DNA of 64,000 nucleotides from an uncultured Bacilli bacterium (GTDB taxonomy: Bacteria > Bacillota_I > Bacilli_A > RF39 > UBA660). The notes under the pieces were generated by a model that was not told the origin of the DNA, made no database searches, and was given only the letters and a program-made list of their open reading frames with translations. Both the position numbers and the translations under genes were made by a program. Positions 1 through 64,000 of this stretch are shown here, in pieces. Location of the stretch: NCBI GenBank assembly GCA_934101175.1, contig CAKOQC010000002.1:220424-284423 (forward strand), read 5' to 3'. Each line of letters opens with the position of its first letter. The first letter of the stretch is position 1.

Positions 1-881
1 TGATATTGATTACATTTATACTGAGAAAACTGATATATAAAATTATAAATATTAAACTTAGAAATTGGTTGTTGGTCTTATTGATATTTACTATTATTTG
101 TATATTGGCAACATTTTATTCAACATTTAAATATGGTTCATCTTCAATAGATAATTTTTTAGGCTTTTGTATTCTTTTGGTTATTTTGATATTTTTAGGT
201 TATTCTTTTATACAAGTTTATAAAAATAATCAATTAACAACTGAATATGATAATCTATTAACTTTTATTAAGAAATATGAAGCTGAAATAGATAAACAAA
301 GAACATTAAGACATGAGACTAAAAATCAATTTTTGATAATTAAATCAAAGATTATTGATAAAGAAAATGATAGTGCTATTATTGATTATATTGATGAACT
401 TCTTAATGATGGTAGAAAAGTTAAACATTCAGAATATGCAAAGTTAAAATATTTACCTTCTAATGGTATTAGAGGCTTGTTCTATTTCAAGTTAGCTTTA
501 GCTCAAGATAAAGGAATTAATATTAATGTAACTATTTCTGATAAGATGGAAAATAGTTTCTTAAAAGATATGGATGCTTCTAATTTTAATCAGATTGGTA
601 AAATATTAGGAGTATATTTAGATAATGCTATTGAGAGTGCTGATTTGGCGAAAGAGAAAACTATTGAAGTAGAGGTGTATGAAGAAGAGGATGCAGCAGT
701 ATTTATTATTTCTAATTCATATAATCCAAGTATTAAGAAGATAGGAAGATCTTCAAAAGGGGTAGGACATGGTTATGGTTTATTGTTAGCTAAAAGTATA
801 ATTAAAAATAATAAAAAGTTAATGGCTGAAACACAAGCATCAGAAGACCACTATATTAAAAAATTGACAATAAAAAAATAG
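1..881 (+). CDS. AgrC/ComD-type (HPK10) membrane sensor histidine kinase, probably 5'-truncated by the window edge
   Basis: The reading frame of ORF 6..881 stays open to position 1. Two hydrophobic helices (LLVLLIFTIICILATFY, FCILLVILIFLGYSFI). H-box 'LRHETKNQF', N-box 'YLDNAIES' and G-box 'GVGHGYGL' are typical of peptide-sensing GHKL kinases. Convergent with agrBD. Confidence 0.75.
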   Translation, partial: ILITFILRKLIYKIINIKLRNWLLVLLIFTIICILATFYSTFKYGSSSIDNFLGFCILLVILIFLGYSFIQVYKNNQLTTEYDNLLTFIKKYEAEIDKQRTLRHETKNQFLIIKSKIIDKENDSAIIDYIDELLNDGRKVKHSEYAKLKYLPSNGIRGLFYFKLALAQDKGININVTISDKMENSFLKDMDASNFNQIGKILGVYLDNAIESADLAKEKTIEVEVYEEEDAAVFIISNSYNPSIKKIGRSSKGVGHGYGLLLAKSIIKNNKKLMAETQASEDHYIKKLTIKK

Positions 882-911
882 TTAATCAAAACTATTTTTT
901 TATTTAGATGC

Positions 912-1034
912 TTATTTGTTTAGTAAACTCTTAGGCATTTTAGGTTCGTCGCAGATAAGCATACTGCATCCTTGAGTGCCTAATGTAGCAGCTAATGTAC
1001 CAAGAACCGCTAATAAACTAGAAAGATATTTCAT
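912..1034 (-). CDS. agrD: AgrD-like autoinducing-peptide precursor (40 aa), absent from the ORF track
   Basis: Minus-strand ATG at 1034 with AGGAGG 7 nt upstream; stop at 912-914. Translation: MKYLSSLLAVLGTLAATLGTQGCSMLICDEPKMPKSLLNK. It has a hydrophobic leader, a central Cys and an acidic 'DEPxxPKSL' tail, as in AgrD propeptides. It lies 23 nt downstream of agrB. Confidence 0.8.
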   Translation of the reverse strand: MKYLSSLLAVLGTLAATLGTQGCSMLICDEPKMPKSLLNK

Positions 1035-1057
1035 TATATTTCCTCCTTCCTTCCTTT

Positions 1058-1672
1058 TTATTCTTTTTGATTTATACCACCGTAAGTCTTATAGTTATTA
1101 TATGGAAGACCATACAACTTGTAAGTTACAGGTAATATCATTATAGTAGCTTCAATGAAGCCAATTAGCATAAAATTAGAAAGATAATTATCATGGAGAT
1201 ATATTATAAAGAAAGTTAAGATTGTACTAGTAATAATACTTAGTATTTTAAATCGCTTTCTTTTTTTAGCATTTATAAGTGGTCTTTTTTCAGTATCAGC
1301 AGGGGCGTATATTATTATTAAAATTAAACATATTATTGATAAGATTACTTTTATTGGAAAACTAATATTTAGATATAGGGCTAAGTATGGACCTCCAATA
1401 AATAATAGGAGTGAGGTTACTAAACAAGAGTTACTGTTTTTTGCATGTAAACCAAATGCAAAGAATCTTACAATATTATAGAATAAAATCATTAGAACAG
1501 TATATTTAAAGATATTTAGAATAATAGAAAGTAATAATATTACAATAATTTTTACAGTAGTTAAATATAAACCTTCTAGACCGTATTCAATTACTTCTAA
1601 TTCTTCTTCATTTAAATCAGGTTTATTCTTTTTGATGTTATTCATGAAAGTATTTAAAATTTTTTCCTTCAC
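1058..1672 (-). CDS. agrB: AgrB accessory gene regulator protein B (AgrD-processing membrane peptidase)
   Basis: About 200-aa polytopic membrane protein. The conserved 'FAFGLHAKNSNSCLVTS' segment carries the catalytic His and Cys typical of AgrB. It is directly followed by the agrD-like ORF. GTG start is uncertain. Confidence 0.8.
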   Translation of the reverse strand: MKEKILNTFMNNIKKNKPDLNEEELEVIEYGLEGLYLTTVKIIVILLLSIILNIFKYTVLMILFYNIVRFFAFGLHAKNSNSCLVTSLLLFIGGPYLALYLNISFPIKVILSIICLILIIIYAPADTEKRPLINAKKRKRFKILSIITSTILTFFIIYLHDNYLSNFMLIGFIEATIMILPVTYKLYGLPYNNYKTYGGINQKE

Positions 1673-1866
1673 TTCCTACTCACCGTGTTCATTGTAATAT
1701 ATAAAAGAGGTAATTTTTGACATGTAATTTCATTTAGATAAGAAAGGTGCATATTTACTTTTTTGTTTACTTTGAGTTAATTATTAAAAAAGATATTTTG
1801 TAAAATTAATTAAATTATTTGTATTAGATTATGATATTTGATATAATTGATTATGAGGTAGATAAT

Positions 1867-3684
1867 ATGTGTGGATTTGTAGGATTTATAGATAAAAAGA
1901 AGAGTAAAAAGAAAATAATTAAAGATATGGCAGATATTATTGCTCATAGAGGACCTGATAGTGATGGATATTATATAGGAGATGAATGTGCTCTTGGATT
2001 TAGAAGACTATCTATAATTGATTTAGATGGAGGAACACAGCCTATTTATAATGAAGATAATAATATGATAATTACCTTTAATGGAGAAATATATAACTAT
2101 AAAGAAATTAGAGAAAAGCTTATAAAGAAAGGTCATAAATTTAGGACAGAATCTGATACAGAAGTAATATTACATGGATATGAGGAGTATGGAGAAAAGA
2201 TACTTGATAAATTAAGAGGAATGTTTGCTTTTGTTATATATGATACTAAGAATAAGACTTTATTTGGAGCAAGAGATTTTTATGGTATTAAACCACTTTA
2301 TTATTATATAGATGATGAAGAATTTATGTTTGGATCAGAAATTAAAAGTTTTTTAGGTCATCCTGGATTTAAAAAAGAATTAAATAGAGATATGCTTAAG
2401 CAATATTTAACTTTTCAATATAGTGTAGGAGAAGATACATTTTTTAAGAATGTATATAAATTAAGACCAGGACATTATTTTAAATATCATGATGGTAAGT
2501 TAGATATTACAAAATATTATGAAATTAAAATAGAAAATGATGATAGTAAGAGCTTAGAAGAATGGAAAGATATTATTCGTAAAGAATTAAATGAATCAAT
2601 TAAATATCATAAAGTTAGTGATGTTGAAGTTGGTAGTTTCTTATCTTCAGGAGTAGATTCTTCAATAGTGGCTACACTTAGTGATGTAGATAAAACTTTT
2701 ACTGTAGGTTATGATAATAAAAAGTATAGTGAAATAGATTATGCTAAAGAACTTAGTGAAAAAATTAAAGTCAAGAATATAAGTAAGAAAATAAGTAGAG
2801 AAGAGTATTTTAAGAACTTTCCTAAGATACAATATTATATGGATGAACCATTGGCAGATCCTTCAGCAGTAGCATTATACTTTGTGGCTAATACAGCTAG
2901 TAAACATGTAAAAGTAGCTTTATCAGGAGAAGGGGCAGATGAAATATTTGGAGGATATAATATATATCATGAACCTTATTCAGTTAGTTGGTATAATAAA
3001 ATACCTTATCCAATTAGAAGAGGTATTGGAGTATTAGCATATCCTTTAAGAAATCATACAGGATTTAATTTCTTAGTTAGAAGAAGTAAGAAGTTAGAAG
3101 ATAGATATGTTGGTAATGCTTTTATATTTGAACCTGGGGATGCTAATAAGATACTTAGTTATACTGATAAACATGATTTTAGAGAATTAACTAAACCTTA
3201 TTATGATAAGATTAAAAATTATGATGATGTTGCTAAGATGCAATATATAGATTTTAATTTTTGGTTAATTGGGGATATATTGCTTAAAGCAGATAAAATG
3301 AGTATGGCTAATTCTTTAGAGGTAAGAGTACCATTTTTAGATAGACCTTTAGTTAATGAAGTAATTAATATACCTTCTAAATACAAGATAGTAGGTAATC
3401 AAACCAAGTATGCTTTTAGAGAGGTATGTAAAGAAGAGTTACCTGAAAAATGGGCTGATAAGAAGAAATTAGGATTTCCTGTTCCTATTAGAGAATGGAT
3501 TAAGGAAGAAGATATTTATAATAATATACGTAAGACATTTGAAGATGGTGGTGAATTCTTTAAGACAGATAGAATTATTAAATTACTAGATGATCACTGT
3601 AAGGGAAAACATGATAATAGTAGGAAGATATGGGCAATATATTCTTTCTTAATATGGTATCAAGAATATTTTATAAATAGATAA
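1867..3684 (+). CDS. asnB: Glutamine-hydrolysing asparagine synthase family amidotransferase (AsnB paralogue 1)
   Basis: Start moved to ATG 1867 so that Cys is residue 2 (MCGFVGF, the Ntn nucleophile); GAGGT SD upstream. Motifs 'RGPDSDG' and 'RRLSIIDL'; PP-loop 'SFLSSGVDSS'. Paralogue of 35893..37728. Confidence 0.9.
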   Translation: MCGFVGFIDKKKSKKKIIKDMADIIAHRGPDSDGYYIGDECALGFRRLSIIDLDGGTQPIYNEDNNMIITFNGEIYNYKEIREKLIKKGHKFRTESDTEVILHGYEEYGEKILDKLRGMFAFVIYDTKNKTLFGARDFYGIKPLYYYIDDEEFMFGSEIKSFLGHPGFKKELNRDMLKQYLTFQYSVGEDTFFKNVYKLRPGHYFKYHDGKLDITKYYEIKIENDDSKSLEEWKDIIRKELNESIKYHKVSDVEVGSFLSSGVDSSIVATLSDVDKTFTVGYDNKKYSEIDYAKELSEKIKVKNISKKISREEYFKNFPKIQYYMDEPLADPSAVALYFVANTASKHVKVALSGEGADEIFGGYNIYHEPYSVSWYNKIPYPIRRGIGVLAYPLRNHTGFNFLVRRSKKLEDRYVGNAFIFEPGDANKILSYTDKHDFRELTKPYYDKIKNYDDVAKMQYIDFNFWLIGDILLKADKMSMANSLEVRVPFLDRPLVNEVINIPSKYKIVGNQTKYAFREVCKEELPEKWADKKKLGFPVPIREWIKEEDIYNNIRKTFEDGGEFFKTDRIIKLLDDHCKGKHDNSRKIWAIYSFLIWYQEYFINR

Positions 3685-3691
3685 TGTTTAC

Positions 3692-3724
3692 GACTATTGA
3701 CAGTTTTTGTCGATAGTCTTTTAT
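3692..3724 (+). terminator. Rho-independent terminator after asnB paralogue 1
   Basis: 11-bp stem GACTATTGACA / TGTCGATAGTC (one G-U pair), 5-nt loop, then TTTTATT. Confidence 0.7.
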
Positions 3725-3913
3725 TATTTTACAGAGAAGGTGTATGTTTGTATACAAACAAATGTATTAGTTTATATTGACAAATATGATTAATTATGAT
3801 ATCATGTTAATATGAGATAGATAAGAGTGTTATAAGTCTTTTTAAATACTTGGGAATTCTTTACAAAGTGTTAGAAGGGTGTTATAATTTTATCATAAAG
3901 AGAGGATGTAAAG

Positions 3914-6154
3914 ATGGCTAAGAAGAAACAAAAAAAAGAAAAAGAAAAGTTTGAATATGGAAATGAAATAATTGGAGTTATTTTAATATTATTTTCAATT
4001 ATAGGAATGCTTGGATATGGAAGAGCAGGTAATTTTATTAGAAGTTTTGCCGTTTTTTTAGTAGGTGTGGCATATTTTCCTCTATTATTAATATTTTTGA
4101 TATTGGGTGTATATTTAATTGTTAAAAGAAATACTCCAAAGATGATATCTAGAACTTCTTTTGGTATATATTTAATTATTATAGCTTTACTTACATTACT
4201 TCATATGGAGTATACTAGTAAGGTTGAGGGAGTAAATGTTATAACAGAAACATTTAAAACAGTAATGTTATCATTTAAATCAATAGATGTAATTAAAAAT
4301 TGTGGTGGTGGAATGGCCGGTGCTATTTTATCTTATGTATTTAATTGGGCATTTGCTGATGGAGTAATTATTGTAATAATAACATTAGTTATTCTAGGAA
4401 TGATCTTAATACTTAATAAATCATTATTTGAAACAATATCTTCATTCTTTGCTAAAATTAAACCAAAGAGAGATAAAACTAAGAATAGTAGTATAAAGAT
4501 AGAACAAGAGGAGGAGAAGTCAGAAGAAATTCCTGATAAGAGAATAGTTATATCTTCAATAGATGAACTTACTAATAAAAAAGAAGAGAAGGAAGAAGTT
4601 GTTGATGAAGATATTCCTATTAAAAAGAATGATGATAAGAATAGTGATAATGCATTAATTAATGCGAATGTTAATAGAGAAGAACAAGAGGTTGTTAAAA
4701 ATACATCATATAAGTTGCCTTCAATTAATATGTTAAAGACAATTAAAAATATAAATAGTAAAGAGAATGAAATTAATGCTAAAAATAGTATTCAAAAACT
4801 AGAAGAAATACTTAAAGTATTTGAAATATCTGGAAAGATTGTACAAGTAAATATTGGTCCTACAGTTACACAATATGAACTTGATTTAAAGGCAGGTACT
4901 AAAGTTAATAAATTATTAGGTATTCAAAGAGAGATAGCTTTAGCAATGGCTGCTAAAGATGTGAGAATACAAGCACCAATACCTGGTAAGAACACTATTG
5001 GTATTGAACTTCCTAATAAAGTTAATGCTAGTGTATCTTTTAAAGAGGTACTTAGTAATATGCCAGAAGTTAATGAGAAGACTTTGCTTGCAGTAGGTCT
5101 TGGTAAAGATATTATGGGTAAAGTTAAATGGTGTGAAATTAATGCAACACCGCACTTGTTAGTAGCTGGATCTACTGGTAGTGGTAAATCAGTTTGTATT
5201 AACTGTATAATTGCTTCAATACTTATGAGAACTAAACCAGATCAAGTTAAATTAGTATTAGTCGATCCTAAGAAAGTTGAATTTTCTATGTATAATGGAG
5301 TACCACACTTACTTAGTCCAGTTGTTACTGATGCTAAGAAGGCTTCAATAGCTTTAAAAAATATTGTTGGAGAAATGGAACGTAGATATGAACTTTTAGA
5401 GCATACCAAGAATAAGAATATTACATCTTATAATAAGTTTTGTGAAACTCATACAGAGTATCAAAAGTTACCATATATCGTAGTTATTATAGATGAGTTG
5501 GCTGACTTGATGTTAGTAGCTGCTAAGGAAGTAGAAGACTCAATAATGCGTATTACACAGATGGCCAGAGCGGCAGGTATTCACTTGATTGTAGCTACAC
5601 AGAGACCTTCAACAGATATTATTACTGGTGTTGTTAAAGCAAATATTCCATCTAGAATTAGTTTTGCAGTATCTTCACAAATAGACTCTAGAACTATTTT
5701 GGATATGGGTGGTGCTGAAAAACTTCTTGGTAAAGGTGATATGTTATTCTTACCAATGGGAGAAAGTATTCCTATGAGAGTTCAAGGTGCTTATGTATCA
5801 GAAGAAGAATTGCAGAAATTAGTTGATTATACAATTAGTCAACAGAAAGCTGTTTATGATGAGACACTTACTATAGATAAAAGTGAGGAAAGTGGTAGTA
5901 AGAGTGTACCTGATGATGATGGATATGCTTCAGCAGAAGAATATGATGATCCAATATATAATGAAGTAGTAGACTTTGCTGTTAGTACAGGTAAAATAAG
6001 TGCTTCTTTAATTCAAAGAAAATTTAGATTAGGATATAATAGGGCTGCTAGAATTATAGATTTACTTGAAGAAAGAGGAATTATTGGACCTCAAAATGGT
6101 TCTAAACCAAGAGAAGTACTAGTTAAATTAGAAAAACCTTCAGATGATGAATAA
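3914..6154 (+). CDS. ftsK: DNA translocase FtsK/SpoIIIE
   Basis: N-terminal TM helices and an acidic linker. Single RecA-type motor with Walker A 'GSTGSGKSV' and Walker B 'VVIIDELADLM'. C-terminal gamma winged helix 'RKFRLGYNRAARIIDLLEERGIIGP'. Confidence 0.95.
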   Translation: MAKKKQKKEKEKFEYGNEIIGVILILFSIIGMLGYGRAGNFIRSFAVFLVGVAYFPLLLIFLILGVYLIVKRNTPKMISRTSFGIYLIIIALLTLLHMEYTSKVEGVNVITETFKTVMLSFKSIDVIKNCGGGMAGAILSYVFNWAFADGVIIVIITLVILGMILILNKSLFETISSFFAKIKPKRDKTKNSSIKIEQEEEKSEEIPDKRIVISSIDELTNKKEEKEEVVDEDIPIKKNDDKNSDNALINANVNREEQEVVKNTSYKLPSINMLKTIKNINSKENEINAKNSIQKLEEILKVFEISGKIVQVNIGPTVTQYELDLKAGTKVNKLLGIQREIALAMAAKDVRIQAPIPGKNTIGIELPNKVNASVSFKEVLSNMPEVNEKTLLAVGLGKDIMGKVKWCEINATPHLLVAGSTGSGKSVCINCIIASILMRTKPDQVKLVLVDPKKVEFSMYNGVPHLLSPVVTDAKKASIALKNIVGEMERRYELLEHTKNKNITSYNKFCETHTEYQKLPYIVVIIDELADLMLVAAKEVEDSIMRITQMARAAGIHLIVATQRPSTDIITGVVKANIPSRISFAVSSQIDSRTILDMGGAEKLLGKGDMLFLPMGESIPMRVQGAYVSEEELQKLVDYTISQQKAVYDETLTIDKSEESGSKSVPDDDGYASAEEYDDPIYNEVVDFAVSTGKISASLIQRKFRLGYNRAARIIDLLEERGIIGPQNGSKPREVLVKLEKPSDDE

Positions 6155-6189
6155 AAAAATATTGATGTTTGTTACATCAATATTTTTTT
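6155..6189. terminator. Bidirectional terminator between ftsK and the convergent hydrolase-LXG gene
   Basis: Stem AAAAATATTGATGT / ACATCAATATTTTT with loop TTGTT. An A-run on one side and a T-run on the other allow use on both strands. Confidence 0.7.
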
Positions 6190-6197
6190 GGGTTGTA

Positions 6198-8567
6198 TTA
6201 TACTTTATTATAGTAATTAGAGTATACATCATTAAAGTCTTCAATTGTATGACCACCATAATAGCTATCATTAAATATTACTTTTATGTTACCATTATCT
6301 TGTATTACTTTATCAAAACCATCAAGATTTTGATATTTTTCTACTATTTGATTATACATGGAGTCTGCTGTAGCTTTATCGTGAAAATCGTAATAAAATT
6401 CAACGCCATTAACGTTATCGTTTTCGTGACTGATAATTAATTTGCATTCGTTATTAACGTTGTATACATCTTGTTTGTCATTGGTTGTAATGTCATTATA
6501 TGCAGGAAATTCATTAACTTCAGTTTTTTCTTCAGTAACATTTTCTTCTTTAGTCTCTGTATTGCTTTTTAGTACATCACCAATTTCATTTACAGTAGTA
6601 TTTTCTTCTGTAGCATTTTCATTGGTATTGTTTGAATTGTTATTATATGAAGTATCGTTTAACTCTTCAGTATCTAGATTTCCTGTTTCGCCAACTGGAG
6701 TTTGAGGAATGTTGGCATTTGTGTCTTCGACTATGTCTGGTTGTTCTGCTTCAGTATCTCTTATGCCTTCGGCGGCTTCGTTATCAGCATCTTTTAATCC
6801 TTCTAATTGCTCTAAATAATTTTCAGCTTCTGTTATTACTTCGTTACATAATTTGATAGCTTTTTCTAATTGTGGAATTAGGGGGTTAGGTACTTTTACA
6901 TATGTAGCATTGCCATCTTTATCATATCCAGAAAATTCATCTACATATGCTGAAGCATTAGCTAGTGCTGTTTCTAATTCTTCTAATTGAGTTTTGAGAT
7001 TGGTTATTTCTTGTTTAACTTCTGGTATTTTAGAAGTATCTAATTCATCATATTGCATGTATTCAAGAAGTTTGTTATACGCATTAATCATACTATCAAT
7101 TAATTTACTGGCATAGTTTTGTTTATCTTGACATATTTCACTATATTCACTTACTTTATTTCTTACTTTATTCCAGGCTTCGCCTTCTAATTTAGAACTA
7201 GAGTCACTAATAAATTTATCTAGTTCACTTTGAATATCATATGTATCATTAATATCAGCCATTAAATTACTGATTAAAGCATTTCCGGTAGAAGCAGCTT
7301 CCATTAATTTTTCACGGCTTATTTTAATATCACCAGAAGTGTCAGAAAAAATATTTAATTCAGGGATATTTTGATAGAAGTTCTTATATGAACTTAAATC
7401 AACACTGTCAATGGCACTAAAATAGTCTCCAATAGAATTGGCTAAATCACTATCAAGATTACTCATAGATTCAGCTATTAACATGATATTTTGGTTAGTT
7501 GCACTAAGAGAACCTAGGAAGTTTTTGCTCATAGCAGAATAATTTGCGAAAGCTTCATTAGCAGCTGAAAACGTTTGTGATCCATCAGTGGGAATAGCTA
7601 CTTTATAATTTGATAGGAGATTAGTTTTCATAATGGCATTGTTAATTAATGATGTGTATTCTTCAACGAAGGCGTAATCAACAGATATGATATTACTCAT
7701 ATTTTCTTTGTCATGATTTTTTCCTTTGATAATTTCTTCTGTCTTTTCGTATGATGTATCTTTTTTTCCGGTACCATCATTAGTAAAGAATCGTAGTTTT
7801 TCTTTGAAATCTTCAGGAATATCCCCCTTACCAATTAGGTAATTAAAATAATTACCTTGAGTATATGGGTTATGACAGTTATTATCATGACTTCCGCCAT
7901 TATATTCTACCATTATATTATTTACGCCACCATTTTTACGGTATTCTTCCATGGTTTTAAAACAAGTTTTACCTTCTGAGTCGGCTAATCCAATTAGAGT
8001 AACATTGTTGTCAGCTAAAGCTTTGAATTGTTCATCTGTCGGACTTAGGGGCTTGCCACCTTGTTCAGTTTGCCATATTTGTTGCGATTCATTCCAAGCA
8101 CAAGTATTTATGTTGATTCCATAATCGTTTGTATTAGCGGCAATTGTAACATCAAGAGCTCTAGCGCCACCAACACTTACGCCGGCCGCAGTGATATTAT
8201 TCCAATCACCAGGAATATTTTTTGAAAAATCGGCTAAATCTTGACAAATTTTGTCTCCATAATAGCTGTTTACTTTAGGAACAATAATAATGGCATCAGT
8301 ATTATATTCGCCAGCGGCCATAATTGGAGTTGCTTGAATTTGTTCTTGTCCTGGAATGTATACAATTACTGGGGTATTATTGTCTATAACATCTGGAGTA
8401 TATATGTTATATGTAATATCGTTATCGCTAGAAGTTTTAACACAATTCCAATAATCTCCATATGGATGTTGGGTTTTAATACCATTTATTTCTCCAGTTT
8501 CAGCTACATTTAGGGAACGATTTAATTCATTTACATCAGTATTTTCTATATTTTCTGTATTCTCCAT
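6198..8567 (-). CDS. Alpha/beta-hydrolase + LXG-like helical domain + low-complexity linker + small C-terminal domain (polymorphic-effector-like, paralogue of 39417..41471)
   Basis: Start placed at ATG 8567 (AGGAGG 6 nt upstream). No signal peptide. Hydrolase signatures 'TPVIVYIPG', nucleophile elbow 'GVSVG' and 'GGSHDNN'. Helical segment 'SKLEGEAWNKVRNKVSEYSEICQDKQNYASKLIDSMINAYNKLLEYMQYDELDTSKIPEVK' resembles the LXG motif region. An Asn/Glu/Thr-rich linker is followed by about 105 aa of unrelated sequence. Confidence 0.6.
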   Translation of the reverse strand: MENTENIENTDVNELNRSLNVAETGEINGIKTQHPYGDYWNCVKTSSDNDITYNIYTPDVIDNNTPVIVYIPGQEQIQATPIMAAGEYNTDAIIIVPKVNSYYGDKICQDLADFSKNIPGDWNNITAAGVSVGGARALDVTIAANTNDYGININTCAWNESQQIWQTEQGGKPLSPTDEQFKALADNNVTLIGLADSEGKTCFKTMEEYRKNGGVNNIMVEYNGGSHDNNCHNPYTQGNYFNYLIGKGDIPEDFKEKLRFFTNDGTGKKDTSYEKTEEIIKGKNHDKENMSNIISVDYAFVEEYTSLINNAIMKTNLLSNYKVAIPTDGSQTFSAANEAFANYSAMSKNFLGSLSATNQNIMLIAESMSNLDSDLANSIGDYFSAIDSVDLSSYKNFYQNIPELNIFSDTSGDIKISREKLMEAASTGNALISNLMADINDTYDIQSELDKFISDSSSKLEGEAWNKVRNKVSEYSEICQDKQNYASKLIDSMINAYNKLLEYMQYDELDTSKIPEVKQEITNLKTQLEELETALANASAYVDEFSGYDKDGNATYVKVPNPLIPQLEKAIKLCNEVITEAENYLEQLEGLKDADNEAAEGIRDTEAEQPDIVEDTNANIPQTPVGETGNLDTEELNDTSYNNNSNNTNENATEENTTVNEIGDVLKSNTETKEENVTEEKTEVNEFPAYNDITTNDKQDVYNVNNECKLIISHENDNVNGVEFYYDFHDKATADSMYNQIVEKYQNLDGFDKVIQDNGNIKVIFNDSYYGGHTIEDFNDVYSNYYNKV

Positions 8568-8781
8568 ATAAGACCTCCTCATATTTTATTATAGGTAAAT
8601 TTTATCATATATTAGAGAATTTATCAATCATATTAAAAATATTTGTTGTTTGAAATTGAAAACGTATAAATATAGTATATTTTAAAATTATCTTGAATAT
8701 TATATTGTTTTATATATATTTAAATAAATTATTAGTAATTTTATAAAGGATGTGATACAATTATAGTAGGTGATTATTGAT

Positions 8782-9865
8782 ATGGATAAACATGAACTTG
8801 AAACAAAATATAATGAATTATTAATAACTGTTAAAGATATATGGAGGTCTCTTTGACTTAGATAATAAAATTATTAGAAAGAAAGAGATAGATAAGATTA
8901 TTAATGAAGAGGGTTTTTGGAATAGAATAGATAAAGATGATATTCTTAAAGAGAATAGTTTTCTTAATACAATTATTGATATGGTTAATAAGATTATAAA
9001 GAAGATTAATGATAATATAGATATTCTTAAAGAAGAGGTGGATATTGAATTAATAGATATACTTATTACTGAATATAAAGAGTTAGAATCTGATGTAGAA
9101 AAACTTAGAATAGAGACTTATTTATCTCATGAATATGATAAGAATAATTGTATATTAGAAATTCATTCTGGAGCAGGTGGGACAGAATCTTGTGATTGGG
9201 TAGCAATGTTATATAGAATGTATACAAGATATTTAGTAAAAAATGGATATAGTTATCAAGAGATAGATAAACAAGAAGGTGAAGAAGTAGGACTTAAATC
9301 AGTGATGATATTGATTAAAGGAAGATGTGCTTATGGTTATTTAAAGGGAGAAACTGGTGTACATCGATTAGTTAGAATTAGTCCTTTTGATGCAAATAAG
9401 AGAAGACATACAACATTTGCTTCAGTATTAGTAACACCAGAATTTGATAATAATATTTCAGTAGATATTAATGATAATGATTTAAGAGTAGATATATATA
9501 GAAGTAGTGGACCAGGAGGTCAAGGAGTAAACACTACTGATTCAGCTGTTAGAATTACACATATACCAACAGGAATTGTTGTTACTTGTCAAAATGAGAG
9601 AAGTCAAATTAGAAATAAGCAGATAGCTATGGAAGTTCTTAAAAATAAATTATACGCATTAGAACTTGATAAGAAGAATAATGAACTTAATGGACTTAAG
9701 GGTGAACAGATGTCAATTGGGTTTGGTAGTGGTAAAAGAAGTTATGTAATGTGTCCATATACTTTAGTTAAAGATAATGAATCTGGATATGAAACAGCGA
9801 ATGTTTTGAAAATATTAGATGGGGAAATTGGAGAAATGTTAGAGTGGAATATTAGGAGGCAGTGA
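8782..9865 (+). CDS. prfB: Peptide chain release factor 2, expressed through a programmed +1 frameshift at 8851-8857
   Basis: The frame-0 ORF from ATG 8782 (24 sense codons) meets an in-frame TGA at 8854-8856. A +1 slip on CTT continues in the frame of track ORF 8981..9865. 'RISPFD' (SPF) and 'SGPGGQGVN' (GGQ) motifs are present. Confidence 0.95.
8843..8857 (+). other. RF2 autoregulatory +1 frameshift site (internal SD-like GGAGG, then CTT TGA C)
   Basis: Sequence is GGAGG TCT CTT TGA C. This is the canonical arrangement of an SD-like element 3 nt upstream of the slippery CTT, followed by a weak TGA-C stop. Confidence 0.9.
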
Positions 9866-10770
9866 TGATACTATTTAAAAGAATGAGAGAAAAAAGAATT
9901 AACAAAATAATAGAAAATGTTAATAAGAAAAATATTTTTAAAAGATATTTAATGTTATTGTCAGGATGTTTAATTGTAGCATTTGCTTTTAATTTATTCT
10001 TCTTACGATATGATATAGTATGTTTTGGAGTTAGTGGTATTTCAATAGTTTTAGCTAAATTTGGAGTAAACCCTTCAATGTTTATTATGGGTGCTAATAT
10101 ATTTTTATTAATTATTAGTTATTTCTTTTTAGGGGTAGAAGATGTAAAAAATCAATTAGTTGGAGCAATAATTTATCCAATATTTGTATCGCTTACAGCG
10201 AAGATAACTGATTTAATTGATTTTGGAAATATCGAATTTATAATTATTGCTGTTATGGGAGGGGTTATAGCAGGAATAGGATATGGACTTATCTATAAAA
10301 GTGGATTTTCTACAGGAGGAACAGACGTAATTGGAAATTTAATATGTAAATATTCAAAGATTTCAATGGGAAATGCAATGATGTTTGTCAATGTTTCAAT
10401 AATAGCTATAGGAAAAATAGTATTCCCTTGGAAGATTGTAATGTATGCAATTGTAGTAGCTTATTTAATATCAGTAGCTACTGATAGAATATTACTAGGA
10501 ATTTCTAATAGTAAAGCTTTTTATATAGTAGTAGATAAAGAAAAAGAAGAGTTTGTGAGAGAATTTTTAACGTCATTACCTGGAGTAGGAAGTACAGTAA
10601 TAGATGCTTCAGGAGGATATTCAAATGATAGACAAACATTAATATTAGCAGTGGTTCCTACTAAGATGTATTTTATTATTAAAGAAGGATTAAGTGAAAT
10701 AGATAAGAATATCTTCTATTTAGTATGTGATTCTTATGAAGTAAGTAATAGGGATGAAGTATATGAATAA
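9865..10770 (+). CDS. YitT-family membrane protein with C-terminal DUF2179 domain (copy 1)
   Basis: ATG 9865 overlaps the prfB stop (TGATG); AGGAGG lies 6 nt upstream. Several TM helices are followed by a soluble C-terminal domain ('GGYSNDRQTLILAVVPTKMYFIIKEGLSEIDKNIFYLVCD'). Confidence 0.75.
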   Translation: MILFKRMREKRINKIIENVNKKNIFKRYLMLLSGCLIVAFAFNLFFLRYDIVCFGVSGISIVLAKFGVNPSMFIMGANIFLLIISYFFLGVEDVKNQLVGAIIYPIFVSLTAKITDLIDFGNIEFIIIAVMGGVIAGIGYGLIYKSGFSTGGTDVIGNLICKYSKISMGNAMMFVNVSIIAIGKIVFPWKIVMYAIVVAYLISVATDRILLGISNSKAFYIVVDKEKEEFVREFLTSLPGVGSTVIDASGGYSNDRQTLILAVVPTKMYFIIKEGLSEIDKNIFYLVCDSYEVSNRDEVYE

Positions 10771-11656
10771 GATAGTAGATATTAATAAATTTATAGATGA
10801 TTTGCACAAGAGAAATTTTGGCAAAAGATTTTTTATGTTTGTCATGGGGATGCTTATATCAGCAGTAGCTTTTAATCTTTTTTATGATAAATATGAAGTT
10901 ATTCCTACTGGGAGTAGTGGATTAGCTTTATTAATAGGTCATTTTGTTAATATAGATAATTCAATAATTATATTTATAATAGCACTTTTATGTTTATTAT
11001 TAGGACTAATATTTTTTGGATATGAATATGCTGCTAAGATGCTTGCAGTTACATTTCTATATCCATTCTTTGTAGCATTTACAGCGAAGATAACAGGATA
11101 TATTGATTTAGAAGATACGTCGCTTTTCTTGATAATGGTTTTTGGCGGCGGAATGATGGGATTTAGTTCAGGACTTATTAGAAAAAGTAGATTTAATCCT
11201 GGAGGATTTAGTGTCTTATTTGATTTATTAGCAAAATATTTTCATATGAGTATAGGTATGTCTACAATTATAGTTAATGCTATCTTAATAGTAGCTAGTG
11301 CCTTTATATATGGAATTAATAGTGCTTTATATGCAGTAGTATCATTATTAGTAGCTTCTTATATAGTTGATAGAGTTATTATAGGAATATCTGATAATAA
11401 AGTGTTTTATATTATTACTAAAAAACCACTTGAAGTAAGAGATTATGTAATGGAGAAATTAAATTATTCAGTAACAGTAGTAAAAGCTAGAGGAGGATAC
11501 ACTAATAAAAGAGAAAAGATGCTTATGTGTGTAGTTCCTACAATAGAATATATTCAGTTAAAAAGAATAATTAAAGAAATAGATAAAGATGCTTTCTTCT
11601 TAATAGTAGATGTATATGATTCTAGTGTAAAGAAGAGAGTGTTAAGTAATTTGTAA
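10754..11656 (+). CDS. YitT-family membrane protein with C-terminal DUF2179 domain (copy 2)
   Basis: Collinear with copy 1 ('TGSSGLALLIGHF', 'RGGYTNKREKMLMCVVPTIEYIQLKRIIKEIDKDAFFLIVD'). The start (10754 or 10763) overlaps the end of copy 1. Confidence 0.75.
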   Translation: MKYMNKIVDINKFIDDLHKRNFGKRFFMFVMGMLISAVAFNLFYDKYEVIPTGSSGLALLIGHFVNIDNSIIIFIIALLCLLLGLIFFGYEYAAKMLAVTFLYPFFVAFTAKITGYIDLEDTSLFLIMVFGGGMMGFSSGLIRKSRFNPGGFSVLFDLLAKYFHMSIGMSTIIVNAILIVASAFIYGINSALYAVVSLLVASYIVDRVIIGISDNKVFYIITKKPLEVRDYVMEKLNYSVTVVKARGGYTNKREKMLMCVVPTIEYIQLKRIIKEIDKDAFFLIVDVYDSSVKKRVLSNL

Positions 11657-11736
11657 AAATATGGGAAATATAAAAAAAATATTTAATCTTATAATTATAT
11701 TTGATATAATAAATAAATGTGAGGTAGGTGTAGTTT

Positions 11737-12429
11737 ATGGATTTAATTAGAATTACTGATGTCCAAAAAACATATAAAACTGGTACAGTAGCCTTATATG
11801 ATGTTGATTTAACAATATCTAAAGGAGAATTTGTATTTATAATAGGAGCATCAGGATCTGGAAAATCTACATTAATAAAAATGCTTTATCGTGAAGAGAA
11901 ACCAGATAAGGGTTCAATCATGATAGGGGGAATAAATGTTGCAAAATTAAAAGATAGAAAAGTATATATACTTAGAAGAAAATTAGGAGTAGTATTTCAG
12001 GATTTTAAATTATTACCTAGACTTACAGTATATGAAAATGTAGCTTTTGCAATGGAAGTATTTGGATATGATAAAAAGAAGATACATCGTAGAGTTATGG
12101 AAGTTTTAGAATTAGTAGGACTTAAAGGAAAAGTTAGACAATATCCAGACCAGTTATCTGGAGGAGAACAACAAAGGGTAGTAATAGCTAGAGCAATAGT
12201 TAATAATCCTAAACTATTGATATGTGATGAACCTACGGGTAATTTGGATCCAGATACTAGTATGGGTATTATGAAAGTATTAGATGATATTAATAAAATG
12301 GGTACTACAATTGTAATGACAACACATAATAGAGATATAGTTAATACTATGAAAAAAAGAGTAGTAGTTTTAAATGAAGGTAAAATAGTTCAAGATTATG
12401 AAAGAGGTAAGTATTATGAAGTTCTTTAG
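11737..12429 (+). CDS. ftsE: Cell-division ABC ATPase FtsE
   Basis: Walker A 'GASGSGKST', signature 'LSGGEQQRV', Walker B 'LLICDEPTGNLD'. Followed by ftsX. Confidence 0.9.
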   Translation: MDLIRITDVQKTYKTGTVALYDVDLTISKGEFVFIIGASGSGKSTLIKMLYREEKPDKGSIMIGGINVAKLKDRKVYILRRKLGVVFQDFKLLPRLTVYENVAFAMEVFGYDKKKIHRRVMEVLELVGLKGKVRQYPDQLSGGEQQRVVIARAIVNNPKLLICDEPTGNLDPDTSMGIMKVLDDINKMGTTIVMTTHNRDIVNTMKKRVVVLNEGKIVQDYERGKYYEVL

Positions 12430-13318
12430 AAGTATTAAGAGATATTTTCGTGATGCTGGAAAGAGTGTTATTAGAAACTTTTCTTTATCATTAGCATCTA
12501 TATCTTGTATAACAATTACTTTAATAGTAGTAGCTTTCTCAATAGTACTTTCTTATAATGTAGAAGAAATGACAAAACATGTTAGTAGTAATATATCAAT
12601 AGTAGTATTTATAGATGGTGATGCTTCAAAAGAAGATTTAGAGAAAGTTAAAAATAATATTCAAAGACTTGATAATATAGATACAATAGATTTTAAATCT
12701 AAGCAAGATTATGCAAAAGAAATAGAAGAGATGGATGATAGATTTTCTCTTATAGTTAAAAGTTGGACAGATGATACAATACCACTTCTTGATAGCTATG
12801 AAGTAAAGGTTAAAGATATAGAGAAAATTAAAGATACAGCAGATAGAATTAAAAAAATAGAAAAAGTATCTTCAGTTAATTTTGGAGAAGAATATATAGA
12901 GTCAGTTATTACAATATTTGGAGTAATAGAAAAGATATGTATAGGGGGAGTAGTAGCTTTAGTATTAGTTACAGCTTTCTTGATTGCGAATACTATTAAG
13001 TTGGCAATATTCTCTAGAAAGACAGAAATAGAGATTATGCGTTTAGTAGGAGCTTCTAATATGTCTATTAAGATACCATTCTTAATTGAAGGATCTTTTA
13101 TAGGATTATTTGGAGCAATTATTCCAATAATAATAACAGCATATGGATATAATGCATTATATAATTATCTAGGAGGACAATTATTCTCTTCATCATTAGG
13201 AAAGTTAGTAGCACCATATCCATTTATTCTTTGGATATCTTTAATATTACTAGGAATAGGCTTAGTAGTAGGTATGTTTGGTAGTTCTAGAGCAGTAAGA
13301 AAATATTTAAAAATATAA
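12416..13318 (+). CDS. ftsX: Cell-division permease-like protein FtsX
   Basis: Start chosen at ATG 12416 (AGAGGT SD 8 nt upstream), overlapping the ftsE end. One TM helix, an extracellular domain, then three C-terminal TM helices; 'MRLVGASN' motif. Confidence 0.85.
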   Translation: MKFFRSIKRYFRDAGKSVIRNFSLSLASISCITITLIVVAFSIVLSYNVEEMTKHVSSNISIVVFIDGDASKEDLEKVKNNIQRLDNIDTIDFKSKQDYAKEIEEMDDRFSLIVKSWTDDTIPLLDSYEVKVKDIEKIKDTADRIKKIEKVSSVNFGEEYIESVITIFGVIEKICIGGVVALVLVTAFLIANTIKLAIFSRKTEIEIMRLVGASNMSIKIPFLIEGSFIGLFGAIIPIIITAYGYNALYNYLGGQLFSSSLGKLVAPYPFILWISLILLGIGLVVGMFGSSRAVRKYLKI

Positions 13319-13461
13319 ATATAAGAAATAGTGTCAAATAAATAGCAAATATTTATTAGATATACTATTTCTTTTTAAATGTATGATAAAATGATAATAG
13401 AAGGGTAATAATTTAGATATAAATATATATTTTTAAGAGAATATATGGTTAGGAGGATATA

Positions 13462-14154
13462 ATGAATAAGACAATATTAATTAAATTATCAGGAGAATCT
13501 TTATCTGGTAGTATAGGACATGGACTTGATTTTGAATATATTAAAAAGATATGTATGGAGATTAAGAAAGTACATGATATGGGAATACGTATTGGTATAG
13601 TGTGTGGTGGAGGTAATTTCTTAAGAGGAAGAGATGCTCATGAGATGGATAGGGAAACAGCTGATTATGTTGGTATGATGGCTACGATTATGAATAGTTT
13701 AGTTCTTAAGGATATGTTTAATCAAATAGGATGTGAAGTATATAATCAAAGTGGACTTTATGTTAGTATTATTGATAAGGTAGATAGTGTTAAAGCTAGA
13801 GAAGAACTTGATAATGGGAAGATAATAGTATTTGGAGGAGGAACTGGTAAACCATTCTTTTCTACAGATACGGGGGCTTCTTTAAGAGCAATTGATATTG
13901 GGGCTGATATGATTATTAAGCTTACTAATGTAGATGGAGTATATGATAAAGATCCTAATAAGTATGAAGATGCTAAGATGTATAACAAGATTAGTTATCA
14001 AGAAGTCTTGGATAAAAAACTTTCAGTTATGGATATGGAAGCAATAGAGATGTGTATGAAAAATAAAATAAAGATAGTAGTTATGAATATTAATACTAAA
14101 GATGGTATTAAGAGAGTACTACAAAATGAAGATATTGGAACAATAGTTAGTTAA
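13462..14154 (+). CDS. pyrH: UMP kinase
   Basis: AGGAGG SD. Collinear with PyrH: 'ILIKLSGESL', 'GIVCGGGNFLRG', 'GGGTGKPFFSTDTGASLRA', 'VDGVYDKDP'. Confidence 0.85.
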   Translation: MNKTILIKLSGESLSGSIGHGLDFEYIKKICMEIKKVHDMGIRIGIVCGGGNFLRGRDAHEMDRETADYVGMMATIMNSLVLKDMFNQIGCEVYNQSGLYVSIIDKVDSVKAREELDNGKIIVFGGGTGKPFFSTDTGASLRAIDIGADMIIKLTNVDGVYDKDPNKYEDAKMYNKISYQEVLDKKLSVMDMEAIEMCMKNKIKIVVMNINTKDGIKRVLQNEDIGTIVS

Positions 14155-14231
14155 TAATTAGAAAAATATTAAAATTATTTTGCTGATTGGGTATAAATTT
14201 ATAAAAAAATGAAAAAAATAAGAAAAAAGTA

Positions 14232-14260
14232 TTGATATATTCAAAAAAATATTATATAAT
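14232..14260 (+). promoter_or_regulatory. Consensus sigma-A promoter of tRNA-Asn
   Basis: TTGATA (14232-14237), a 17-nt spacer, then TATAAT (14255-14260), about 22 nt upstream of the tRNA 5' end. Confidence 0.7.
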
Positions 14261-14282
14261 GAATTAGCAATCAGCAAATAAT

Positions 14283-14358
14283 GCCTGATTAGCTCAGTCG
14301 GTAGAGCACTCGGCTGTTAACCGATAGGTCGTAGGTTCGAGTCCTACATCAGGCGCCA
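14283..14358 (+). tRNA. trnN: tRNA-Asn (anticodon GTT), CCA encoded
   Basis: 76-nt cloverleaf folded by hand. Acceptor stem GCCTGAT/ATCAGGC; D arm GCTC-AGTCGGTA-GAGC; anticodon loop CTGTTAA; T arm GTAGG-TTCGAGT-CCTAC; discriminator G followed by CCA. Confidence 0.95.
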
Positions 14359-14369
14359 TTAGTGATTGT

Positions 14370-14401
14370 AAGTTCTTACTTCGGTAGGGACTTTTCTTTT
14401 T
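14370..14401 (+). terminator. Terminator after tRNA-Asn
   Basis: Stem AAGTTCTTAC / GTAGGGACTT (with G-U pairs), TTCG tetraloop, then TTTCTTTTT. Confidence 0.75.
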
Positions 14402-14522
14402 GCTAAATTATCTAAAAAATTATTGTTGAATTTTATTAGAAAATAGATTTTAAATAATTTATATAAAAATAATTATAAGATATGAAAAAAGCATATAAGT
14501 AAATATACCTATATGCTAATTT

Positions 14523-14810
14523 TTATCTTTTTTTATTAATATTGGCACTGTCATTTGCTATTCCGTTGTAATAAGATTTTAGTCCTGTATACATTTCTCT
14601 AGCATATGTAATGGCTTCAGAAAGTGAATTCTTTTTTACGAACCATTCAAGGTTACCTCTTTCATCTGTTTCATAAACAAAATATGATTTTGAACTGTCT
14701 TTTGCACTGGCAATACCTACGGTATCAGGTTCGGCACAACATTCATAAACAGCATCTAAAATATTGTTATTAAATAACATTTCATTAATTAAAATATTGT
14801 CTTTTTCCAT
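14523..14810 (-). CDS. Hypothetical 95-aa protein
   Basis: ORF with an AAAGGAAA SD and its own downstream hairpin plus T-run (about 14487-14514). No recognisable motif. Confidence 0.5.
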   Translation of the reverse strand: MEKDNILINEMLFNNNILDAVYECCAEPDTVGIASAKDSSKSYFVYETDERGNLEWFVKKNSLSEAITYAREMYTGLKSYYNGIANDSANINKKR

Positions 14811-14996
14811 GATTATTTTCCTTTCTTTTATTGACTTAGTATTCTAGCATATATTTTAGATGATTGCAATAACTTTATAAAAATAATTTAATTATTTTAG
14901 TATAGAAATTTAATTAAATATCAGGATAGTAATTTATTCTTTTTCTTGTATAAAGATGATTATTGTGATAAAATATTATCATAGGAGAAAAAGAAT

Positions 14997-16745
14997 ATGA
15001 TAGGGAAAATAGTAAGTATAAAAGATGCCCATATATTTGTCAATTTGGCAGTCAATATATACAATATAGAGAATATAATTGGTAAGAATGTTGTATTTGA
15101 CAATAAGTATATTGGGGAAATTATAAATTTATCTAATTCAACAGCAGAAATTACTTTAATTGGAGAAATTAATAATGGTTATTTTATACCAGGTAATTTA
15201 AGTATGCCAGCTTTTAATAGTGTTTGTAGATTAGTTACAGATGAAGAAGTAAAAATAATATATGGTGTTGATAGTAGTAAAGGTTATATTAATCTAGGAC
15301 ATTCTTTTTCTTATAGAAATTTTCCAGTAGCAGTTAATGTTAATTCCTTTTTCGCTAATCACTTTGCTATTTTAGGTAATTCAGGATCAGGTAAAAGCTA
15401 CTTTGTAACAAGATTATTACAAGGAATATTTTATGATGCTAGGAAGTTACCATATAATGCAAATATATTCTTATTTGATGCTTATGGAGAGTATCAACAA
15501 GCATTTAATGCAATTGGTCAAGTAAATAGTAATTTAAATTATAGAGTAATAACTACTAATTTGAGAGATAATACTTATGAGAAATTATTTATTCCTTTTT
15601 GGTTTTTAGGAGTAGATGATATATGTTTATTACTAGATGTAGATGATACTAGACAAATACCAATAATAGAGAAAGCATTAAAATTAGTACTATACTTTTC
15701 TTTAGAAGATGCTTCAATTATAGAGAAGAAGAATGATATTATAGCTAGATGCTTATTAGATGTAATATTTTCTGGTAATAGTAGTAATGATATTAGAAAT
15801 AAACTTACTACCATTATGTCTAAATTTTATACAAAAGATATTAATTTAGAGATAAATCTTACTAAAGGAGGATGGACTAGAAGTATTAGACAATGCTTAT
15901 TTGTAGATAATACTGGAAAGTTTGCTGATATAGAAGTAGTAATTAATTATTTAGAACAGTTTTGTTTAAATAATTTTGAACTTACGATGCCAGATGGTAG
16001 TTATATGTATTCAATTAAAGAATATTATAATGCTTTGGAATTTGCCTTAATTAGTGAGGGAATATTTAGTAGTAATAAAGTATTTGATTATGCTAATATA
16101 CTTAAGATAAGACTTAATTCACTTATTAATAGTGATTATGTTAATTATTTTAATTGTGAAAGATATATGACAAAAGTAGATTATATTAAGTATATATTAT
16201 ATAAAGATAATAAGAAGTATCAGATTATTAACTTTAATGTTAATTCAATAGATGATAGATTTGCTAAAGTTATAGTTAAGATATATTCGAAGATGTTATT
16301 TGATTTTATAACTAGTAATCCTAATAGAGCATCGATGCCATTTCATATAGTATTAGAAGAAGCACATCGTTATATTCAAAATGATATAGATAGATTAATT
16401 CTTGGATATAATATATTTGAGCGTATTGCTAAAGAAGGAAGAAAGTATGGAATATTACTAGGAATTATTAGTCAGAGGCCTTCAGAGATTAGTGAAACAA
16501 TGATAAGTCAATGTTCTAACTTTGCAATATTTAAAATGTTTCATCAAGTAGATATGGGATTTGTTTCTAGTTTAGTGCCAGGAATAAGTGATAGTACAAT
16601 ACAGAAGATTAAAATGTTATCACCAGGAACTTGTATGCTATTTGGAAATGCATTTAAAATGCCAATATTGACAATTATAGATAAACCTAATCCAACACCA
16701 CATAGTGATAGTTGTAATATAGATAATACATGGTATGTTAGTTAA
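14997..16745 (+). CDS. HerA/FtsK-superfamily (DUF87-type) hexameric ATPase, solitary
   Basis: AGGAGA SD. N-terminal HAS-barrel-like 'IGKIVSIKDAHIFVNL'. Walker A 'GNSGSGKS', Walker B 'HIVLEEAHRY'. C-terminal 'GIISQRPSEISETMISQCSNFAIFKM', typical of HerA. Confidence 0.8.
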   Translation: MIGKIVSIKDAHIFVNLAVNIYNIENIIGKNVVFDNKYIGEIINLSNSTAEITLIGEINNGYFIPGNLSMPAFNSVCRLVTDEEVKIIYGVDSSKGYINLGHSFSYRNFPVAVNVNSFFANHFAILGNSGSGKSYFVTRLLQGIFYDARKLPYNANIFLFDAYGEYQQAFNAIGQVNSNLNYRVITTNLRDNTYEKLFIPFWFLGVDDICLLLDVDDTRQIPIIEKALKLVLYFSLEDASIIEKKNDIIARCLLDVIFSGNSSNDIRNKLTTIMSKFYTKDINLEINLTKGGWTRSIRQCLFVDNTGKFADIEVVINYLEQFCLNNFELTMPDGSYMYSIKEYYNALEFALISEGIFSSNKVFDYANILKIRLNSLINSDYVNYFNCERYMTKVDYIKYILYKDNKKYQIINFNVNSIDDRFAKVIVKIYSKMLFDFITSNPNRASMPFHIVLEEAHRYIQNDIDRLILGYNIFERIAKEGRKYGILLGIISQRPSEISETMISQCSNFAIFKMFHQVDMGFVSSLVPGISDSTIQKIKMLSPGTCMLFGNAFKMPILTIIDKPNPTPHSDSCNIDNTWYVS

Positions 16746-16835
16746 TAGAAGTAGACAATTATAAAAAAATTGTTCTACTTTTTCTTTTAATTAATAGTAT
16801 TATAGGGGATGATAAACTAATTATAGGGTTTTTAT

Positions 16836-16864
16836 TTGACAAATAAATGTTCTTGTGATAGAAT
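16836..16864 (+). promoter_or_regulatory. Sigma-A-type promoter for the 172-aa ORF
   Basis: TTGACA (16836-16841), a 17-nt spacer, an extended -10 TG at 16856-16857, and TAGAAT (16859-16864). Preceded by the hairpin after the HerA gene (about 16749-16788). Confidence 0.5.
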
Positions 16865-16923
16865 ACTACTCTGTCAATTTGAAAGACGAGAAATATAAAA
16901 GAAATGGAAAGGAATGTGATGTT

Positions 16924-17442
16924 ATGGAGAAGTATTATATTCTTAGTTTAAATAACAATGTATATTCAGAAGTAGAGAATGGTAAAAGAATTAATTCTAG
17001 TTTTGATATCTTTACAAAAGAAGATGAGAATAGCAGTATTAAGATGCCAGGAATGGGACAAGGAATTATACTTGGAGAAGAACGTGATGGAGTAATGTAT
17101 TCTTTGATGCCTGATGATGGAATAGTAATTAATTATGTTCCTCGTAATGAAGAGATGGTAGATGAAAATAATTATCAAGAAGTAGCTTATCCTGGACTTA
17201 GTTATTATGAAAAGAAATTTATACCAACATCATTAGCAGTATTAATTCTATCTAGATATACTAAGAAAAATTATCTTAAGTATGTTAATTGTATATTAGA
17301 TTTATATAATAGAAATGTTTTAAAATATGGAAATATTGTACCTGATGATGAGAAGATATGTGATATAGATAAATTTAAAGATTCTTGTGAATATATGAGT
17401 GAGTTTAAGAAAAGAACAAAAAATATAAGAATTAAGAAATAA
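16924..17442 (+). CDS. Hypothetical 172-aa protein
   Basis: Start moved from the track's GTG 16855 to ATG 16924, downstream of the predicted promoter and a GGAAAGGAA SD. No recognisable domain. Confidence 0.45.
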   Translation: MEKYYILSLNNNVYSEVENGKRINSSFDIFTKEDENSSIKMPGMGQGIILGEERDGVMYSLMPDDGIVINYVPRNEEMVDENNYQEVAYPGLSYYEKKFIPTSLAVLILSRYTKKNYLKYVNCILDLYNRNVLKYGNIVPDDEKICDIDKFKDSCEYMSEFKKRTKNIRIKK

Positions 17443-17519
17443 ATAAATAGATAAAGATAGTTCTGGATATGAAGAATTATCTTTATTTTTATGGTATTTT
17501 GAGATATAATAATGTCTAG

Positions 17520-18296
17520 GTGATGAAGATGTTAATAATTAAGAATTTAGCTGTTAAAGTAGAGAATAAAAAAGTACTTGAAGATTTTAATCTAGAAATA
17601 GATGATGGAAGTATTCATGTAATAATGGGTCCTAATGGAGTAGGAAAATCTACTTTATCTAGAGTTATTATGGGAGATAATAATTATAAAGTATTAAAGG
17701 GAAGTATTACTTTTAATGGAGAAGATATTACTAAACTTAGTGTTGATGTTAGAAGTAAACTTGGAATTTTCTTAGCAATGCAATATCCACTTGAGATAGA
17801 TGGAGTAAGTAATCAAGACTTTTTAAGAACAGCAATGTCTAGTAGAGAAGGAAAACAAGTAGGATTATATGATTTTATCTTACAATGCGAAAAAGCTAGT
17901 GATGAATTAAAGATGGATAAAAACTTAGTTCATAGATCACTTAATGTAGGGTTTTCTGGAGGAGAAAAAAAGAAGAACGAAGTATTACAAATAAAACTAT
18001 TAAAACCTAAATTTATTATATTAGATGAAATAGATTCAGGACTTGATGTAGATAGCTTAAAGATAGTTGCTAATAATATAGTAGATTATAAGAAAGAAAA
18101 TCCGGATACTTCTATTTTAATTATTACTCACTTGACTAAAATATTAAATTATATTAAACCCGATTATGTACATGTAGTTAAAAATGGAAAAATAATTCAA
18201 AGTGGAGATTATAGTCTAGCACAAGAAATAGAAGAAAAAGGATATACAGAATATAATAACGAAGAAACAAAGACAAATATTATATCTGGAGAATAA
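17520..18296 (+). CDS. sufC: Fe-S cluster assembly ATPase SufC
   Basis: Walker A 'GPNGVGKST', 'FSGGEKKKNE', 'ILDEIDSGLDVD'. First gene of the suf operon. Start may be 17520, 17523 or 17529. Confidence 0.9.
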   Translation: MMKMLIIKNLAVKVENKKVLEDFNLEIDDGSIHVIMGPNGVGKSTLSRVIMGDNNYKVLKGSITFNGEDITKLSVDVRSKLGIFLAMQYPLEIDGVSNQDFLRTAMSSREGKQVGLYDFILQCEKASDELKMDKNLVHRSLNVGFSGGEKKKNEVLQIKLLKPKFIILDEIDSGLDVDSLKIVANNIVDYKKENPDTSILIITHLTKILNYIKPDYVHVVKNGKIIQSGDYSLAQEIEEKGYTEYNNEETKTNIISGE

Positions 18297-18300
18297 AAGC

Positions 18301-19056
18301 ATGAATAAAATAATAGTAAAGAATAATATTGTTAACAATTATCAAGATGACACTATTAAAATAGAGGATAATATAATTAAAATAGAAAAAGATAGTGATT
18401 ATGAAATAGAATATATAGATTGTGATAAAGTAGAACTTATTATTAATATTATTAATAGTAGAGTAAATATAATGGAAAGTAGTTTTGATAATACATTAGA
18501 AATTGATAATATATATAATATTAATAATGGGGGAGTTAAAATTAATAAATTTTATACTAATGAAGGAGTTAAAGAAAAGATAGTAGTTAATCTAAATAAA
18601 GAAAAAGATTATATCTATTATAACTTTTCTTCAATTACTAAAGGTATAGAAGAATATATAATGGATATTAATCATAATGCTAAAAATACATTAAGTAATA
18701 TTTCTAATAAATTAGTAGCTCTTAAGAATAGTAAGATTAATTTTACAATAAATAGTAACGTATATAAAGAGTGTAATGGATCAATATTAGAACAAAATAC
18801 AAGAATAGTTACAATGGATAAATGTGATGCTAAAATTCAACCTAATATGTTTATAGATTTAGATGATGTAGAAGCAAGACATGGATCAGTAATAGGAACA
18901 TTTAAAGATGATCAGATATTTTATCTAATGAGTAAGGGAATTAGTTATAATGATACATTAAAATTATTAATAAAAGGATATTTATTAGGAAATGTAATGG
19001 TTAATTTTGATGTTAGGAAAAAGATAATAGATATTATTGATATGTATTGGAGGTGA
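18301..19056 (+). CDS. sufD: SufB/SufD-family Fe-S assembly protein, unusually short (251 aa)
   Basis: C-terminal signature 'EARHGSVIGTFKDDQIFYLMSKGISYNDTLKLLIKGYL' matches the SufB/D family. Position between sufC and sufS. Confidence 0.7.
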   Translation: MNKIIVKNNIVNNYQDDTIKIEDNIIKIEKDSDYEIEYIDCDKVELIINIINSRVNIMESSFDNTLEIDNIYNINNGGVKINKFYTNEGVKEKIVVNLNKEKDYIYYNFSSITKGIEEYIMDINHNAKNTLSNISNKLVALKNSKINFTINSNVYKECNGSILEQNTRIVTMDKCDAKIQPNMFIDLDDVEARHGSVIGTFKDDQIFYLMSKGISYNDTLKLLIKGYLLGNVMVNFDVRKKIIDIIDMYWR

Positions 19057-19061
19057 ATAAT

Positions 19062-20261
19062 ATGAATAGAGAAGATTTTTCAATATTTAAAAATAATAAG
19101 ATGGTTTATTTTGATAATGGGGCTACTACTTTAAAACCAGATTGTGTTAGAGAAGAGATAGATAATTATTATAATAAATATACATCAAGTATTCATAGAG
19201 GAGATTATGCTACTAGTTTAAAAGTTAGTGAATTATATGAAGATTGTCGTGAAGAAGTTAGAAGTTTTATTAATGCTAAACATACTAGTGAAATAGTATT
19301 TACATCAGGTACTACTAAATCACTTAACGATATAGTTTTTGGTTATTTTAAATATCATTTAAAGAAAGATGATGAAGTAATTATTACGGAATCAGAACAT
19401 GCTTCAAATGTACTTCCTTGGTTTATGTTAGCAAAAGAATTAGGACTTAAAGTTAAATATATTCCTTTAAATGAAAAGAATGAAGTAACAATAGATAATT
19501 TAATGAAAGTTATTACTAATAAGACTAAAGTAGTATCAATAGCACATATTACAAATGTAATAGGAGATGTTAGAAGTGTTAAAGAAATATCTAGGGTATG
19601 TCATGATAGAAATATTTTACTAGTAGTAGATGCTGCACAAAGTATAGCTCATGAGAAAATAGATGTACAAGATATGGACATTGACTTCTTAGCCTTTTCA
19701 GGACATAAAATATATGGACCTACTGGCATTGGAGTATTATATGGAAAGTTTGATTTACTTAAAGAACTAGTACCACTTGAATATGGCGGAGGAATGAATG
19801 CAATATTTAATAAAGATGGTTATGTTGAATTAAAAGATTTGCCAGATAAATTAGAAGCAGGAACTCCAAATATAGAAGGAGTATTAGGACTATGCGAATG
19901 TATTAAGTATGTTAAAAAAATTGGAATAGATAAAATTAAAGAATATGAACATAATTTAAGAAAATACTTAATAGATAAACTTAATGAATTAGATTTTATA
20001 GAAGTATATAATAGAGATACTGATGGTACTATTGTAGCATTTAATATTAAGGGAGTATTTAGTCAAGATACAGCAATATATTTAGATAAATATAATATAT
20101 GTGTTAGAGCAGGTAATCATTGTGCTAAGATACTTAAAGAAGTCTTTAATATAGCTAATACTTGTAGAATTAGTTTAAGTTTTTATAATACTTATGAAGA
20201 AGTAGATTTACTAATTAATGTACTTAAGAATAGTAAGAATATTTGGGAGGAAATACTTTAA
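19062..20261 (+). CDS. sufS: Cysteine desulfurase SufS
   Basis: GGAGGTG SD before ATG 19062. PLP lysine motif 'SGHKIYGPTGIGVLYG' and active-site 'RAGNHCA'. Confidence 0.9.
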   Translation: MNREDFSIFKNNKMVYFDNGATTLKPDCVREEIDNYYNKYTSSIHRGDYATSLKVSELYEDCREEVRSFINAKHTSEIVFTSGTTKSLNDIVFGYFKYHLKKDDEVIITESEHASNVLPWFMLAKELGLKVKYIPLNEKNEVTIDNLMKVITNKTKVVSIAHITNVIGDVRSVKEISRVCHDRNILLVVDAAQSIAHEKIDVQDMDIDFLAFSGHKIYGPTGIGVLYGKFDLLKELVPLEYGGGMNAIFNKDGYVELKDLPDKLEAGTPNIEGVLGLCECIKYVKKIGIDKIKEYEHNLRKYLIDKLNELDFIEVYNRDTDGTIVAFNIKGVFSQDTAIYLDKYNICVRAGNHCAKILKEVFNIANTCRISLSFYNTYEEVDLLINVLKNSKNIWEEIL

Positions 20262-20683
20262 TGGATAATGATATGAAAAGAAGTATTATATTAGATAATT
20301 ATCAAAATACTAGTAATAGAATGATTCCAGAAGATACTACTGATTATATAAAAATTAATAGTAATAATGTTAGTTGTATTGATAATATAGATATCTATGT
20401 AAAACTAAAAGATAATATAATAGAAGATATTAAGTTTAATGGAGAAGCTTGTGTAATAGCAATATCTAGTACTTCTATTCTTAGTAAGATGTTAATAGGA
20501 AAGACATTAGAAGAAGCAAAAGAAATATTAGATAATTACTTTAATATGATTGAAGAGAAAGATTATGATAAAGAACTTCTTGGAGAAGCAACAGTATATG
20601 ATGATATATATAAACAACCAGCTAGAAAGACTTGTGCTACTTTATTTGCTAGAGGAATAGGAAAGATGTTTCAAGATGAGTAA
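20261..20683 (+). CDS. sufU: Fe-S scaffold / sulfur acceptor SufU
   Basis: ATG overlaps the sufS stop (TAATG); GGAGG SD. Three conserved Cys contexts: 'NVSCIDN', 'GEACVIAISS', 'ARKTCATL'. Confidence 0.85.
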   Translation: MDNDMKRSIILDNYQNTSNRMIPEDTTDYIKINSNNVSCIDNIDIYVKLKDNIIEDIKFNGEACVIAISSTSILSKMLIGKTLEEAKEILDNYFNMIEEKDYDKELLGEATVYDDIYKQPARKTCATLFARGIGKMFQDE

Positions 20684-20708
20684 TAGATAGTAAAAAATAA
20701 TAATTATA

Positions 20709-20762
20709 AGTAAGTGTTAGAGTGAATATGATTGTATTTACTTTATGACACTTACTTTTTTA
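20709..20762 (+). terminator. Terminator ending the suf operon directly after sufU
   Basis: Arms AAGTAAGTGT / ACACTTACTT enclose a partly paired loop and are followed by TTTTT. Confidence 0.6.
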
Positions 20763-20833
20763 GTGAATAAATATTTTTGATAGGGTAGAATATTAGATTA
20801 ATAGGGTATTATTTAAGTATATGATTATTAAAT

Positions 20834-21145
20834 ATGTTATTATTAAAACCTTATAAAATAGATGTAGATATATCTAAATCATTAAATAATATGAATGATA
20901 AATTATCTAGTAATAAAACGTATGATATGGTATTAGTAGATTCTAGTATAGATACACAAATAGAAGAATATAATATTAATTTACTTAGAAAGTTTGTAGG
21001 ATATAAATTTAGAGCAATAATTATGTTATCTAAAGGGAAAGAAAAAGATAAGAAAGAATTTCTTGATCAAGGATATGATGATTATATAATTAAACCTATA
21101 AATAAGAAGAATATTAATGAGATATTAGTTAAATATTTAAAATAA
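20834..21145 (+). CDS. Receiver (REC)-like fragment lacking beta1 and the acidic pocket; possible gene remnant
   Basis: 'YDMVLVDSS' (phospho-acceptor Asp context) and 'YDDYIIKPI' (conserved Lys) align with the C-terminal three-quarters of a CheY-like domain. There is no 'DD' N-terminal strand and the SD is poor. Confidence 0.35.
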   Translation: MLLLKPYKIDVDISKSLNNMNDKLSSNKTYDMVLVDSSIDTQIEEYNINLLRKFVGYKFRAIIMLSKGKEKDKKEFLDQGYDDYIIKPINKKNINEILVKYLK

Positions 21146-21227
21146 TGTATATTAATAAAATAAACTTGATGTATATTTTATCATTTAAATTAGATATATG
21201 TTATAATGATGATATGGAGGAACTAAT

Positions 21228-21830
21228 ATGGAATATGATATATATCAAGTAGTAAATATGAAAAATAGATATTTAGAATTAAAGAAGTATTTAGATAAGA
21301 TAGTATTTGTTAAAAGAGATAAGAAAGATGTATTAGATGTAACTTCTTTAAATAGATGGTTAATTGAAGTAATGAAATTTTATAAGAAGTGTGGAATTAA
21401 TCTAGATTATCGTGATTTTTATAATTTTCATAAAGATAATATATCGGATTATAAAAATAGAAATGATAAGATTAATAAATATATGAAGGTTTTTTTTGAT
21501 AATATAGATAGACCTGATAGTGAAGAATTTATAAACACAATATTTAGTTTTAAAGATATTAGTTTAGATAATGATAATGATATAGATAATCCTATATATG
21601 AAGAGATAGTTGTTATGATAAATAATCTTAATAATAAATATAAGAATATATTTGATAGGATACTTATTAAGTTAGAAAAAGATTATCGTGATTTAGGACT
21701 TGATAAGGAATTATTTAGTTATCAGAGAATGGATGAACTTGATAATATTGTAAATTCAAGAATAAATATTACTCTTAATAAGATAAATAGTATGTTATTA
21801 GAACAAGAAAAAGCTAATAAAAAAAGATAA
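21228..21830 (+). CDS. Hypothetical 200-aa protein
   Basis: Good GGAGG SD. No TM segment or known motif. Confidence 0.5.
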   Translation: MEYDIYQVVNMKNRYLELKKYLDKIVFVKRDKKDVLDVTSLNRWLIEVMKFYKKCGINLDYRDFYNFHKDNISDYKNRNDKINKYMKVFFDNIDRPDSEEFINTIFSFKDISLDNDNDIDNPIYEEIVVMINNLNNKYKNIFDRILIKLEKDYRDLGLDKELFSYQRMDELDNIVNSRINITLNKINSMLLEQEKANKKR

Positions 21831-21896
21831 GAATTATGTCTATTAGATATAGTTCTTTTTATCTAGAATGATAATACCTTTTATTAGGGAGGTATT

Positions 21897-24476
21897 ATGA
21901 TAAATAATAATGGTCTTAGTGATGAAGAAGTAATTATTAATAGAGAGAAATATGGAGAAAATATATTTACTAAAAAGAAACAAGATACTTTTTTAAAGTT
22001 ATTATTAGAAACATTTTCTGATCCAATAATAAAAATATTATTAATAGCATTAGGTATAAAAGTAATATTCTTATTTAAAGATTTTGATTGGTATGAAACA
22101 GTAGGAATAGTATTAGCTATTTTAGTAGCATCATTAATATCTTCAATTAGTGAATATGGTTCAATGAGAGCTTTTAATAAGCTTACAGATGAATCTTCTA
22201 AGATAAATGTTAGAGTAAGAAGAGGGGGAAGTGTTAAGAGTGTTCCTCTTAGTGATGTGGTAGTTAATGATATAGTAGTCTTATCAACAGGTGATAGAAT
22301 ACCTGCTGATGGAATTATTATAAATGGACATATATCAGTAGATGAATCAATGATTAATGGAGAAGCTAAAGAAGTGTATAAAGAAGTAGGTAGTGATAAT
22401 ACATATTTATATATGGGAACAGTAGTATATTCAGGAGATGCTTTAATGTTAGTTAGAAGTGTTGGCGATAATACCTTTTATGGAAAGATGGCCTTAGAAT
22501 TACAAGAAGAAGATACAGAATCACCACTTAGAATTAGACTTACAAAGTTAGCTCAAGATATTAGTAGAATAGGATATATATGTTCAATATTTGCAGTAGT
22601 ATCATACCTATTTTATATGATAGTTATTAGTAATAATTTTAATACTAATTTAATAATAAATACCTTAAAAGATGGTAGATTAATGTTTGGTTATATCTTA
22701 GATGGACTTACCTTATGTGTAACAATTATAGTAGTATCAGTACCAGAAGGATTACCAATGATGATTACTTTAGTACTTAGTTCTAATATGAAAAGAATGC
22801 TAAAAGATAATGTTTTAGTTAGAAAACTAATAGGAATAGAGACAGCTGGTAATATTAATGTTTTATTTACAGATAAGACAGGAACAATTACTTCAGGGAA
22901 ACTATCAGTAGTAGGATTTATTTCTGGTAATGGAAAAGATATTGATTATAACTTAATTAATAATAATTATAGAGATATATTTAATATGTCAATGTATATG
23001 AATAATGAGAGTGTTTGGGATACTACAACTGGAAATATTATTGGAGGTAATATTACTGATAAAGCAATATTTGATTATGTAAAGAATCTTAATTTGAATT
23101 ATGAAATAATTAAAAGAGAAGCTTTTGATTCAAAGAAGAAGTATATGTATACTAAGATTAGATATAATGGACATGTATATAATTTGATGAAAGGAGCATA
23201 TGAAGAAGTTAAGAAGAAGTGTAATAGTTATTATGATAATTTAGGTAATAGGCATAGTTTAGGAGATACTAGTGATGTAGATAATATTATTAAGAAGATG
23301 GGTTTAAATAAGATGAGGGTTATTGCTTTAGCGATAAGTGAAGATAGAGAACTTATTGGGAATATGACTTTAGTAGGATTTATTATTCTTAAAGATACTA
23401 TTAGAGATAATGTTGATATAGGGATAGATTTAGTTAGACATGCTGGTATTCAGACAATAATGATAACAGGAGATAATAAAGAGACTGCAGTAGCTATTGC
23501 TAAAGATATAGGACTTATTACTTCAGGAGACGATTTAATAATTAGTAGTGATAGATTACAACTTATGAATGATAAAGAGATTATGAAGATATTTCCTAAA
23601 ATAAGAGTTATTGCTAGAGCAATGCCACAAGATAAAAGTAGATTAGTAAATATAGCTAAGAATTTAGGATTAGTAGTAGGAATGACTGGTGATGGAGTAA
23701 ACGATGCCTTGGCTTTAAAGAAAGCAGATGTAGGATTTGCTATGGGAAGTGGAACAGAAGTAGCTAAAGAAGCAGCAGATATAGTGATACTTGATGATAA
23801 CTTCTATTCAATAACTAATGCTATTTTATATGGAAGAACAATATTTAAAAGTATTAGAAAGTTTGTTATATGTCAACTGACAATTAATCTATGTAGTTTA
23901 CTTGTATCAATAATAGGACCATTTATAGGAATACCAGTACCTATTACAGTTATTCAAATGTTATGGATAAATATGATTATGGATACATTATCAGGATTTG
24001 CCTTTTCTTATGAACCAGCATTAGTAGAATATATGTATGAAGAACCTAAGAAGAAGGGTGAAAATATTATTAATAGTTATATGATGAATCAAATAGTTAT
24101 AACAGGAGTGGTATCATTTATACTATGTATATTCTTTTTAAAGAGTAGAATTACTAATACTATATTTCAAGATGATATATTGACAGCCTTCTTTGGTTTA
24201 ATAATATTTATTAGTATTTTTAATAGTTTTGATGCTAGAACACATAGACTTAATATTATGGCTAATATAACTAAGAATAAAGTATTTATTGGAGTTATTA
24301 CTTTTGTTATATTAATGCAAATATATTTAATTTATTATGGGGGAGAAATGTTTAGAACTAGTGGCCTTACAATTAAAGAATTTATTATTATGTTTATGTT
24401 TTCATTAATGATTATTCCAATAGATTTTATTAGAAAATTAGTATTAAAGAAGATGAATAAAACTTTAGGAGTATAG
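21897..24476 (+). CDS. P-type (type II) Ca2+-transporting ATPase
   Basis: 'DKTGTIT' phosphorylation site, 'VPEGLPMM', 'TGDN', 'GDGVNDALALKKADVGFAMG', and about 10 TM helices. Confidence 0.9.
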   Translation: MINNNGLSDEEVIINREKYGENIFTKKKQDTFLKLLLETFSDPIIKILLIALGIKVIFLFKDFDWYETVGIVLAILVASLISSISEYGSMRAFNKLTDESSKINVRVRRGGSVKSVPLSDVVVNDIVVLSTGDRIPADGIIINGHISVDESMINGEAKEVYKEVGSDNTYLYMGTVVYSGDALMLVRSVGDNTFYGKMALELQEEDTESPLRIRLTKLAQDISRIGYICSIFAVVSYLFYMIVISNNFNTNLIINTLKDGRLMFGYILDGLTLCVTIIVVSVPEGLPMMITLVLSSNMKRMLKDNVLVRKLIGIETAGNINVLFTDKTGTITSGKLSVVGFISGNGKDIDYNLINNNYRDIFNMSMYMNNESVWDTTTGNIIGGNITDKAIFDYVKNLNLNYEIIKREAFDSKKKYMYTKIRYNGHVYNLMKGAYEEVKKKCNSYYDNLGNRHSLGDTSDVDNIIKKMGLNKMRVIALAISEDRELIGNMTLVGFIILKDTIRDNVDIGIDLVRHAGIQTIMITGDNKETAVAIAKDIGLITSGDDLIISSDRLQLMNDKEIMKIFPKIRVIARAMPQDKSRLVNIAKNLGLVVGMTGDGVNDALALKKADVGFAMGSGTEVAKEAADIVILDDNFYSITNAILYGRTIFKSIRKFVICQLTINLCSLLVSIIGPFIGIPVPITVIQMLWINMIMDTLSGFAFSYEPALVEYMYEEPKKKGENIINSYMMNQIVITGVVSFILCIFFLKSRITNTIFQDDILTAFFGLIIFISIFNSFDARTHRLNIMANITKNKVFIGVITFVILMQIYLIYYGGEMFRTSGLTIKEFIIMFMFSLMIIPIDFIRKLVLKKMNKTLGV

Positions 24477-24615
24477 AAAATTAAATAAACTCTTAATGAT
24501 TATGATGTTTACTATACATAGTTTATATCATAATTTAAGAGTTTTTTGCAAGAATTAAAAAAACTACTAACAAAAATGCTTTGTTAATAGTTTGAAACTT
24601 TATTAATCATTTTTA

Positions 24616-25269
24616 TTATTTTATGTGTAACTTATGCATCTTTTTAGTTAAAGTTTTGCTTTGAACAATTAGGGTTTCAATTTTTTTATGATCTACAAAA
24701 CCTAGTCTAATTAATTCATTTAATTCAGTAAAAAGATAGTTCTTTCTTTCAGTAATTGTAAATAGTTTTAACTGTTCATCAACATATCTATCTTCTAGAT
24801 ATTGATACATTCCGGCTTCCAAAAGATGAAGAGTACATAGTTTTTCAGGAAGAGTTAAAACATTAGTTAATTCTTGATAATCAATACCACAAGTACTAGA
24901 CTGATGTAAATCACCTGGTAGGGTAAAACAATAATTTACTTGATTTTTAGAGTTAGATGTAAAGTAGACAGAGTCATTAGTACTAGTTAGATAAGTTTTT
25001 AATTTTTCTTTTCTTTCTAATAAATCATTATCAGTAGTAAAATAAGATTCTTTAGTTCTAATATAATTACCAGAACTTAAGAAGTTTTCATATAATGGAG
25101 TATCTTGATTTGGGAAAATAGGAACATTTTGATAATTATGAATATCATGGAAAAGACTAGATTTATCAGCTTTAGATATTTCTTGTTTTTTATAAGCAAG
25201 AAGTTTTTCTTTATCAAGCTCTAATTTATAAATCATACATCTTCTTGAAGTTGGTTCATATAAATACAT
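24616..25269 (-). CDS. Hypothetical 217-aa protein downstream of ddl
   Basis: Start moved to ATG 25269 (AAAGGAG SD), leaving a 43-nt gap after ddl. No recognisable domain. Confidence 0.5.
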   Translation of the reverse strand: MYLYEPTSRRCMIYKLELDKEKLLAYKKQEISKADKSSLFHDIHNYQNVPIFPNQDTPLYENFLSSGNYIRTKESYFTTDNDLLERKEKLKTYLTSTNDSVYFTSNSKNQVNYCFTLPGDLHQSSTCGIDYQELTNVLTLPEKLCTLHLLEAGMYQYLEDRYVDEQLKLFTITERKNYLFTELNELIRLGFVDHKKIETLIVQSKTLTKKMHKLHIK

Positions 25270-25312
25270 AGAAATCTCCTTTCTTTTTCTGTGTATTATA
25301 GCATAAGATAAA

Positions 25313-26278
25313 TTAATATTCAAGAAGTTTTGTAATTAAGTTTTTAGTAGAGATACCTAGATGTTTAAATAATAGAGGATACATAGATATATCAGTAAAA
25401 CCAGGCATAGTATTTACTTCATTAAAATACAATTTTTTATTATTATAGTCATAGAGAAAATCTATTCTTGATAAGTTTCTAAGAGATAATACTTTAAATA
25501 TTTTTAGAGATAGATTTTTTATTTCATCAGATAGTTCTTTGGGAATATCAGCAGGGATAATTAACTTACTATCTAGAATATATTTAGAATCATAATCATA
25601 GAAAGTATTTGAAGAGCGAATTTCACCTACTTCAGAAGGAATTAATTTTTTAGTTTCTAAGATGGCACATTCTAATTCACGTGATTTAATATACTTTTCA
25701 ATAATAACTTTATTATCATAATTAAAAGCTATTTTAAGATATTTATTTAATTCTTTAAGATTATTAGCAATATTAATTCCAATAGAAGAACCACACTTAG
25801 CAGGTTTTATAATAACTGGATAGTCTAAGTCTATTTTCTTAAGAGATTTGTTTTCGGTTATTACTTGGTAAGGTATTTGAGGAATATTATATTTATCACA
25901 AATAATCTTAGTAAGTTCTTTATCATAACCTAGAATAGAACCTGCTAAGGATGAACCAACATAGTTTATATTGAATAAATCAAACATACCAGATAGATTA
26001 CCATTTTCACAAGGATTACCATGAATGATAGGGAAGATTTTGTCAAATTTTTTTAAATACTCACAAATATTATTTATTTTAGTGATATTTCTGTTTGTCC
26101 AATCTTCTAAGAAAGATATATCATCATGATATTCATACCATATATTATCTTTAGATATACCTACAGCGGTTACTTCATAACGGGATGTGTCAATATTAGT
26201 TAAAATAGTTTTAGCAGATTTACATGATATAAGATGTTCGAAAGAATTACCTCCGAATAAGATTAGTATTTTTTTCAT
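25313..26278 (-). CDS. ddl: D-alanine--D-alanine ligase
   Basis: 'ILFGGNSFEHLIS' N-terminus, an ATP-grasp core and 'EVNTMPGFT'. Confidence 0.85.
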   Translation of the reverse strand: MKKILILFGGNSFEHLISCKSAKTILTNIDTSRYEVTAVGISKDNIWYEYHDDISFLEDWTNRNITKINNICEYLKKFDKIFPIIHGNPCENGNLSGMFDLFNINYVGSSLAGSILGYDKELTKIICDKYNIPQIPYQVITENKSLKKIDLDYPVIIKPAKCGSSIGINIANNLKELNKYLKIAFNYDNKVIIEKYIKSRELECAILETKKLIPSEVGEIRSSNTFYDYDSKYILDSKLIIPADIPKELSDEIKNLSLKIFKVLSLRNLSRIDFLYDYNNKKLYFNEVNTMPGFTDISMYPLLFKHLGISTKNLITKLLEY

Positions 26279-26375
26279 ATTATCAGTCCTTTATATATAT
26301 TAATTATAATTATAGTTAAGTATATTGTCAAATAATGTAAAATATGATATATTAGAATTAAATAAAGGAGGATAT

Positions 26376-27281
26376 ATGACATTAGTTATAATGGCTGCCG
26401 GAATGGGGAGCAGATTTGGTGGTTTAAAACAGATTGAACCAATTGATGAATATGGTAATTTTATAATAGATTACTCTATTTATGATGCGATTAAAGAAGG
26501 ATTTAAAAAGGTTGTATTTATTATTAAGAAAGAGAATTACGATATTTTTAGAGATACTGTAGGCAAGAGAGTAGAAAAATATATTGATGTAGAGTATGTA
26601 TTTCAAGAATTAGATAAGTTACCTTATGGATATAGTGTACCAGAAGATAGAGTTAAGCCTTGGGGAACAGGGCATGCGATATTATGCTGTAAAGATGTTG
26701 TAAAAGAAAATTTTGCAATAATTAATTCAGATGATTTTTATGGAAGAGATGCTTTTAAAGTAATAGCAGAATTTCTTAAAAATGTTAAAGAAGAAAAATC
26801 AATTAATGAATATGCAATGGCAGGATATAAAGTTAAAAATACTTTAACTGAAAATGGTGCTGTTAAGAGAGGAATATGTCAAGTTAAGGACGGATATTTG
26901 ACAAAGTTAATTGAAAGCAATATAGAGAAGAAAGATGGAAAATTAATAGCTACTCCACTAGAAGGAGGAGAAGAATTTGAAGTATCTGAAGAAGATACAG
27001 TATCAATGAATATGTTTGGATTTACCCCAAAAATGTTTGATTATTTAGAAAAAAGATTTCCAGAATTCTTAGATGAACATAAAGATAATCTTACAAAATG
27101 TGAATACTTGATACCTACTATTATATTTGAAGAGATTAATAGTGGTAAGGCTAAAGTAGAAGTTCTTAAGACAGATGCTGTATGGCAAGGAATTACATAT
27201 AGAGAAGATAAAGATAAAGTAGTAAAGGAAATTAAGAAATTAGTAGATAGTGGAGAATATCCTTTAGGTATATGGAAATAG
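26376..27281 (+). CDS. Sugar-phosphate nucleotidyltransferase family protein
   Basis: Start at ATG 26376 (AAAGGAGG SD). N-terminal 'VIMAAGMGSRFGGLKQ' NTP-transferase loop. Substrate unknown. Confidence 0.7.
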   Translation: MTLVIMAAGMGSRFGGLKQIEPIDEYGNFIIDYSIYDAIKEGFKKVVFIIKKENYDIFRDTVGKRVEKYIDVEYVFQELDKLPYGYSVPEDRVKPWGTGHAILCCKDVVKENFAIINSDDFYGRDAFKVIAEFLKNVKEEKSINEYAMAGYKVKNTLTENGAVKRGICQVKDGYLTKLIESNIEKKDGKLIATPLEGGEEFEVSEEDTVSMNMFGFTPKMFDYLEKRFPEFLDEHKDNLTKCEYLIPTIIFEEINSGKAKVEVLKTDAVWQGITYREDKDKVVKEIKKLVDSGEYPLGIWK

Positions 27282-27422
27282 ACTGATTATCAGTCTTTTT
27301 TTCTTGGTAAAATTAGATTATTAACTTGACTTTAGATAAAAAGGACTATACAATAATATTGTATAGTTTAAATTTAAATAATAATTTTTTCTATAAATAT
27401 ATAAAAGAATGGAGGTGTTCAC

Positions 27423-28976
27423 ATGAATGATACTACTTTCTCCATTTTATTATTTATTCTTGGTTTAATAGTTGGAGTAATCTTACTACTAATAATAAAT
27501 TATTTTAAAAATAAACAAAGAGAAAAGAAAGCAGATTCTATATTAGAAAAAGCTAAAAAAGATGCAGATAAGATAAAAAGAGAAACTTTATTTGAAACAA
27601 AAGAAGAAATAAATAAATTAAAAATAGATGCAGATAAAGAAATTAAAGAGAAAAAGAATGAAGTTAGAGAAACAGAAGAACGTATTTTGCAACGTGAAAA
27701 GAATTTAGATAAACGTGATGAAATTATGCAAAATAGGGAAAAAGGACTTGAAGATAGAGAAAAAAATTTATTAAAGAAACAAGATGAAATCCAAGAAATA
27801 AAAGAAAAAATGGAAGATATCAAACGTGAACAATTAGAAAAATTAGAACAAATAAGTGGTTTTACTAAAGAACAAGCTAGAGAATCAGTAATGAAAATCG
27901 TTGAAGAAAAAATGAGTAAAGAGATAGCAGCATATATCAAAGATCGTGAAATAGAAGCTAAATTAGATGTTGATTCAAAAGCTAAAGAAATGTTAGTTAA
28001 TTGTATGCAAAAATATGCTGCAGATGTTACTAATGAACAAACAATATCAGTAATTTCATTACCTAATGATGAAATGAAAGGAAGAATTATTGGTAGAGAA
28101 GGAAGAAATGTTAGAACTATTGAATCAGTTACAGGAGTAGATTTAATAATAGATGATACTCCAGAAGCAATAGTTATATCAAGTTTTGATCCATTAAGAA
28201 GAGAGATAGCAAGATTAACTTTAGAGACTTTGATTAAAGATGGAAGAATACATCCTGCTAGAATTGAAGAAGTATATGATAAGATGTGTAATGAAGTTAA
28301 TCAGAAGATTAAAGAATATGGTAAGAATGCGGTATATGAATTAGGATTATCTAAGATAGATCCAGAATTAATTACAATAATTGGTAAACTACATTTTAGA
28401 ACAAGTTATGGACAAAATGCTTTAAAACATTCAATAGAAGTAGCAAATATCTCAGGATTATTAGCAGCTGAACTTGGAGAAAATATTAATTTAGCTAAGA
28501 GAGCTGGATTACTTCATGATATTGGTAAAGCAATTGATTTTGAAATGGAAGGCAGTCATGTTGACATTGGTGTTGATATAGCTAAAAAATATAATGAAAA
28601 TAAGATAGTTATTAATGCTATAGCATCACATCATGGAGATGTACCTGCTACTAGTGTAATTGCTACAATTGTTAATATAGCTGATACAATTTCAGCATCA
28701 AGACCTGGAGCAAGAAATGATTCATCAGAAAACTATTTCCAAAGACTAGAAAAAATAGAGCAAATAGGAAATGATGTTAAGGGCGTAGATAAAGCGTATG
28801 CTATTCAAGCAGGAAGAGAACTTAGAGTTATAGTTAAACCTGAAGAAGTAGATGACTTAATGTCTTATCAAATAGCAAGAAATATTAAAGAACAAATTGA
28901 AGCAGAAGTACAATATCCTGGTATTATTAAAGTAACAGTTATTAGAGAAACTAGAGCAACAGAAGAAGCTAAATAA
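27423..28976 (+). CDS. rny: Ribonuclease Y
   Basis: N-terminal TM helix, a Lys/Glu-rich coiled coil, KH domain '[15 protein letters not shown]' and HD domain 'LLHDIGKA'. Confidence 0.95.
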
Positions 28977-29067
28977 GAAGCTTCTTTTCTTTTTTTTACA
29001 AAAAGTTAATTTATGGTTGCAAAAAAATTAAAAGTATTGTATACTCTTCTTAGGATAGGTGATAGAA

Positions 29068-30036
29068 ATGAAAAAATCATTGGGAAAGGTATTGATAACA
29101 GCTACAGCATGCTTTGCAATGATGGGTAATGTATATGGAGCTGCTAAACCTTCTTTAACATATGTATATTATAACGATCAAAAAGATGGTAATTATCGTA
29201 TAAGAAAAGTAATTGGAAGTAATTCAACATTTATGGATTTTATTACAATGAAAGATACTACTGATAAAGTAGGATATTGTGTAGATGTTGGAAAGAATTT
29301 AAATAAAGATATTAGTTATACAGAAACACAAGATTTAGCATCATATTTAAATGCAACATTAAATAATAGTACTAAAGCTAAAAATTTAGCTGCTAAAATA
29401 AGTCAATATGCTTATTATGGATATACAACATCTGGAACTCGTAATACTAATAATTATTATGCTGCTACTCAAAAATTAATATGGGAAGAATTATATAAGA
29501 ATGGATATGGAAGTTATAATAAAGATGCTTACTTAAGAGCAGATTCAGCAAATATTGAAGTAGATGTTTCTAAAGAAACTAATGAAATACTTAATGCTGT
29601 TGCTAATCATCTTAGAAAGCCATCATTTTGTAGTAGTAAAGATAAATTAGAAATAGGAGTAGGAGAAACAGCAACATTTACAGATAATAATAAAACTTTG
29701 AGTTATTATAAGGTAAGTTGTACATCTGATTTAAAATGTGAACCAAATGGAAATAATTTAAAGGTAACAGTTTTAAAGAAAGATGGAGATAAGAAGATTA
29801 CATTTACAAAAGATGCAAAAGGTACTCCTGCTTTAGTTTATAAACATGCTAATTCTCAAGGAGTATTAGTTGGAGGAAAAGTAGAACCAGTATCTTGTTC
29901 ATTCGGAGTAGATACATTTGAAAATATTCAAACAGCGGGGCCAAAAATGTTAGCAATAGTATCAATAGGATTATTATTTGGATTTATAGCATTCATGGTT
30001 TACTTTGGAAAAGAAAACTTAGGACAACAAAAATAG
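29068..30036 (+). CDS. Surface protein with candidate Cys-Gln thioester domain (TED) and a C-terminal membrane anchor / sorting-like signal
   Basis: Signal peptide 'MKKSLGKVLITATACFAMMGNVYGA'. 'GYCVD' (Cys codon 29278-29280) and 'ATQKLIW' (Gln codon 29470-29472) match the thioester-domain motifs. C-terminus is 'NIQTAG' + TM + basic tail. Confidence 0.55.
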   Translation: MKKSLGKVLITATACFAMMGNVYGAAKPSLTYVYYNDQKDGNYRIRKVIGSNSTFMDFITMKDTTDKVGYCVDVGKNLNKDISYTETQDLASYLNATLNNSTKAKNLAAKISQYAYYGYTTSGTRNTNNYYAATQKLIWEELYKNGYGSYNKDAYLRADSANIEVDVSKETNEILNAVANHLRKPSFCSSKDKLEIGVGETATFTDNNKTLSYYKVSCTSDLKCEPNGNNLKVTVLKKDGDKKITFTKDAKGTPALVYKHANSQGVLVGGKVEPVSCSFGVDTFENIQTAGPKMLAIVSIGLLFGFIAFMVYFGKENLGQQK

Positions 30037-30156
30037 CATAGAAATATGCTTTTTTCTTTATATATAAAGGACCTGGAAAATAAAAATTAAAAAATATATC
30101 AATTTTTATTTTAATATGATATAATAGATAATGAATACTAAAGGATGGTGTAAATA

Positions 30157-30981
30157 ATGACAGTAACTAATATACTATCAACATTGAAAAGTTTAATAGA
30201 TGTATCTATAGTATGGATACTTATATATGCAGTACTTAAGAACCTTAAGAATAATATTAAAATGATAATGATATTTAAAGGAATACTAATAATTTTAGTA
30301 ATTAAATATCTTAGCGATAAATTACAATTAATGACAGTAGGATTAATACTAGAATATGTATTAACATGGGGACCATTAGCATTAATAATAATATTCCAAC
30401 CAGAAATTAGAAATGCTTTAGAACAATTAGGTAAAAAACAAATACTTACTAGACAAAGATCACTTACAATGGATGAACGTGAAAAAGTAGTTTATGAAAT
30501 AATTAATGCAGTTGATTATATGAGAAAAGCTAAAATAGGCGGATTAATGGTTATAGAAAGAGAAATAAGCTTAAATAATTATATAGAAAAAAGTAAAGCA
30601 CTTTATGCAGATATTTCTTCAGAACTATTAATATCTATATTCTTTCCTAGAAACCCATTACATGATGGAGGAGTAATAATACAAGGAAATAGAATTACTA
30701 GTGCAGGAGCAATATTCCCAATAAGCTTAAATAGCAAAATAAATAAAAAACTAGGAACAAGACATAGAGCAGCATTAGGAATAAGCGAAGAAAGCGATTG
30801 TATTGCTTTAGTAGTATCAGAAGAAACAGGAAAAATATCTATCGCAATAAATGGAATTCTAAATTATAATTTATCATTAGATGATGCTAGAATGATTTTA
30901 ATAGAAGAATTAAAACCTAGAAAAGAATTATTATTAGATGATGAATTTGATGAAGAAAGTGAGCCTGATAATAATGAATAA
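30157..30981 (+). CDS. cdaA: Diadenylate cyclase CdaA
   Basis: Three N-terminal TM helices. DAC domain with 'HDGGVIIQG' and 'GTRHRAALGISEESDCIALVVSEETG'. Confidence 0.95.
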   Translation: MTVTNILSTLKSLIDVSIVWILIYAVLKNLKNNIKMIMIFKGILIILVIKYLSDKLQLMTVGLILEYVLTWGPLALIIIFQPEIRNALEQLGKKQILTRQRSLTMDEREKVVYEIINAVDYMRKAKIGGLMVIEREISLNNYIEKSKALYADISSELLISIFFPRNPLHDGGVIIQGNRITSAGAIFPISLNSKINKKLGTRHRAALGISEESDCIALVVSEETGKISIAINGILNYNLSLDDARMILIEELKPRKELLLDDEFDEESEPDNNE

Positions 30982-32356
30982 TAAAAAGAATAAAAATAAA
31001 AAAAGAATAAGAAAACCATTTATGTTTATTAGGGCAATAATTAGATTAATAGATAAAAAAATAATTACTCCAATAACAAAATTTATTTTACTTATATCAG
31101 AAAAGATGGGAAGAAGAACAGATAAATTTGAAAGATGGTTAGTTAAAAAGAATACACTAATATTTATATCATTAGTATTAGCAATAGTTACCTTTATAGC
31201 TGTTGATAATAAATCATTAGTACTTATAGATTCTTATGCAGAAGTACTTCATGATCAGAAAGTAGAAGCAATATATAATACAGAAACATATGTAGTAGAG
31301 GGATTGCCTGAAACAGCAGATGTTACACTTATAGGAAGAAAAATAGATATGTATTTAGCTAAACAATTATCTAAAGGAACAGTATCTGTTGATATTTCTA
31401 ACTTAGAAGCTGGTACACATAAAGTAGCATTAAACTATGAAAGTAGTGTTAATTCAGTTAATTATAATGTATCACCTTCAAATGTTACAATTATTATATA
31501 TCCTAAAGTATCTTCTACTAAAGTAGCTACAATAGATACTATTAATAAAGAAAAATTAGATAGTAAACTATCAATATCTAATGTTACAATAGATCAACAA
31601 GAAATAATAATTAAAGGAGCAGAACATACGATTAAAGAAGTAGCTACTGTTAGAGCATTAGTAGATATATCTAAATTAGTAGATCCAGAAGTTGGAGTAA
31701 TGAACTTAGAAAATGTACCTTTAATAGCATATGATAATAATGGTAGAACAGTAGATGTAGAAATGGTACCTAGTAAGGTAAATGCTACAATTAGTATTGA
31801 TTCTCCACATAAAGAAGTACCAATAAAGATTATTCCAATAGGAGAAGTACAATTTGGTAAAGCTATTAGTTCAATAACTTCTAGTGAAACTAAAGTTACA
31901 GTATATGGTAGTGAAGATAGTATTAATAAGATAGAATACTTCCCAATAGAAGTAGATGTAACTAATTTAAGTTCTAATAAAGTATTTAATGTTGCTTTAT
32001 CAGTACCACAAGGAGTTAGAGATTTATCTGTTAAGAATACAAGAGTATCAGTTACATTAGGAGAAGAAAAGACTAAAGAAGTAAAAGATGTAATGATAGA
32101 AACGGTAAATCTAGATCCTAACTATAAGGCGGCGGCAATAGGAGTAGGAGCTTCGTCGATTAAGACATCAGTTATTGTAAAAGGTACACAAGAAGTATTG
32201 AATGCAATAGATGAGAGTAAGATTAAAGCAATAGTAGACTTATCTGAATATAAAGAGGGAGATCATGAAGTAACAATTACTGTTACAGGTGATGATGTAA
32301 AAGCAACATATACTCCTAAGACTACTAAGATAAAGATTAGAATAAGTAAAAAATAG
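30974..32356 (+). CDS. cdaR: CdaA regulator CdaR (YbbR-domain repeats)
   Basis: ATG 30974 overlaps the cdaA stop. One TM helix followed by repeated YbbR-like beta modules. Canonical position after cdaA. Confidence 0.8.
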   Translation: MNNKKNKNKKRIRKPFMFIRAIIRLIDKKIITPITKFILLISEKMGRRTDKFERWLVKKNTLIFISLVLAIVTFIAVDNKSLVLIDSYAEVLHDQKVEAIYNTETYVVEGLPETADVTLIGRKIDMYLAKQLSKGTVSVDISNLEAGTHKVALNYESSVNSVNYNVSPSNVTIIIYPKVSSTKVATIDTINKEKLDSKLSISNVTIDQQEIIIKGAEHTIKEVATVRALVDISKLVDPEVGVMNLENVPLIAYDNNGRTVDVEMVPSKVNATISIDSPHKEVPIKIIPIGEVQFGKAISSITSSETKVTVYGSEDSINKIEYFPIEVDVTNLSSNKVFNVALSVPQGVRDLSVKNTRVSVTLGEEKTKEVKDVMIETVNLDPNYKAAAIGVGASSIKTSVIVKGTQEVLNAIDESKIKAIVDLSEYKEGDHEVTITVTGDDVKATYTPKTTKIKIRISKK

Positions 32357-32364
32357 AATAATAA

Positions 32365-32403
32365 AAAGAATGATTTCATAGTGATTATGTAAATCATTCT
32401 TTT
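32365..32403. terminator. Bidirectional terminator between cdaR and pgsA
   Basis: 12-bp arms AAAGAATGATTT / AAATCATTCTTT flanked by A- and T-runs. Confidence 0.7.
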
Positions 32404-32406
32404 ACT

Positions 32407-32997
32407 TTATTTATGAGATTTTTTCTTTTTATCTTTATCTATATCGATATTAATATATTTGATTAGAGTGATTACTTGAGTGATAATAGTTATTATTGAA
32501 GAGATAAAGATTATTTTAATATTGGTATTAGGGATATAGACAAGTATTAGGGTTATTGACAAGAGAGTAGTCTTGATTTTACCTATTATGGTAGAACGGG
32601 GTTTATTACCTTTAGATTCTGATAAGAGATTAGTATAGCTAATGGCTAATTCTAAGATTAGATTAAATAGTAGGATATAACATTGGAAAGCAGCAGGTAT
32701 TACTAAACTCATAGCAAATATCTTATCACAAACGGCATCTAACTTGATACCAAAATCTGAAGTAAGATTATAAGCTCTAGCTATTTTACCATCTAAAAAG
32801 TCGGTTATAGCAAAGAATATTAAAGCTATAATAGCTAATTTTATTTTACCTAGTAACATAGAAGGAATAACAATAAAGGGAGCTAAAGCTCTAGAGAATG
32901 TTAGTATATTGGGAATTTGTTTTTTGATATTACCTTCTTTTATATTTTTTACTTGAAGTAGAAAGTCTTTAAAGAAATCAGTTATTAGTTTTTTCAT
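32407..32997 (-). CDS. pgsA: CDP-alcohol phosphatidyltransferase (PgsA-like)
   Basis: 'DFLDGKIARAYNLTSDFGIKLDAVCDK' matches the D-x2-DG-x2-AR...G-x3-D-x3-D motif. Polytopic membrane protein. Confidence 0.8.
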   Translation of the reverse strand: MKKLITDFFKDFLLQVKNIKEGNIKKQIPNILTFSRALAPFIVIPSMLLGKIKLAIIALIFFAITDFLDGKIARAYNLTSDFGIKLDAVCDKIFAMSLVIPAAFQCYILLFNLILELAISYTNLLSESKGNKPRSTIIGKIKTTLLSITLILVYIPNTNIKIIFISSIITIITQVITLIKYINIDIDKDKKKKSHK

Positions 32998-33086
32998 AGT
33001 ATCATCCCCTTAATAGTAATTACTATTATTATATATCAATAATTAGTTAAAAACAATTATAAAAAAATATTTTATAAGAAAAGAGA

Positions 33087-33347
33087 CTATTTGGTCTCTA
33101 CGATAAGTTTAATGGCAGTTCTTTCGTCCCCATCAATTACAATATCTGTAAATGCAGGGATACAGATTAGATTTTTTCCAGAAGGTGCTACAAATCCTCT
33201 TGCAATAGCAATGGCCTTAATTGCTTGATTTAATGCGCCAGCTCCAATAGCTTGAATTTCTACACTATCTTTCTCTCTAAAAACATTAGCTAGAGCACCC
33301 GCTACAGAGTTAGGGTTAGATTTAGTTCCTACTTTAAGTGTTTCCAT
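33087..33347 (-). CDS. spoVS: SpoVS-family protein (86 aa)
   Basis: From ATG 33347: 'METLKVGTKSNPNSVAGALANVFREKDSVEIQAIGAGALNQAIKAIAIARGFVAPSGKNLICIPAFTDI' is near-collinear with SpoVS as I recall it. Confidence 0.85.
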   Translation of the reverse strand: METLKVGTKSNPNSVAGALANVFREKDSVEIQAIGAGALNQAIKAIAIARGFVAPSGKNLICIPAFTDIVIDGDERTAIKLIVETK

Positions 33348-33485
33348 TATTTTATCATTCCTTTCTTTATACATTTAACTATATGTTATTACTTTAAAAA
33401 AGATACTAACAATTTACAAAACATTAAGATATATGCTATAATTAAATATAGAAATTAAGAGTTTTAAAGATATGGAGATGATAAG

Positions 33486-34649
33486 ATGTATCGTAATACT
33501 TATGCTTATATAGATGATAAAATACTTACAAATAATATTAGGGAAATAGTTAGAAAATATTCTTTTTATAAATATTATATTGGAGTAGTTAAAGCTAATG
33601 CTTATGGACATGGAAGTTATATTGTTAATGATTTAATTAAAGGGGGGGTTAATTATTTAGCAGTATCTTCATTAGAAGAAGCAATAGAAATAAGAAAATA
33701 TAATAAAGAGATACCTATTCTTTGTTTAGAACCAATAAATATAGAATATTTAGATGTTATTCTTGATAATAAGATAACTATTACAGTAGAAAGTATTGAT
33801 TATGTTAGAGAGTTAGTTAATAAGAAGATAACTTCTAAATTATTAGTTCATCTTAAGTTAGATACAGGAATGAGTAGACTTGGTTATAAAGATAAAGAAG
33901 AATTAATTAAGAGTATTAAATTACTAAGGGAGAATAAGAATATCTTTATAGAAGGTATATATACACATTTAGCTACTAGTGGAATAAATGATAAATATTA
34001 TGATAAACAAATAGATAAATTTAGGTATTTAACTGAAGATATAGATTTAAAAGAAATACCGATTGTACATTTAAATAGATCAATAACACTTACACATCAT
34101 AAGATGTTACCTTTTGAGACAGGAACAAGATTAGGAATAATTATGTATGGTTTTAGTCAGAGTTTACCTGAACCTGTAGGTCTTAGAAAGATAAAAAGAG
34201 ATATACTTAATAAGATTAGACATATTAGTCCTACAGTTATGAGTAATGATTTAAAACTTAAGACAGCATTTTCTTTATATTCAGAAGTAATGAGTATAAG
34301 ATGTATTAAAAAGGGAGATTTTGTAGGTTATGGAGCTAATTATATAGCTAAAGAGGATACTATTATAGGGACTATTCCAATAGGATATGCAGATGGGATG
34401 AGTTCTTTAATGAAATATGTTTGTATAAATAAAAAGAAATATCCAATTGTTGGAGATATTTGTATGGATATGACTATTGTTAAATTAGATGATAGGGTTA
34501 AGTTACATGATAAAGTAGAAATATTTGGAGATACTATTAGTGTTAAGTCAGTAGCTAATAATATGCATAGTAATGCTTATCATGTTTTAACAGGAGTTAC
34601 TTCTAGAGTACCTAGAGTTTATTCAGATGGTAAGACTATTAAATATTAG
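33486..34649 (+). CDS. alr: PLP-dependent alanine racemase
   Basis: 'VVKANAYGHG' PLP-lysine motif; length and C-terminal beta domain are typical. Confidence 0.85.
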   Translation: MYRNTYAYIDDKILTNNIREIVRKYSFYKYYIGVVKANAYGHGSYIVNDLIKGGVNYLAVSSLEEAIEIRKYNKEIPILCLEPINIEYLDVILDNKITITVESIDYVRELVNKKITSKLLVHLKLDTGMSRLGYKDKEELIKSIKLLRENKNIFIEGIYTHLATSGINDKYYDKQIDKFRYLTEDIDLKEIPIVHLNRSITLTHHKMLPFETGTRLGIIMYGFSQSLPEPVGLRKIKRDILNKIRHISPTVMSNDLKLKTAFSLYSEVMSIRCIKKGDFVGYGANYIAKEDTIIGTIPIGYADGMSSLMKYVCINKKKYPIVGDICMDMTIVKLDDRVKLHDKVEIFGDTISVKSVANNMHSNAYHVLTGVTSRVPRVYSDGKTIKY

Positions 34650-34658
34650 AGGTGTAAT

Positions 34659-35879
34659 ATGAAATATAATGTATTAATTATTGGAAGTGATGCTAATGCT
34701 TATTATATGGCTAGATGTTATCATGAAGCATATCATAAGAAAGCTTATGTACTTGCTAAAGGAGAGCTTCCATATACAAAATATTCAAATATATTAAATA
34801 TATTTTATGACTTTTCTATATGGGATGAAGAAGGTTTTTTAAGAGCTATATATAAATTTAAAGAAGAACATAATAATTATAAGACTTTACTTATTAGTTC
34901 TAATGAGAGTTATGCTAGAATGATAGCTAAAAATAAAGAACAACTATTAAAAGATAATTTTATTTTTAATTATCCTAGTTTAGATATTATAGATTCTTTA
35001 ATGATGAAAGAGACTTTTTATAAGAAATATCAAGATTCTTGTTTAAGTTTACCTGAGACATATTATTTTGATTGTAGTAAAGATAAAGTAATTAATAAGA
35101 AGATGAAGTATCCACTTATTCTTAAACCTAGTAATGTTATTATGTATAATCATCTTTCTTTTGAGGGTAAAAATAAGATATATCAAATATATAGTAAAAA
35201 AGAACTTGATGAAGTTATTAAAAGAATAGTAGATGCTGGGTATACGGATACATTAATTATACAAGACTTTATTCCGGGAGATGATACTTATTTATTTGAT
35301 GCAGTTGCTTATGTTTCAAGTGAACATCAAGTAAAATTATTATCTTTAGCTAGAATAGGGCTTCAAGAACATAGTAAGAATATGGTAGGAAATGCTGCTG
35401 TTTTAATAAATGGATATACTGAGGGAATAGATACTAAAGAAATAGAAGAGGAAATGAAGACTTTTCTTGAAGATATTAAGTATCAAGGATTTTGTGAATT
35501 TGATTTAAAATATGATTATCGTGATAAGAAATTTAAAGTATTAGAGATTAATGCTAGACAGGGCAGGAGTAGTTATTATATAACAGGATGTGGATATAAT
35601 TTAGTTAAAGTATTAATAGAAGATTTAATAGAACATAAAGATATGAAATATACTTTTCTTACAGATAGAGTACTTTTATCGTTTGTACCTAGAGGAGTAG
35701 CTTTAAAATATATTAAAGATAAAGAATATAGACAAGAAGTAATTAGGCTTTGGAAATATAGAGTTAATCCAGTTAATTATAGAGAAGATAGAAACTTTAT
35801 GAGAAGATTGTATTTGATAAAGAAATATTTTCGTTATTATAAAGAATATAAGAATGGGTATTGGAAAGATAATCCATAA
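34659..35879 (+). CDS. ATP-grasp ligase of the D-aspartate-ligase (Asl-fm / COG3919) type
   Basis: 'VLIIGSDANAYYMARCYHEAY', 'LILKPSN', 'LIIQDFIPGDD' and 'LEINARQGRSSYY' resemble the E. faecium D-Asp ligase family as I recall it. Confidence 0.6.
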   Translation: MKYNVLIIGSDANAYYMARCYHEAYHKKAYVLAKGELPYTKYSNILNIFYDFSIWDEEGFLRAIYKFKEEHNNYKTLLISSNESYARMIAKNKEQLLKDNFIFNYPSLDIIDSLMMKETFYKKYQDSCLSLPETYYFDCSKDKVINKKMKYPLILKPSNVIMYNHLSFEGKNKIYQIYSKKELDEVIKRIVDAGYTDTLIIQDFIPGDDTYLFDAVAYVSSEHQVKLLSLARIGLQEHSKNMVGNAAVLINGYTEGIDTKEIEEEMKTFLEDIKYQGFCEFDLKYDYRDKKFKVLEINARQGRSSYYITGCGYNLVKVLIEDLIEHKDMKYTFLTDRVLLSFVPRGVALKYIKDKEYRQEVIRLWKYRVNPVNYREDRNFMRRLYLIKKYFRYYKEYKNGYWKDNP

Positions 35880-35892
35880 GGAGTGATTTAGA

Positions 35893-37728
35893 ATGTGTGG
35901 ATTTGTTGGTTTTGTAGATAAGAAAAAGAAAAAAGATAAAGATAAAATAATTAAAGATATGGCAGATGCGATTATTCATAGAGGACCTGATAGTGATGGA
36001 TATTATACTGATGATAAAGTAGCACTTGGATTTAGAAGACTATCTATTATTGATTTAAAGGGAGGAGATCAACCAATCTATAATGAAGATAATAGTATGG
36101 TAATTACTTTTAATGGAGAGATATATAACTATCAAGAATTAAGAGAAGAACTAATAGAGAAAGGTCATAAATTTAAGACTAATACTGATACAGAAGTAAT
36201 ATTACATGGATATGAAGAGTATAAAGAGGAATTATTTCCTAGATTAAGAGGAATGTTTGCTTTTGTTATATATAATACTAAGAGTGGAGAATTAGTAGGA
36301 TGTCGTGATCAATTTGGTATTAAACCATTTTACTATTATAAAAAAGATGATGAATTTATGTTCGGATCAGAAATTAAGGGGATGATACCACATCCTAATT
36401 TTGTTAAAGAAGTAAATGATAAGTCTTTGAAGATGTATTTAATTTTTCAATATTCTGTTTTTGAAGAAACATTCTTTAAGAATGTATATAAGTTAAAACC
36501 TGGACATTATTTTAAATATCATGATGGAGAGTTAGAGATTGGAGAATACTTTAATATTGTTTATGATAAAGAGAATAAACCTTATGAAGAATATAAAAAA
36601 GAGATTAAAGATGTTTTAGCTAATTCAATTAAATATCATCAAATTACTTCTGATGTTGAAGTTGGTTCTTATTTATCAGGAGGAGTAGATTCATCATATG
36701 TTGTTAGTGTGGCTAAACCTGATAAGACTTTTTCAGTAGGATTTGATGTAGCAGGATTTGATGAGACAAAAATGGCAAAAGATTTTTCTGATTTAATGCA
36801 TGTTAAGAATTATAGTAAGTATATTTCAAAAGAAGAATTTTTTGAAAGCCTTCCTAAGGTAGAATATTATACTGATGAACCACATGCTAATCTTTCGACA
36901 GTACCTTTATTATTCTTATCAGAATTAGCTCGTAAACAAGTAAAAGTAGTATTATCGGGAGAAGGATCTGATGAGATGTTTGGAGGGTATAATGAATATT
37001 TAGAACCTTTACCAGTAAAGATATATATGAATATGCCAGGTTTTATTAAGAAGCCAATAGCAGGAATAGCTAAGAAGTTACCACATTTTCCTGGTAAGAA
37101 TACTTTAATTAAATATAGTAAGCCTTTCTGTGAGAGATATATTGGACATGCTCAAGTAATGAATGAAGATGAGGCTAATGAGATACTATGTGATAGACTT
37201 AAAGATGATATGACTACTACAGATGTAATTAAACCTTATTATGAGAAAGTAAAACATGAGAGCGATGTTTTAAAAAAGATGTATATAGATATGCATTTCT
37301 GGTTACCACAAGATATATTACTTAAAGCAGATAAGATGACAATGGCTAATTCAATAGAACTTAGAGTACCTTTTCTTGATAAAGAAGTATGGAATGTAGC
37401 TAGAAAGATACCTACAAAATATCTTGTAAGAAAGAAAAAGACAAAAGAAATATTTAGAAGTGTAGCTGATGAAGTTATGCCAGAAGATTGGTCTAAGAGA
37501 AGAAAACTAGGATTTCCAGTTCCATTTTCTAAGTGGATAAGAGAAGAAAAATATTATAAGGAAGTTAAGAAATACTTTAATTATGATTATGTATCAAAGT
37601 TTTTTGATAAAGATGTAATAAATAAATTATTAGAAGATCATTATCAAGGAATATGTAATAATGGTAGAAAGATATATAATATTTATATATTCTTGATATG
37701 GTATAAAGTATATTTTTGTGGGGATTAA
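35893..37728 (+). CDS. asnB: Glutamine-hydrolysing asparagine synthase family amidotransferase (AsnB paralogue 2)
   Basis: 'MCGFVGF' Ntn Cys2, 'RGPDSDG', PP-loop 'SYLSGGVDSS'. AAGGAG SD. Confidence 0.9.
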   Translation: MCGFVGFVDKKKKKDKDKIIKDMADAIIHRGPDSDGYYTDDKVALGFRRLSIIDLKGGDQPIYNEDNSMVITFNGEIYNYQELREELIEKGHKFKTNTDTEVILHGYEEYKEELFPRLRGMFAFVIYNTKSGELVGCRDQFGIKPFYYYKKDDEFMFGSEIKGMIPHPNFVKEVNDKSLKMYLIFQYSVFEETFFKNVYKLKPGHYFKYHDGELEIGEYFNIVYDKENKPYEEYKKEIKDVLANSIKYHQITSDVEVGSYLSGGVDSSYVVSVAKPDKTFSVGFDVAGFDETKMAKDFSDLMHVKNYSKYISKEEFFESLPKVEYYTDEPHANLSTVPLLFLSELARKQVKVVLSGEGSDEMFGGYNEYLEPLPVKIYMNMPGFIKKPIAGIAKKLPHFPGKNTLIKYSKPFCERYIGHAQVMNEDEANEILCDRLKDDMTTTDVIKPYYEKVKHESDVLKKMYIDMHFWLPQDILLKADKMTMANSIELRVPFLDKEVWNVARKIPTKYLVRKKKTKEIFRSVADEVMPEDWSKRRKLGFPVPFSKWIREEKYYKEVKKYFNYDYVSKFFDKDVINKLLEDHYQGICNNGRKIYNIYIFLIWYKVYFCGD

Positions 37729-37729
37729 T

Positions 37730-39367
37730 ATGAAGAAATTAAAGAAATCATCTTTTTTAGAGGGAGCTTTTATTGCGACATTTTGTATTATTGTTACAAA
37801 GATATTGGGTGTATTATATGTAATTCCTTTTTATAAGATAATAGGAGAACAAGGAGGAACATTATATGGATATGCCTATAATATATATAATGTTTTTCTA
37901 ATTATTTCATCAGCAGGAATACCTTTAGCAATAAGTAAACTTACTAGTGAATACAATACACTTGGGGAAATGGATAAGAAAACAAGGATGTATAGAATAG
38001 CTACAAATATTGTAATGATTTTCTCGATATTTGCTTTTGTAGTTTGTTTTAGTTTTGCTCCACAGTTATCTAATTTAATTATTGGAGAACTTGAAGGAGG
38101 AAATACCATAGATGATGTTACATTCGTTATTAGATTAATATCATTTGCATTATTAATTATACCATTTCTTAGTATTGAGAGAGGTTATTTACAAGGACAT
38201 AGATATATTAAAGAACCTTCTATTAGTCAAGTTATAGAACAGATAGTTAGAATATTAGTAATTATAGTAGGTAGTTATTTATGTACTTATACTTTTAAAT
38301 TACCAATAAAATATGGAGTAGGTATTTCTGTATTTGCAGCATGTATAGGAGGAATAGCAACATTTATCTATCTTAATAGAGTAGTTAAACATAATAAAAA
38401 ACAAATAGGACTTGATATTAAACCAGTAACTACTAAAGATGAGGATAAGGAAATTATTAAAAAGATAATATGTTATTCAATACCTTTTATTGTTATTAAT
38501 CTTGCTAATACTTTATATACTTCAACAGATATGATACTAGTAATTAGAACATTGCCTAAATTAGGATTTAGTGCTACTGATACAGAATTTATTAGTAGTG
38601 TATTTACTACTTGGGGAGTTAAATTTAATACTATTATTACTTCTATTTCTACAGGACTTATAGTTAGTCTTATTCCTAATATGGTAAAAGATTATACGGA
38701 GAAGAATATGTTAGCAGTAAATAGTAACTTTAATAAATGTTTAAAAATAATACTTTTAATAGTAGCTCCTTTAGCAATATATTTAAGTTGTATGTCACAA
38801 AGCTTATGGGATGTCTTCTATGGTAGTAGTGAATATGGTAGTAAGATAATTAAATATACGATAATAGTAACAATCTTTGACTGTTTATATATGGTTATTA
38901 ATTCTTTATTACAGAGTTTAAATAAATCTAAATTAATATATGTAAGTGTTATAACTGGTCTTTTAACTAATTTAATATTAGATATACCTTTAATGTATTT
39001 ATTTGCTAAACTTAATTTACCAGCATATTATGGAGCAATTACGGCTACTTTACTAGGTTTCTTATTATCTAATAGTATTAGTATTATTTATTTAAATAAG
39101 GAAATGCATCTTAATTATAGGGATACGATTAAGGCTATACCTAGATTTATTCTATCAGTAATAGTACTTATAGTGATGTTTAAAGGATTTAAGATGATTT
39201 TACCTATAGATAATCCTAGTAGAATGGTACAAGTATTTAATTTAGCTATTACAGGAATAGTATGTGGAATAGTGTATTTACTTATTAATTTTAAGTATTT
39301 GAAAGAGATACTTCCTAATAAGATAGTTAGAATGATACCACTTGTTAATAAAAAGAAAGAAATTTAG
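37730..39367 (+). CDS. murJ: MOP-superfamily lipid II flippase, MurJ/YtgP/SpoVB type
   Basis: About 14 TM helices. The N-terminus 'FLEGAFIATFCIIVTKILGVLYVIPFYKIIGEQGGTLYGYAYNIYNVFLIISSAGIPLAISK' is collinear with B. subtilis YtgP. ATG lies 2 nt after the asnB stop. Confidence 0.8.
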   Translation: MKKLKKSSFLEGAFIATFCIIVTKILGVLYVIPFYKIIGEQGGTLYGYAYNIYNVFLIISSAGIPLAISKLTSEYNTLGEMDKKTRMYRIATNIVMIFSIFAFVVCFSFAPQLSNLIIGELEGGNTIDDVTFVIRLISFALLIIPFLSIERGYLQGHRYIKEPSISQVIEQIVRILVIIVGSYLCTYTFKLPIKYGVGISVFAACIGGIATFIYLNRVVKHNKKQIGLDIKPVTTKDEDKEIIKKIICYSIPFIVINLANTLYTSTDMILVIRTLPKLGFSATDTEFISSVFTTWGVKFNTIITSISTGLIVSLIPNMVKDYTEKNMLAVNSNFNKCLKIILLIVAPLAIYLSCMSQSLWDVFYGSSEYGSKIIKYTIIVTIFDCLYMVINSLLQSLNKSKLIYVSVITGLLTNLILDIPLMYLFAKLNLPAYYGAITATLLGFLLSNSISIIYLNKEMHLNYRDTIKAIPRFILSVIVLIVMFKGFKMILPIDNPSRMVQVFNLAITGIVCGIVYLLINFKYLKEILPNKIVRMIPLVNKKKEI

Positions 39368-39416
39368 TAAGATAGTCTAGAAATATGTTATAATAAAGAA
39401 AAGGATGTAGATAGAT

Positions 39417-41471
39417 ATGGATAATTATAATTTTACGGAAGAAGATTTTACTCCTGGTTTTCATAAGAAACAAATACAAGGTAATGATGGCCAATATTAT
39501 ACAATGAGATGGACAGTTCCAGATGGTGGAATTGATGAAAATACACAGCCTTTATTATATGTTGGCGGCGGAGGCGGTGGACTAGATGGTTTTGATGGAA
39601 CTCAACCGCAATATTTTCGTGATGAACTTACTAAAAATGGTAATGCTAATGCTTTTGTTGTAAATATACAAAGTGGTTATGGTAATAAAATAGCAGGATT
39701 ATCTGATCAAATTAATGGACTAATTGATAGTGCATATAGTAATGCTTCAGTAGATGTTCCAAAGCAAACCAGTTATTCTGGGTGGAGTGCAGGAGCGAAG
39801 GGAGCTTTAGAAGCGGCAGCTTTAACTATTAAAGCAAATCCTGATAATAATAATATAAATGTAGTATATGCTGTTGACTGGGGAGATGATGTTTCTAATG
39901 GATCAGGACCTAATGGCTTTTCTGTTAATGATGCTAATAATTTAGAAATGTTAAATACCTTGGCTGATAACGGAACAACTTTTGTGGCTATTGAACCTAG
40001 ATTATCAGCAGATACTGCTAATAGTGATGCATCTTTAGCAAATCGTTTAGAGGCACTAAAGATGGAAGTAACGCCTGGTGAAGAAGTAGATGCAGGCTTC
40101 TATGTTCCTAAGGAATATGTTAGATGGTCAGAAAAGTCTGATTTAACAATGGTTTTTGCTACTTATGAGTCTAGTGGTAATGAGGGGGATGACCATGCGG
40201 TAGCTCCAAGTGTTTTTGGTGGATCAATGATACCTAGTATTACCGGTGGGGATAAAAATAAGGCTGGAAATGTAGAAAAAGATATTTCTGGTTATAAGTT
40301 TGATTATAATTCATCTGCAGAAGAAGAATTTGAATATTATGCAATGAGTGATGGAATAGCAGTTCCAATATCTTATGATGAATATCTAGACTTAGTATCA
40401 GGTAAAAAGAGTGTACCAGATTATGTATCAGTTAAACGTGATTATTTAGCAAATCCTTTAGTGTCAGTAGATTATGAATTTATACAAGATGGAATGGAAG
40501 CTTTAAAGAGTTTAGCAGCTGGAATGAATATTAATAGTGTTAATAGATATATTCCAGAAGATAACGGATCAGCAACATTTAAAGTAGTTAGTGATCTTTA
40601 TAATAATTATGCAGATGCTTCTAAAGGAATAATAGACGGAGTAATGAAGTCATGTGATAGTATTATTAGTATAGCGGAATCTATACAAAACTTGGATGCT
40701 AGAATGGCTAATACTATTTGTGGACAAATAGATTCTTCGTTAGCGGCAATGGATATAGATTTTGAAAAATATAAAGAGGCATTTATTTCTTCTACTACAG
40801 ATATTAGTCAAGGTAATGAGATAAATATGACTATGGAATCATTACTTAAAGAAGTATCAGCAAATAATGAAATTATTAGTAACATGCACAAAGATATTGA
40901 GGAAACAACAAAGTTAAAGGCAGAAATAGATAAATTCATTGAAGAATCTAATGGTAAGCTTCAAGGTGAAGGCTGGGATTTAGTTAGAGATAAGATGGAT
41001 GAATACAGCGAAATGTTACAGGAGAAGAATGATTATGCAATGGAATTTGTTGATAAAACAATAGAGTCATATAAGAAATTAATTGAATACTTTGAAGATA
41101 ATGTTGTATTAGATACTTCAACAATTCCTGAAGTAAAGACTAGTATTGATAATTTAACTACACAGATAGAAATGTTAATAGCTCATATTGCTGAATTATC
41201 AGATCAATGGGAAGAAGTAACTGTTTATGGTGATGATGGTAAACCTGCAGGAACAATGTTACAAAAAGTAGATAATTCAGCACTTATAGCAGAATGTAAT
41301 GAACAATTAGATGAATGTAGACAAGTAAAACAAGAAATGGAAGCTGTTCTTGAAAAATTAGAAGGATTAAAAGGATTTGATAAAGCACTTGCAGATACAT
41401 TTACCTTCTTAGGATTAGCATCAATTTCTGCTAATAGTTTTTTAGGCGGTATGCTAGGAAGAATAGCATAA
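39417..41471 (+). CDS. Alpha/beta-hydrolase + C-terminal LXG-like helical domain with a glycine-rich hydrophobic tail (reverse-LXG effector candidate)
   Basis: No signal peptide. 'LLYVGGGGGG', nucleophile elbow 'GWSAG' (Ser codon 39786-39788) and 'GDDHAV'. LXG-like 'NGKLQGEGWDLVRDKMDEYSEMLQEKNDYAMEFVDKTIESYKKLIEYFEDNVVLDTSTIPEVK' (L515-x-G517). Tail 'FTFLGLASISANSFLGGMLGRIA'. Confidence 0.6.
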   Translation: MDNYNFTEEDFTPGFHKKQIQGNDGQYYTMRWTVPDGGIDENTQPLLYVGGGGGGLDGFDGTQPQYFRDELTKNGNANAFVVNIQSGYGNKIAGLSDQINGLIDSAYSNASVDVPKQTSYSGWSAGAKGALEAAALTIKANPDNNNINVVYAVDWGDDVSNGSGPNGFSVNDANNLEMLNTLADNGTTFVAIEPRLSADTANSDASLANRLEALKMEVTPGEEVDAGFYVPKEYVRWSEKSDLTMVFATYESSGNEGDDHAVAPSVFGGSMIPSITGGDKNKAGNVEKDISGYKFDYNSSAEEEFEYYAMSDGIAVPISYDEYLDLVSGKKSVPDYVSVKRDYLANPLVSVDYEFIQDGMEALKSLAAGMNINSVNRYIPEDNGSATFKVVSDLYNNYADASKGIIDGVMKSCDSIISIAESIQNLDARMANTICGQIDSSLAAMDIDFEKYKEAFISSTTDISQGNEINMTMESLLKEVSANNEIISNMHKDIEETTKLKAEIDKFIEESNGKLQGEGWDLVRDKMDEYSEMLQEKNDYAMEFVDKTIESYKKLIEYFEDNVVLDTSTIPEVKTSIDNLTTQIEMLIAHIAELSDQWEEVTVYGDDGKPAGTMLQKVDNSALIAECNEQLDECRQVKQEMEAVLEKLEGLKGFDKALADTFTFLGLASISANSFLGGMLGRIA

Positions 41472-41505
41472 TAAAAGAATAAATAAGTGAGAGGTGGCTA
41501 GAGGA

Positions 41506-42537
41506 ATGAAAAAAAGATCAATTTTATTAATAATATTAATGGTTGTTTCTTTTACACTTACATATATCTTTGGATATAATGGATTTAATACTTTAGTTAA
41601 AACACTAATTAATTATAAAGAGAGTAGTAATGTAGAATATAGAGTATATTTAAAAGATAATAATATATATAAAAGTAATATACTTGATATGAATAAGAAA
41701 TATATTACAGAACTTGTTGATTATATAGATATGGACTTTAATTATAAGATTAAGTTTGATAGATATATAAGTGGATATTATTCTTATCTTGTAGAAGCTC
41801 AAGTAGTAGCATATGAAGATGATATTAATGATCCATTATGGATAAAAGAATATAATGAATTAGATAGTAAAGTGGAAGTATTAAATAAAAATAAGATAGA
41901 TACTATTGATATTAAAGATACTGTTAGAATTGGTTATAAAGAATATAAGAAAGTAATAGATGACTTTAAAGAAGAATATGGATTAGATATATCTGGTTAT
42001 TTATTAGTTAAATTTAAAATGAATAAAACAGTAGACTTTAGTGGATTAACAAAAGAAGTTAATGATGATAGAATTATAAAAGTAATAGTACCACTTACTT
42101 ATGATACATTTAAAATAAATGTAATAAATGATAATAATAAGAGTGATAGTTATTATGAATTTACTACTAAGAGTGATGTTAATTATTTATTCTTAATATT
42201 TGCAGCTTTAAGTGGATCAATAGGAGTGTCATTATTAATACTAGTAGTAAAAGAAATGATAGATGTTTCTAAGATGGAAAGTAATTATAATAAAGAACTT
42301 AAAAAGATACTTAAAGATAATAGAGATATAATAGTTAATGTTAATAAATTATACAATAAAAAGAAATATAACTTAATATATGTAGATAGTTTTATAGAAC
42401 TTATGGATGTATATAATAGAGTAGAAAGTCCTATATCATTTAAAGAAATAGAAAAAAATAAAGAAGCAATATTCTTAATTATTGAGAATGATAATGCTTG
42501 GATATATCGTTTAGTTAATAAGAAGAAAGAAAAGTAG
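41506..42537 (+). CDS. Two-TM membrane protein of unknown function, co-oriented just downstream of the hydrolase-LXG gene
   Basis: TM1 'SILLIILMVVSFTLTYIFGY'. About 200-aa extracytoplasmic beta-rich region. TM2 'YLFLIFAALSGSIGVSLLILVV'. About 95-aa cytoplasmic tail. SD AGAGGTGG. Possibly DUF5305-like (from memory, unverified). Confidence 0.55.
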   Translation: MKKRSILLIILMVVSFTLTYIFGYNGFNTLVKTLINYKESSNVEYRVYLKDNNIYKSNILDMNKKYITELVDYIDMDFNYKIKFDRYISGYYSYLVEAQVVAYEDDINDPLWIKEYNELDSKVEVLNKNKIDTIDIKDTVRIGYKEYKKVIDDFKEEYGLDISGYLLVKFKMNKTVDFSGLTKEVNDDRIIKVIVPLTYDTFKINVINDNNKSDSYYEFTTKSDVNYLFLIFAALSGSIGVSLLILVVKEMIDVSKMESNYNKELKKILKDNRDIIVNVNKLYNKKKYNLIYVDSFIELMDVYNRVESPISFKEIEKNKEAIFLIIENDNAWIYRLVNKKKEK

Positions 42538-42681
42538 AAAAAATCTTTCTTTTTTCTTGCTTTTTAAAAATAATTATGATATGTTAAATACTGATACGGA
42601 GGAAATGCTAATAAATTACAGTCATTTTATACTTTATTTGGAAAGTTAATGGCTTTTTTTGCGTGTTAGGAAGGAGTATTT

Positions 42682-43665
42682 GTGGATATTATCACAGTAA
42701 ATGGTCTTAGTAAAGAATATAAGATCGTAAAAAGAGATAGTGGATTTAAAAATGCACTAAAGTCTTTTATTAAGAGAGAGTACCGGATAGTTAAGGCAGT
42801 AGATGACATATCATTTAAGATTAAAAAGGGAGAAATTGTTGGATACATAGGTCCAAATGGAGCTGGAAAAAGTACAACAATTAAAATGCTTAGTGGAATA
42901 CTTGCTCCGGATAAAGGGGAAATCAATATTTTAGGAATGAATCCAGTTGATGACAGAATTAAATATGTTAAAGAAATAGGAGTAGTATTTGGACAGAAAA
43001 GTCAACTATGGTGGGATATTCCAGCAGAAGATTCATTCGATTTACTTAAGGATATTTACAAAATACCAGATGAAGAATACGAAAAAAATAAAAAAGAATT
43101 AGTAGAAATACTACATCTAGAAGAAATAATTAAATCTCCAGTAAGGCAACTTAGCTTAGGAGAAAGAATGAAGTGTGAACTAGTAGCATCATTATTACAT
43201 AGTCCTAAAATATTATTTCTAGATGAACCTACTATAGGATTAGATGCAGTAAGTAAAGTTATTGTTAGAGACTTTATTAAAAAAATTAATAAAGAAAGAA
43301 AAGTAACAGTAATACTGACAACTCATGATATGGCAGATATAGAATCATTAACAGATAGACTAATTGTAATAGGACATGGACATAAACTATATGATGGAAG
43401 TGTTAGAGAACTTAAAGAAAAATATTCAAATGAAAAAATAGTAGAAATTATTTATGAAAATATGAAGAAGATACCTAAAATAGATAATACAGAAATTATT
43501 AGTAATGAAAATGGAATAATTAGAATAAAGATAGATACTAAGAAATTAACAGTATCAGATATTACCTATAAGTATTCAGAAGTATGTGAAATAAAAGATA
43601 TTAATGTAATAGCTTCTTCAATAGATGAAATAATATATAAATTATATACGGAGTTTCAAATATGA
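42682..43665 (+). CDS. ABC transporter ATP-binding protein (ABC-2 type)
   Basis: GTG start with AGGAAGGAG SD. Walker A 'GPNGAGKST', signature 'LSLGERMK', Walker B 'ILFLDEPTIGLD'. Confidence 0.85.
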   Translation: MDIITVNGLSKEYKIVKRDSGFKNALKSFIKREYRIVKAVDDISFKIKKGEIVGYIGPNGAGKSTTIKMLSGILAPDKGEINILGMNPVDDRIKYVKEIGVVFGQKSQLWWDIPAEDSFDLLKDIYKIPDEEYEKNKKELVEILHLEEIIKSPVRQLSLGERMKCELVASLLHSPKILFLDEPTIGLDAVSKVIVRDFIKKINKERKVTVILTTHDMADIESLTDRLIVIGHGHKLYDGSVRELKEKYSNEKIVEIIYENMKKIPKIDNTEIISNENGIIRIKIDTKKLTVSDITYKYSEVCEIKDINVIASSIDEIIYKLYTEFQI

Positions 43666-44462
43666 GACTATATGTAAATTATTTTAAGTTAAGAATGATG
43701 ACTTTTCTTCAATATAAGGTATCAGCAATAGCAGGACTTACAACACAATTCTTTTGGGGACTTATGATGATAGGAATATATTTAGCTTTTTATTCGTCAA
43801 AGTCAGATGTAGGTATAAATTTAGAACAGATAATTGCTTATACATGGTTACATCAAGCTTGTTATGGTTTTTTGGCAGTAAGAGTAAATGATCAAGAAAT
43901 ATCTAGTGCTATTAGAAGTGGTAGTGTGGCATATGAGATAATAAGACCTTATAACTTATATTTATGGTGGTATATTAAATCAATATCAAAAAGAATAGCT
44001 AATGGTATGTTAAGAGTATTACCAGTAATAATAGTAGCTTTAATATTACCAGAACCATATAGATTAGCATTACCTAGTAGTATTAGTAACTTTATCTTAT
44101 TCTTAATATCACTAGTATTAGGAATATTAGTAGTATCTGCTATTAACATGTTAGTATATACTATTGGATTTTATTCATATAATGATGCTGGTATTGGAAG
44201 TATAATTAATAGTATTATGGAAGTATTATCAGGAGGATTAGTACCAGTAATATTACTTCCTAATATAATACAAAAACTTACTTATTATTTACCATTTAGA
44301 CTTATTAGTGATTTACCATTTAGGGTGTATACTAATAATATAGGTATTTATGAAGGAATGTTAGGAATAGGACTTCAGTTAGGATGGATAATTATTTTAG
44401 TATATGTAGGTAATATGATCGTTAAAAAATCTCTTGGAAAGGTATTTGTTCAAGGTGGTTAA
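43662..44462 (+). CDS. ABC-2 family permease (6 TM)
   Basis: Overlaps the ATPase stop. Polytopic, typical of the paired ABC-2 permeases that follow this ATPase class. Confidence 0.7.
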   Translation: MRLYVNYFKLRMMTFLQYKVSAIAGLTTQFFWGLMMIGIYLAFYSSKSDVGINLEQIIAYTWLHQACYGFLAVRVNDQEISSAIRSGSVAYEIIRPYNLYLWWYIKSISKRIANGMLRVLPVIIVALILPEPYRLALPSSISNFILFLISLVLGILVVSAINMLVYTIGFYSYNDAGIGSIINSIMEVLSGGLVPVILLPNIIQKLTYYLPFRLISDLPFRVYTNNIGIYEGMLGIGLQLGWIIILVYVGNMIVKKSLGKVFVQGG

Positions 44463-44463
44463 T

Positions 44464-45237
44464 ATGAAGTTAATTAAGAAATATATAGAAATGTATTTAA
44501 AAAGTCAATTAGAATATAAATCATCATTTATCTTGACATGTATAGCTCAACTATTAACAGTATCACTTAGTTCATTTATGGTATTTATACTAATGGATAA
44601 ATTTAACTTCTTAGAAGATTATAATGTATATGAACTTATGCTAGGAATAGCTTTAGTACAATTTGGATTTAGCTTTTCTGAATGTTTCTTTAGAGGATTT
44701 GATAAATTTTCAGAAGTTATTAAAAAGGGAAGTCTTGACTTGATGTTGATAAGACCTAGGAATATTTATATTCAGGTGTTTGGAAGTAATTTAGAATTTA
44801 CTAAGTTAAGTAGAGTAATAGGAAGTTTAATTCTATTTATAATAGCTATTATTAATATAGATAATATATCATTCTTAGGAATAATATATTTATGTTTATT
44901 ACTAGTGTTTTCTTCAATGATATATATAGCATTATTTATATTTTCTGCATGCTTTTGTTTTAAGACAATAGAAGGATTAGAATTTATGAATATATTTACA
45001 GATGGAAGTAGAGAATTTGGACAGTATCCTATGAGTTTATTTAAAAGAGAAATATTAATAGTATTTACATTCTTGATACCTTTAGCATGTATTAATTATT
45101 ATCCAATTAATTATATATTAGGAAAAAGTGATAACTTATTATACTTACTTAGTCCACTTATGTGTATTGTACCTTTAGTAATAGCAATTTGGACCTTTAA
45201 TAGATGTATTAAACATTATGAGAGTGCAGGTAGTTAA
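44464..45237 (+). CDS. ABC-2 family permease (second subunit)
   Basis: ATG 44464 lies 2 nt after the previous stop. Polytopic membrane protein. Confidence 0.7.
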   Translation: MKLIKKYIEMYLKSQLEYKSSFILTCIAQLLTVSLSSFMVFILMDKFNFLEDYNVYELMLGIALVQFGFSFSECFFRGFDKFSEVIKKGSLDLMLIRPRNIYIQVFGSNLEFTKLSRVIGSLILFIIAIINIDNISFLGIIYLCLLLVFSSMIYIALFIFSACFCFKTIEGLEFMNIFTDGSREFGQYPMSLFKREILIVFTFLIPLACINYYPINYILGKSDNLLYLLSPLMCIVPLVIAIWTFNRCIKHYESAGS

Positions 45238-45301
45238 TAATAATATCTATATCTTTATTTTAAGTCTGGTTTATGATAAAATAAGGATATAGGAGGAATT
45301 T

Positions 45302-45715
45302 ATGGATAAAAAGAAAATTAATCTAGATAAAGAAAAGAAAGTAGCTAATGAGTTTAAAGAATTTATTTCTAAGGGGAATATAGTTGATATGGCAGTTGGT
45401 GTTATTATAGGATCTGCTTTTGGAAAAATAGTAACATCACTTGTTAATGATATATTTATGCCACTTATAGGAATAATTATTGGAGGACTTGATTTTTCTA
45501 AACTTACTTTAACTGTGGGAGATGCAGTAATTGCCTATGGAACATTTATTCAAAATATTGTAGATTTTCTTATTATAGCAATATGTATATTTATAATGAT
45601 TAAAGTATTAGCTAAATTTAAGAAAAAAGAAGAAGTAAAACCAGTAGAAGTTAAAGAGAGTGAAGAAGTAGTTTTACTTAGAGAAATTAGAGATTTAATT
45701 AAGAAAAATATTTAA
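45302..45715 (+). CDS. mscL: Large-conductance mechanosensitive channel
   Basis: '[37 protein letters not shown]' is the canonical MscL N-terminus and TM1. Confidence 0.95.
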
Positions 45716-45799
45716 TTATAAGTATTTTTCTTTTTTTAGGCTAAAGAATAGACAAGTAGGGTACTATGAGAATATACTAAAATGAAAATGGAGGTTAAA

Positions 45800-46804
45800 A
45801 TGAAAAAAAATTTGGTAGGTTTAATATCTATTTTTTTAGTAGTTTTATTTGCTACTTTAGCAATAATTAGAATTAAAGAGGAAGAGAATAATGGATTAAA
45901 AAAAATAACTGTAGCAGAGGTTGCTCATAGTGTATTTTATGCTCCGCAATATGTAGCACATGGTCTTGGATACTTTGAAGAAGAAGGATTAGATGTTTCA
46001 ATAGTACTTACTAGTGGAGCAGATAATGTTATGGCTGCAGTATTATCAGGAGATGCTGATATTGGATTTTCAGGATCAGAAGCTACAATATATGTTTATA
46101 ATGGTGGCGAAAAAGATTATGTAATGACATTTGCAGGTTTAACACAAAAAGATGGATCATTTTTAGTATCAAGAGAAAAGTATAATAACTTTACTTTAAA
46201 TGATTTGAAAGGTAAGAGGGTAATAGGCGGAAGAGTAGCAGGAATGCCAGAAATGACTTTTGAATGGGCGCTTCGAGAAAATGGAATAGATCCTAAGAAT
46301 GATTTAGAGATTGATACTTCAGTAGCTTTTCCAGCAATGGAAGGATCATTTATAGGTGGTAATGGTGATTTTGTTACATTATTTGAACCGAATGCTACAT
46401 CAGTAGAAAAGAATGGCTATGGTTATGTAGTAGCATATGTAGGTGATCTAGGAGGATTAGTTCCATATACAGCATATAATGCTAGAAAAAGTTATATTGA
46501 AAATAATCCTGAAGTAATTAAAAACTTTACTAAAGCTGTTAATAAAGGACTTGAATATGTTAATAGTCATAGTGCTAAAGAAATAGCAGAAATAGTAGTT
46601 AAATATTTTCCAGATACAAGTTTAAGTGATATGGAAACTATTATTAATAGATATAAAACTGGAGAAGCTTGGAAGAAAAATATTACAATAAATGAAGAAG
46701 AATGGAATCATATTCAAGAAATAATTGAAGCATCCGGGGAACTTCAAAATAAAGTTAATTATAATGTATTAATTTATGATAAGTACTTTAAAGATTATGA
46801 ATAA
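45800..46804 (+). CDS. NitT/TauT-family ABC substrate-binding protein (NMT1/THI5-like)
   Basis: GGAGG SD before ATG 45800. Signal anchor, then a periplasmic-binding fold ('VAHSVFYAPQYVAHGLGYFEEEGLDV'). Followed by the cognate ATPase and permease. Confidence 0.7.
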   Translation: MKKNLVGLISIFLVVLFATLAIIRIKEEENNGLKKITVAEVAHSVFYAPQYVAHGLGYFEEEGLDVSIVLTSGADNVMAAVLSGDADIGFSGSEATIYVYNGGEKDYVMTFAGLTQKDGSFLVSREKYNNFTLNDLKGKRVIGGRVAGMPEMTFEWALRENGIDPKNDLEIDTSVAFPAMEGSFIGGNGDFVTLFEPNATSVEKNGYGYVVAYVGDLGGLVPYTAYNARKSYIENNPEVIKNFTKAVNKGLEYVNSHSAKEIAEIVVKYFPDTSLSDMETIINRYKTGEAWKKNITINEEEWNHIQEIIEASGELQNKVNYNVLIYDKYFKDYE

Positions 46805-47546
46805 GATAATTGAACTTAAGGAAATAAATAAGAAATATTATAATATGAAAGGAGAACTTACAGCAATAGAAGATATATCATTTTCAGTTTTTGAAGGAGA
46901 ATATGTTGCAATAGTAGGACCATCTGGATGTGGGAAGAGTACCTTACTTAATATTATTGGTAATATTGATAAGAAAAGTGGAGGAGAAATAATACTTAAT
47001 AAAGATACAAAGATTGGGTATATGCTACAAGAGGATTCTTTGTTTCCATGGTTAACTATCTTAGATAATTGTTTAATAGGCTTAAAGGTACGTGGAGAAG
47101 TTAGTGATGATAAGATTGATTATGTTAAAAAATTACTAAATATATATGGCCTTAAGGATTTTATGAATAGTTATCCGACTAGTTTATCTGGTGGTATGAG
47201 ACAAAGAGTTGCTTTAATTAGGACACTAGCGATGAAGCCAGATATATTACTTTTAGATGAGCCATTCTCAGCACTAGATTATCAAACTAGATTAGCAGTA
47301 TCAGATGATGTTTATAAAATAATAAAAAATACTGGTAAGACAGTAATTATGATTACTCATGATATAGCAGAAGCAATATCTATGGCAGATAGAGTAATAG
47401 TACTTACAGAAAGACCAGCAAAAGTTAAACAAATATATAATATAGAAATGGAAGGAAAGAGTACGCCAATTAATAATAGAAAATGTAGAGAGTTTTCAGA
47501 ATACTATGATATGATATGGAAAGAGATTGATTATCATGAAAAGTAG
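46797..47546 (+). CDS. NitT/TauT-family ABC ATP-binding protein
   Basis: 'GPSGCGKST', 'LSGGMRQRVALIRTLA', 'LLLDEPFSALD'. Confidence 0.85.
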   Translation: MNKIIELKEINKKYYNMKGELTAIEDISFSVFEGEYVAIVGPSGCGKSTLLNIIGNIDKKSGGEIILNKDTKIGYMLQEDSLFPWLTILDNCLIGLKVRGEVSDDKIDYVKKLLNIYGLKDFMNSYPTSLSGGMRQRVALIRTLAMKPDILLLDEPFSALDYQTRLAVSDDVYKIIKNTGKTVIMITHDIAEAISMADRVIVLTERPAKVKQIYNIEMEGKSTPINNRKCREFSEYYDMIWKEIDYHEK

Positions 47547-48327
47547 AGAGTATAAATTATATTTAAGAAAATTAAAAATAGAGAAGATACTTATATATAG
47601 TGTACAAATATTAATAATAGTAGGATTTAATATACTATGGGAATATGCATCAAATAAAGGAATAATTAATACATTTATTTATTCTTCTCCAAGTAGAATG
47701 ATTAAGACAATAATAGATTTATATAATCAAAATAATTTATTTAATCATATATGGGTAACAGTATATGAGACAGTTATAAGTTTTAGTTTAGCAACAATAC
47801 TTGGTACAATAATAGCAATAATACTTTGGTATAGTAAATTCTTATATAGAGTATTTGATCCATATTTGACAGTACTTAATAGTTTACCTAAAGTAGCATT
47901 AGGACCAATTATCATAATTATATTTGGAGCTAATATAAAGTCAATTATTATAATGGCATTACTTATATCAATAGTAATTACGATTAGTAATGTATATTCA
48001 GGATTTATTAATACAGATAAAAATAAAATAAAACTATTAAAAAGTTTTGGAGCTTCAAAAAATCAAATGTTAAAATATTTAATAATTCCTAATAATTATC
48101 ATGTGATTGTTAATAGTTTAAAAATTAATGTTGGTATGAGTATGGTTGGAGTAATAATGGGAGAATTCTTAGTATCTAAAGAAGGAATAGGATACTTAAT
48201 AAATTATGGATCAGATGTATTTAATCTAAGTCTAGTATTTGCAGGAATAATAATACTTCTTATAGTATCTTATTTAATGTACTTGATAGTGTTATATATA
48301 GAAAAAGTGTTAATTAGAAATAATTAG
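47536..48327 (+). CDS. NitT/TauT-family ABC permease
   Basis: Six TM helices with a binding-protein-dependent transport signature region ('LKSFGASKNQMLKYLIIPN'). Confidence 0.8.
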   Translation: MKSREYKLYLRKLKIEKILIYSVQILIIVGFNILWEYASNKGIINTFIYSSPSRMIKTIIDLYNQNNLFNHIWVTVYETVISFSLATILGTIIAIILWYSKFLYRVFDPYLTVLNSLPKVALGPIIIIIFGANIKSIIIMALLISIVITISNVYSGFINTDKNKIKLLKSFGASKNQMLKYLIIPNNYHVIVNSLKINVGMSMVGVIMGEFLVSKEGIGYLINYGSDVFNLSLVFAGIIILLIVSYLMYLIVLYIEKVLIRNN

Positions 48328-48390
48328 CACTTTTTTACTAATGATTAAATTTATTTATGTGATATAATGAATATATAATAAGGAGATTGT

Positions 48391-50883
48391 ATGAAAAAGA
48401 AAAAGAATAAAAAGAAGATTATATTATTATTATTATTATTAATATTATTATTAATAATAATAATTATAGGTATTATACTATTTAGAATTTATAATAATAA
48501 GAATAAAGATAATAATAAAGAAGAATTAAATATAAATGATAAGATAGTTATAAATGATACTAATGTTAATATATATAGTAATTTTTATGTGAAGCAGAAT
48601 GAAGATAATATTATAGTATATAATTTTGATAATAATATTATATATAAATATGATGGAAAAATAGATAATTATGAAGTATTTAGTGATAAGTATATTTTAA
48701 TAGATACTGGTAATGAATATATGGTAATAGATAATACTGGTAATATGATAATTAAAGGTACTAATGGTATGAGTGTACATGAGGTGGATACTAATACAAA
48801 ATATATATTAGTAGATAATAAGATATATGATAATGAAATGAAAGAAATATATCAACTTCCTGATTACTTTGTAGAAGAGACTTTTGTTAATTATAATTTA
48901 TATTCTTTAAATATTACTAATAATATACTAGCAATGGTATTTGTTAATAATGAACGTAATATGCTTGTTGATATAGATACTAAGAAAGAGATGTATTTAG
49001 GTTTTGATAGATATTTAAGACTTAGTGATAGATATATAGCTATTGGATATGATAATAAATATAAAATAATAGATACTGATAGTAAGAAAGTAATATATGA
49101 TAATGTAAGAGTAGATGAGAATTTAATTATTTGGAATAATGATAATTATATGTATATTTATAATAATAAGATATATACTGATGGTACTAAGATAAATAAT
49201 AAATATCATATGAAGAGTGAAGGATGCAAAGTAGGAAGTAAACTTGTTTCTGATAATGAAATAAAAATAGATGAATGTATGTTATATTATGAAGAATATG
49301 ATAATGATATTATAATGGGATTTAATATAGATAATAGTGTATTATATATAAATGGTGATGTAAAGAGGGCTAGTCTTTTTAATAAGATAGGTAATTATAT
49401 TAAGAGTTATCAATATAATGAAGGACTTACTACATATAATGTATATGATAGAGATGGTAAGATAATATTAGAGAATAAAGAATTATATTATTTAGGTAAT
49501 GATATATATCAAGAATATGATATAGATGAGAATATTTCTTATTTTTTAGATAGTAACTTAAATATCATATCTGATAAATTTAACTATGCTAGTTGTAATA
49601 ATAATAATGAATATTGTATAGTATCAGATAATAATTATAATAGAATGTTATATAGAAATGGTAAGTTAGTTACAAATAATATATATGATGATATAGAGAT
49701 TAAAGATAATTATATTACTGCTAAGATGTTATTTAATTCATTTATATATAGATTAGGTAATCTTGATGAGATTAATATTGATTATATAGAAGAAGTTCGG
49801 ATAGATACTAATGAAATGATAAATAAATATGAATTAAGTAACATTCACGATAAGATAGAGAATAATAAGATATTATTTAATAAATATGCTTATATAGTAG
49901 AGAATAATAATAATTTACTTGAATATAAAAAACAAGTTATGGATATGTTTAGTGTTGTTATAGATAATAAGGAATATTTAAATGAATTAACTTTACTTAA
50001 AAAATTAAAAGATCTTAATATAGAACATGTTCAAGATTTAGGAGCAGGAATAGCTGGTACTTATTCAGATTCATTTGGAGATATTAAGATTAGACTTAAA
50101 GAGAGAAGTAATAATACTTTATATCATGAACTTATGCATTTTATAGATTATTCTTTTAATAGTAATAATTTAGGAACTTATATATATGATTGTAATGGAA
50201 AATATTTAGTAGGGAAAAGTTATAATACGACATGTGATATAGTTAGTATTGATACTAATTTTATTGTTGAAGCAGGAGCAGAAGTATATTCAGGAAAGTA
50301 TTTTACTAAAGAAGTTATGGCTTATCAACCAGCTCCGACGATATTAGAAGCTTTAGAATATATATGTGGTAGTGATGAAGTTAGAGAATGGTATTTTAAT
50401 AATGATATATATTTTAAGATGTTATGGTTTGATATAGGATATTCGAAAGAGAAAGTTGATAAGATAATAGAAGCACTTACTAGTCAGACACAGGTTATTA
50501 GAAATGGTGATGATAATATACTTTTAATAGTAGATAGTTTAATTGATTTATATAAATATAGAAATGGTAATGAATTTCTTAAGGATAATAAATTTAAATA
50601 TATTATTAGGAGTATACTAAGCTATAGAGATGATTTTAATTCTTCTAAATATAAGAATGAATTAGAAGAGATAATGAGTGATAAAGATACTATTGTTAAT
50701 GTTTTTAGAGATAAGTTTAGTGAATATGGATACTATGACGGATATGGAAATATATTAATTATAGATAATCAAGTATATATATCTATTCCTTGTTATAAAG
50801 ATAATAAATTAGGAGTATTACTTATAGAGTATGATTTTAATAATAATAGAGTATTAGATTATAGTTATATGGAAGTTAAATAA
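48391..50883 (+). CDS. Membrane-anchored 830-aa protein: WG-like beta repeats plus a C-terminal HExxH (zincin-like) domain
   Basis: AAGGAG SD. Lys-rich N-terminus and a Leu/Ile-only TM helix. Repeats of the type 'YMVIDNTGNMIIKG' and 'YKIIDTDSKKVIYDNV'. 'TLYHELMHFIDY' metallopeptidase-type motif. Confidence 0.5.
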   Translation: MKKKKNKKKIILLLLLLILLLIIIIIGIILFRIYNNKNKDNNKEELNINDKIVINDTNVNIYSNFYVKQNEDNIIVYNFDNNIIYKYDGKIDNYEVFSDKYILIDTGNEYMVIDNTGNMIIKGTNGMSVHEVDTNTKYILVDNKIYDNEMKEIYQLPDYFVEETFVNYNLYSLNITNNILAMVFVNNERNMLVDIDTKKEMYLGFDRYLRLSDRYIAIGYDNKYKIIDTDSKKVIYDNVRVDENLIIWNNDNYMYIYNNKIYTDGTKINNKYHMKSEGCKVGSKLVSDNEIKIDECMLYYEEYDNDIIMGFNIDNSVLYINGDVKRASLFNKIGNYIKSYQYNEGLTTYNVYDRDGKIILENKELYYLGNDIYQEYDIDENISYFLDSNLNIISDKFNYASCNNNNEYCIVSDNNYNRMLYRNGKLVTNNIYDDIEIKDNYITAKMLFNSFIYRLGNLDEINIDYIEEVRIDTNEMINKYELSNIHDKIENNKILFNKYAYIVENNNNLLEYKKQVMDMFSVVIDNKEYLNELTLLKKLKDLNIEHVQDLGAGIAGTYSDSFGDIKIRLKERSNNTLYHELMHFIDYSFNSNNLGTYIYDCNGKYLVGKSYNTTCDIVSIDTNFIVEAGAEVYSGKYFTKEVMAYQPAPTILEALEYICGSDEVREWYFNNDIYFKMLWFDIGYSKEKVDKIIEALTSQTQVIRNGDDNILLIVDSLIDLYKYRNGNEFLKDNKFKYIIRSILSYRDDFNSSKYKNELEEIMSDKDTIVNVFRDKFSEYGYYDGYGNILIIDNQVYISIPCYKDNKLGVLLIEYDFNNNRVLDYSYMEVK

Positions 50884-50888
50884 TAATA

Positions 50889-50916
50889 AAAAAGCGTTAA
50901 GAAATTAGCGCTTTTT
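50889..50916. terminator. Bidirectional terminator between the 830-aa gene and the antiporter gene
   Basis: AAAAAGCGTTAA-GAAA-TTAGCGCTTTTT. Confidence 0.7.
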
Positions 50917-51871
50917 ATGTTAAAAATAAATATGTATAATAACTTAAGAAGATACATACCATGATAATACCTTCAGTTCTTGTTAATTTACGGTCATCTT
51001 TAGCAAATGTATAAAGAATAAGACCAGATATTATCATAATAGACATATCTACTAGATTAAAATTATTAGTAGATACTCCTCCTAATAAGATTATTGGTAG
51101 TCCTAATACGAAACCAATATTAAAGATATTAGTACCAATAATATTACCAATAATTATATCAAATTCTCCTTTCTTAGCAGAAGTAATAGCCATAATTAAT
51201 TCTGGCATACTAGTACCTACTACTAAGATTATCATAGTAATTAGCTTTTCACTAATATGAAGATATCTTGCAATAATTACACAATTATCAACAGCTAGAT
51301 TACTACCGATAGAGATAGCTATTAATCCTAAAATAGAAATAATAATTGATTTAGATAAATTCCATTTAGGTTTTTCTTGAATTAAATCTTTTAAATGATG
51401 AGATTTTTTGTAATAACTAAAGATATAGTAAATAAAACATAGGAATATTACAAATAATACTAAAGCATCACTTCTAGAAATAGTATTAATAGTTTTATCA
51501 AAGATACTATCAAGAAGAAGAATAGAAAATACTAATATTATTAGAAAATGTAATGGTAATTGATTTTTAATAGTTTCATTTTTTATTTTAATAGGTCTTA
51601 TAATAGCAGCAGTACCAATTATTAGCATACTATTAACGATAGTACTACCTACAACATTGGCTAAGACAATATCATTATTACCTCCTAGTAGTCCTTGAAA
51701 AGAGATAAATAGTTCAGGAGCACTAGTGCCAAACGCTACAATGCTTAAAGAGATGATTATTTTGGGAATTTTTAGGTTGGTTGCAGTAGAAGATGTAGCA
51801 TCAACAAAATAATCAGCACCTTTTACAAGAAGATAGAAACCTATTATGACATAGATTATATTTGATATCAT
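50915..51871 (-). CDS. CaCA-family Ca2+/Na+ antiporter (YrbG-like)
   Basis: Two alpha-repeat motifs, 'FGTSAPELF' and 'VGTSMPELI'. About 10 TM helices. AGAGGTG SD. Confidence 0.85.
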   Translation of the reverse strand: MISNIIYVIIGFYLLVKGADYFVDATSSTATNLKIPKIIISLSIVAFGTSAPELFISFQGLLGGNNDIVLANVVGSTIVNSMLIIGTAAIIRPIKIKNETIKNQLPLHFLIILVFSILLLDSIFDKTINTISRSDALVLFVIFLCFIYYIFSYYKKSHHLKDLIQEKPKWNLSKSIIISILGLIAISIGSNLAVDNCVIIARYLHISEKLITMIILVVGTSMPELIMAITSAKKGEFDIIIGNIIGTNIFNIGFVLGLPIILLGGVSTNNFNLVDMSIMIISGLILYTFAKDDRKLTRTEGIIMVCIFLSYYTYLFLT

Positions 51872-51930
51872 GTTTACACCTCTTTATTCTAATAATATGA
51901 TAGCAAAAAATAGATAAATAAGCAATAGAA

Positions 51931-51949
51931 AACCACACTAAGTGTGGTT
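51931..51949 (-). terminator. Terminator after the LRR gene
   Basis: AACCACAC-TAA-GTGTGGTT, followed on the minus strand by TTTTC. Confidence 0.65.
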
Positions 51950-51957
51950 ATTTGTAA

Positions 51958-53781
51958 TTAAGCTAGATTACCATAACTAGCAATTTTTTGAAATACATAA
52001 GTACCAGTTGCTAATAATAATGCAACTATTCCAATAAATATGATATGTATATAGTTAATACCAGTTTGAGGATTAGTTTGAATGTTGTTAATACAGTTCA
52101 TGTATACACTATTGTTCGCTCCATATATACCTTGAATTGTACCATCGGTGACTCTTGTTGTATCCATATCATTATTTTTTGAATAAAAGTCTATTAAACA
52201 TTTATATTGAGCACCATTTAAATATTTATAGCTATTTTTATTATTAAGAAAATTGCTATCAGCAATAACATAAGTTTCATCATTTCTATCTGGTAATATA
52301 ATATTATTAGTAGGGATACCTTGCATAGATAAAAAACTTAGTTTATTATTATTAATTAAATTCATGCTCTTGATATTTGTATTGTCAATACTAATTGTGG
52401 TTAAATTACTATTATTGCTTGTGTCAAGATTGGAAATTTTAGTATTAGATAGATATAAATATGTAAGCATTTCATTGTTAGAAATATCAATGCTAGGTAT
52501 TGAGTTATAGCTTGCATCTAGATACTGTAAATTGTTTTTTGATAAATCTAATGTAGTTAATTTGTTGTTGTTAATCTGAAGTCCACTTAATTTAGTATTT
52601 TTAGAAACATCAATACTAGATAATATATTATTGTCAATTAATAACTCAAATAAATAAGTGTTTTTAGATACATCAATATTAGAAATATTGTTATAAGATA
52701 AATATAAGTCTAGTAATTCAGTATTTTTAGAAACATCAATGCTCGATAATTTGTTTTTCTTAGCTCTTAAAAATTTTAAATTGATTAGTGCAGAAACATC
52801 TATTTTAGATAGTTTATTACTATTTAAATATACAGTTTGTAATTTAGTGTTTTTAGATAGCTCAATGTTAGATAAATTGTTGCTATTTAAATTTAGCTCT
52901 GTCAATTCAGTATTTTTAGATAAATCAATGTTGGTTAGTTGATTATTACCTAAATATAGATTTTGTAATTTAGTGCTTTTTGATAAATCGATACTAGATA
53001 ATTTGTTCTTGGCAACATCTAATTTAGTTAATTTAGTGTTTTCTGGTAAGTTAATACTAGATAAACTGTTATTTGCGGCATTTAATTCAGTTAATTCAGT
53101 ATTTTTAGAAATATCAATGCTAGACAATTTATTATTGTTAATTTTAAATATGGTTAACTTAGTGTTTTTAGATACATCAATACTAGATAGACTGTTATTT
53201 GCGGTATTTAATTCAGTTAATTCAGTATTTTTAGAAACACCAATGCTAGACAATTTGTTATTGTAAATATCAAGTGTAGTTAACTTAATGTTTTCAGATA
53301 TATCAATACTGGATAAATTGTTGTTACTTATATTTAACTTGGTTAATTCAGTATTTTTAGATAGATTTATTTTAGATAAATTATTTGCATAAATATCAAG
53401 TACAGTTAACTTAGTGTTTTTAGAAACATCGATAGTTGATAATTTGTTGTTAGCTAAATATAGTTTGGTTAGATTTGTCATCTTACTTAGGCCAGTGACA
53501 TCGCTTACTTGTGGGCCAACAACACCATGGTTAATACCATTCTTAAGTACTACAGGCTCACAAGCAAGGCTAGTTAATTGACTTAACTCGTTATCAGTTA
53601 CTTTGTATTCAGTGGTACGATTAGTTACATTATTAATTTTATCATTATTTAGAGTATTAATAATACATTCATAGAATACATCGTCTTTAAAAGCTGTATT
53701 AGCAGGAGTAGCTTTAACATTACTTGTAAAGATAAATGTACTTATTACTATGATAGTAAATAGTTTTAAAAATTTTTTCAT
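51958..53781 (-). CDS. Leucine-rich-repeat surface protein (about 18 x 21-aa LRRs) with an NPQTG-type sorting-like signal
   Basis: Signal peptide 'MKKFLKLFTIIVISTFIFTSNVKA'. Cap-like 'FKDDVFYECIINTL'. Repeats of the type 'LSSIDVSKNTELTELNxxNNx'. C-terminus is 'NIQTNPQTG' + TM + 'QKIASYGNLA'. Confidence 0.8.
   Translation of the reverse strand: MKKFLKLFTIIVISTFIFTSNVKATPANTAFKDDVFYECIINTLNNDKINNVTNRTTEYKVTDNELSQLTSLACEPVVLKNGINHGVVGPQVSDVTGLSKMTNLTKLYLANNKLSTIDVSKNTKLTVLDIYANNLSKINLSKNTELTKLNISNNNLSSIDISENIKLTTLDIYNNKLSSIGVSKNTELTELNTANNSLSSIDVSKNTKLTIFKINNNKLSSIDISKNTELTELNAANNSLSSINLPENTKLTKLDVAKNKLSSIDLSKSTKLQNLYLGNNQLTNIDLSKNTELTELNLNSNNLSNIELSKNTKLQTVYLNSNKLSKIDVSALINLKFLRAKKNKLSSIDVSKNTELLDLYLSYNNISNIDVSKNTYLFELLIDNNILSSIDVSKNTKLSGLQINNNKLTTLDLSKNNLQYLDASYNSIPSIDISNNEMLTYLYLSNTKISNLDTSNNSNLTTISIDNTNIKSMNLINNNKLSFLSMQGIPTNNIILPDRNDETYVIADSNFLNNKNSYKYLNGAQYKCLIDFYSKNNDMDTTRVTDGTIQGIYGANNSVYMNCINNIQTNPQTGINYIHIIFIGIVALLLATGTYVFQKIASYGNLA
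52310..53490 (-). repeat. In-frame 63-bp tandem repeat array (LRR modules) with a 126-bp higher-order unit
   Basis: For example, 'ctgttatttgcggYatttaattcagttaattcagtatttttagaaa' occurs at 53066 and again at 53192 (126 bp apart) with one mismatch. Confidence 0.85.
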
Positions 53782-53841
53782 TTCATATTCCTTCCTTATT
53801 ATATTTTGATTGTATCATATAATTATTGCTTTTACAAGTAA

Positions 53842-55221
53842 TTATAGTTTACTTATGATATCTCTTGCTACATATACTCCTGAAGCTGAAGCGTGTGATA
53901 GGGAATGAGTTACACCAGAACCATCTCCAATTATATATAGTCCTGGATATTTAGTTTCTAGGTTATTATCAACATCTACTTCAATATTATAGAATTTTAC
54001 TTCAACTCCATATAGAAGAGTATCATCATTAGCAGTACCTGGAGCTACCTTATCAAGAGCATAAATCATTTCAATAATATCATCTAAAAGTCTTTTAGGA
54101 AGGACTAGACTTAAATCACCTGGAGTGGCTTTTAAAGTAGGAATAACAGTACTTTTACTAAGTCTTTTTTCATTAGTTCTTCTACCTCTTATTAGGTCTC
54201 CAAAACGTTGGACGATAACGCCTCCTCCTAACATGTTAGATAGTCTGGCAATAGATTCACCATAGCTGTTACTATCTTTAAATGGTTCTGAGAAGGTTTT
54301 AGATACTAAAAGAGCAAAGTTAGTATTGTTAGTTTTAAGAGAATCATCTTCATAACTATGACCATTAACAGTAATAATACCGTTAGTATTTTCATTTACT
54401 ACAATACCATTAGGATTCATACAGAAAGTACGAACATTATCTTCATATTTTTCAGTACGATAAACGATTTTGCTTTCATATAATTCATCTGTTAGATTAG
54501 AGAATATTGGAGCAGGAAGTTCTACACGGACACCGATGTCTACTCGATTAGAGCTAGTATTAATATCTAGACTTTGACATAGTTCTTCAATCCATTTACT
54601 ACCACTACGACCTGCTGAGACAATACATTTTTTAGACTTATATTCTTTATTGTTAGCAATTATATGATAAGTATTATCTATTACTTTGATTTCTTTAACA
54701 GGAGTGTTGAAGAAGAAATCAATATATTTATTTAGTTCATTATAGATATTTTCTAAGACAATATAGTTAATATCAGTACCTAGATGTCTTACAGAAGCAT
54801 CTAATAGATTTAATTTATTTTGCATACATATTTTTTTGAAATTACTATTAGTAGTAGAGTATAGTTTAGTACCTTTACCACCAAACTTGACATTTATATC
54901 ATCAACATAGTGCATTAGTTCAAGAGCAAGTTTTTGACCAATATGTTCATGAAGAGTACCTCCAAAATCATTAGTAATATTATATTTACCATCAGAAAAA
55001 GCTCCTGCTCCTCCAAAACCACTCATAATAGAACAAGTAGGACACTTAATACAAGATTTTATTTTTTCACCATCAATAGGACATTTTCTTTGATTAAGAG
55101 GTTTTCCTTTTTCAAATATAGCTATTTTAAGATTTTTGTTTTTTTGAATTAATTCATAAGCTGCAAAGATGCCACCAGGACCGGCACCGATTATTGTAAC
55201 ATCATACATCATTATCACCAT
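53842..55221 (-). CDS. FAD-dependent oxidoreductase-like protein (COG2509-type)
   Basis: 'VTIIGAGPGGIFAAYEL' dinucleotide fold, Cys cluster 'CPIDGEKIKSCIKCPTCS', C-terminal 'GLYIIGDGSGVTHSLSHASASG'. Exact start uncertain. Confidence 0.7.
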   Translation of the reverse strand: MVIMMYDVTIIGAGPGGIFAAYELIQKNKNLKIAIFEKGKPLNQRKCPIDGEKIKSCIKCPTCSIMSGFGGAGAFSDGKYNITNDFGGTLHEHIGQKLALELMHYVDDINVKFGGKGTKLYSTTNSNFKKICMQNKLNLLDASVRHLGTDINYIVLENIYNELNKYIDFFFNTPVKEIKVIDNTYHIIANNKEYKSKKCIVSAGRSGSKWIEELCQSLDINTSSNRVDIGVRVELPAPIFSNLTDELYESKIVYRTEKYEDNVRTFCMNPNGIVVNENTNGIITVNGHSYEDDSLKTNNTNFALLVSKTFSEPFKDSNSYGESIARLSNMLGGGVIVQRFGDLIRGRRTNEKRLSKSTVIPTLKATPGDLSLVLPKRLLDDIIEMIYALDKVAPGTANDDTLLYGVEVKFYNIEVDVDNNLETKYPGLYIIGDGSGVTHSLSHASASGVYVARDIISKL

Positions 55222-55326
55222 TTTAATTATAACATGGATAAAATTAGAAGTAAAATAAAAATTAGATTATTTATTGCAATTTAAAAATAAATATAGTAAA
55301 ATTAGATTAGGAAAGTAGGGATAGAA

Positions 55327-55695
55327 ATGGAAGATAAAAAAAAGGAATTTTTAATACAAAATGGAGTAGATGTTGAAAAAGGAATAGAAAATACTATGGA
55401 TTTTGAAACTTATAATGAGATACTTCTTGAGTTTTGTGATAGTTTTCCTACAGAAGTAAATAAATTTAATCAATATAAAGTACAAGGAGATTTAGTTAAT
55501 TACGAAATAATAGTACATGCACTTAAGAGTAATTGTAGAACTTTAGGATTTATGTCAACGGGAGAGATGTTTTATCAACATGAACTAGCTAGTAAACAGA
55601 ATAATAAAACATGGATAGATGAAAATTATAATGCTTTAATTACAGAAGTAAATAGAGTATATAAAATACTTATGACTTATAAAGGAATGGAATAA
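55327..55695 (+). CDS. Histidine phosphotransfer (Hpt) protein
   Basis: 122-aa helical protein. 'VHALKSNCRTLG' matches the Hpt H-x-x-K-(G/S) phospho-His motif. Confidence 0.7.
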   Translation: MEDKKKEFLIQNGVDVEKGIENTMDFETYNEILLEFCDSFPTEVNKFNQYKVQGDLVNYEIIVHALKSNCRTLGFMSTGEMFYQHELASKQNNKTWIDENYNALITEVNRVYKILMTYKGME

Positions 55696-55698
55696 AAT

Positions 55699-57333
55699 AT
55701 GAAAGAATATAAAGGGATTATAGATGAAATAGTTAAGAATAACTTATATGAAGTATTAATAATAGATGTTACTTTAGATAAAATATATAAATATAAGATT
55801 AAGAATAATGATTATGTACTTGATACAGAATTATCTTATCAAGAATATTTATCTAATTGTAAAGATTTTATTGAAGAAGACGATATAGATAATTATATAG
55901 ATTCTTTATCTATATCTAAATTAGAGAGTACTAATGAAAGAATAAATCTTGAATATAAGATGAAAGATGAGATGGGTAATTATATTCCTTTTAATAGTAA
56001 TATTATGTTATATGAAGAAGATGGTAAGAAAGTAATAGTAGTTCTTACTAATAAAGATATTACTAATAAAGAACTTAAGAATAGGATAAGTAGTAAATCT
56101 AATATAGAAGTTAAATTAAAGAAGATGACTGACTCTGTAGGATTAGCTTTTCTTAAGATACATAATATTATTAATAATGATAGTAATTCAGCTTCAAAAA
56201 AAGAATATATAGATTCTATATTAGCTAGTATTACAACAGAATTTCCAGAATTTAATGAAGCTTTATCTAATAATGCAATGAATTTTTATGATAATGGTAA
56301 GAATACTATTATGATTATAGATGATGATAAGATGACTTGTAGTTTAATTAAGAAAATATTTGATAAAGATTATGATATAATAGTTGCTAATAATGGTAAA
56401 GAAGCAATAGATTATTTAGAAGATATAGATAAAGATTATAATTCTAAGAATAATATTTCTTGTATATTCTTAGACCTTTTGATGCCAGTATTAGATGGAT
56501 TTAGTGTATTAGATTATCTTAATGATAATAATTATTTAGGTAAGATGCCGGTTATTATTATTAGTGGTAATTATGATAAAGAAACTAGAAATAAAGCTTA
56601 TAGTTATCAAATAGCAGATATGTTAGAGAAACCTTTTAATGTACAAGTAGTAAGACATAGAATAGAGAATTTAATAAACTTATATAAATCTAGTAATGCT
56701 ATTAATAGTATGATGTTAGAACAACATAAAGAACTTAGAGATATAGTTAATGCTTTGATAGTATCATATGAGATGGATTATGATAAATGTATGAAAATGA
56801 TAAAGAAATATACAAGATTATTAGCAATGCAGGTATCAGTAGATTATCCAGAATATAATATTAATAGTAATATGATAGATAAATTAGCTAATTCAGCAGG
56901 TTATTTTGCTATAGGAAATTATACATTACCTAGAAGTATACTATATAAAAAGGGAATATATACAGAAGAAGAGAGAAGTCTTATAAAGATGGCTCATATT
57001 AATGGAGCTAGTATTATTAAACATGTACTTAGTAAAGATAATAACTTAATAGATGGAAAATATGCTTATGAGATATGTAAATATTATAATGAAAGATATG
57101 ATGGAAATGGATATCCTGAAGGACTTAGTGGTAATAGTATTCCATTATCAGTACAAGTAGCTAGCATAGCAATAGAATATAGCAATCTAATTAATACAAT
57201 TACACCAGTTGATTATGAGAGAGTATCATCACTAATCATAATGGAATCAGGTAGAAAGTTTAGTCCAAAAATAGTAGAAAGCTTTAAAAAAGTTAAAGGA
57301 GAATTTGAATCAATAACTAAACTAGGAGAATAA
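55699..57333 (+). CDS. Response regulator: N-terminal PAS-like region + REC + degenerate HD-GYP domain
   Basis: REC motifs 'IMIIDDDK', 'IFLDLLMPVLDG' and 'MLEKPF'. HD-GYP retains 'ERYDGNGYPEGLSGNSIP', but the HD position reads 'FAIGN'. Confidence 0.75.
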   Translation: MKEYKGIIDEIVKNNLYEVLIIDVTLDKIYKYKIKNNDYVLDTELSYQEYLSNCKDFIEEDDIDNYIDSLSISKLESTNERINLEYKMKDEMGNYIPFNSNIMLYEEDGKKVIVVLTNKDITNKELKNRISSKSNIEVKLKKMTDSVGLAFLKIHNIINNDSNSASKKEYIDSILASITTEFPEFNEALSNNAMNFYDNGKNTIMIIDDDKMTCSLIKKIFDKDYDIIVANNGKEAIDYLEDIDKDYNSKNNISCIFLDLLMPVLDGFSVLDYLNDNNYLGKMPVIIISGNYDKETRNKAYSYQIADMLEKPFNVQVVRHRIENLINLYKSSNAINSMMLEQHKELRDIVNALIVSYEMDYDKCMKMIKKYTRLLAMQVSVDYPEYNINSNMIDKLANSAGYFAIGNYTLPRSILYKKGIYTEEERSLIKMAHINGASIIKHVLSKDNNLIDGKYAYEICKYYNERYDGNGYPEGLSGNSIPLSVQVASIAIEYSNLINTITPVDYERVSSLIIMESGRKFSPKIVESFKKVKGEFESITKLGE

Positions 57334-57361
57334 TTTAGAATATTTAAGTAGGTGATAAAAA

Positions 57362-59215
57362 ATGTATAATGATATAGCTGTACAACTTATTAGTTTCATA
57401 TATATATTAGTATTATCATTAGTATATTTTTTAAAAAGAAAATATAACTTTTTAGAGAGTAGAATATATAAATCATTATTAATAATGGCAGGTATTACTC
57501 TTTTACTTGATATAGGAAGTATATGGTTAATAGATGATGGTAATATGTCTAAAATAGGATGTATGATAATTACTAAGACATATTTTATTAGTTTATTAGG
57601 ATGGATAATATTATTTATATCATATGTACTTTTAAATAAATCTACTATTAAATATAAAAATATGAATGAACTTTTAAAACAAAGTTTAGGAGCAAGATTC
57701 TTTTTAGTATTAATAATAGTATTATTAGCTTTAATGATAATACTACCAGTTAATTATCAAATAAATCCATTTAGTTATTATGGAATGGGAGTAAACTTAT
57801 TATATATAATAGCTACAATAGGGACATTATCTATGATGTTAGTACTTATATTTAGTAGTAAGAAGTTATCTAATGATAAGAGTTGGTCTACCTTTATAGC
57901 AGTAGTTATGTTTGCAATTACATTCTTATTACAATGGAAATTCTTAGATATAAAAGTATTAGGAAGTGGAATAGCTTTAGTAACATTATTTATATATTTT
58001 ACCTTGGAAAATCCTGATTTAAAATATATAGATGAACTTAATGCTCTTAAAATAAGAGCAGAAGAAGCTAATCAAGCGAAGACATATTTCTTAGCTAGTA
58101 TGAGTCATGAAATTAGAACCCCAATGAATGCTATTATTGGACTTTCAGAATCAATACTGCAAAGTGGAAATGTTCCATCAGAAATATATGAAGATGTTAA
58201 AAATATTAGTAGAGCAGGAGATACTTTATTAGAAATAGTAAATAATATATTAGATATAACTAAGATAGAAGAAGGTAAGACTGAAGTTAAGAATGAACCT
58301 TATAATTTAGCAGATACAATAGCAGAACTTAAAAATATTACTGAAATATCTCTAGCAGAGAAACCGATAAAATTTAATGTAGAAATAATAGGGAATGTTC
58401 CTAATAGATTAAGAGGAGATCAAGTAAAAGTATATCAAGTACTTATGAATCTTTTATCTAATGCAGTAAAATATACTCAAAAAGGAAATATTACCTTTAG
58501 TATAGAATCAATTAATTTTGGTAGTAAAGCAACACTTACATTTAAAGTTAAAGATACCGGAATAGGAATAAAGAAGACAGATTATGATAAGATTTTTCAG
58601 AAGTTTGAAAGATTAGATCAAGAACAGAAGAATATTCAAGGAAGTGGACTTGGATTATCTATTACTAAAAGATTAGTAGATATGATGAGAGGAAAAATTA
58701 GCTTTGAGAGTGAATATCAAAGAGGAACAACATTTACAGTAGTATTAGAACAAGAAATAATAAGTAAAGATAAAATAAGTGAAGAAGATACTAATAAAAT
58801 TATTAAAAAGACAGTTTCAGAATACTTTGATGGAAGTAAATATAATATCCTATTAGTAGATGATAACTTATTAAATTTAAAAGTAGCAGAAAAATTATTA
58901 CAAAAATATAAATTTAATATTACTAGTGTTACTAGTGGACTTGATTGTATTAATTATACAAAAAAGAAGAAATATGATTTAATATTTCTTGATCATATGA
59001 TGCCAGAAATGGATGGAATACATACATTATATAATCTTAAGAAAAGAGCAGAAGGATTTAATACACCAGTAGTAGTACTTACAGCTAATGCCATAGAAGG
59101 ATCTAAAGAAATGTATCTAAAAGAAGGATTTTGTGATTACTTATCAAAACCTATTAGTCAAGTAGAATTAGATAGAATATTAAGAGAACAATTACATATA
59201 GAAGATGAAAGTTAG
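57362..59215 (+). CDS. Hybrid sensor histidine kinase (polytopic sensor + HisKA + HATPase + REC)
   Basis: About 6-7 TM helices. H-box 'SHEIRTPMNAI', N-box 'LMNLLSNAVKYT', 'VKDTGIGI', 'GSGLGLSITKRLV'. C-terminal REC with 'ILLVDDN', 'IFLDHMMPEMDG' and 'YLSKPI'. Confidence 0.9.
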   Translation: MYNDIAVQLISFIYILVLSLVYFLKRKYNFLESRIYKSLLIMAGITLLLDIGSIWLIDDGNMSKIGCMIITKTYFISLLGWIILFISYVLLNKSTIKYKNMNELLKQSLGARFFLVLIIVLLALMIILPVNYQINPFSYYGMGVNLLYIIATIGTLSMMLVLIFSSKKLSNDKSWSTFIAVVMFAITFLLQWKFLDIKVLGSGIALVTLFIYFTLENPDLKYIDELNALKIRAEEANQAKTYFLASMSHEIRTPMNAIIGLSESILQSGNVPSEIYEDVKNISRAGDTLLEIVNNILDITKIEEGKTEVKNEPYNLADTIAELKNITEISLAEKPIKFNVEIIGNVPNRLRGDQVKVYQVLMNLLSNAVKYTQKGNITFSIESINFGSKATLTFKVKDTGIGIKKTDYDKIFQKFERLDQEQKNIQGSGLGLSITKRLVDMMRGKISFESEYQRGTTFTVVLEQEIISKDKISEEDTNKIIKKTVSEYFDGSKYNILLVDDNLLNLKVAEKLLQKYKFNITSVTSGLDCINYTKKKKYDLIFLDHMMPEMDGIHTLYNLKKRAEGFNTPVVVLTANAIEGSKEMYLKEGFCDYLSKPISQVELDRILREQLHIEDES

Positions 59216-59226
59216 GAAGTGTGCAT

Positions 59227-60132
59227 ATGAATATAGATGTAAATATACAATATATAAAAAAACTAGTTAAAAATACTTTACATTTTGAAATAACAGAAGA
59301 TGAAGCAAAATATATTTTAGGAAATATTAAATATGCATGGGATAAAGAAATAGCTATGGGTAAATTTGATAAAGAAATTATTAAATATGCTAATCAAGTA
59401 AAAAATAGAGAATATATAGAATCTTATGATGAATTTGATAGTCTTATAGATATGTTTAAAACAGAGAATGAAAAATTTAAACAGAAAGATGAGAAGAAGA
59501 ATAGTTCTTCAGTATACTATGATAAGGTATATAATTATATAATTAACTTGTTAGATAGAGTATCTAATATATTTGATTATAAAGGAAGGAAAGAGAAAAT
59601 TGCTGAAGAGATATCTAGAGTATATATAGGAGATGAAGAATTATTTAAAGGAACTTATGATAATAAGATTATTGAAAATTTAGTTACAGGTATATATGGG
59701 AAAGAAGGATTTAGAGGAGTAGGATATCAAGATAGTTATAAAAAAACACAAGAAATAGTTAATGAATATGTAAGAGATTCAATGTACTATGATGATCTTA
59801 TGAAGGCACATGGAAATATATATAATATAGTTTCTGGTATAACTTTAAATGTAGTTCTTAATAATATACCTAAAGATAAAATTGGAGAATATGTTAATGC
59901 TAGTTTATCAGTATATAATATGAAAAATAATTCATGCTATTCAGGATATGAAATTAAAGATATTTATGGAAGAATAAAAAGTATTACTAAAAAAGAAATG
60001 GTAGATGATCTTAAATTAGGAGCTTTATGTGCAGCGGCACTTAGTGGTAGTATTGTAGCACAACTTGGATTATTTTATGTAATAAGTAATCAATTTACTC
60101 AAGAAGGAGAAGGCCGTAATGGAAGAAGTTAG
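59227..60132 (+). CDS. Hypothetical protein with a C-terminal hydrophobic helix
   Basis: Starts 9 nt after the kinase stop. C-terminal 'LKLGALCAAALSGSIVAQLGLFYVI'. No known motif. Confidence 0.45.
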   Translation: MNIDVNIQYIKKLVKNTLHFEITEDEAKYILGNIKYAWDKEIAMGKFDKEIIKYANQVKNREYIESYDEFDSLIDMFKTENEKFKQKDEKKNSSSVYYDKVYNYIINLLDRVSNIFDYKGRKEKIAEEISRVYIGDEELFKGTYDNKIIENLVTGIYGKEGFRGVGYQDSYKKTQEIVNEYVRDSMYYDDLMKAHGNIYNIVSGITLNVVLNNIPKDKIGEYVNASLSVYNMKNNSCYSGYEIKDIYGRIKSITKKEMVDDLKLGALCAAALSGSIVAQLGLFYVISNQFTQEGEGRNGRS

Positions 60133-60370
60133 AGTATATACTTTTCCTATGGGTGAAGAATACTATGAAGTAGATAGATTATCTTATAAGAATAAAGAAT
60201 ATCTTTTATTAGTAAATAAAAATAAAGAATATATAGCTTGTATTAGAAAAATAGTTATGATAGATAATGAAGAGTATCTAGATAAACTTAGTGTTAATGA
60301 ATATGAATTGGTTAAATTAAAATTTATTGATAAGAATAAAGATAAATTATTAATGTATGGATATATTTAA
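60119..60370 (+). CDS. Hypothetical 83-aa protein
   Basis: GAAGGAGAAGG SD. Overlaps the end of the previous ORF by 14 nt. Confidence 0.45.
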   Translation: MEEVRVYTFPMGEEYYEVDRLSYKNKEYLLLVNKNKEYIACIRKIVMIDNEEYLDKLSVNEYELVKLKFIDKNKDKLLMYGYI

Positions 60371-60409
60371 AAATAATAACATTGTATGATACAGTGTTAT
60401 TATTTTTTT
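60371..60409 (+). terminator. Terminator ending the phosphorelay operon
   Basis: 15-bp stem AAATAATAACATTGT / ACAGTGTTATTATTT (one G-U pair), loop ATGAT, then a T-run. Confidence 0.75.
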
Positions 60410-60449
60410 GATGGATTATTAAAAAACTTCATTCTTTTATGAGTGAAGT

Positions 60450-62981
60450 TTATTTTAGTTTGTTTTTAAGTTCATATAAGATATTGATAGCTTCGATTGG
60501 AGTTAATTCTAGAACATTTAATTCTTTTAACTGCTTTTCTATCTCACTTTCTTGTTTATCAAAATCTAGAGGTAGAGTTGTTTGAATAACAATATCACGT
60601 TTTTTCTCTTTATTTTCATAAACTTTTAATATTTCAGTAGCTCTATCAGTTACTTCTTTAGGAAGATTAGCTAATTTGGCTACATTAATACCATAACTTT
60701 TATCAATAGAACCATTTTTAACTTTATGTAAGAAAGTTATTTTTCCATCTTTTTCTTCAGCACTAACATGCTTATTCTTAAGCTTATCTAGAGTATTTTC
60801 TAGATCAGTAAGTTCATGATAGTGAGTAGAAAATAGAGTTTTACATGCTATTTTATTATTAATATATTCAAGGATTGCTTGAGCAAGACTCATACCATCA
60901 AAAGTAGCAGTACCACGACCTAGTTCATCAAAAAGAATTAGACTATTAGGAGTAGCATTCTTAATAGCATTAGCAGCCTCAGTCATTTCTACCATGAAGG
61001 TAGATTCTCCACTAACAAGATCATCACTAGCACCAATACGAGTAAATATTTTATCAAAGATAGGCATAGTAGCTTTCTTAGCAGGAACATAACAACCTAT
61101 TTGAGCCATAATAGTAATAATACCTAGTTGTCTCATATAAGTAGACTTACCAGCCATATTAGGACCAGTTATTAGAAGAATAGAAGTATTATTATCCATA
61201 ATAATATCATTAGGGATATATTCTTCTTTAATAACTTTTTCTACTACAGGATGACGACCTTCTAAGATTTCTAGATTATGATCTTTAGTTAGAGTAGGAC
61301 GAATATAATTATATTTTTCACTAATAATAGCGAATGATGATAAGACATCTATTTCACTAATAATAGTAGCTATTTGTTGAAGTGTTCTTGTATATTCTTT
61401 AGTAATATCACGTATTTTAATAAACAAATCATATTCAAGATTAATTATTTTTTCTTCAGCAGATAGGACAAGATCTTCTTTTTCTTTTAGAATAGGGTTT
61501 ATAAATCTTTCACAGTTAGTAAGAGTTTGTTTACGAATATAACCATATTCTTCTTTTACTAGAGGAAGATTTCCTTTAGATATTTCGATGTAATAGCCGA
61601 ATACTTTATTAAAACCTACTTTTAAGTTTTTGATACCAGTTCTTTCTCTTTCTTCTAATTCATAACTACTGATAAAGTCTTTTCCTCCACTACGAAGGTC
61701 TTTTAGAGTATCTAATTCTTGATTGTAACCTTCTTTAATAAGATAACCTTCTTTTAGTGTTTGAGGGGGATTTTCATATAGAGATGATTGAAGAAGGTTA
61801 TATAGATCTGTTACATTTGGTAATTCTTTATAGTTAATAGATTTTAGAGTGGTATTTATTTCAGGTAATTCTTTTAGGGAATCTCTTAGTTGAATTAGAT
61901 CTTTAGCATTAGCAGTACCTAGAGAGATTCTTCCACATAGCCTTTCTAAGTCATAAACGTTATATAGATGTTTTCTTAATTCTTCATTTTGAATAAATTC
62001 TTCAAGAAGAGTAGATACGATTTCATAACGTTTATTTATTTCATCAATATCTATTAAAGGATTTTCAATCCATGTTCTTAGTTTACGTGAACCCATGGCG
62101 GTTTTTGTTTCATCAAGAAGCCATAATAAAGAGTACATTCTTTCTTTATTACGCATACTTTCAGTTAATTCTAGATTTCTTTTAGTATGAATATCCATAG
62201 ATAGATATTCATTGTTTTTTCTTATGATGATAGGTTCTAAATGAGATACATTACGTTTAAGATTTATAATTAGGTAATTAATTAGATGCTTAATACCAGT
62301 AATATATCTTTTATCAGTTATATCTTTATAGATATAGTTATATGTTTCATCAGGATATAAATTATCAGTAATTGTTATAGGTAGTTTATAAACGTTCTTA
62401 AGAGAATTAATTATTTCTAGGGGAACACTACTATTGGCAATTATTTCTTTGATATTTAGATAAATTACTTTATTAATTAATAGTTCATTATTTTTTTCAA
62501 TTATTTCTCCATAGCAAGAACCAGTAGTTATATCAGTATAAGTTAAAATATAGCAATAATCTAAGTGATAAATACTGGCAAGATAATTGTTTTCTTTTTC
62601 ATTTAGAGAGTTACTTGAGATGACAGAACCAGAAGATATTACTTCTGTGATATCTCTTTTAACAATACCTTTGGCATTTTTAGGATCTTCTAACTGTTCA
62701 CAAATGGCTACTTTGTATCCTTTTTTGATTAGTTTATCAATATAAATATCTACTGCATGATGGGGAACACCACACATAGGAACTCTTTCTTCTAAACCAG
62801 CATTTCGACCAGTTAGAGTTAATTCTAATTCATGGCTTACTAATTCAGCATCTTCAAAGAACATTTCATAAAAGTCTCCAAGACGATAGAGAATAATAGT
62901 ATCCATGTTTTTCTCCTTTAATTCAACATAGTGTTGCATCATTGGAGCTAATTTTGTTTTATCTACTTCACATAACTTCAT
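60450..62981 (-). CDS. mutS: DNA mismatch repair protein MutS
   Basis: 'LAPMMQHYVELK', 'RLGDFYEMFFEDA', Walker A 'TGPNMAGKST', 'STFMVEM', 'DELGRGT'. Start is 62981 or 62999. Confidence 0.95.
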   Translation of the reverse strand: MKLCEVDKTKLAPMMQHYVELKEKNMDTIILYRLGDFYEMFFEDAELVSHELELTLTGRNAGLEERVPMCGVPHHAVDIYIDKLIKKGYKVAICEQLEDPKNAKGIVKRDITEVISSGSVISSNSLNEKENNYLASIYHLDYCYILTYTDITTGSCYGEIIEKNNELLINKVIYLNIKEIIANSSVPLEIINSLKNVYKLPITITDNLYPDETYNYIYKDITDKRYITGIKHLINYLIINLKRNVSHLEPIIIRKNNEYLSMDIHTKRNLELTESMRNKERMYSLLWLLDETKTAMGSRKLRTWIENPLIDIDEINKRYEIVSTLLEEFIQNEELRKHLYNVYDLERLCGRISLGTANAKDLIQLRDSLKELPEINTTLKSINYKELPNVTDLYNLLQSSLYENPPQTLKEGYLIKEGYNQELDTLKDLRSGGKDFISSYELEERERTGIKNLKVGFNKVFGYYIEISKGNLPLVKEEYGYIRKQTLTNCERFINPILKEKEDLVLSAEEKIINLEYDLFIKIRDITKEYTRTLQQIATIISEIDVLSSFAIISEKYNYIRPTLTKDHNLEILEGRHPVVEKVIKEEYIPNDIIMDNNTSILLITGPNMAGKSTYMRQLGIITIMAQIGCYVPAKKATMPIFDKIFTRIGASDDLVSGESTFMVEMTEAANAIKNATPNSLILFDELGRGTATFDGMSLAQAILEYINNKIACKTLFSTHYHELTDLENTLDKLKNKHVSAEEKDGKITFLHKVKNGSIDKSYGINVAKLANLPKEVTDRATEILKVYENKEKKRDIVIQTTLPLDFDKQESEIEKQLKELNVLELTPIEAINILYELKNKLK

Positions 62982-63172
62982 ATATATCACAACTTTCATC
63001 TGTTATTATAACAAAAAATAACTATCATTATCAAGAAAATTGTTAATTTATAGTAAAAATATGGTAATAAAAGTATACAAATAGAATACATATATGATAT
63101 AATTAAAAAAAGAATATTTATGATTATAAAGATACTACTACTTCATTTATAATATTATAAATATTCTTTTTT

Positions 63173-63997
63173 CTATGAATAGATATTTTCTTTAATAAGA
63201 TTGGATAGAGGGATTATTTTATATCCTTTACTAAGAATATATTCAATAATAGTAGGAAGTTCTTTAGTATTATTTATTATGAAGATATTACCATTTTTAA
63301 GAGATGTTTTTATTTGTTGATAAGAACCTTTAGTAGGAATAAGAGATAACATTTTATTATTAGCACAAGTATCTAGAGAAGTAGAGTCTTTTTCTAAGAA
63401 TAGACAGAAGTTAGAATTATTATTAGATTTATTATTAATAATATTATTTGTTATGATTAGATTATCTTTAGTATATTTGCCGGATAAGCCATAATTATAT
63501 ATTTCATTAGGAAGAAGTTTATTTATTATATTAATGTTATTAGATAGATAAGTGCTATCTATAAAGAAATTAATAGAAATATTATATTTATTTATAGTAG
63601 TTAGAATATTATCAAGAGTTTTATCATTATTTAGAATATATATTAAAGAGATAGATTTATTAGAAGAGTTACCATTAATAATATATTTATTATAATTATT
63701 ATAGATAGATATTTCAGGATATACTTCTTTATATATAATATTTGATTCACTAAAATAACCATATTTTTTCATAAGTTTATAACTACTATTTATATCTACA
63801 TGTTTACCAGTATTACCTGGGATGATGGTATCATTGTTAATAGTAGCATTAGTAGGATTTATATGATGACTTTCAGCATATTCTTTAATTTTAATCATTA
63901 TTTCATCTTGTTCTATAGTTACATTAATTATCTTATCAGTATAAATAAAAGTAAAACAGAATAAACAGAATAGACCAATTATTTTTAAATATTTCAT
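63173..63997 (-). CDS. Secreted/membrane-anchored hypothetical protein (possibly a divergent NodB-like fold)
   Basis: N-terminal signal/anchor 'MKYLKIIGLFCLFCFTFIY'. 'ISLIYILNNDKTLDNILTTINKYNISINFFID' loosely resembles the polysaccharide-deacetylase layout but lacks the catalytic TFDD. Confidence 0.35.
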   Translation of the reverse strand: MKYLKIIGLFCLFCFTFIYTDKIINVTIEQDEIMIKIKEYAESHHINPTNATINNDTIIPGNTGKHVDINSSYKLMKKYGYFSESNIIYKEVYPEISIYNNYNKYIINGNSSNKSISLIYILNNDKTLDNILTTINKYNISINFFIDSTYLSNNINIINKLLPNEIYNYGLSGKYTKDNLIITNNIINNKSNNNSNFCLFLEKDSTSLDTCANNKMLSLIPTKGSYQQIKTSLKNGNIFIINNTKELPTIIEYILSKGYKIIPLSNLIKENIYS

Positions 63998-64000
63998 AGT

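Follow-up and report, generated by a model that had tools for sequence, protein, structure and literature searches.

Which kind of protein carries an enzyme ahead of an LXG-like helical core and a further folded domain behind it, and is that last domain a second toxin? The question is raised by a gene between ftsK and prfB in a 64,000-nt stretch of DNA from an uncultured Bacilli bacterium (the whole stretch analysed, here called the window). A preliminary description, made from the sequence alone, had called the product double-headed, with a domain placed where canonical LXG toxins carry their warhead. We re-examined the gene, the parts of its 789-aa product, and its relatives and their loci. 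The features are collected in Table 1.

An accessory gene between ftsK and prfB

The minus-strand ORF runs from 8582 to 6198 and offers two candidate ATGs, at 8582 and 8567. The ATG at 8567 was taken as the true start because the one at 8582 sits within the ribosome-binding site AGGAGG (8574-8579). At 789 aa, the gene product equals in length the database protein P0001, to which it is 99% identical, and both observations agree with the gene limits first proposed. The promoter-like site upstream is a consensus match only, and the count of such sites in the region is the same as in shuffled sequence. The ftsK gene (stop at 6154) converges on the hydrolase-LXG gene, and prfB, upstream, starts at 8782 and is transcribed in the opposite, divergent direction; the gene is therefore monocistronic, with no same-strand gene downstream. 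The spacer shared with ftsK holds a hairpin (6155-6187); its stem is 14 bp long, an A-run and a T-run lie on either side of it, and RNAfold gives -12.7 and -12.5 kcal/mol for the two strands. The terminator scan did not call this hairpin, G-C pairs in the stem being too scarce. The preliminary description had proposed a monocistronic gene convergent on ftsK, a 43-bp terminator region between the two and no downstream immunity candidate; all of this was borne out. No Tla-type partner, Lap/WXG100-like partner, Til or other immunity gene adjoins the hydrolase-LXG gene.

Homology to five close relatives ends at 6132-6156 and restarts at 8704-8831, and in these relatives the break points are only about 70-140 bp apart. 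No homologue lies between the adjacent ftsK and prfB genes of the relatives examined (0/9). The hydrolase-LXG gene is an accessory single-gene insertion that is missing at the syntenic site of nine relatives. The ftsE and ftsX genes are found 3 kb from it in the window. This proximity is uninformative, because the ftsEX neighbourhood is also conserved in relatives without the gene. We rejected a functional tie to ftsEX or to a DUF87 ATPase gene, both neighbourhoods being kept in relatives that lack the insertion.

Table 1. Position of the hydrolase-LXG gene, its parts and its paralogue, numbered from the first nucleotide of the window.
Feature	Position	Strand	Description or basis
Lineage-specific insertion between ftsK and prfB	6157..8750 (approximate)	.	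~2.6 kb, single gene
Spacer common to ftsK and hydrolase-LXG gene	6155..6197	.	43 bp; candidate bidirectional terminator
Coding sequence	6198..8567	-	789 aa + stop; stop codon 6198-6200; ORF list
Promoter-like site TTGATA, 17 nt, TG-extended TAAAAT	8599..8627	-	consensus scan, 10/12 matches + TG extension
N-terminal serine-hydrolase head, aa 1-285	7713..8567	-	seven-sequence alignment A4; A4 profile vs PDB
GVSVG, aa 129-133	8169-8183	-	predicted nucleophile elbow
E160	8088-8090	-	predicted catalytic acid
GGSHDNN, aa 224-230	7878-7898	-	contains His227
His227	7887-7889	-	predicted catalytic His
Core first half, aa 292-400	7368..7694	-	helix-turn-helix; candidate WXG100/Lap-like hairpin fused in cis
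IPTDGSQTF	7569-7595	-	turn of first half
IAESMSNLDSDLA	7440-7478	-	motif of first half
Core second half, LXG-like domain, aa 425-600	6768..7295	-	profile matches, transitive Pfam LXG
SKLEGEAWNKVRNKV, aa 458-472	7152-7196	-	holds L-x-G turn KLEGEAW, aa 459-465
EQLEGLKDAD, aa 586-595	6783-6812	-	closes LXG-like domain
Glu/Asn/Thr-rich low-complexity linker, aa 601-685	6513..6767	-	composition
C-terminal orphan alpha+beta domain, aa 686-789 (~104 aa)	6201..6512	-	AlphaFold2; no relatives
Paralogue, 684 aa	39417..41471	+	different hydrolase head, same core, short hydrophobic C-terminal tail
Paralogue motif GWSAG	39780-39794	+	
Paralogue hydrophobic tail	41400-41468	+	

Hydrolase head and helical core

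The 789-aa protein consists of an N-terminal alpha/beta-hydrolase head, a 310-aa helical core, an 85-aa linker and a 104-aa C-terminal domain. This is the order that the preliminary description had given (hydrolase, LXG-like core, low-complexity linker and extra folded C-terminal domain), and the motifs quoted in it, GVSVG, GGSHDNN, SKLEGEAWNKVRNKV and EQLEGLKDAD, were all located. Pfam, NCBIfam and PHROGs gave no significant match for the whole protein or its parts, and a PDB sequence search with the single protein returned no useful match. A hydrophobic signal-like N-terminus is absent from both window proteins, as judged by a hydrophobicity scan, and from the relatives' sequences that were read.

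The predicted catalytic residues of the head are S131 in the G-V-S-V-G elbow, the acid E160 and His227 in GGSHDNNC. In the seven-sequence alignment A4, G-x-S is invariant, and the acid and an H-D-x-x-C motif are conserved. No Pfam family matched the head. The A4 profile matched alpha/beta-hydrolase esterases and lipases in the PDB through G-x-S-x-G, the best being the feruloyl esterase 9J07 (E = 4.9e-5). These data make the head a Ser/acid/His alpha/beta-hydrolase; an esterase or lipase is its probable function.

We compared the protein with the paralogue encoded in the same window. The helical cores (aa 277-605 vs. paralogue residues 319-660, numbered on a longer 794-aa ORF) are 35% identical by BLASTP (E = 7e-49). 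The two heads gave no BLASTP alignment; in the seven-sequence alignment they are ∼21% identical, with the G-x-S invariant and the acid and His largely conserved. The preliminary description had matched both head and core to the paralogue: the match of the cores stands, but that of the heads was overstated. A 347-aa membrane protein encoded 3' of the paralogue was considered as a family-wide immunity protein and rejected, since no homologue lies beside other members.

The LXG assignment of the core was reached by transitive homology. The core profile A1, built from four sequences, finds 304 proteins among 1.84 billion representatives, and A1 positions ∼135-310 align to residues ∼10-180, at the N-termini, of about 100 proteins. 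Of 96 of these, 12 pass Pfam LXG (PF04740) at E < 1e-3. P0026, for example, matches A1 at E = 1e-18 and scores 36.4 bits against Pfam LXG, above the threshold of 26.5. The 789-aa protein itself scores 13.4 bits directly (E = 0.07), under the same threshold, and in this sub-threshold alignment core aa 161-258 lie on profile positions 29-129. At the level of profile homology, the second half of the core is shown to be homologous to LXG domains, as had been suggested from its motifs. A scan of the genome collection with the core alignment found no relative.

AlphaFold2 modelled the whole core as one unit with high confidence (pLDDT 92.8, pTM 0.87). No significant Foldseek match was obtained with the core, and the TelA LXG structure was outside the top 50. 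The highest-probability match was EspB (4WJ1, 0.89), which is not significant (E = 0.1, TM 0.33-0.43). EspB is a single-chain PE/PPE-like substrate of mycobacterial ESX-1, in which two helical hairpins, normally separate partners, are joined in one chain with a turn and YxxxD motifs. It differs from the 789-aa protein in phylum and secretion subtype and in having no enzymatic domain. The PDB entries of EspB cover its PE-PPE domains. When the PDB was searched with A7, a broad profile of the core, only coiled-coil noise came back, EsxB at E = 0.3-0.8 included.

The first half of the core contains AlphaFold2 helices at aa 298-313 and 331-369. Profile A1 matched the Streptococcus agalactiae WXG100 structures 3GVM and 3O9O, turn on turn (E = 1e-3); this match was gone with the 41-sequence hairpin profile A6. 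None of the 41 family members matched Pfam WXG100, and two matched Pfam DUF5344 (E = 0.002), the Lap3 targeting factor (PMC10801868). A [Y/I/M]xxxD motif lies at the end of the second helix; its Asp is kept in 40 of the 41 members, and the 789-aa protein has Met at -4, neither Tyr nor Phe. In partner proteins, YxxxD/E and FxxxD motifs act as export signals (PMC10801868; PMC12558993). The turn of the hairpin is P-x-D-G-S, without Trp, and the hairpin is fused inside the protein rather than being a free-standing WXG100 protein of ∼100 aa. These observations are weakly suggestive of a fused WXG100/Lap-type hairpin. A match of A6 to the Mycoplasma arthritidis mitogen (E = 0.013) is non-significant and was taken as chance.

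C-terminal domain and family members

The region after EQLEGLKDAD has the composition of an Asn/Glu/Thr-rich linker, as described before (16 E, 16 N and 14 T in 85 residues). It is 33-35% identical to the linkers of the other two lineages, and linker lengths vary from 87 to 125 aa. A compact unrelated domain had been proposed behind it. When the structure was predicted, AlphaFold2 gave a confident fold (mean pLDDT 85.4, pTM 0.77) in the order beta-beta-beta-alpha-beta-beta-alpha. The domain has no Pfam match and no Foldseek match at E <= 1e-3 in PDB or BFVD, and by sequence it was found only behind this core. A likeness to the kinase N-lobe was set aside: the shared beta3-alpha-beta2 order (TM ∼0.4, E >= 0.07) reflects topology, not homology.

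Identities were calculated by region for the three lineages that carry the C-terminal domain, namely the 789-aa protein, P0002 and a 904-aa protein on contig L084. They were 24-28% in the head, 57-64% in the core, 33-42% in the linker and 65-84% in the C-terminal domain, and the L084 head gave no BLASTP alignment to either of the other two heads. By this comparison the enzyme head is the varying part, and the C-terminal domain appears to move together with the core and to belong to the constant part. A Gly-rich hydrophobic patch in the P0002 linker was considered as a conserved membrane span and dropped, being absent from the 789-aa protein and degenerate in L084.

In relatives, the C-terminal position is taken by LysM, CW_7 or a Gly-rich hydrophobic segment (a membrane anchor), and in one case by a glucosaminidase; this last protein, P0015, thus has two enzymes, a hydrolase head and the glucosaminidase, on the two sides of the core. 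P0003 and P0009 have glucosaminidase heads. Overall, the domains fused to the cassette in relatives (Glucosaminidase, Peptidase_C39_2, Phage_lysozyme2, M15_4, NlpC/P60, Amidase_2/6, LysM and CW_7) are peptidoglycan hydrolases or binders. The family is so far limited to uncultured, very AT-rich gut Bacilli MAGs. Because relatives place LysM, CW_7 or a membrane anchor there, the most likely role of the C-terminal domain, by analogy with these modules, is attachment to an envelope component, as a binder or an anchor.

We then examined the loci of relatives. At seven 'reverse' family loci, genes for secretion or for partners were absent, as were clear immunity genes; three genes without annotation follow the L084 copy, and the other six loci are without partner or immunity genes. 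In three genomes, one of them the L007 MAG, whose FtsK is 85% identical to that of the window, the glucosaminidase member keeps one fixed site, flanked by frr and a miaB-like gene. This conserved housekeeping position is no less compatible with an autolysin role for the glucosaminidase member than with a toxin role. A secretion cluster was found 4 kb from P0164, a cassette-bearing distant relative (L076) with a cassette 27% identical to that of the paralogue. In this cluster are genes for an FHA + FtsK_SpoIIIE ATPase of 1518 aa, for a protein resembling WXG100 (E = 4.7e-5) and for a third protein, 83 aa and YukD-sized, without a Pfam match; an ATPase, a WXG100 protein and a YukD-like protein make up the minimal type VII core (PMC11217815). 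An hhalign comparison of A6 with the two small proteins of this cluster was not significant. The 64-kb window contains no EssC, WXG100 or YukD-like gene.

Type VII export and alternative explanations

We put at about even chances the reading that the protein is an accessory, self-contained family member in which the cassette would be a one-chain type VII targeting unit and the C-terminal domain a constant, envelope-binding part. The family plan would be a variable enzymatic N-terminal head (another hydrolase subtype or a glucosaminidase in relatives), a constant helical cassette of ∼310 aa, a disordered linker and a C-terminal module. The cassette would combine the WXG100/Lap-like hairpin and the LXG-like half in a single chain, and the fused hairpin with its [Y/I/M]xxxD motif would replace the separate helical partners required by LXG, TslA and TslM substrates. 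An adjacent partner gene would be missing because the hairpin would stand in for the partner proteins. On this view, export would not depend on a Sec signal, and the target of the hydrolase head would be the cell envelope, either the producer's own or that of a neighbour. With no secretion apparatus visible in the window, type VII export is something we infer; what the hydrolase acts on, the hairpin's role as partner and envelope binding by the C-terminal domain have the same standing.

With an LXG-homologous second half and a WXG100/Lap-looking first half, the closest kind of protein is the 'reverse' type VII lipase, established as a lipase plus LXG-like substrate for TslA (PMC10730906) and TslM (PMC13560087). 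TslA (Tsl1) of Staphylococcus aureus, the first of these (PMC10730906), resembles the 789-aa protein in its alpha/beta-hydrolase-type enzyme at the N-terminus with an LXG-like helical domain after it, in the lack of a Sec signal and in the presence of paralogues within one genome. The likeness is one of architecture. The LXG-like domain of TslA is C-terminal, whereas here it is internal and followed by 189 further residues (the 85-aa linker and the 104-aa domain). TslA also has separate helical partners, TlaA1 and TlaA2, and an adjacent immunity lipoprotein, TilA; neither kind of gene lies beside ours, and, unlike in TslA, a WXG/Lap-like hairpin is apparently fused ahead of the LXG-like part. 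TslM (Tsl2, S. aureus; PMC13560087) shares the order of lipase-type head, linker/helical region and LXG-like domain, and it requires one WXG100-type partner, a stoichiometry that the fused hairpin would mimic. Its TlaM partner and DUF1433 membrane immunity proteins are encoded by separate adjacent genes, none of which is adjacent here, and TslM has no domain beyond the LXG-like part, whereas the 789-aa protein has one. The PDB sequence searches brought up no chain under the name TslA or TslM. Canonical LXG toxins such as TelA, with Lap3 and Lap4 (PMC10801868), share the LXG homology, and two family members weakly match Lap3/DUF5344. In those toxins LXG is N-terminal and the toxin C-terminal, with lap and immunity genes flanking the toxin gene; here the enzyme is N-terminal of the LXG-like part (aa ∼425-600 of 789) and such flanking genes are absent.

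Could the C-terminal domain instead be a second, exchangeable toxin, with the N-terminal hydrolase as the first? The domain occupies the canonical cargo position of LXG toxins and is truly folded, P0015 does carry two enzymes, and C-terminal modules vary across the wider family. However, conservation peaks in the C-terminal domain, and the head is the part that has diverged or been replaced, the opposite of a polymorphic toxin tip. Foldseek found no similarity of the domain to toxin or enzyme folds, no immunity gene is adjacent, and relatives mostly have binding or anchoring modules at this position. A catalytic motif is not separable in 104 aa with only three diverged sequences. The preliminary description had suggested checking for exchange of the C-terminal module over constant residues 1-600 and for orphan immunity-like genes matching it. 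C-terminal modules are exchanged across the wider family, though no case with residues 1-600 constant was seen, and neither an orphan match nor a second copy was present in the window or the fetched loci. The swappable second warhead is not supported: a toxin role for the domain is unlikely, and a two-warhead toxin as a whole is quite improbable.

The protein might instead be a housekeeping-type envelope hydrolase and no substrate of type VII secretion, reaching the wall by another route and using the LXG/WXG-derived cassette as a coiled-coil stalk or regulatory arm; in our judgement this is rather unlikely. Such a stalk was likened to the coiled coils of PcsB, CwlO and EnvC that dock on FtsEX. 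The peptidoglycan hydrolases and wall binders fused in the family would suit such an enzyme, as would the fixed miaB-like/frr site of the glucosaminidase member and the finding that every 'reverse' member examined stands alone in a housekeeping neighbourhood that has no partner or immunity genes; ftsE and ftsX are also close by in the window, but this is uninformative given their conservation in relatives without the gene. Enzymes of the PcsB, CwlO and EnvC type possess signal peptides. Here a signal peptide is missing, the helical part follows the enzyme whereas their coiled coil precedes the catalytic domain, the homology detected is to LXG domains and not to those coiled coils, and the gene is an accessory insertion absent from close relatives. 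An origin as a leftover of a phage or another mobile element, captured in the chromosome and encoding for instance a tail-associated lysin or a tape-measure-like protein, would agree with the discrete insertion, with the occurrence of Phage_lysozyme2 in some cassette-bearing proteins and an SPP1_portal match in one, and with the matches of P0003 to phage endolysin PHROGs through its glucosaminidase domain. It is nevertheless extremely unlikely, as no phage, integrase or transposase gene flanks the insertion, the gene differs little in G+C content (0.30) from the DNA around it, 2.9 million viral contigs scanned with the core alignment yielded no relative, and the PHROG matches of the 789-aa protein are not significant.

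The reading of the cassette as a one-chain type VII targeting unit bears on what is known of such substrates. There are only two known families of 'reverse' type VII substrates, both of them lipases of staphylococcal type in which the LXG-like domain is terminal and the partners are separate proteins. Lipases are the only enzymes so far known in this arrangement, and other enzymes in that orientation were left open (PMC13560087); the present cassette family has glucosaminidase heads in P0003 and P0009. If exported by type VII, the family would add glucosaminidase heads, an internal targeting module and a partner built into the chain. In that case, searches for type VII substrates would need other criteria, and a one-gene export tag would be available to test. 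A broader proposal is possible but doubtful: the cassette might be a portable, self-sufficient type VII signal that sits in mid-protein with cargo on both sides, serving as a general route for Sec-less envelope enzymes in this small-genome lineage of gut Bacilli, and the C-terminal domain might be a new envelope-binding or apparatus-docking module. The enzymes on such a route would be esterases, glucosaminidases and LysM- or CW_7-tethered proteins. The 104-aa C-terminal domain, confidently folded and without relatives found, is worth a structure and a binding screen. The cassette family hints at how little-known uncultured gut Bacilli may put wall-active enzymes outside the cell.

The gene and its insertion between ftsK and prfB

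The minus-strand open reading frame spans 6198..8582, and its true start was placed at the ATG at 8567, because the ATG at 8582 overlaps an AGGAGG ribosome-binding site. The product of 789 aa has the length of database protein P0001 and is 99% identical to it. The motifs quoted in the preliminary description were all found where it had placed them, and the domain order proposed there (hydrolase, LXG-like core, linker and C-terminal domain) was right. The gene is convergent with ftsK across a 43-bp spacer carrying a hairpin (14-bp stem, A-run on one side and T-run on the other). On the other flank prfB runs in the opposite orientation. Given these two neighbors the gene is monocistronic, as previously described, and it has a promoter-like site and a terminator of its own.

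DNA homology to five close relatives ends at the end of ftsK and returns just before prfB, the gap being ∼70–140 bp in those relatives vs. 2.6 kb in the window. ftsK and prfB are adjacent in nine relatives, and a homologue of the 789-aa protein was absent from all 70 relatives' loci compared. The gene is a lineage-specific single-gene insertion. The window has a G+C content of ∼26%, and its FtsK is 78–86% identical to FtsK of uncultured gut MAGs labeled Bacilli, Tenericutes or Clostridiales.

What lies between ftsK and prfB varies within the clade. Other relatives carry different genes there, unrelated to the gene studied: among L008, L009 and L014, a 245-aa protein, a 573-aa protein without known function, and a 165-aa membrane protein with a 196-aa protein. 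The window prfB contains a classical programmed +1 frameshift site just after a GGAGG Shine-Dalgarno-like element; because of the frameshift, the ORF list shows only its second frame, from 8981. This site is shared with relative L003, and prfB is a single unbroken ORF of 340–349 aa in relatives L008, L009 and L014.

Coordinates of features in the window and in the loci of relatives (L-handles)
Feature	Sequence	Coordinates	Strand
Gene of the 789-aa protein	Window	6198..8567	minus
prfB (release factor 2)	Window	8782-9865	plus
prfB frameshift site, CTT TGA C	Window	8851-8857	
DUF87/HerA-type ATPase	Window	14997-16745	plus
Paralogue	Window	39417..41471	plus
347-aa protein	Window	41494-42537	plus
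Compact type VII-like cluster	L076	321-6374	
Two adjacent giant proteins	L076	10001-16920	
Glucosaminidase-core-(membrane anchor or LysM) member	L002	6543-8801	
Same	L079	10001-12106	
Same	L080	4121-6226	
Three genes after the 904-aa lineage	L084	3221-5343	
J-domain protein	L073	8296-9987	
Same	L086	7088-8800	
Same	L001	2-289	
ftsK-prfB gap occupants	L008	8264-9001	
Same	L009	8211-9932	
Same	L014	8208-9310	

Hydrolase head and helical core

The N-terminal head (aa 1–285) matched no Pfam or NCBIfam family. In an alignment of seven family heads including the paralogue's (A4), G-x-S is invariant, and a conserved acid following a strand and a conserved H-D-x-x-C complete the order expected of an alpha/beta-hydrolase triad. 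The A4 profile matched esterases and lipases of this fold in the PDB, the best being feruloyl esterase 9J07 (E = 4.9e-5), aligned via the nucleophile elbow. Residue order and PDB matches together indicate that the head is a divergent serine hydrolase, in line with the hydrolase call made from sequence. The earlier statement that the N-terminal segment matches the paralogue holds for the shared core (aa 277-605 vs. 319-660 in 794-aa numbering; 35% identity, E = 7e-49, BLASTP) but was too strong for the heads, which BLASTP did not align.

A profile of four cores (A1) gave 304 matches among 1.84 billion representative proteins. In about 40 the match spans the entire core, which lies centrally in proteins of 550–1100 aa. 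Another ∼100 match only profile positions ∼135–310, at their own residues ∼10–180, where LXG domains normally sit; Pfam LXG was passed by 12/96 of these partial matches (P0026 at 36.4 bits vs. a threshold of 26.5). The 789-aa protein itself reached only 13.4 bits. [quoted passage not shown]

For the first half (aa 292–400), two WXG100 structures, 3GVM and 3O9O, matched the A1 profile (E = 1e-3), and IPxDGSxTF at the turn lines up with ENWDGSTF; this match was lost with a broader first-half profile, and none of 41 members matched Pfam WXG100. Two of the 41 matched Pfam DUF5344 (E = 0.002), which corresponds to Lap3, a targeting factor for LXG toxins (PMC10801868). At the end of the second helix is the motif I-x-x-I-A-x-x-[Y/I/M]-x-x-[L/M]-D-x-x-L-A, whose Asp occurs in 40/41 members; it is reminiscent of YxxxD/E and FxxxD, the export motifs in partner proteins (PMC10801868, PMC12558993); the 789-aa protein has Met at −4. 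These WXG100/Lap-like links are weaker than the LXG links of the second half, and all point in the same direction. AlphaFold2 (98-sequence alignment) predicted a single folded unit for the entire core (pLDDT 92.8, pTM 0.87), both turns sitting between long helices. Foldseek of this model returned nothing significant; its highest-probability match (0.89, E = 0.1, not significant) was EspB, which ESX-1 exports as a type VII substrate and which is represented in the PDB by its PE-PPE domains.

Family loci and proposed type VII export

The 64-kb window lacks genes for an EssC-type ATPase, a WXG100 protein or a YukD-like protein. P0164, a more distant relative with the cassette, is encoded 4 kb from a secretion gene cluster (L076) of two ∼100-aa helical proteins (one matching WXG100, E = 4.7e-5), an ATPase of 1518 aa containing FHA and FtsK_SpoIIIE domains, a YukD-sized protein (83 aa, no Pfam match), and a 153-aa helical protein. 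The minimal core of type VII variants is an ATPase, a WXG100 protein and a YukD-like protein (PMC11217815). The two giant proteins downstream of this cluster (1113 and 1154 aa) have a central cassette, preceded by Thr/Asp-rich sequence at the N-terminus and followed by Pro-rich repeats at the C-terminus (TLPYRPGEHNIEFD, ∼7 copies).

From the LXG homology and the lack of any other export signal, we infer type VII export of the 789-aa protein. No signal peptide was present in any family protein whose sequence was read. The main alternative, to which we give a distinctly smaller chance, is that family members are envelope hydrolases in which the cassette serves another purpose. Nearly every domain fused to the cassette either hydrolyzes peptidoglycan or binds the wall (Glucosaminidase, Peptidase_C39_2, Phage_lysozyme2, Peptidase_M15_4, NlpC/P60, Amidase_2/6, LysM, CW_7), and the other seven family loci examined hold single genes amid housekeeping genes. 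In three genomes the glucosaminidase member sits between frr and a miaB-like radical-SAM gene. One of these genomes, from a close relative of the window organism, is the L007 MAG (FtsK 85% identical to that of the window). The glucosaminidase member looks like a conserved wall hydrolase, possibly housekeeping, without signal peptide. A phage remnant is unlikely, since a scan of a viral collection gave no relative and no mobile-element genes lie nearby.

Several neighbors were also recorded. The DUF87/HerA-type ATPase, itself a weak FtsK_SpoIIIE match, has homologues close to ftsK in L030 and L049 as well as, in L076, two genes downstream of the cassette proteins (42–51% identity); it is probably a conserved neighbor and not part of the system. 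The 347-aa protein, 23 bp downstream of the paralogue, carries a membrane anchor at its N-terminus and one further hydrophobic segment. It matched no Pfam family, and no other family member has a homologue of it alongside; it may be the paralogue's own partner or immunity protein. The three L084 genes (221 aa with hydrophobic segments, 142 aa and 324 aa; no Pfam match) are possible immunity or accessory genes matching that locus's different hydrolase head. A protein of ∼565 aa that starts with a J-domain (HPD motif) is encoded after enolase, upstream of P0002-type and P0007 members, with no homologue in the window. Two small genes separate it from the family gene in L086; the gap of 14 bp in L073 suggests co-transcription there.

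The C-terminal domain and the reverse type

"Reverse" members, with the enzyme head before the LXG-like part, have as their head either a glucosaminidase (P0003, P0009) or a hydrolase, of which there are several subtypes. They end in LysM (P0009), CW_7 (P0020, P0021), a second enzyme, glucosaminidase (P0015), a Gly-rich hydrophobic segment with acidic tail (P0003, P0008), a short hydrophobic tail (the paralogue) or an orphan domain (the 789-aa protein). Gly-zipper-like segments such as AIGGAIAGIGIAGLG and GVGLGGLGLAGAAAYG follow the core in P0002 (aa ∼640–660) and at the C-termini of P0003, P0008 and P0007, with basic residues before the acidic tail in P0003 and P0008; the 789-aa protein has none. 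Some LXG toxins, EsxX among them, depolarize membranes through their glycine-zipper C-termini (PMC12744356).

The C-terminal domain (aa 686–789) was correctly described as a compact domain: AlphaFold2 (4-sequence alignment) gave pLDDT 85.4 and pTM 0.77, the five models spanning 59 to 85. It matched no Pfam family, and nothing in PDB or BFVD by Foldseek at E ≤ 1e-3. Its sequence relatives stand only behind the same core, with no second copy in the window or the relatives' loci compared. Across its three carrier lineages (the 789-aa protein, the 822-aa P0002 cluster and the 904-aa protein on L084), identity is 24–28% in the head, 57–64% in the core, 33–42% in the linker and 65–84% in the C-terminal domain; the L084 head gave no BLASTP alignment to the other two. 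By these comparisons the C-terminal domain is the most constrained part, remaining paired with the core as the enzyme head varies, the opposite of the predicted swapping of the C-terminal module on a constant remainder.

If the protein is viewed as a polymorphic toxin, its variable end would be the payload and its constant end would serve trafficking or anchoring. A second warhead, as first proposed, is unlikely for a domain so conserved, at a position where relatives have LysM or CW_7; with the constant end, this makes binding or anchoring our best guess for its role.

TslA (PMC10730906) and TslM (PMC13560087) are the only two "reverse" substrate families described, and only lipases are known in this orientation according to the TslM paper (PMC13560087). 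Like them, the 789-aa protein has its head before the LXG-like part and lacks a Sec signal. Unlike them, its LXG-like domain is internal and followed by a further conserved domain, a partner-like hairpin is apparently fused in cis, and its gene has no adjacent partner or immunity gene. We file the protein as a variant of the reverse type and not as a member of Tsl1 or Tsl2.

Follow-up and report, generated by a model that had tools for sequence, protein, structure and literature searches.

A signal-peptide-less hydrolase with fused Lap-like and LXG units, a probable T7SS substrate, in an uncultured Bacilli lineage

How might a protein leave the cell when it carries an enzyme at its N-terminus, a helical LXG-type region at its C-terminus and no signal peptide? 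This question is raised by gene A (Table 1), found in DNA of an uncultured Bacilli bacterium within a window of 64,000 nucleotides (64 kb), the whole stretch that was analysed. [quoted passage not shown] Both are phospholipases, each dependent on separately encoded helper proteins. The first-pass annotation had compared A with TslA, had seen no secretion genes around it and had left a choice between a T7SS elsewhere in the genome and an undescribed export or partner system. We favour, with reasonable but far from full confidence, the reading of A as a signal-peptide-less hydrolase-Lap-LXG effector that would be exported by a T7SSb-like system encoded elsewhere in the genome.

The 684-aa reading frame is as first annotated in its position and its lack of a signal peptide: it is present in the list of open reading frames (ORFs), and a hydropathy scan detected neither a signal peptide nor a TM segment in A or in its paralogue B. 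The four motifs that had been quoted from it (LLYVGGGGGG, GWSAG with Ser124, GDDHAV and KLQGEGWDLVRDKM) are all found in A. An orthologue with 99% identity occurs on metagenome contigs with identical gene order. Upstream of A, across a 49-nt gap, lie alr, an ATP-grasp-like gene, an asnB-like gene and a gene for a MurJ-type flippase; relatives of A do not share this neighbourhood. The membrane protein encoded downstream has its TM segments at residues 7-31 and 229-256, matched no Pfam or NCBIfam family and is a possible partner or immunity protein of A. It adjoins A only within the same species, and a role as a conserved partner was rejected, as no homologue adjoins any other family member. For A, neither an array of immunity genes nor a single recognisable one was found. 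Promoter and terminator scans gave counts no higher than those of shuffled DNA with the 26% GC of the window, and tblastn searches of both the phage and the plasmid collections, made for such an origin, gave no match.

Table 1. Positions in the window of gene A, its parts, gene B and nearby genes
Feature	Position	Strand	Basis or remark
Gene A, hydrolase-Lap-LXG protein, 684 aa	39417..41471	+	ORF list; ATG start; stop codon included
A, alpha/beta-hydrolase domain, residues 1-~320	39417..40376	+	AF2 fold, Foldseek matches
A, nucleophile elbow G122-W-S124-A-G126	39780..39794	+	Conservation, AF2 model
A, candidate catalytic acid in W155-G-D157-D158, following strand 6	39879..39890	+	Alignment
A, candidate catalytic His in G257-D-D-H260-A-V, following strand 8	40185..40202	+	Alignment, AF2 model
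A, Lap1/Lap3-like helical hairpin, residues 345-435, ending I-Q-N-L-D427	40449..40721	+	Profile searches
A, predicted disordered linker between Lap-like unit and LXG domain, residues 436-468	40722..40820	+	pLDDT <50, model residues 102-131
A, LXG domain, residues 469-660	40821..41396	+	BLASTP, hhalign, AF2 model
A, L-x-G motif L515-Q-G517	40959..40967	+	AF2 model, family conservation
A, post-hairpin motif, residues 555-572, LIEYFEDNVVLDTSTIPE	41079..41132	+	Conserved in long-form relatives
A, tail, residues 661-684, FTFLGLASISANSFLGGMLGRIA	41397..41468	+	Conserved in 90%-identical fragment P0002
Membrane protein, 347 aa, two TM segments	41494..42537	+	Begins 22 nt 3' of A
Gene B, 794-aa paralogue of A	6198..8582	-	ORF list, BLASTP
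B, alpha/beta-hydrolase-like head (Ser136, GVSVGG)			
B, Lap-like unit, residues ~297-385 (MSNLD377)			
B, LXG domain, residues ~419-608 (L465-E-G467, YDELD515)			
B, low-complexity linker, residues 611-690			
B, extra domain, residues 691-794			
ftsE, ftsX	11737..13318		Few kb from B

The first proposal, of an N-terminal alpha/beta hydrolase whose nucleophile is Ser124, is supported by structural modelling and by conservation. The AF2 model (pLDDT 68.6, pTM 0.76) has an alternating beta-alpha-beta topology, and a Foldseek search with it returned 717 PDB matches at E<=1e-3 (top E 6e-8), the listed top matches being alpha/beta hydrolases without exception. The best folds are those of cutinase/PETase, the S. 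exfoliatus lipase 1JFR, esterases and S9 peptidases; no class-3 lipase was evident among the best 50 fold matches, and no Pfam or NCBIfam family, Lipase_3 included, matched the domain. The LLYVGGGGGG motif comes after strand 3. The model places Ser124 between strand 118-123 and helix 125-140, and among divergent relatives the serine is present in 13 of 13, with Gly122 in 12/13 and Gly126 in 11/13. The histidine was to be conserved along with the serine, and this was only partly so: a [D/S/E]-His lies 2-4 residues past strand 8 in most relatives, but A and the relative closest to it have their His in a longer loop (pLDDT <50), out of column with the others. His260 is thus a plausible catalytic His, without being column-exact. 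For Asp157, whose aligned position is acidic in 11 of 12 sequences, we infer a role in the triad.

The C-terminal helical region is, on sequence and profile evidence, a true LXG homologue in forward orientation, which bears out the LXG-type assignment first made. Relatives of A were first recovered by an exhaustive HMMER search, in which this region matched many proteins, either ~200 aa or 400-700 aa long, at their residues ~10-190. A word-indexed homologue search with A returned its self cluster only, and with the 13-sequence alignment of the N-terminal domain it did not recover even its own inputs; its pre-filter is probably swamped by the low-complexity words of these AT-rich proteins. By BLASTP, residues 489-659 of A align at 33% identity (E 3e-15) with P0024, a Pfam-certified LXG protein (36.4 bits against PF04740, cutoff 26.5), and a profile-profile comparison by hhalign, with the long-form family on one side and 91 N-terminal LXG-type proteins on the other, gave a probability of 100% (E 1.5e-39, 193 columns). 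PF04740 is by far the leading family among these 91, 21 of which match it (E<0.01), and the consensus F..S...LxG..WD.VR.KL is common to A-type and N-terminal LXG-type proteins. The proposed likeness to LXG/WXG domains holds at the level of sequence and profile homology, but neither A nor B matches PF04740 even at E<=1, and Foldseek of the helical model of A against the PDB gave nothing significant (best E 0.06, TM 0.27-0.33), with EspB entries ranking first among these non-significant matches. PDB sequence searches found nothing related; when A and B were scanned against Pfam, NCBIfam and PDB sequences, the matches were coiled-coil noise only. A WXG100 lead (PDB 3GVM and 3O9O, E ~0.05), which came from a two-sequence profile, was rejected because it was not reproduced with 28-sequence profiles. 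Membership of A in the LXG, Lap and hydrolase families is based on transitive and profile evidence, A itself reaching no Pfam or NCBIfam threshold.

In the AF2 model (pLDDT 81), the LXG domain is composed of a helix, the LxG turn and a second helix, followed by a beta hairpin and a long C-terminal helix. The L-x-G motif, spanned by KLQGEGWDLVRDKM (residues 514-527), corresponds to model residues 181-183, in the turn between model helices 151-177 and 184-225. Among 28 long-form relatives, the Gly position of the motif has Gly in 26 and the Leu position has Leu, Ile or Phe in 26, and a Trp three residues past the Gly is found in all 28; among the 91 N-terminal relatives the Gly is invariant and the Leu is present in at least 90%. 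The post-hairpin motif has the family consensus Y-M-x-x-[YF]-D-E-L-D-x-S-K-I-P-E, with conservation of Tyr558 (26/28), Asp566 (28/28) and Glu572 (26/28), and in its second [YF]xxLD motif A has Asn562, as against Tyr or Phe in 20/28 relatives. With the domain ending at residue 660 of 684, the inverted order relative to canonical LXG toxins, already noticed, holds for A. A C-terminal position of the cassette is a property of A but not of B or of 27/43 long-form relatives, which continue for at least 100 aa after it; in 34/43 at least 150 aa lie ahead of the Lap-like unit.

Between the hydrolase and the LXG domain, a Lap-type partner appears to be fused in cis. A profile of A and B (residues 340-482) matched two free ORFs of 100 aa and 95 aa (E 2.9e-8 and 7.9e-4), and the family profile of the unit matched them at 4e-16 and 5e-10. 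Both sit immediately upstream of canonical LXG genes, the 100-aa ORF in locus L009 and the 95-aa ORF in L011-13, where it overlaps the LXG start. The alignment of the unit of A with the free ORFs is colinear end to end, the specificity of the profile was upheld against a background of 769 ORFs, and the reciprocal search from the free ORFs recovered ~20 long-form proteins, in the pre-LXG position every time. In the libraries, the Lap-like units gave weak matches, mostly to the Lap1 and Lap3 families (TIGR04197/DUF3130 and DUF5344): TIGR04197 matched 8/28 (best E 0.0012, under the 26-bit cutoff), DUF5344 2/28 (best E 4.7e-4) and DUF3130 1/28, all sub-threshold, and the unit of A itself matched none of the three. 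An export-arm-like h-x-x-[LM]-[DE] motif is acidic in 28/28 units; that of A closes the hairpin, and the free 95-aa ORF has Y-Q-E-L-D, 11 residues ahead of its C-terminus. The linker between the Lap-like and LXG units varies in length across relatives. The fusion and fission pattern of the family includes locus L016, where hydrolase+Lap and LXG are encoded as two adjacent genes, and no free Lap-like ORF was found within +-10 kb of any long-form gene. An internal duplication, in which the Lap-like unit would be related to the LXG unit (iterated local profiles), was set aside as possible profile drift.

The paralogue B had been placed at 6198..8567; it exists there, on the reverse strand, but its reading frame extends to 8582, position 8567 corresponding to the second Met. 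Both modules were said to be common to A and B. This is so for the Lap-LXG part, where A319-660 and B277-605 align by BLASTP at 35% identity (E 6e-49), but the hydrolase heads are related at the family-profile level only: BLASTP detects no similarity between the N-terminal domains, and MAFFT brings their G-x-S-x-G elbows into register at an identity of ~19%. B does have a different C-terminus, as noticed before, with ~185 extra residues made up of a low-complexity linker and a domain of ~100 aa. A small C-terminal domain common to B and to a 572-aa protein of L016 was considered and rejected (BLASTP E=1.0). The family is indeed modular, its members differing in enzymatic heads and in tails, and several paralogues occur per genome. 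Peptidoglycan-directed domains are found in long-form relatives, namely a glucosaminidase and LysM in P0007 and a glucosaminidase in P0011, and canonical relatives such as P0053 carry a C39-like domain. The LysM/glucosaminidase relatives have no annotated signal peptide and begin with the enzyme domain at their very start. Most long-form genes examined stand alone among housekeeping genes and without immunity arrays, which is atypical for polymorphic toxins.

The absence of secretion genes from the window was confirmed, no T7SS gene being found in its 64 kb. The largest ORF has 859 aa, which leaves no EssC-sized gene, and Pfam scans of most large ORFs gave housekeeping and other non-T7SS genes. 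The window has just five non-overlapping ORFs of 60-136 aa, which are neither WXG100- nor Lap-like, and none of them adjoins A or B; the Lap-like family profile, run across the window, matched A and B alone. The lack of Lap or WXG100 helper ORFs near A would be explained by the fusion of the Lap-like unit into A, and an undescribed export or partner system, once offered for the missing helpers, is not needed. Relatives do occur beside T7SS genes. Long-form P0052 lies ~2 kb from ESAT-6/WXG100 genes and from a 1525-aa FHA+FtsK_SpoIIIE EssC-like gene, L009 has a DUF4176 gene and L016 an ESAT-6-like gene, and canonical relatives are found in toxin-type loci that combine a DUF4176 gene with small ORFs downstream. 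For most long-form relatives, no T7SS genes were found in the flanking +-10 kb. Since relatives are physically linked to T7SS genes (L010, L016), a T7SS elsewhere in the genome of A is the economical expectation, and we infer one.

The mechanism that we propose is the following. A would be made in the cytoplasm and exported via a T7SSb-like system encoded elsewhere in the genome. Its cargo would be the N-terminal Ser-Asp-His hydrolase, of esterase/lipase or peptidase type, with a substrate probably in the cell envelope. The Lap1/Lap3-like hairpin would supply the export-arm-like h-x-x-L-D motif, and the LXG domain with its L-x-G turn would be the third working part. In canonical systems, a separate Lap of ~100 aa binds the LXG domain to form a composite targeting bundle. 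The fused Lap and LXG units of A are predicted to fold back into a single-chain bundle, and because the two are fused, no helper gene would be needed beside A. The protein could then be seen as the Firmicute counterpart of mycobacterial EspB, a fused PE-PPE.

A resembles TslA/Tsl1 of S. aureus (PMC10730906) in that its N-terminus is a serine hydrolase with a G-x-S-x-G elbow, a helical T7SS-type targeting region follows the enzyme, a signal peptide is lacking and paralogues are multiple per genome. The analogy with TslA stands for the architecture, but it does not extend to the motif or, on the fold matches, to the enzyme: the TslA motif is a reversed G-x-L in primary sequence (PMC10730906), whereas the L-x-G of A is forward and its domain is homologous to N-terminal LXG domains, and the TslA head was modelled on a class-3 lipase (Yarrowia Lip2), whereas that of A resembles cutinase/esterase and S9-type folds, with no class-3 lipase fold evident. 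Moreover, besides the two free partners TlaA1 and TlaA2, TslA needs a lipoprotein immunity gene next to it; A has an internal Lap-like unit instead, and no small helical gene adjoins A or B. The likeness to TslM/Tsl2 (PMC13560087) is that a single Lap-type partner is sufficient, and the membrane-anchored immunity proteins of TslM loosely recall the 347-aa membrane protein downstream of A. However, TslM has in TlaM a free partner, a WXG100 protein of 99 residues whose gene lies alongside, whereas the Lap-like unit of A is fused. The middle region of TslM (aa 268-384) is predicted to be unstructured, whereas that of A forms a structured hairpin, Lap-like and with homology to free Lap-type ORFs, and Tsl2 loci have DUF1433 immunity arrays and lie on genomic islands, in contrast to the housekeeping genes around A.

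Canonical LXG toxins with Lap1-Lap2 or Lap3-Lap4 (Klein et al.; PMC10801868, PDB 8GMH) have an LXG domain homologous to that of A, with an L-x-G turn, a Lap-type hairpin with an acidic export-arm motif and variable enzymatic domains, and the close relatives of A have loci with Lap-like ORFs, DUF4176, WXG100 and EssC genes, as these toxins do. They differ in domain order, the LXG domain being N-terminal and the toxin C-terminal where A has its cargo at the N-terminus, and in their Laps, which are separate and usually two; in A one Lap-like unit is fused upstream of LXG and no second was identified. The combination of LXG and Lap resembles PE-PPE, of which EspB is a fused form (PMC10801868). EspB of M. 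tuberculosis ESX-1 is like A in having both targeting-bundle hairpins, a WxG/LxG-type turn and a YxxxD-type export arm in one chain, but there is no detectable sequence homology between them and the fold matches are non-significant (E>=0.06, TM ~0.3). It is also a T7SSa substrate of Actinomycetota that carries no enzyme and assembles into oligomeric rings, whereas A carries a hydrolase. Overall, A is a probable T7SS substrate, and its family, set apart from TslA and TslM by their descriptions, is probably a third family of reverse effectors.

A rather unlikely but possible alternative is that A is a housekeeping envelope enzyme, for instance of autolysin type or an envelope esterase, acting on the wall or membrane of its own cell, with the Lap-LXG part still used for export, by T7SS or otherwise. 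The peptidoglycan-directed domains of P0007, P0011 and P0053, the solitary position of most long-form genes examined and the several paralogues per genome would fit such a role, as would the genes that A follows, from alr to the MurJ-type flippase. But antibacterial T7SS and T6SS toxins often carry peptidoglycan hydrolase or lipase domains too, the neighbourhood of A varies among relatives, canonical relatives lie in toxin-type loci, and the downstream membrane protein could be an immunity protein. It is improbable, in our view, that the helical cassette is a relic of the LXG/WXG superfamily that has ceased to direct T7SS export, serving as a scaffold, oligomerisation or regulatory module in a protein that is cytoplasmic or released otherwise (holin, lysis). 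Motifs of known importance for export are strongly conserved, the Trp after the LxG Gly and both acidic export-arm positions being kept in 28/28 relatives and the Gly in 26/28, one long-form member (P0052) adjoins EssC and WXG100 genes, and the extracellular-acting LysM/glucosaminidase relatives, for want of a signal peptide, would need a non-Sec route. These points weigh against a relic, in favour of which are the absence of T7SS genes from the 64 kb and from +-10 kb of most long-form relatives, the lack in A of an aromatic residue at the second YxxxD-like motif, and the failure to find A-type and B-type proteins in 185,579 species-representative genomes by exact 8-mer scans for close relatives, run with A and with the helical region of B, so that no cultured T7SS-positive host is known.

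We give very little credence to A being a CwlO/PcsB-type wall hydrolase whose coiled-coil arm is regulated by FtsEX, a reading that draws on the combination of a helical region with a hydrolase domain, on the ftsE and ftsX genes not far from B and on the peptidoglycan hydrolase domains of relatives. CwlO and PcsB have a Sec signal peptide and a coiled coil N-terminal to the catalytic domain, whereas A and B have no signal peptide. Their helical region is specifically homologous to the LXG and Lap families and is not a generic coiled coil, and ftsEX adjoins neither gene.

With A read as a T7SSb-like effector, its family would bring the reverse arrangement with a different alpha/beta-hydrolase head, and with an N-terminal glucosaminidase instead in some members; the authors of Tsl2 ask if this arrangement carries other cargo domains (PMC13560087). 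One LXG sequence family is then found at either end of a substrate or in its middle, and A would be a natural single-chain LXG-Lap bundle, as predicted, for which natural split variants occur too. Searches keyed on an N-terminal LXG domain and neighbouring lap genes would miss A-type proteins. A signal contained in one chain would offer a practical minimal tag for dissecting EssC recognition, for studying transport direction and for secretion engineering. A wider idea, which we regard as doubtful, is that in this uncultured low-GC Bacilli lineage the single-chain Lap-LXG cassette is a position-independent, self-sufficient export tag for ordinary envelope enzymes without signal peptide, helper or immunity gene. 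If this were true, the T7SS would be a general housekeeping route for exo-enzymes (esterases, glucosaminidases, LysM proteins), beyond toxin delivery, and if the genome had no EssC, the cassette would work with an undescribed exporter. The significance of the A family stays bioinformatic until secretion is shown.

The tail that follows the LXG domain of A is short and mildly hydrophobic, and its 19-residue Kyte-Doolittle maximum of 1.36 is under the TM threshold.

The C-terminal helical region of A, the hydrolase-headed protein under study, is assigned to the LXG domains by homology and not by a curated cutoff, since A itself falls below the Pfam LXG threshold. An exhaustive search of 1.84 billion representatives with a profile of A and its paralogue B retrieved 235 proteins at E<=1e-3. 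Most of these are roughly 200 aa or 400-700 aa long and align profile positions ~515-697 to their residues ~10-190, which is the placement of the canonical N-terminal LXG domain. The consensus of 91 N-terminal relatives reads F-I-x-x-S-x-x-x-L-x-G-x-x-W-D-x-V-R-x-K-L, with an invariant Gly and a Leu kept in at least 90%; PF04740 (LXG) is matched by 21 of the 91 at E<0.01 and the next commonest family by 6. The first-pass annotation had called the region LXG-type, and profile similarity to LXG was indeed found: 28 long-form relatives (a Lap-like unit, resembling the small LXG partner Lap, and an LXG unit in one chain) aligned with the 91 at a profile-profile probability of 100% (E 1.5e-39, 193 columns), and A residues 489-659 are 33% identical (E 3e-15) to P0024, a relative that passes the Pfam LXG gathering score. 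In the AF2 model of A335-684 (pLDDT 81, pTM 0.71), L515-Q-G517 coincides exactly with the turn that joins two long helices.

The motifs previously quoted for A are all present (LLYVGGGGGG, G122-W-S124-A-G126, G257-D-D-H260-A-V, and KLQGEGWDLVRDKM at residues 514-527). Its paralogue likewise exists, but the end formerly assigned to it, 8567, is a second Met and the ORF runs to 8582. Residues 319-660 of A and 277-605 of B share 35% identity (E 6e-49, BLASTP); the N-terminal domains can be aligned only globally, the GWSAG and GVSVG elbows then falling in register.

Between its hydrolase and LXG domains A carries, judged from sequence, a Lap-type partner fused in cis. A profile restricted to residues 340-482 of A and B picks up the ORF that directly precedes a canonical LXG gene, namely a 100-aa ORF at locus L009 (E 2.9e-8) and a 95-aa ORF at L011 (E 7.9e-4), with first-round family profile values of 4e-16 and 5e-10, respectively. 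In the reverse search, the free 100-aa ORF matched about 20 long-form proteins, always before the LXG unit and nearly end to end, and among 769 six-frame ORFs drawn from every locus as background, the profile picked only pre-LXG regions and those small ORFs. The fused units and free ORFs are colinear, the latter stopping a few residues past an h-x-x-[LM]-[DE] motif (I-Q-N-L-D427 in A, Y-Q-E-L-D in the 95-aa ORF) whose acidic position is kept in 28/28 and which is reminiscent of the Lap1 export arm, F/YxxxD (PMC10801868). Library matches of the unit are all sub-threshold and concentrate on Lap families: TIGR04197 (SACOL2603/DUF3130, Lap1) in 8/28 units (best E 0.0012), DUF5344 (Lap3) in 2/28 (best E 4.7e-4), DUF3130 and LXG in one of 28 each, and other NCBIfam families once each.

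The distribution of the two units among relatives follows a fusion and fission pattern. In 43 of the 152 sequences analysed for architecture, a Lap-like unit is followed 35-85 residues on by an LXG unit in the same chain; of these 43, an alpha/beta-hydrolase-like head is detectable in 18, the cassette is preceded by at least 150 aa in 34 and followed by at least 100 aa in 27, and in 4 it stands at the very N-terminus. LXG without a Lap-like unit was seen in 104/152, starting within the first 40 residues in 97. Canonical relatives have gene neighbourhoods like those of classical T7SSb toxin loci, with free Lap-like ORFs upstream. Over +-10 kb, the surroundings of the long-form genes examined (A, B, L003, L004, L007, two in L008, L010, two in L014 and L015) hold no such ORF. 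At L010, which carries WXG100 and EssC-like genes, a 907-aa gene ~2 kb upstream of these encodes P0052, a long-form member. L016 provides a natural split form: within 2 nt of the stop codon of a 572-aa protein with hydrolase-like head and Lap-like unit there follows a separate 211-aa Pfam-positive LXG protein, P0024, and next come a helical ORF of 100 aa and an ESAT-6-like one of 102 aa. At this locus the enzymatic cargo is joined to the Lap-type partner and not to the LXG protein. Two loci hold tandem long-form pairs (Table).

The family is rare, as 235 representatives among 1.84 billion indicate, and its nearest relatives are found in MAGs of uncultured "Bacilli bacterium"; one MAG (GCA_017465005.1) carries at least three paralogues. 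Scans of species-representative genomes for close relatives, by exact 8-mers, found no A- or B-type protein, and tblastn gave no match in phages or plasmids. The 228-aa P0018 has an N-terminal 'ELYHWGVKGMKWGVRRF' motif before its LXG-type region, and a few other relatives match families of phage type (SPP1 portal, scaffold, DUF7217), so that prophages may carry some of the LXG-type cassettes. A word-indexed search missed relatives easily found by exhaustive HMMER search, probably because low-complexity words of AT-rich-genome proteins fill its candidate list.

The N-terminal domain of A has no family match in Pfam or NCBIfam, and exhaustive HMMER and local phmmer searches place the related heads in a small, very divergent family. 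Its earlier reading as an alpha/beta hydrolase is supported by Ser124 conservation, AF2 topology and Foldseek matches. Ser124 is the sole invariant non-initiator residue in a 13-sequence head alignment, where the elbow glycines are kept in 12/13 (Gly122) and 11/13 (Gly126). At the Asp157 position, which follows strand 6, 11/12 sequences have an acidic residue. In most relatives a [D/S/E]-His pair comes two to four residues past strand 8; the His of the nearest relative and H260 of A lie in a loop that is longer. Modelled by AF2 (pLDDT 68.6, pTM 0.76), the head shows alternating beta-alpha-beta topology, with Ser124 between strand 118-123 and helix 125-140. The model gave 717 PDB matches at E<=1e-3 (top E 6e-8, TM 0.35-0.49); all top matches listed are alpha/beta hydrolases, including cutinase/PETase-type esterases, Streptomyces exfoliatus lipase 1JFR, siderophore esterases and S9 peptidase catalytic domains.

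The reverse arrangement is known from the phospholipases Tsl1 (TslA, 2023) and Tsl2 (TslM, 2026), which are adjoined by free partner genes and immunity genes (PMC10730906, PMC13560087). The earlier view of A as an inverted LXG effector like TslA is broadly right, with details to be corrected: whereas the TslA motif is G-x-L in primary sequence (PMC10730906), the L-x-G motif of A is in forward orientation, and modelling of the head does not indicate the class-3 lipase reported for TslA and TslM, its alpha/beta hydrolase being of another type than those of Tsl1 and Tsl2. In contrast to these lipases, the A family has a forward LXG domain that is a bona fide homologue of the N-terminal ones, and its Lap-type unit is fused in cis. 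The cassette may sit at either end of the protein or in its middle, and some heads are not lipases, as in P0007, where an N-terminal glucosaminidase precedes the cassette and a C-terminal LysM domain follows it. In the literature, of which our coverage is incomplete, neither a cis-fused Lap-LXG nor an internal LXG cassette was found described.

A has neither an N-terminal hydrophobic segment nor a TM-like segment anywhere by hydropathy of the whole protein. We propose that it would be made in the cytoplasm, where its Lap-like and LXG hairpins are predicted to associate intramolecularly into a composite T7SS signal formed by the L-x-G turn and the acidic export arm. This bundle would then be recognised by an EssC-type ATPase, of a T7SS presumably encoded in the genome, and A exported with its hydrolase cargo. 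The helical model has no significant PDB match in Foldseek, its best-ranked hits being repeatedly EspB (4XXX, 4XWP, 7P0Z, 4WJ1; probability 0.77-0.87, TM ~0.3). According to Klein et al., the LXG-Lap sub-complex resembles PE25-PPE41 and EspB, the latter being a fused version (PMC10801868). A single-chain Lap-LXG bundle would be consistent with this ranking, which does not prove it.

The glucosaminidase, LysM, C39-like, M15 and lysozyme domains carried by relatives suggest that the family acts on the cell envelope, where the substrate of A probably lies. Because most long-form genes lie without immunity arrays in housekeeping surroundings, a self-acting housekeeping enzyme has to be weighed seriously against an antibacterial toxin. 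The 347-aa protein with two TM segments that starts 22 nt downstream of A might be its immunity or partner protein; no homologue of it adjoins other family members. The wall-precursor-type genes directly upstream of A may form a peptidoglycan-modification cluster, and their linkage to A is kept within the species only.

The window (GC 25.9%) has the appearance of an ordinary Bacillota chromosome, with agrB, asnB-like, ftsK, prfB, ftsEX, suf, ddl, rny, cdaA/ybbR, spoVS, alr, a murJ-like flippase, ABC transporters, mscL and mutS. The reported absence of T7SS genes from these 64 kb was borne out, the largest ORF being 859 aa, as was that of helpers: none of five free-standing 60-136-aa ORFs is WXG100- or Lap-like or adjoins A or B. 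Besides ftsK there is an FtsK/HerA-superfamily gene that the first-pass annotation had not mentioned and whose size and domains are not EssC-like. An agr-type quorum-sensing pair occupies the window edge (6..1672). Leucine-rich-repeat and thioester (TED) domains, both typical of surface adhesins, each occur in one window protein, and an 830-aa ORF without a Pfam match combines one strongly hydrophobic anchor at its N-terminus (residues 5-37) with a large Asn/Tyr-rich stretch and, near residue 580, a HELMH motif (HExxH) like that of zinc metalloproteases.

Table. Features of the window and of loci around relatives
Feature	Position	Strand	Description
Gene A	39417..41471	+	684-aa ORF, ATG start
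Paralogue B	6198..8582	-	794 aa
Wall-precursor-type run	33486..39367	+	alanine racemase; 406-aa ATP-grasp-like protein (weak Pfam matches); AsnB-type amidotransferase; MurJ/Polysacc_synt-type flippase
GHKL histidine-kinase C-terminus	6..881
AgrB	1058..1672	-
Second asnB-like gene	1831..3684		near B
95-aa ORF	14523..14810		upstream of DUF87/HerA-type gene, opposite strand
FtsK/HerA-superfamily	14997..17442		582-aa DUF87/HerA-type ATPase, then 195-aa ORF without family
TED protein	29059..30036	+	325 aa
830-aa ORF	48391..50883	+
Leucine-rich-repeat protein	51958..53781	-	607 aa
L008	3983-8877		tandem pair, 676 + 931 aa
L009			three small ORFs upstream of P0020; DUF4176 gene downstream
L010			P0053 on one contig with ESAT-6/WXG100 genes (E 5e-11) and 1525-aa FHA+FtsK_SpoIIIE (EssC-like) gene
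L011-13			72-aa ORF and overlapping 95-aa ORF upstream of LXG-lysozyme protein
L014	495-6547		tandem pair, 1052 + at least 935 aa
L016	461-3496		split form; 572-aa protein with hydrolase-like head (E 4e-5) and Lap-like unit (E 2.8e-13)
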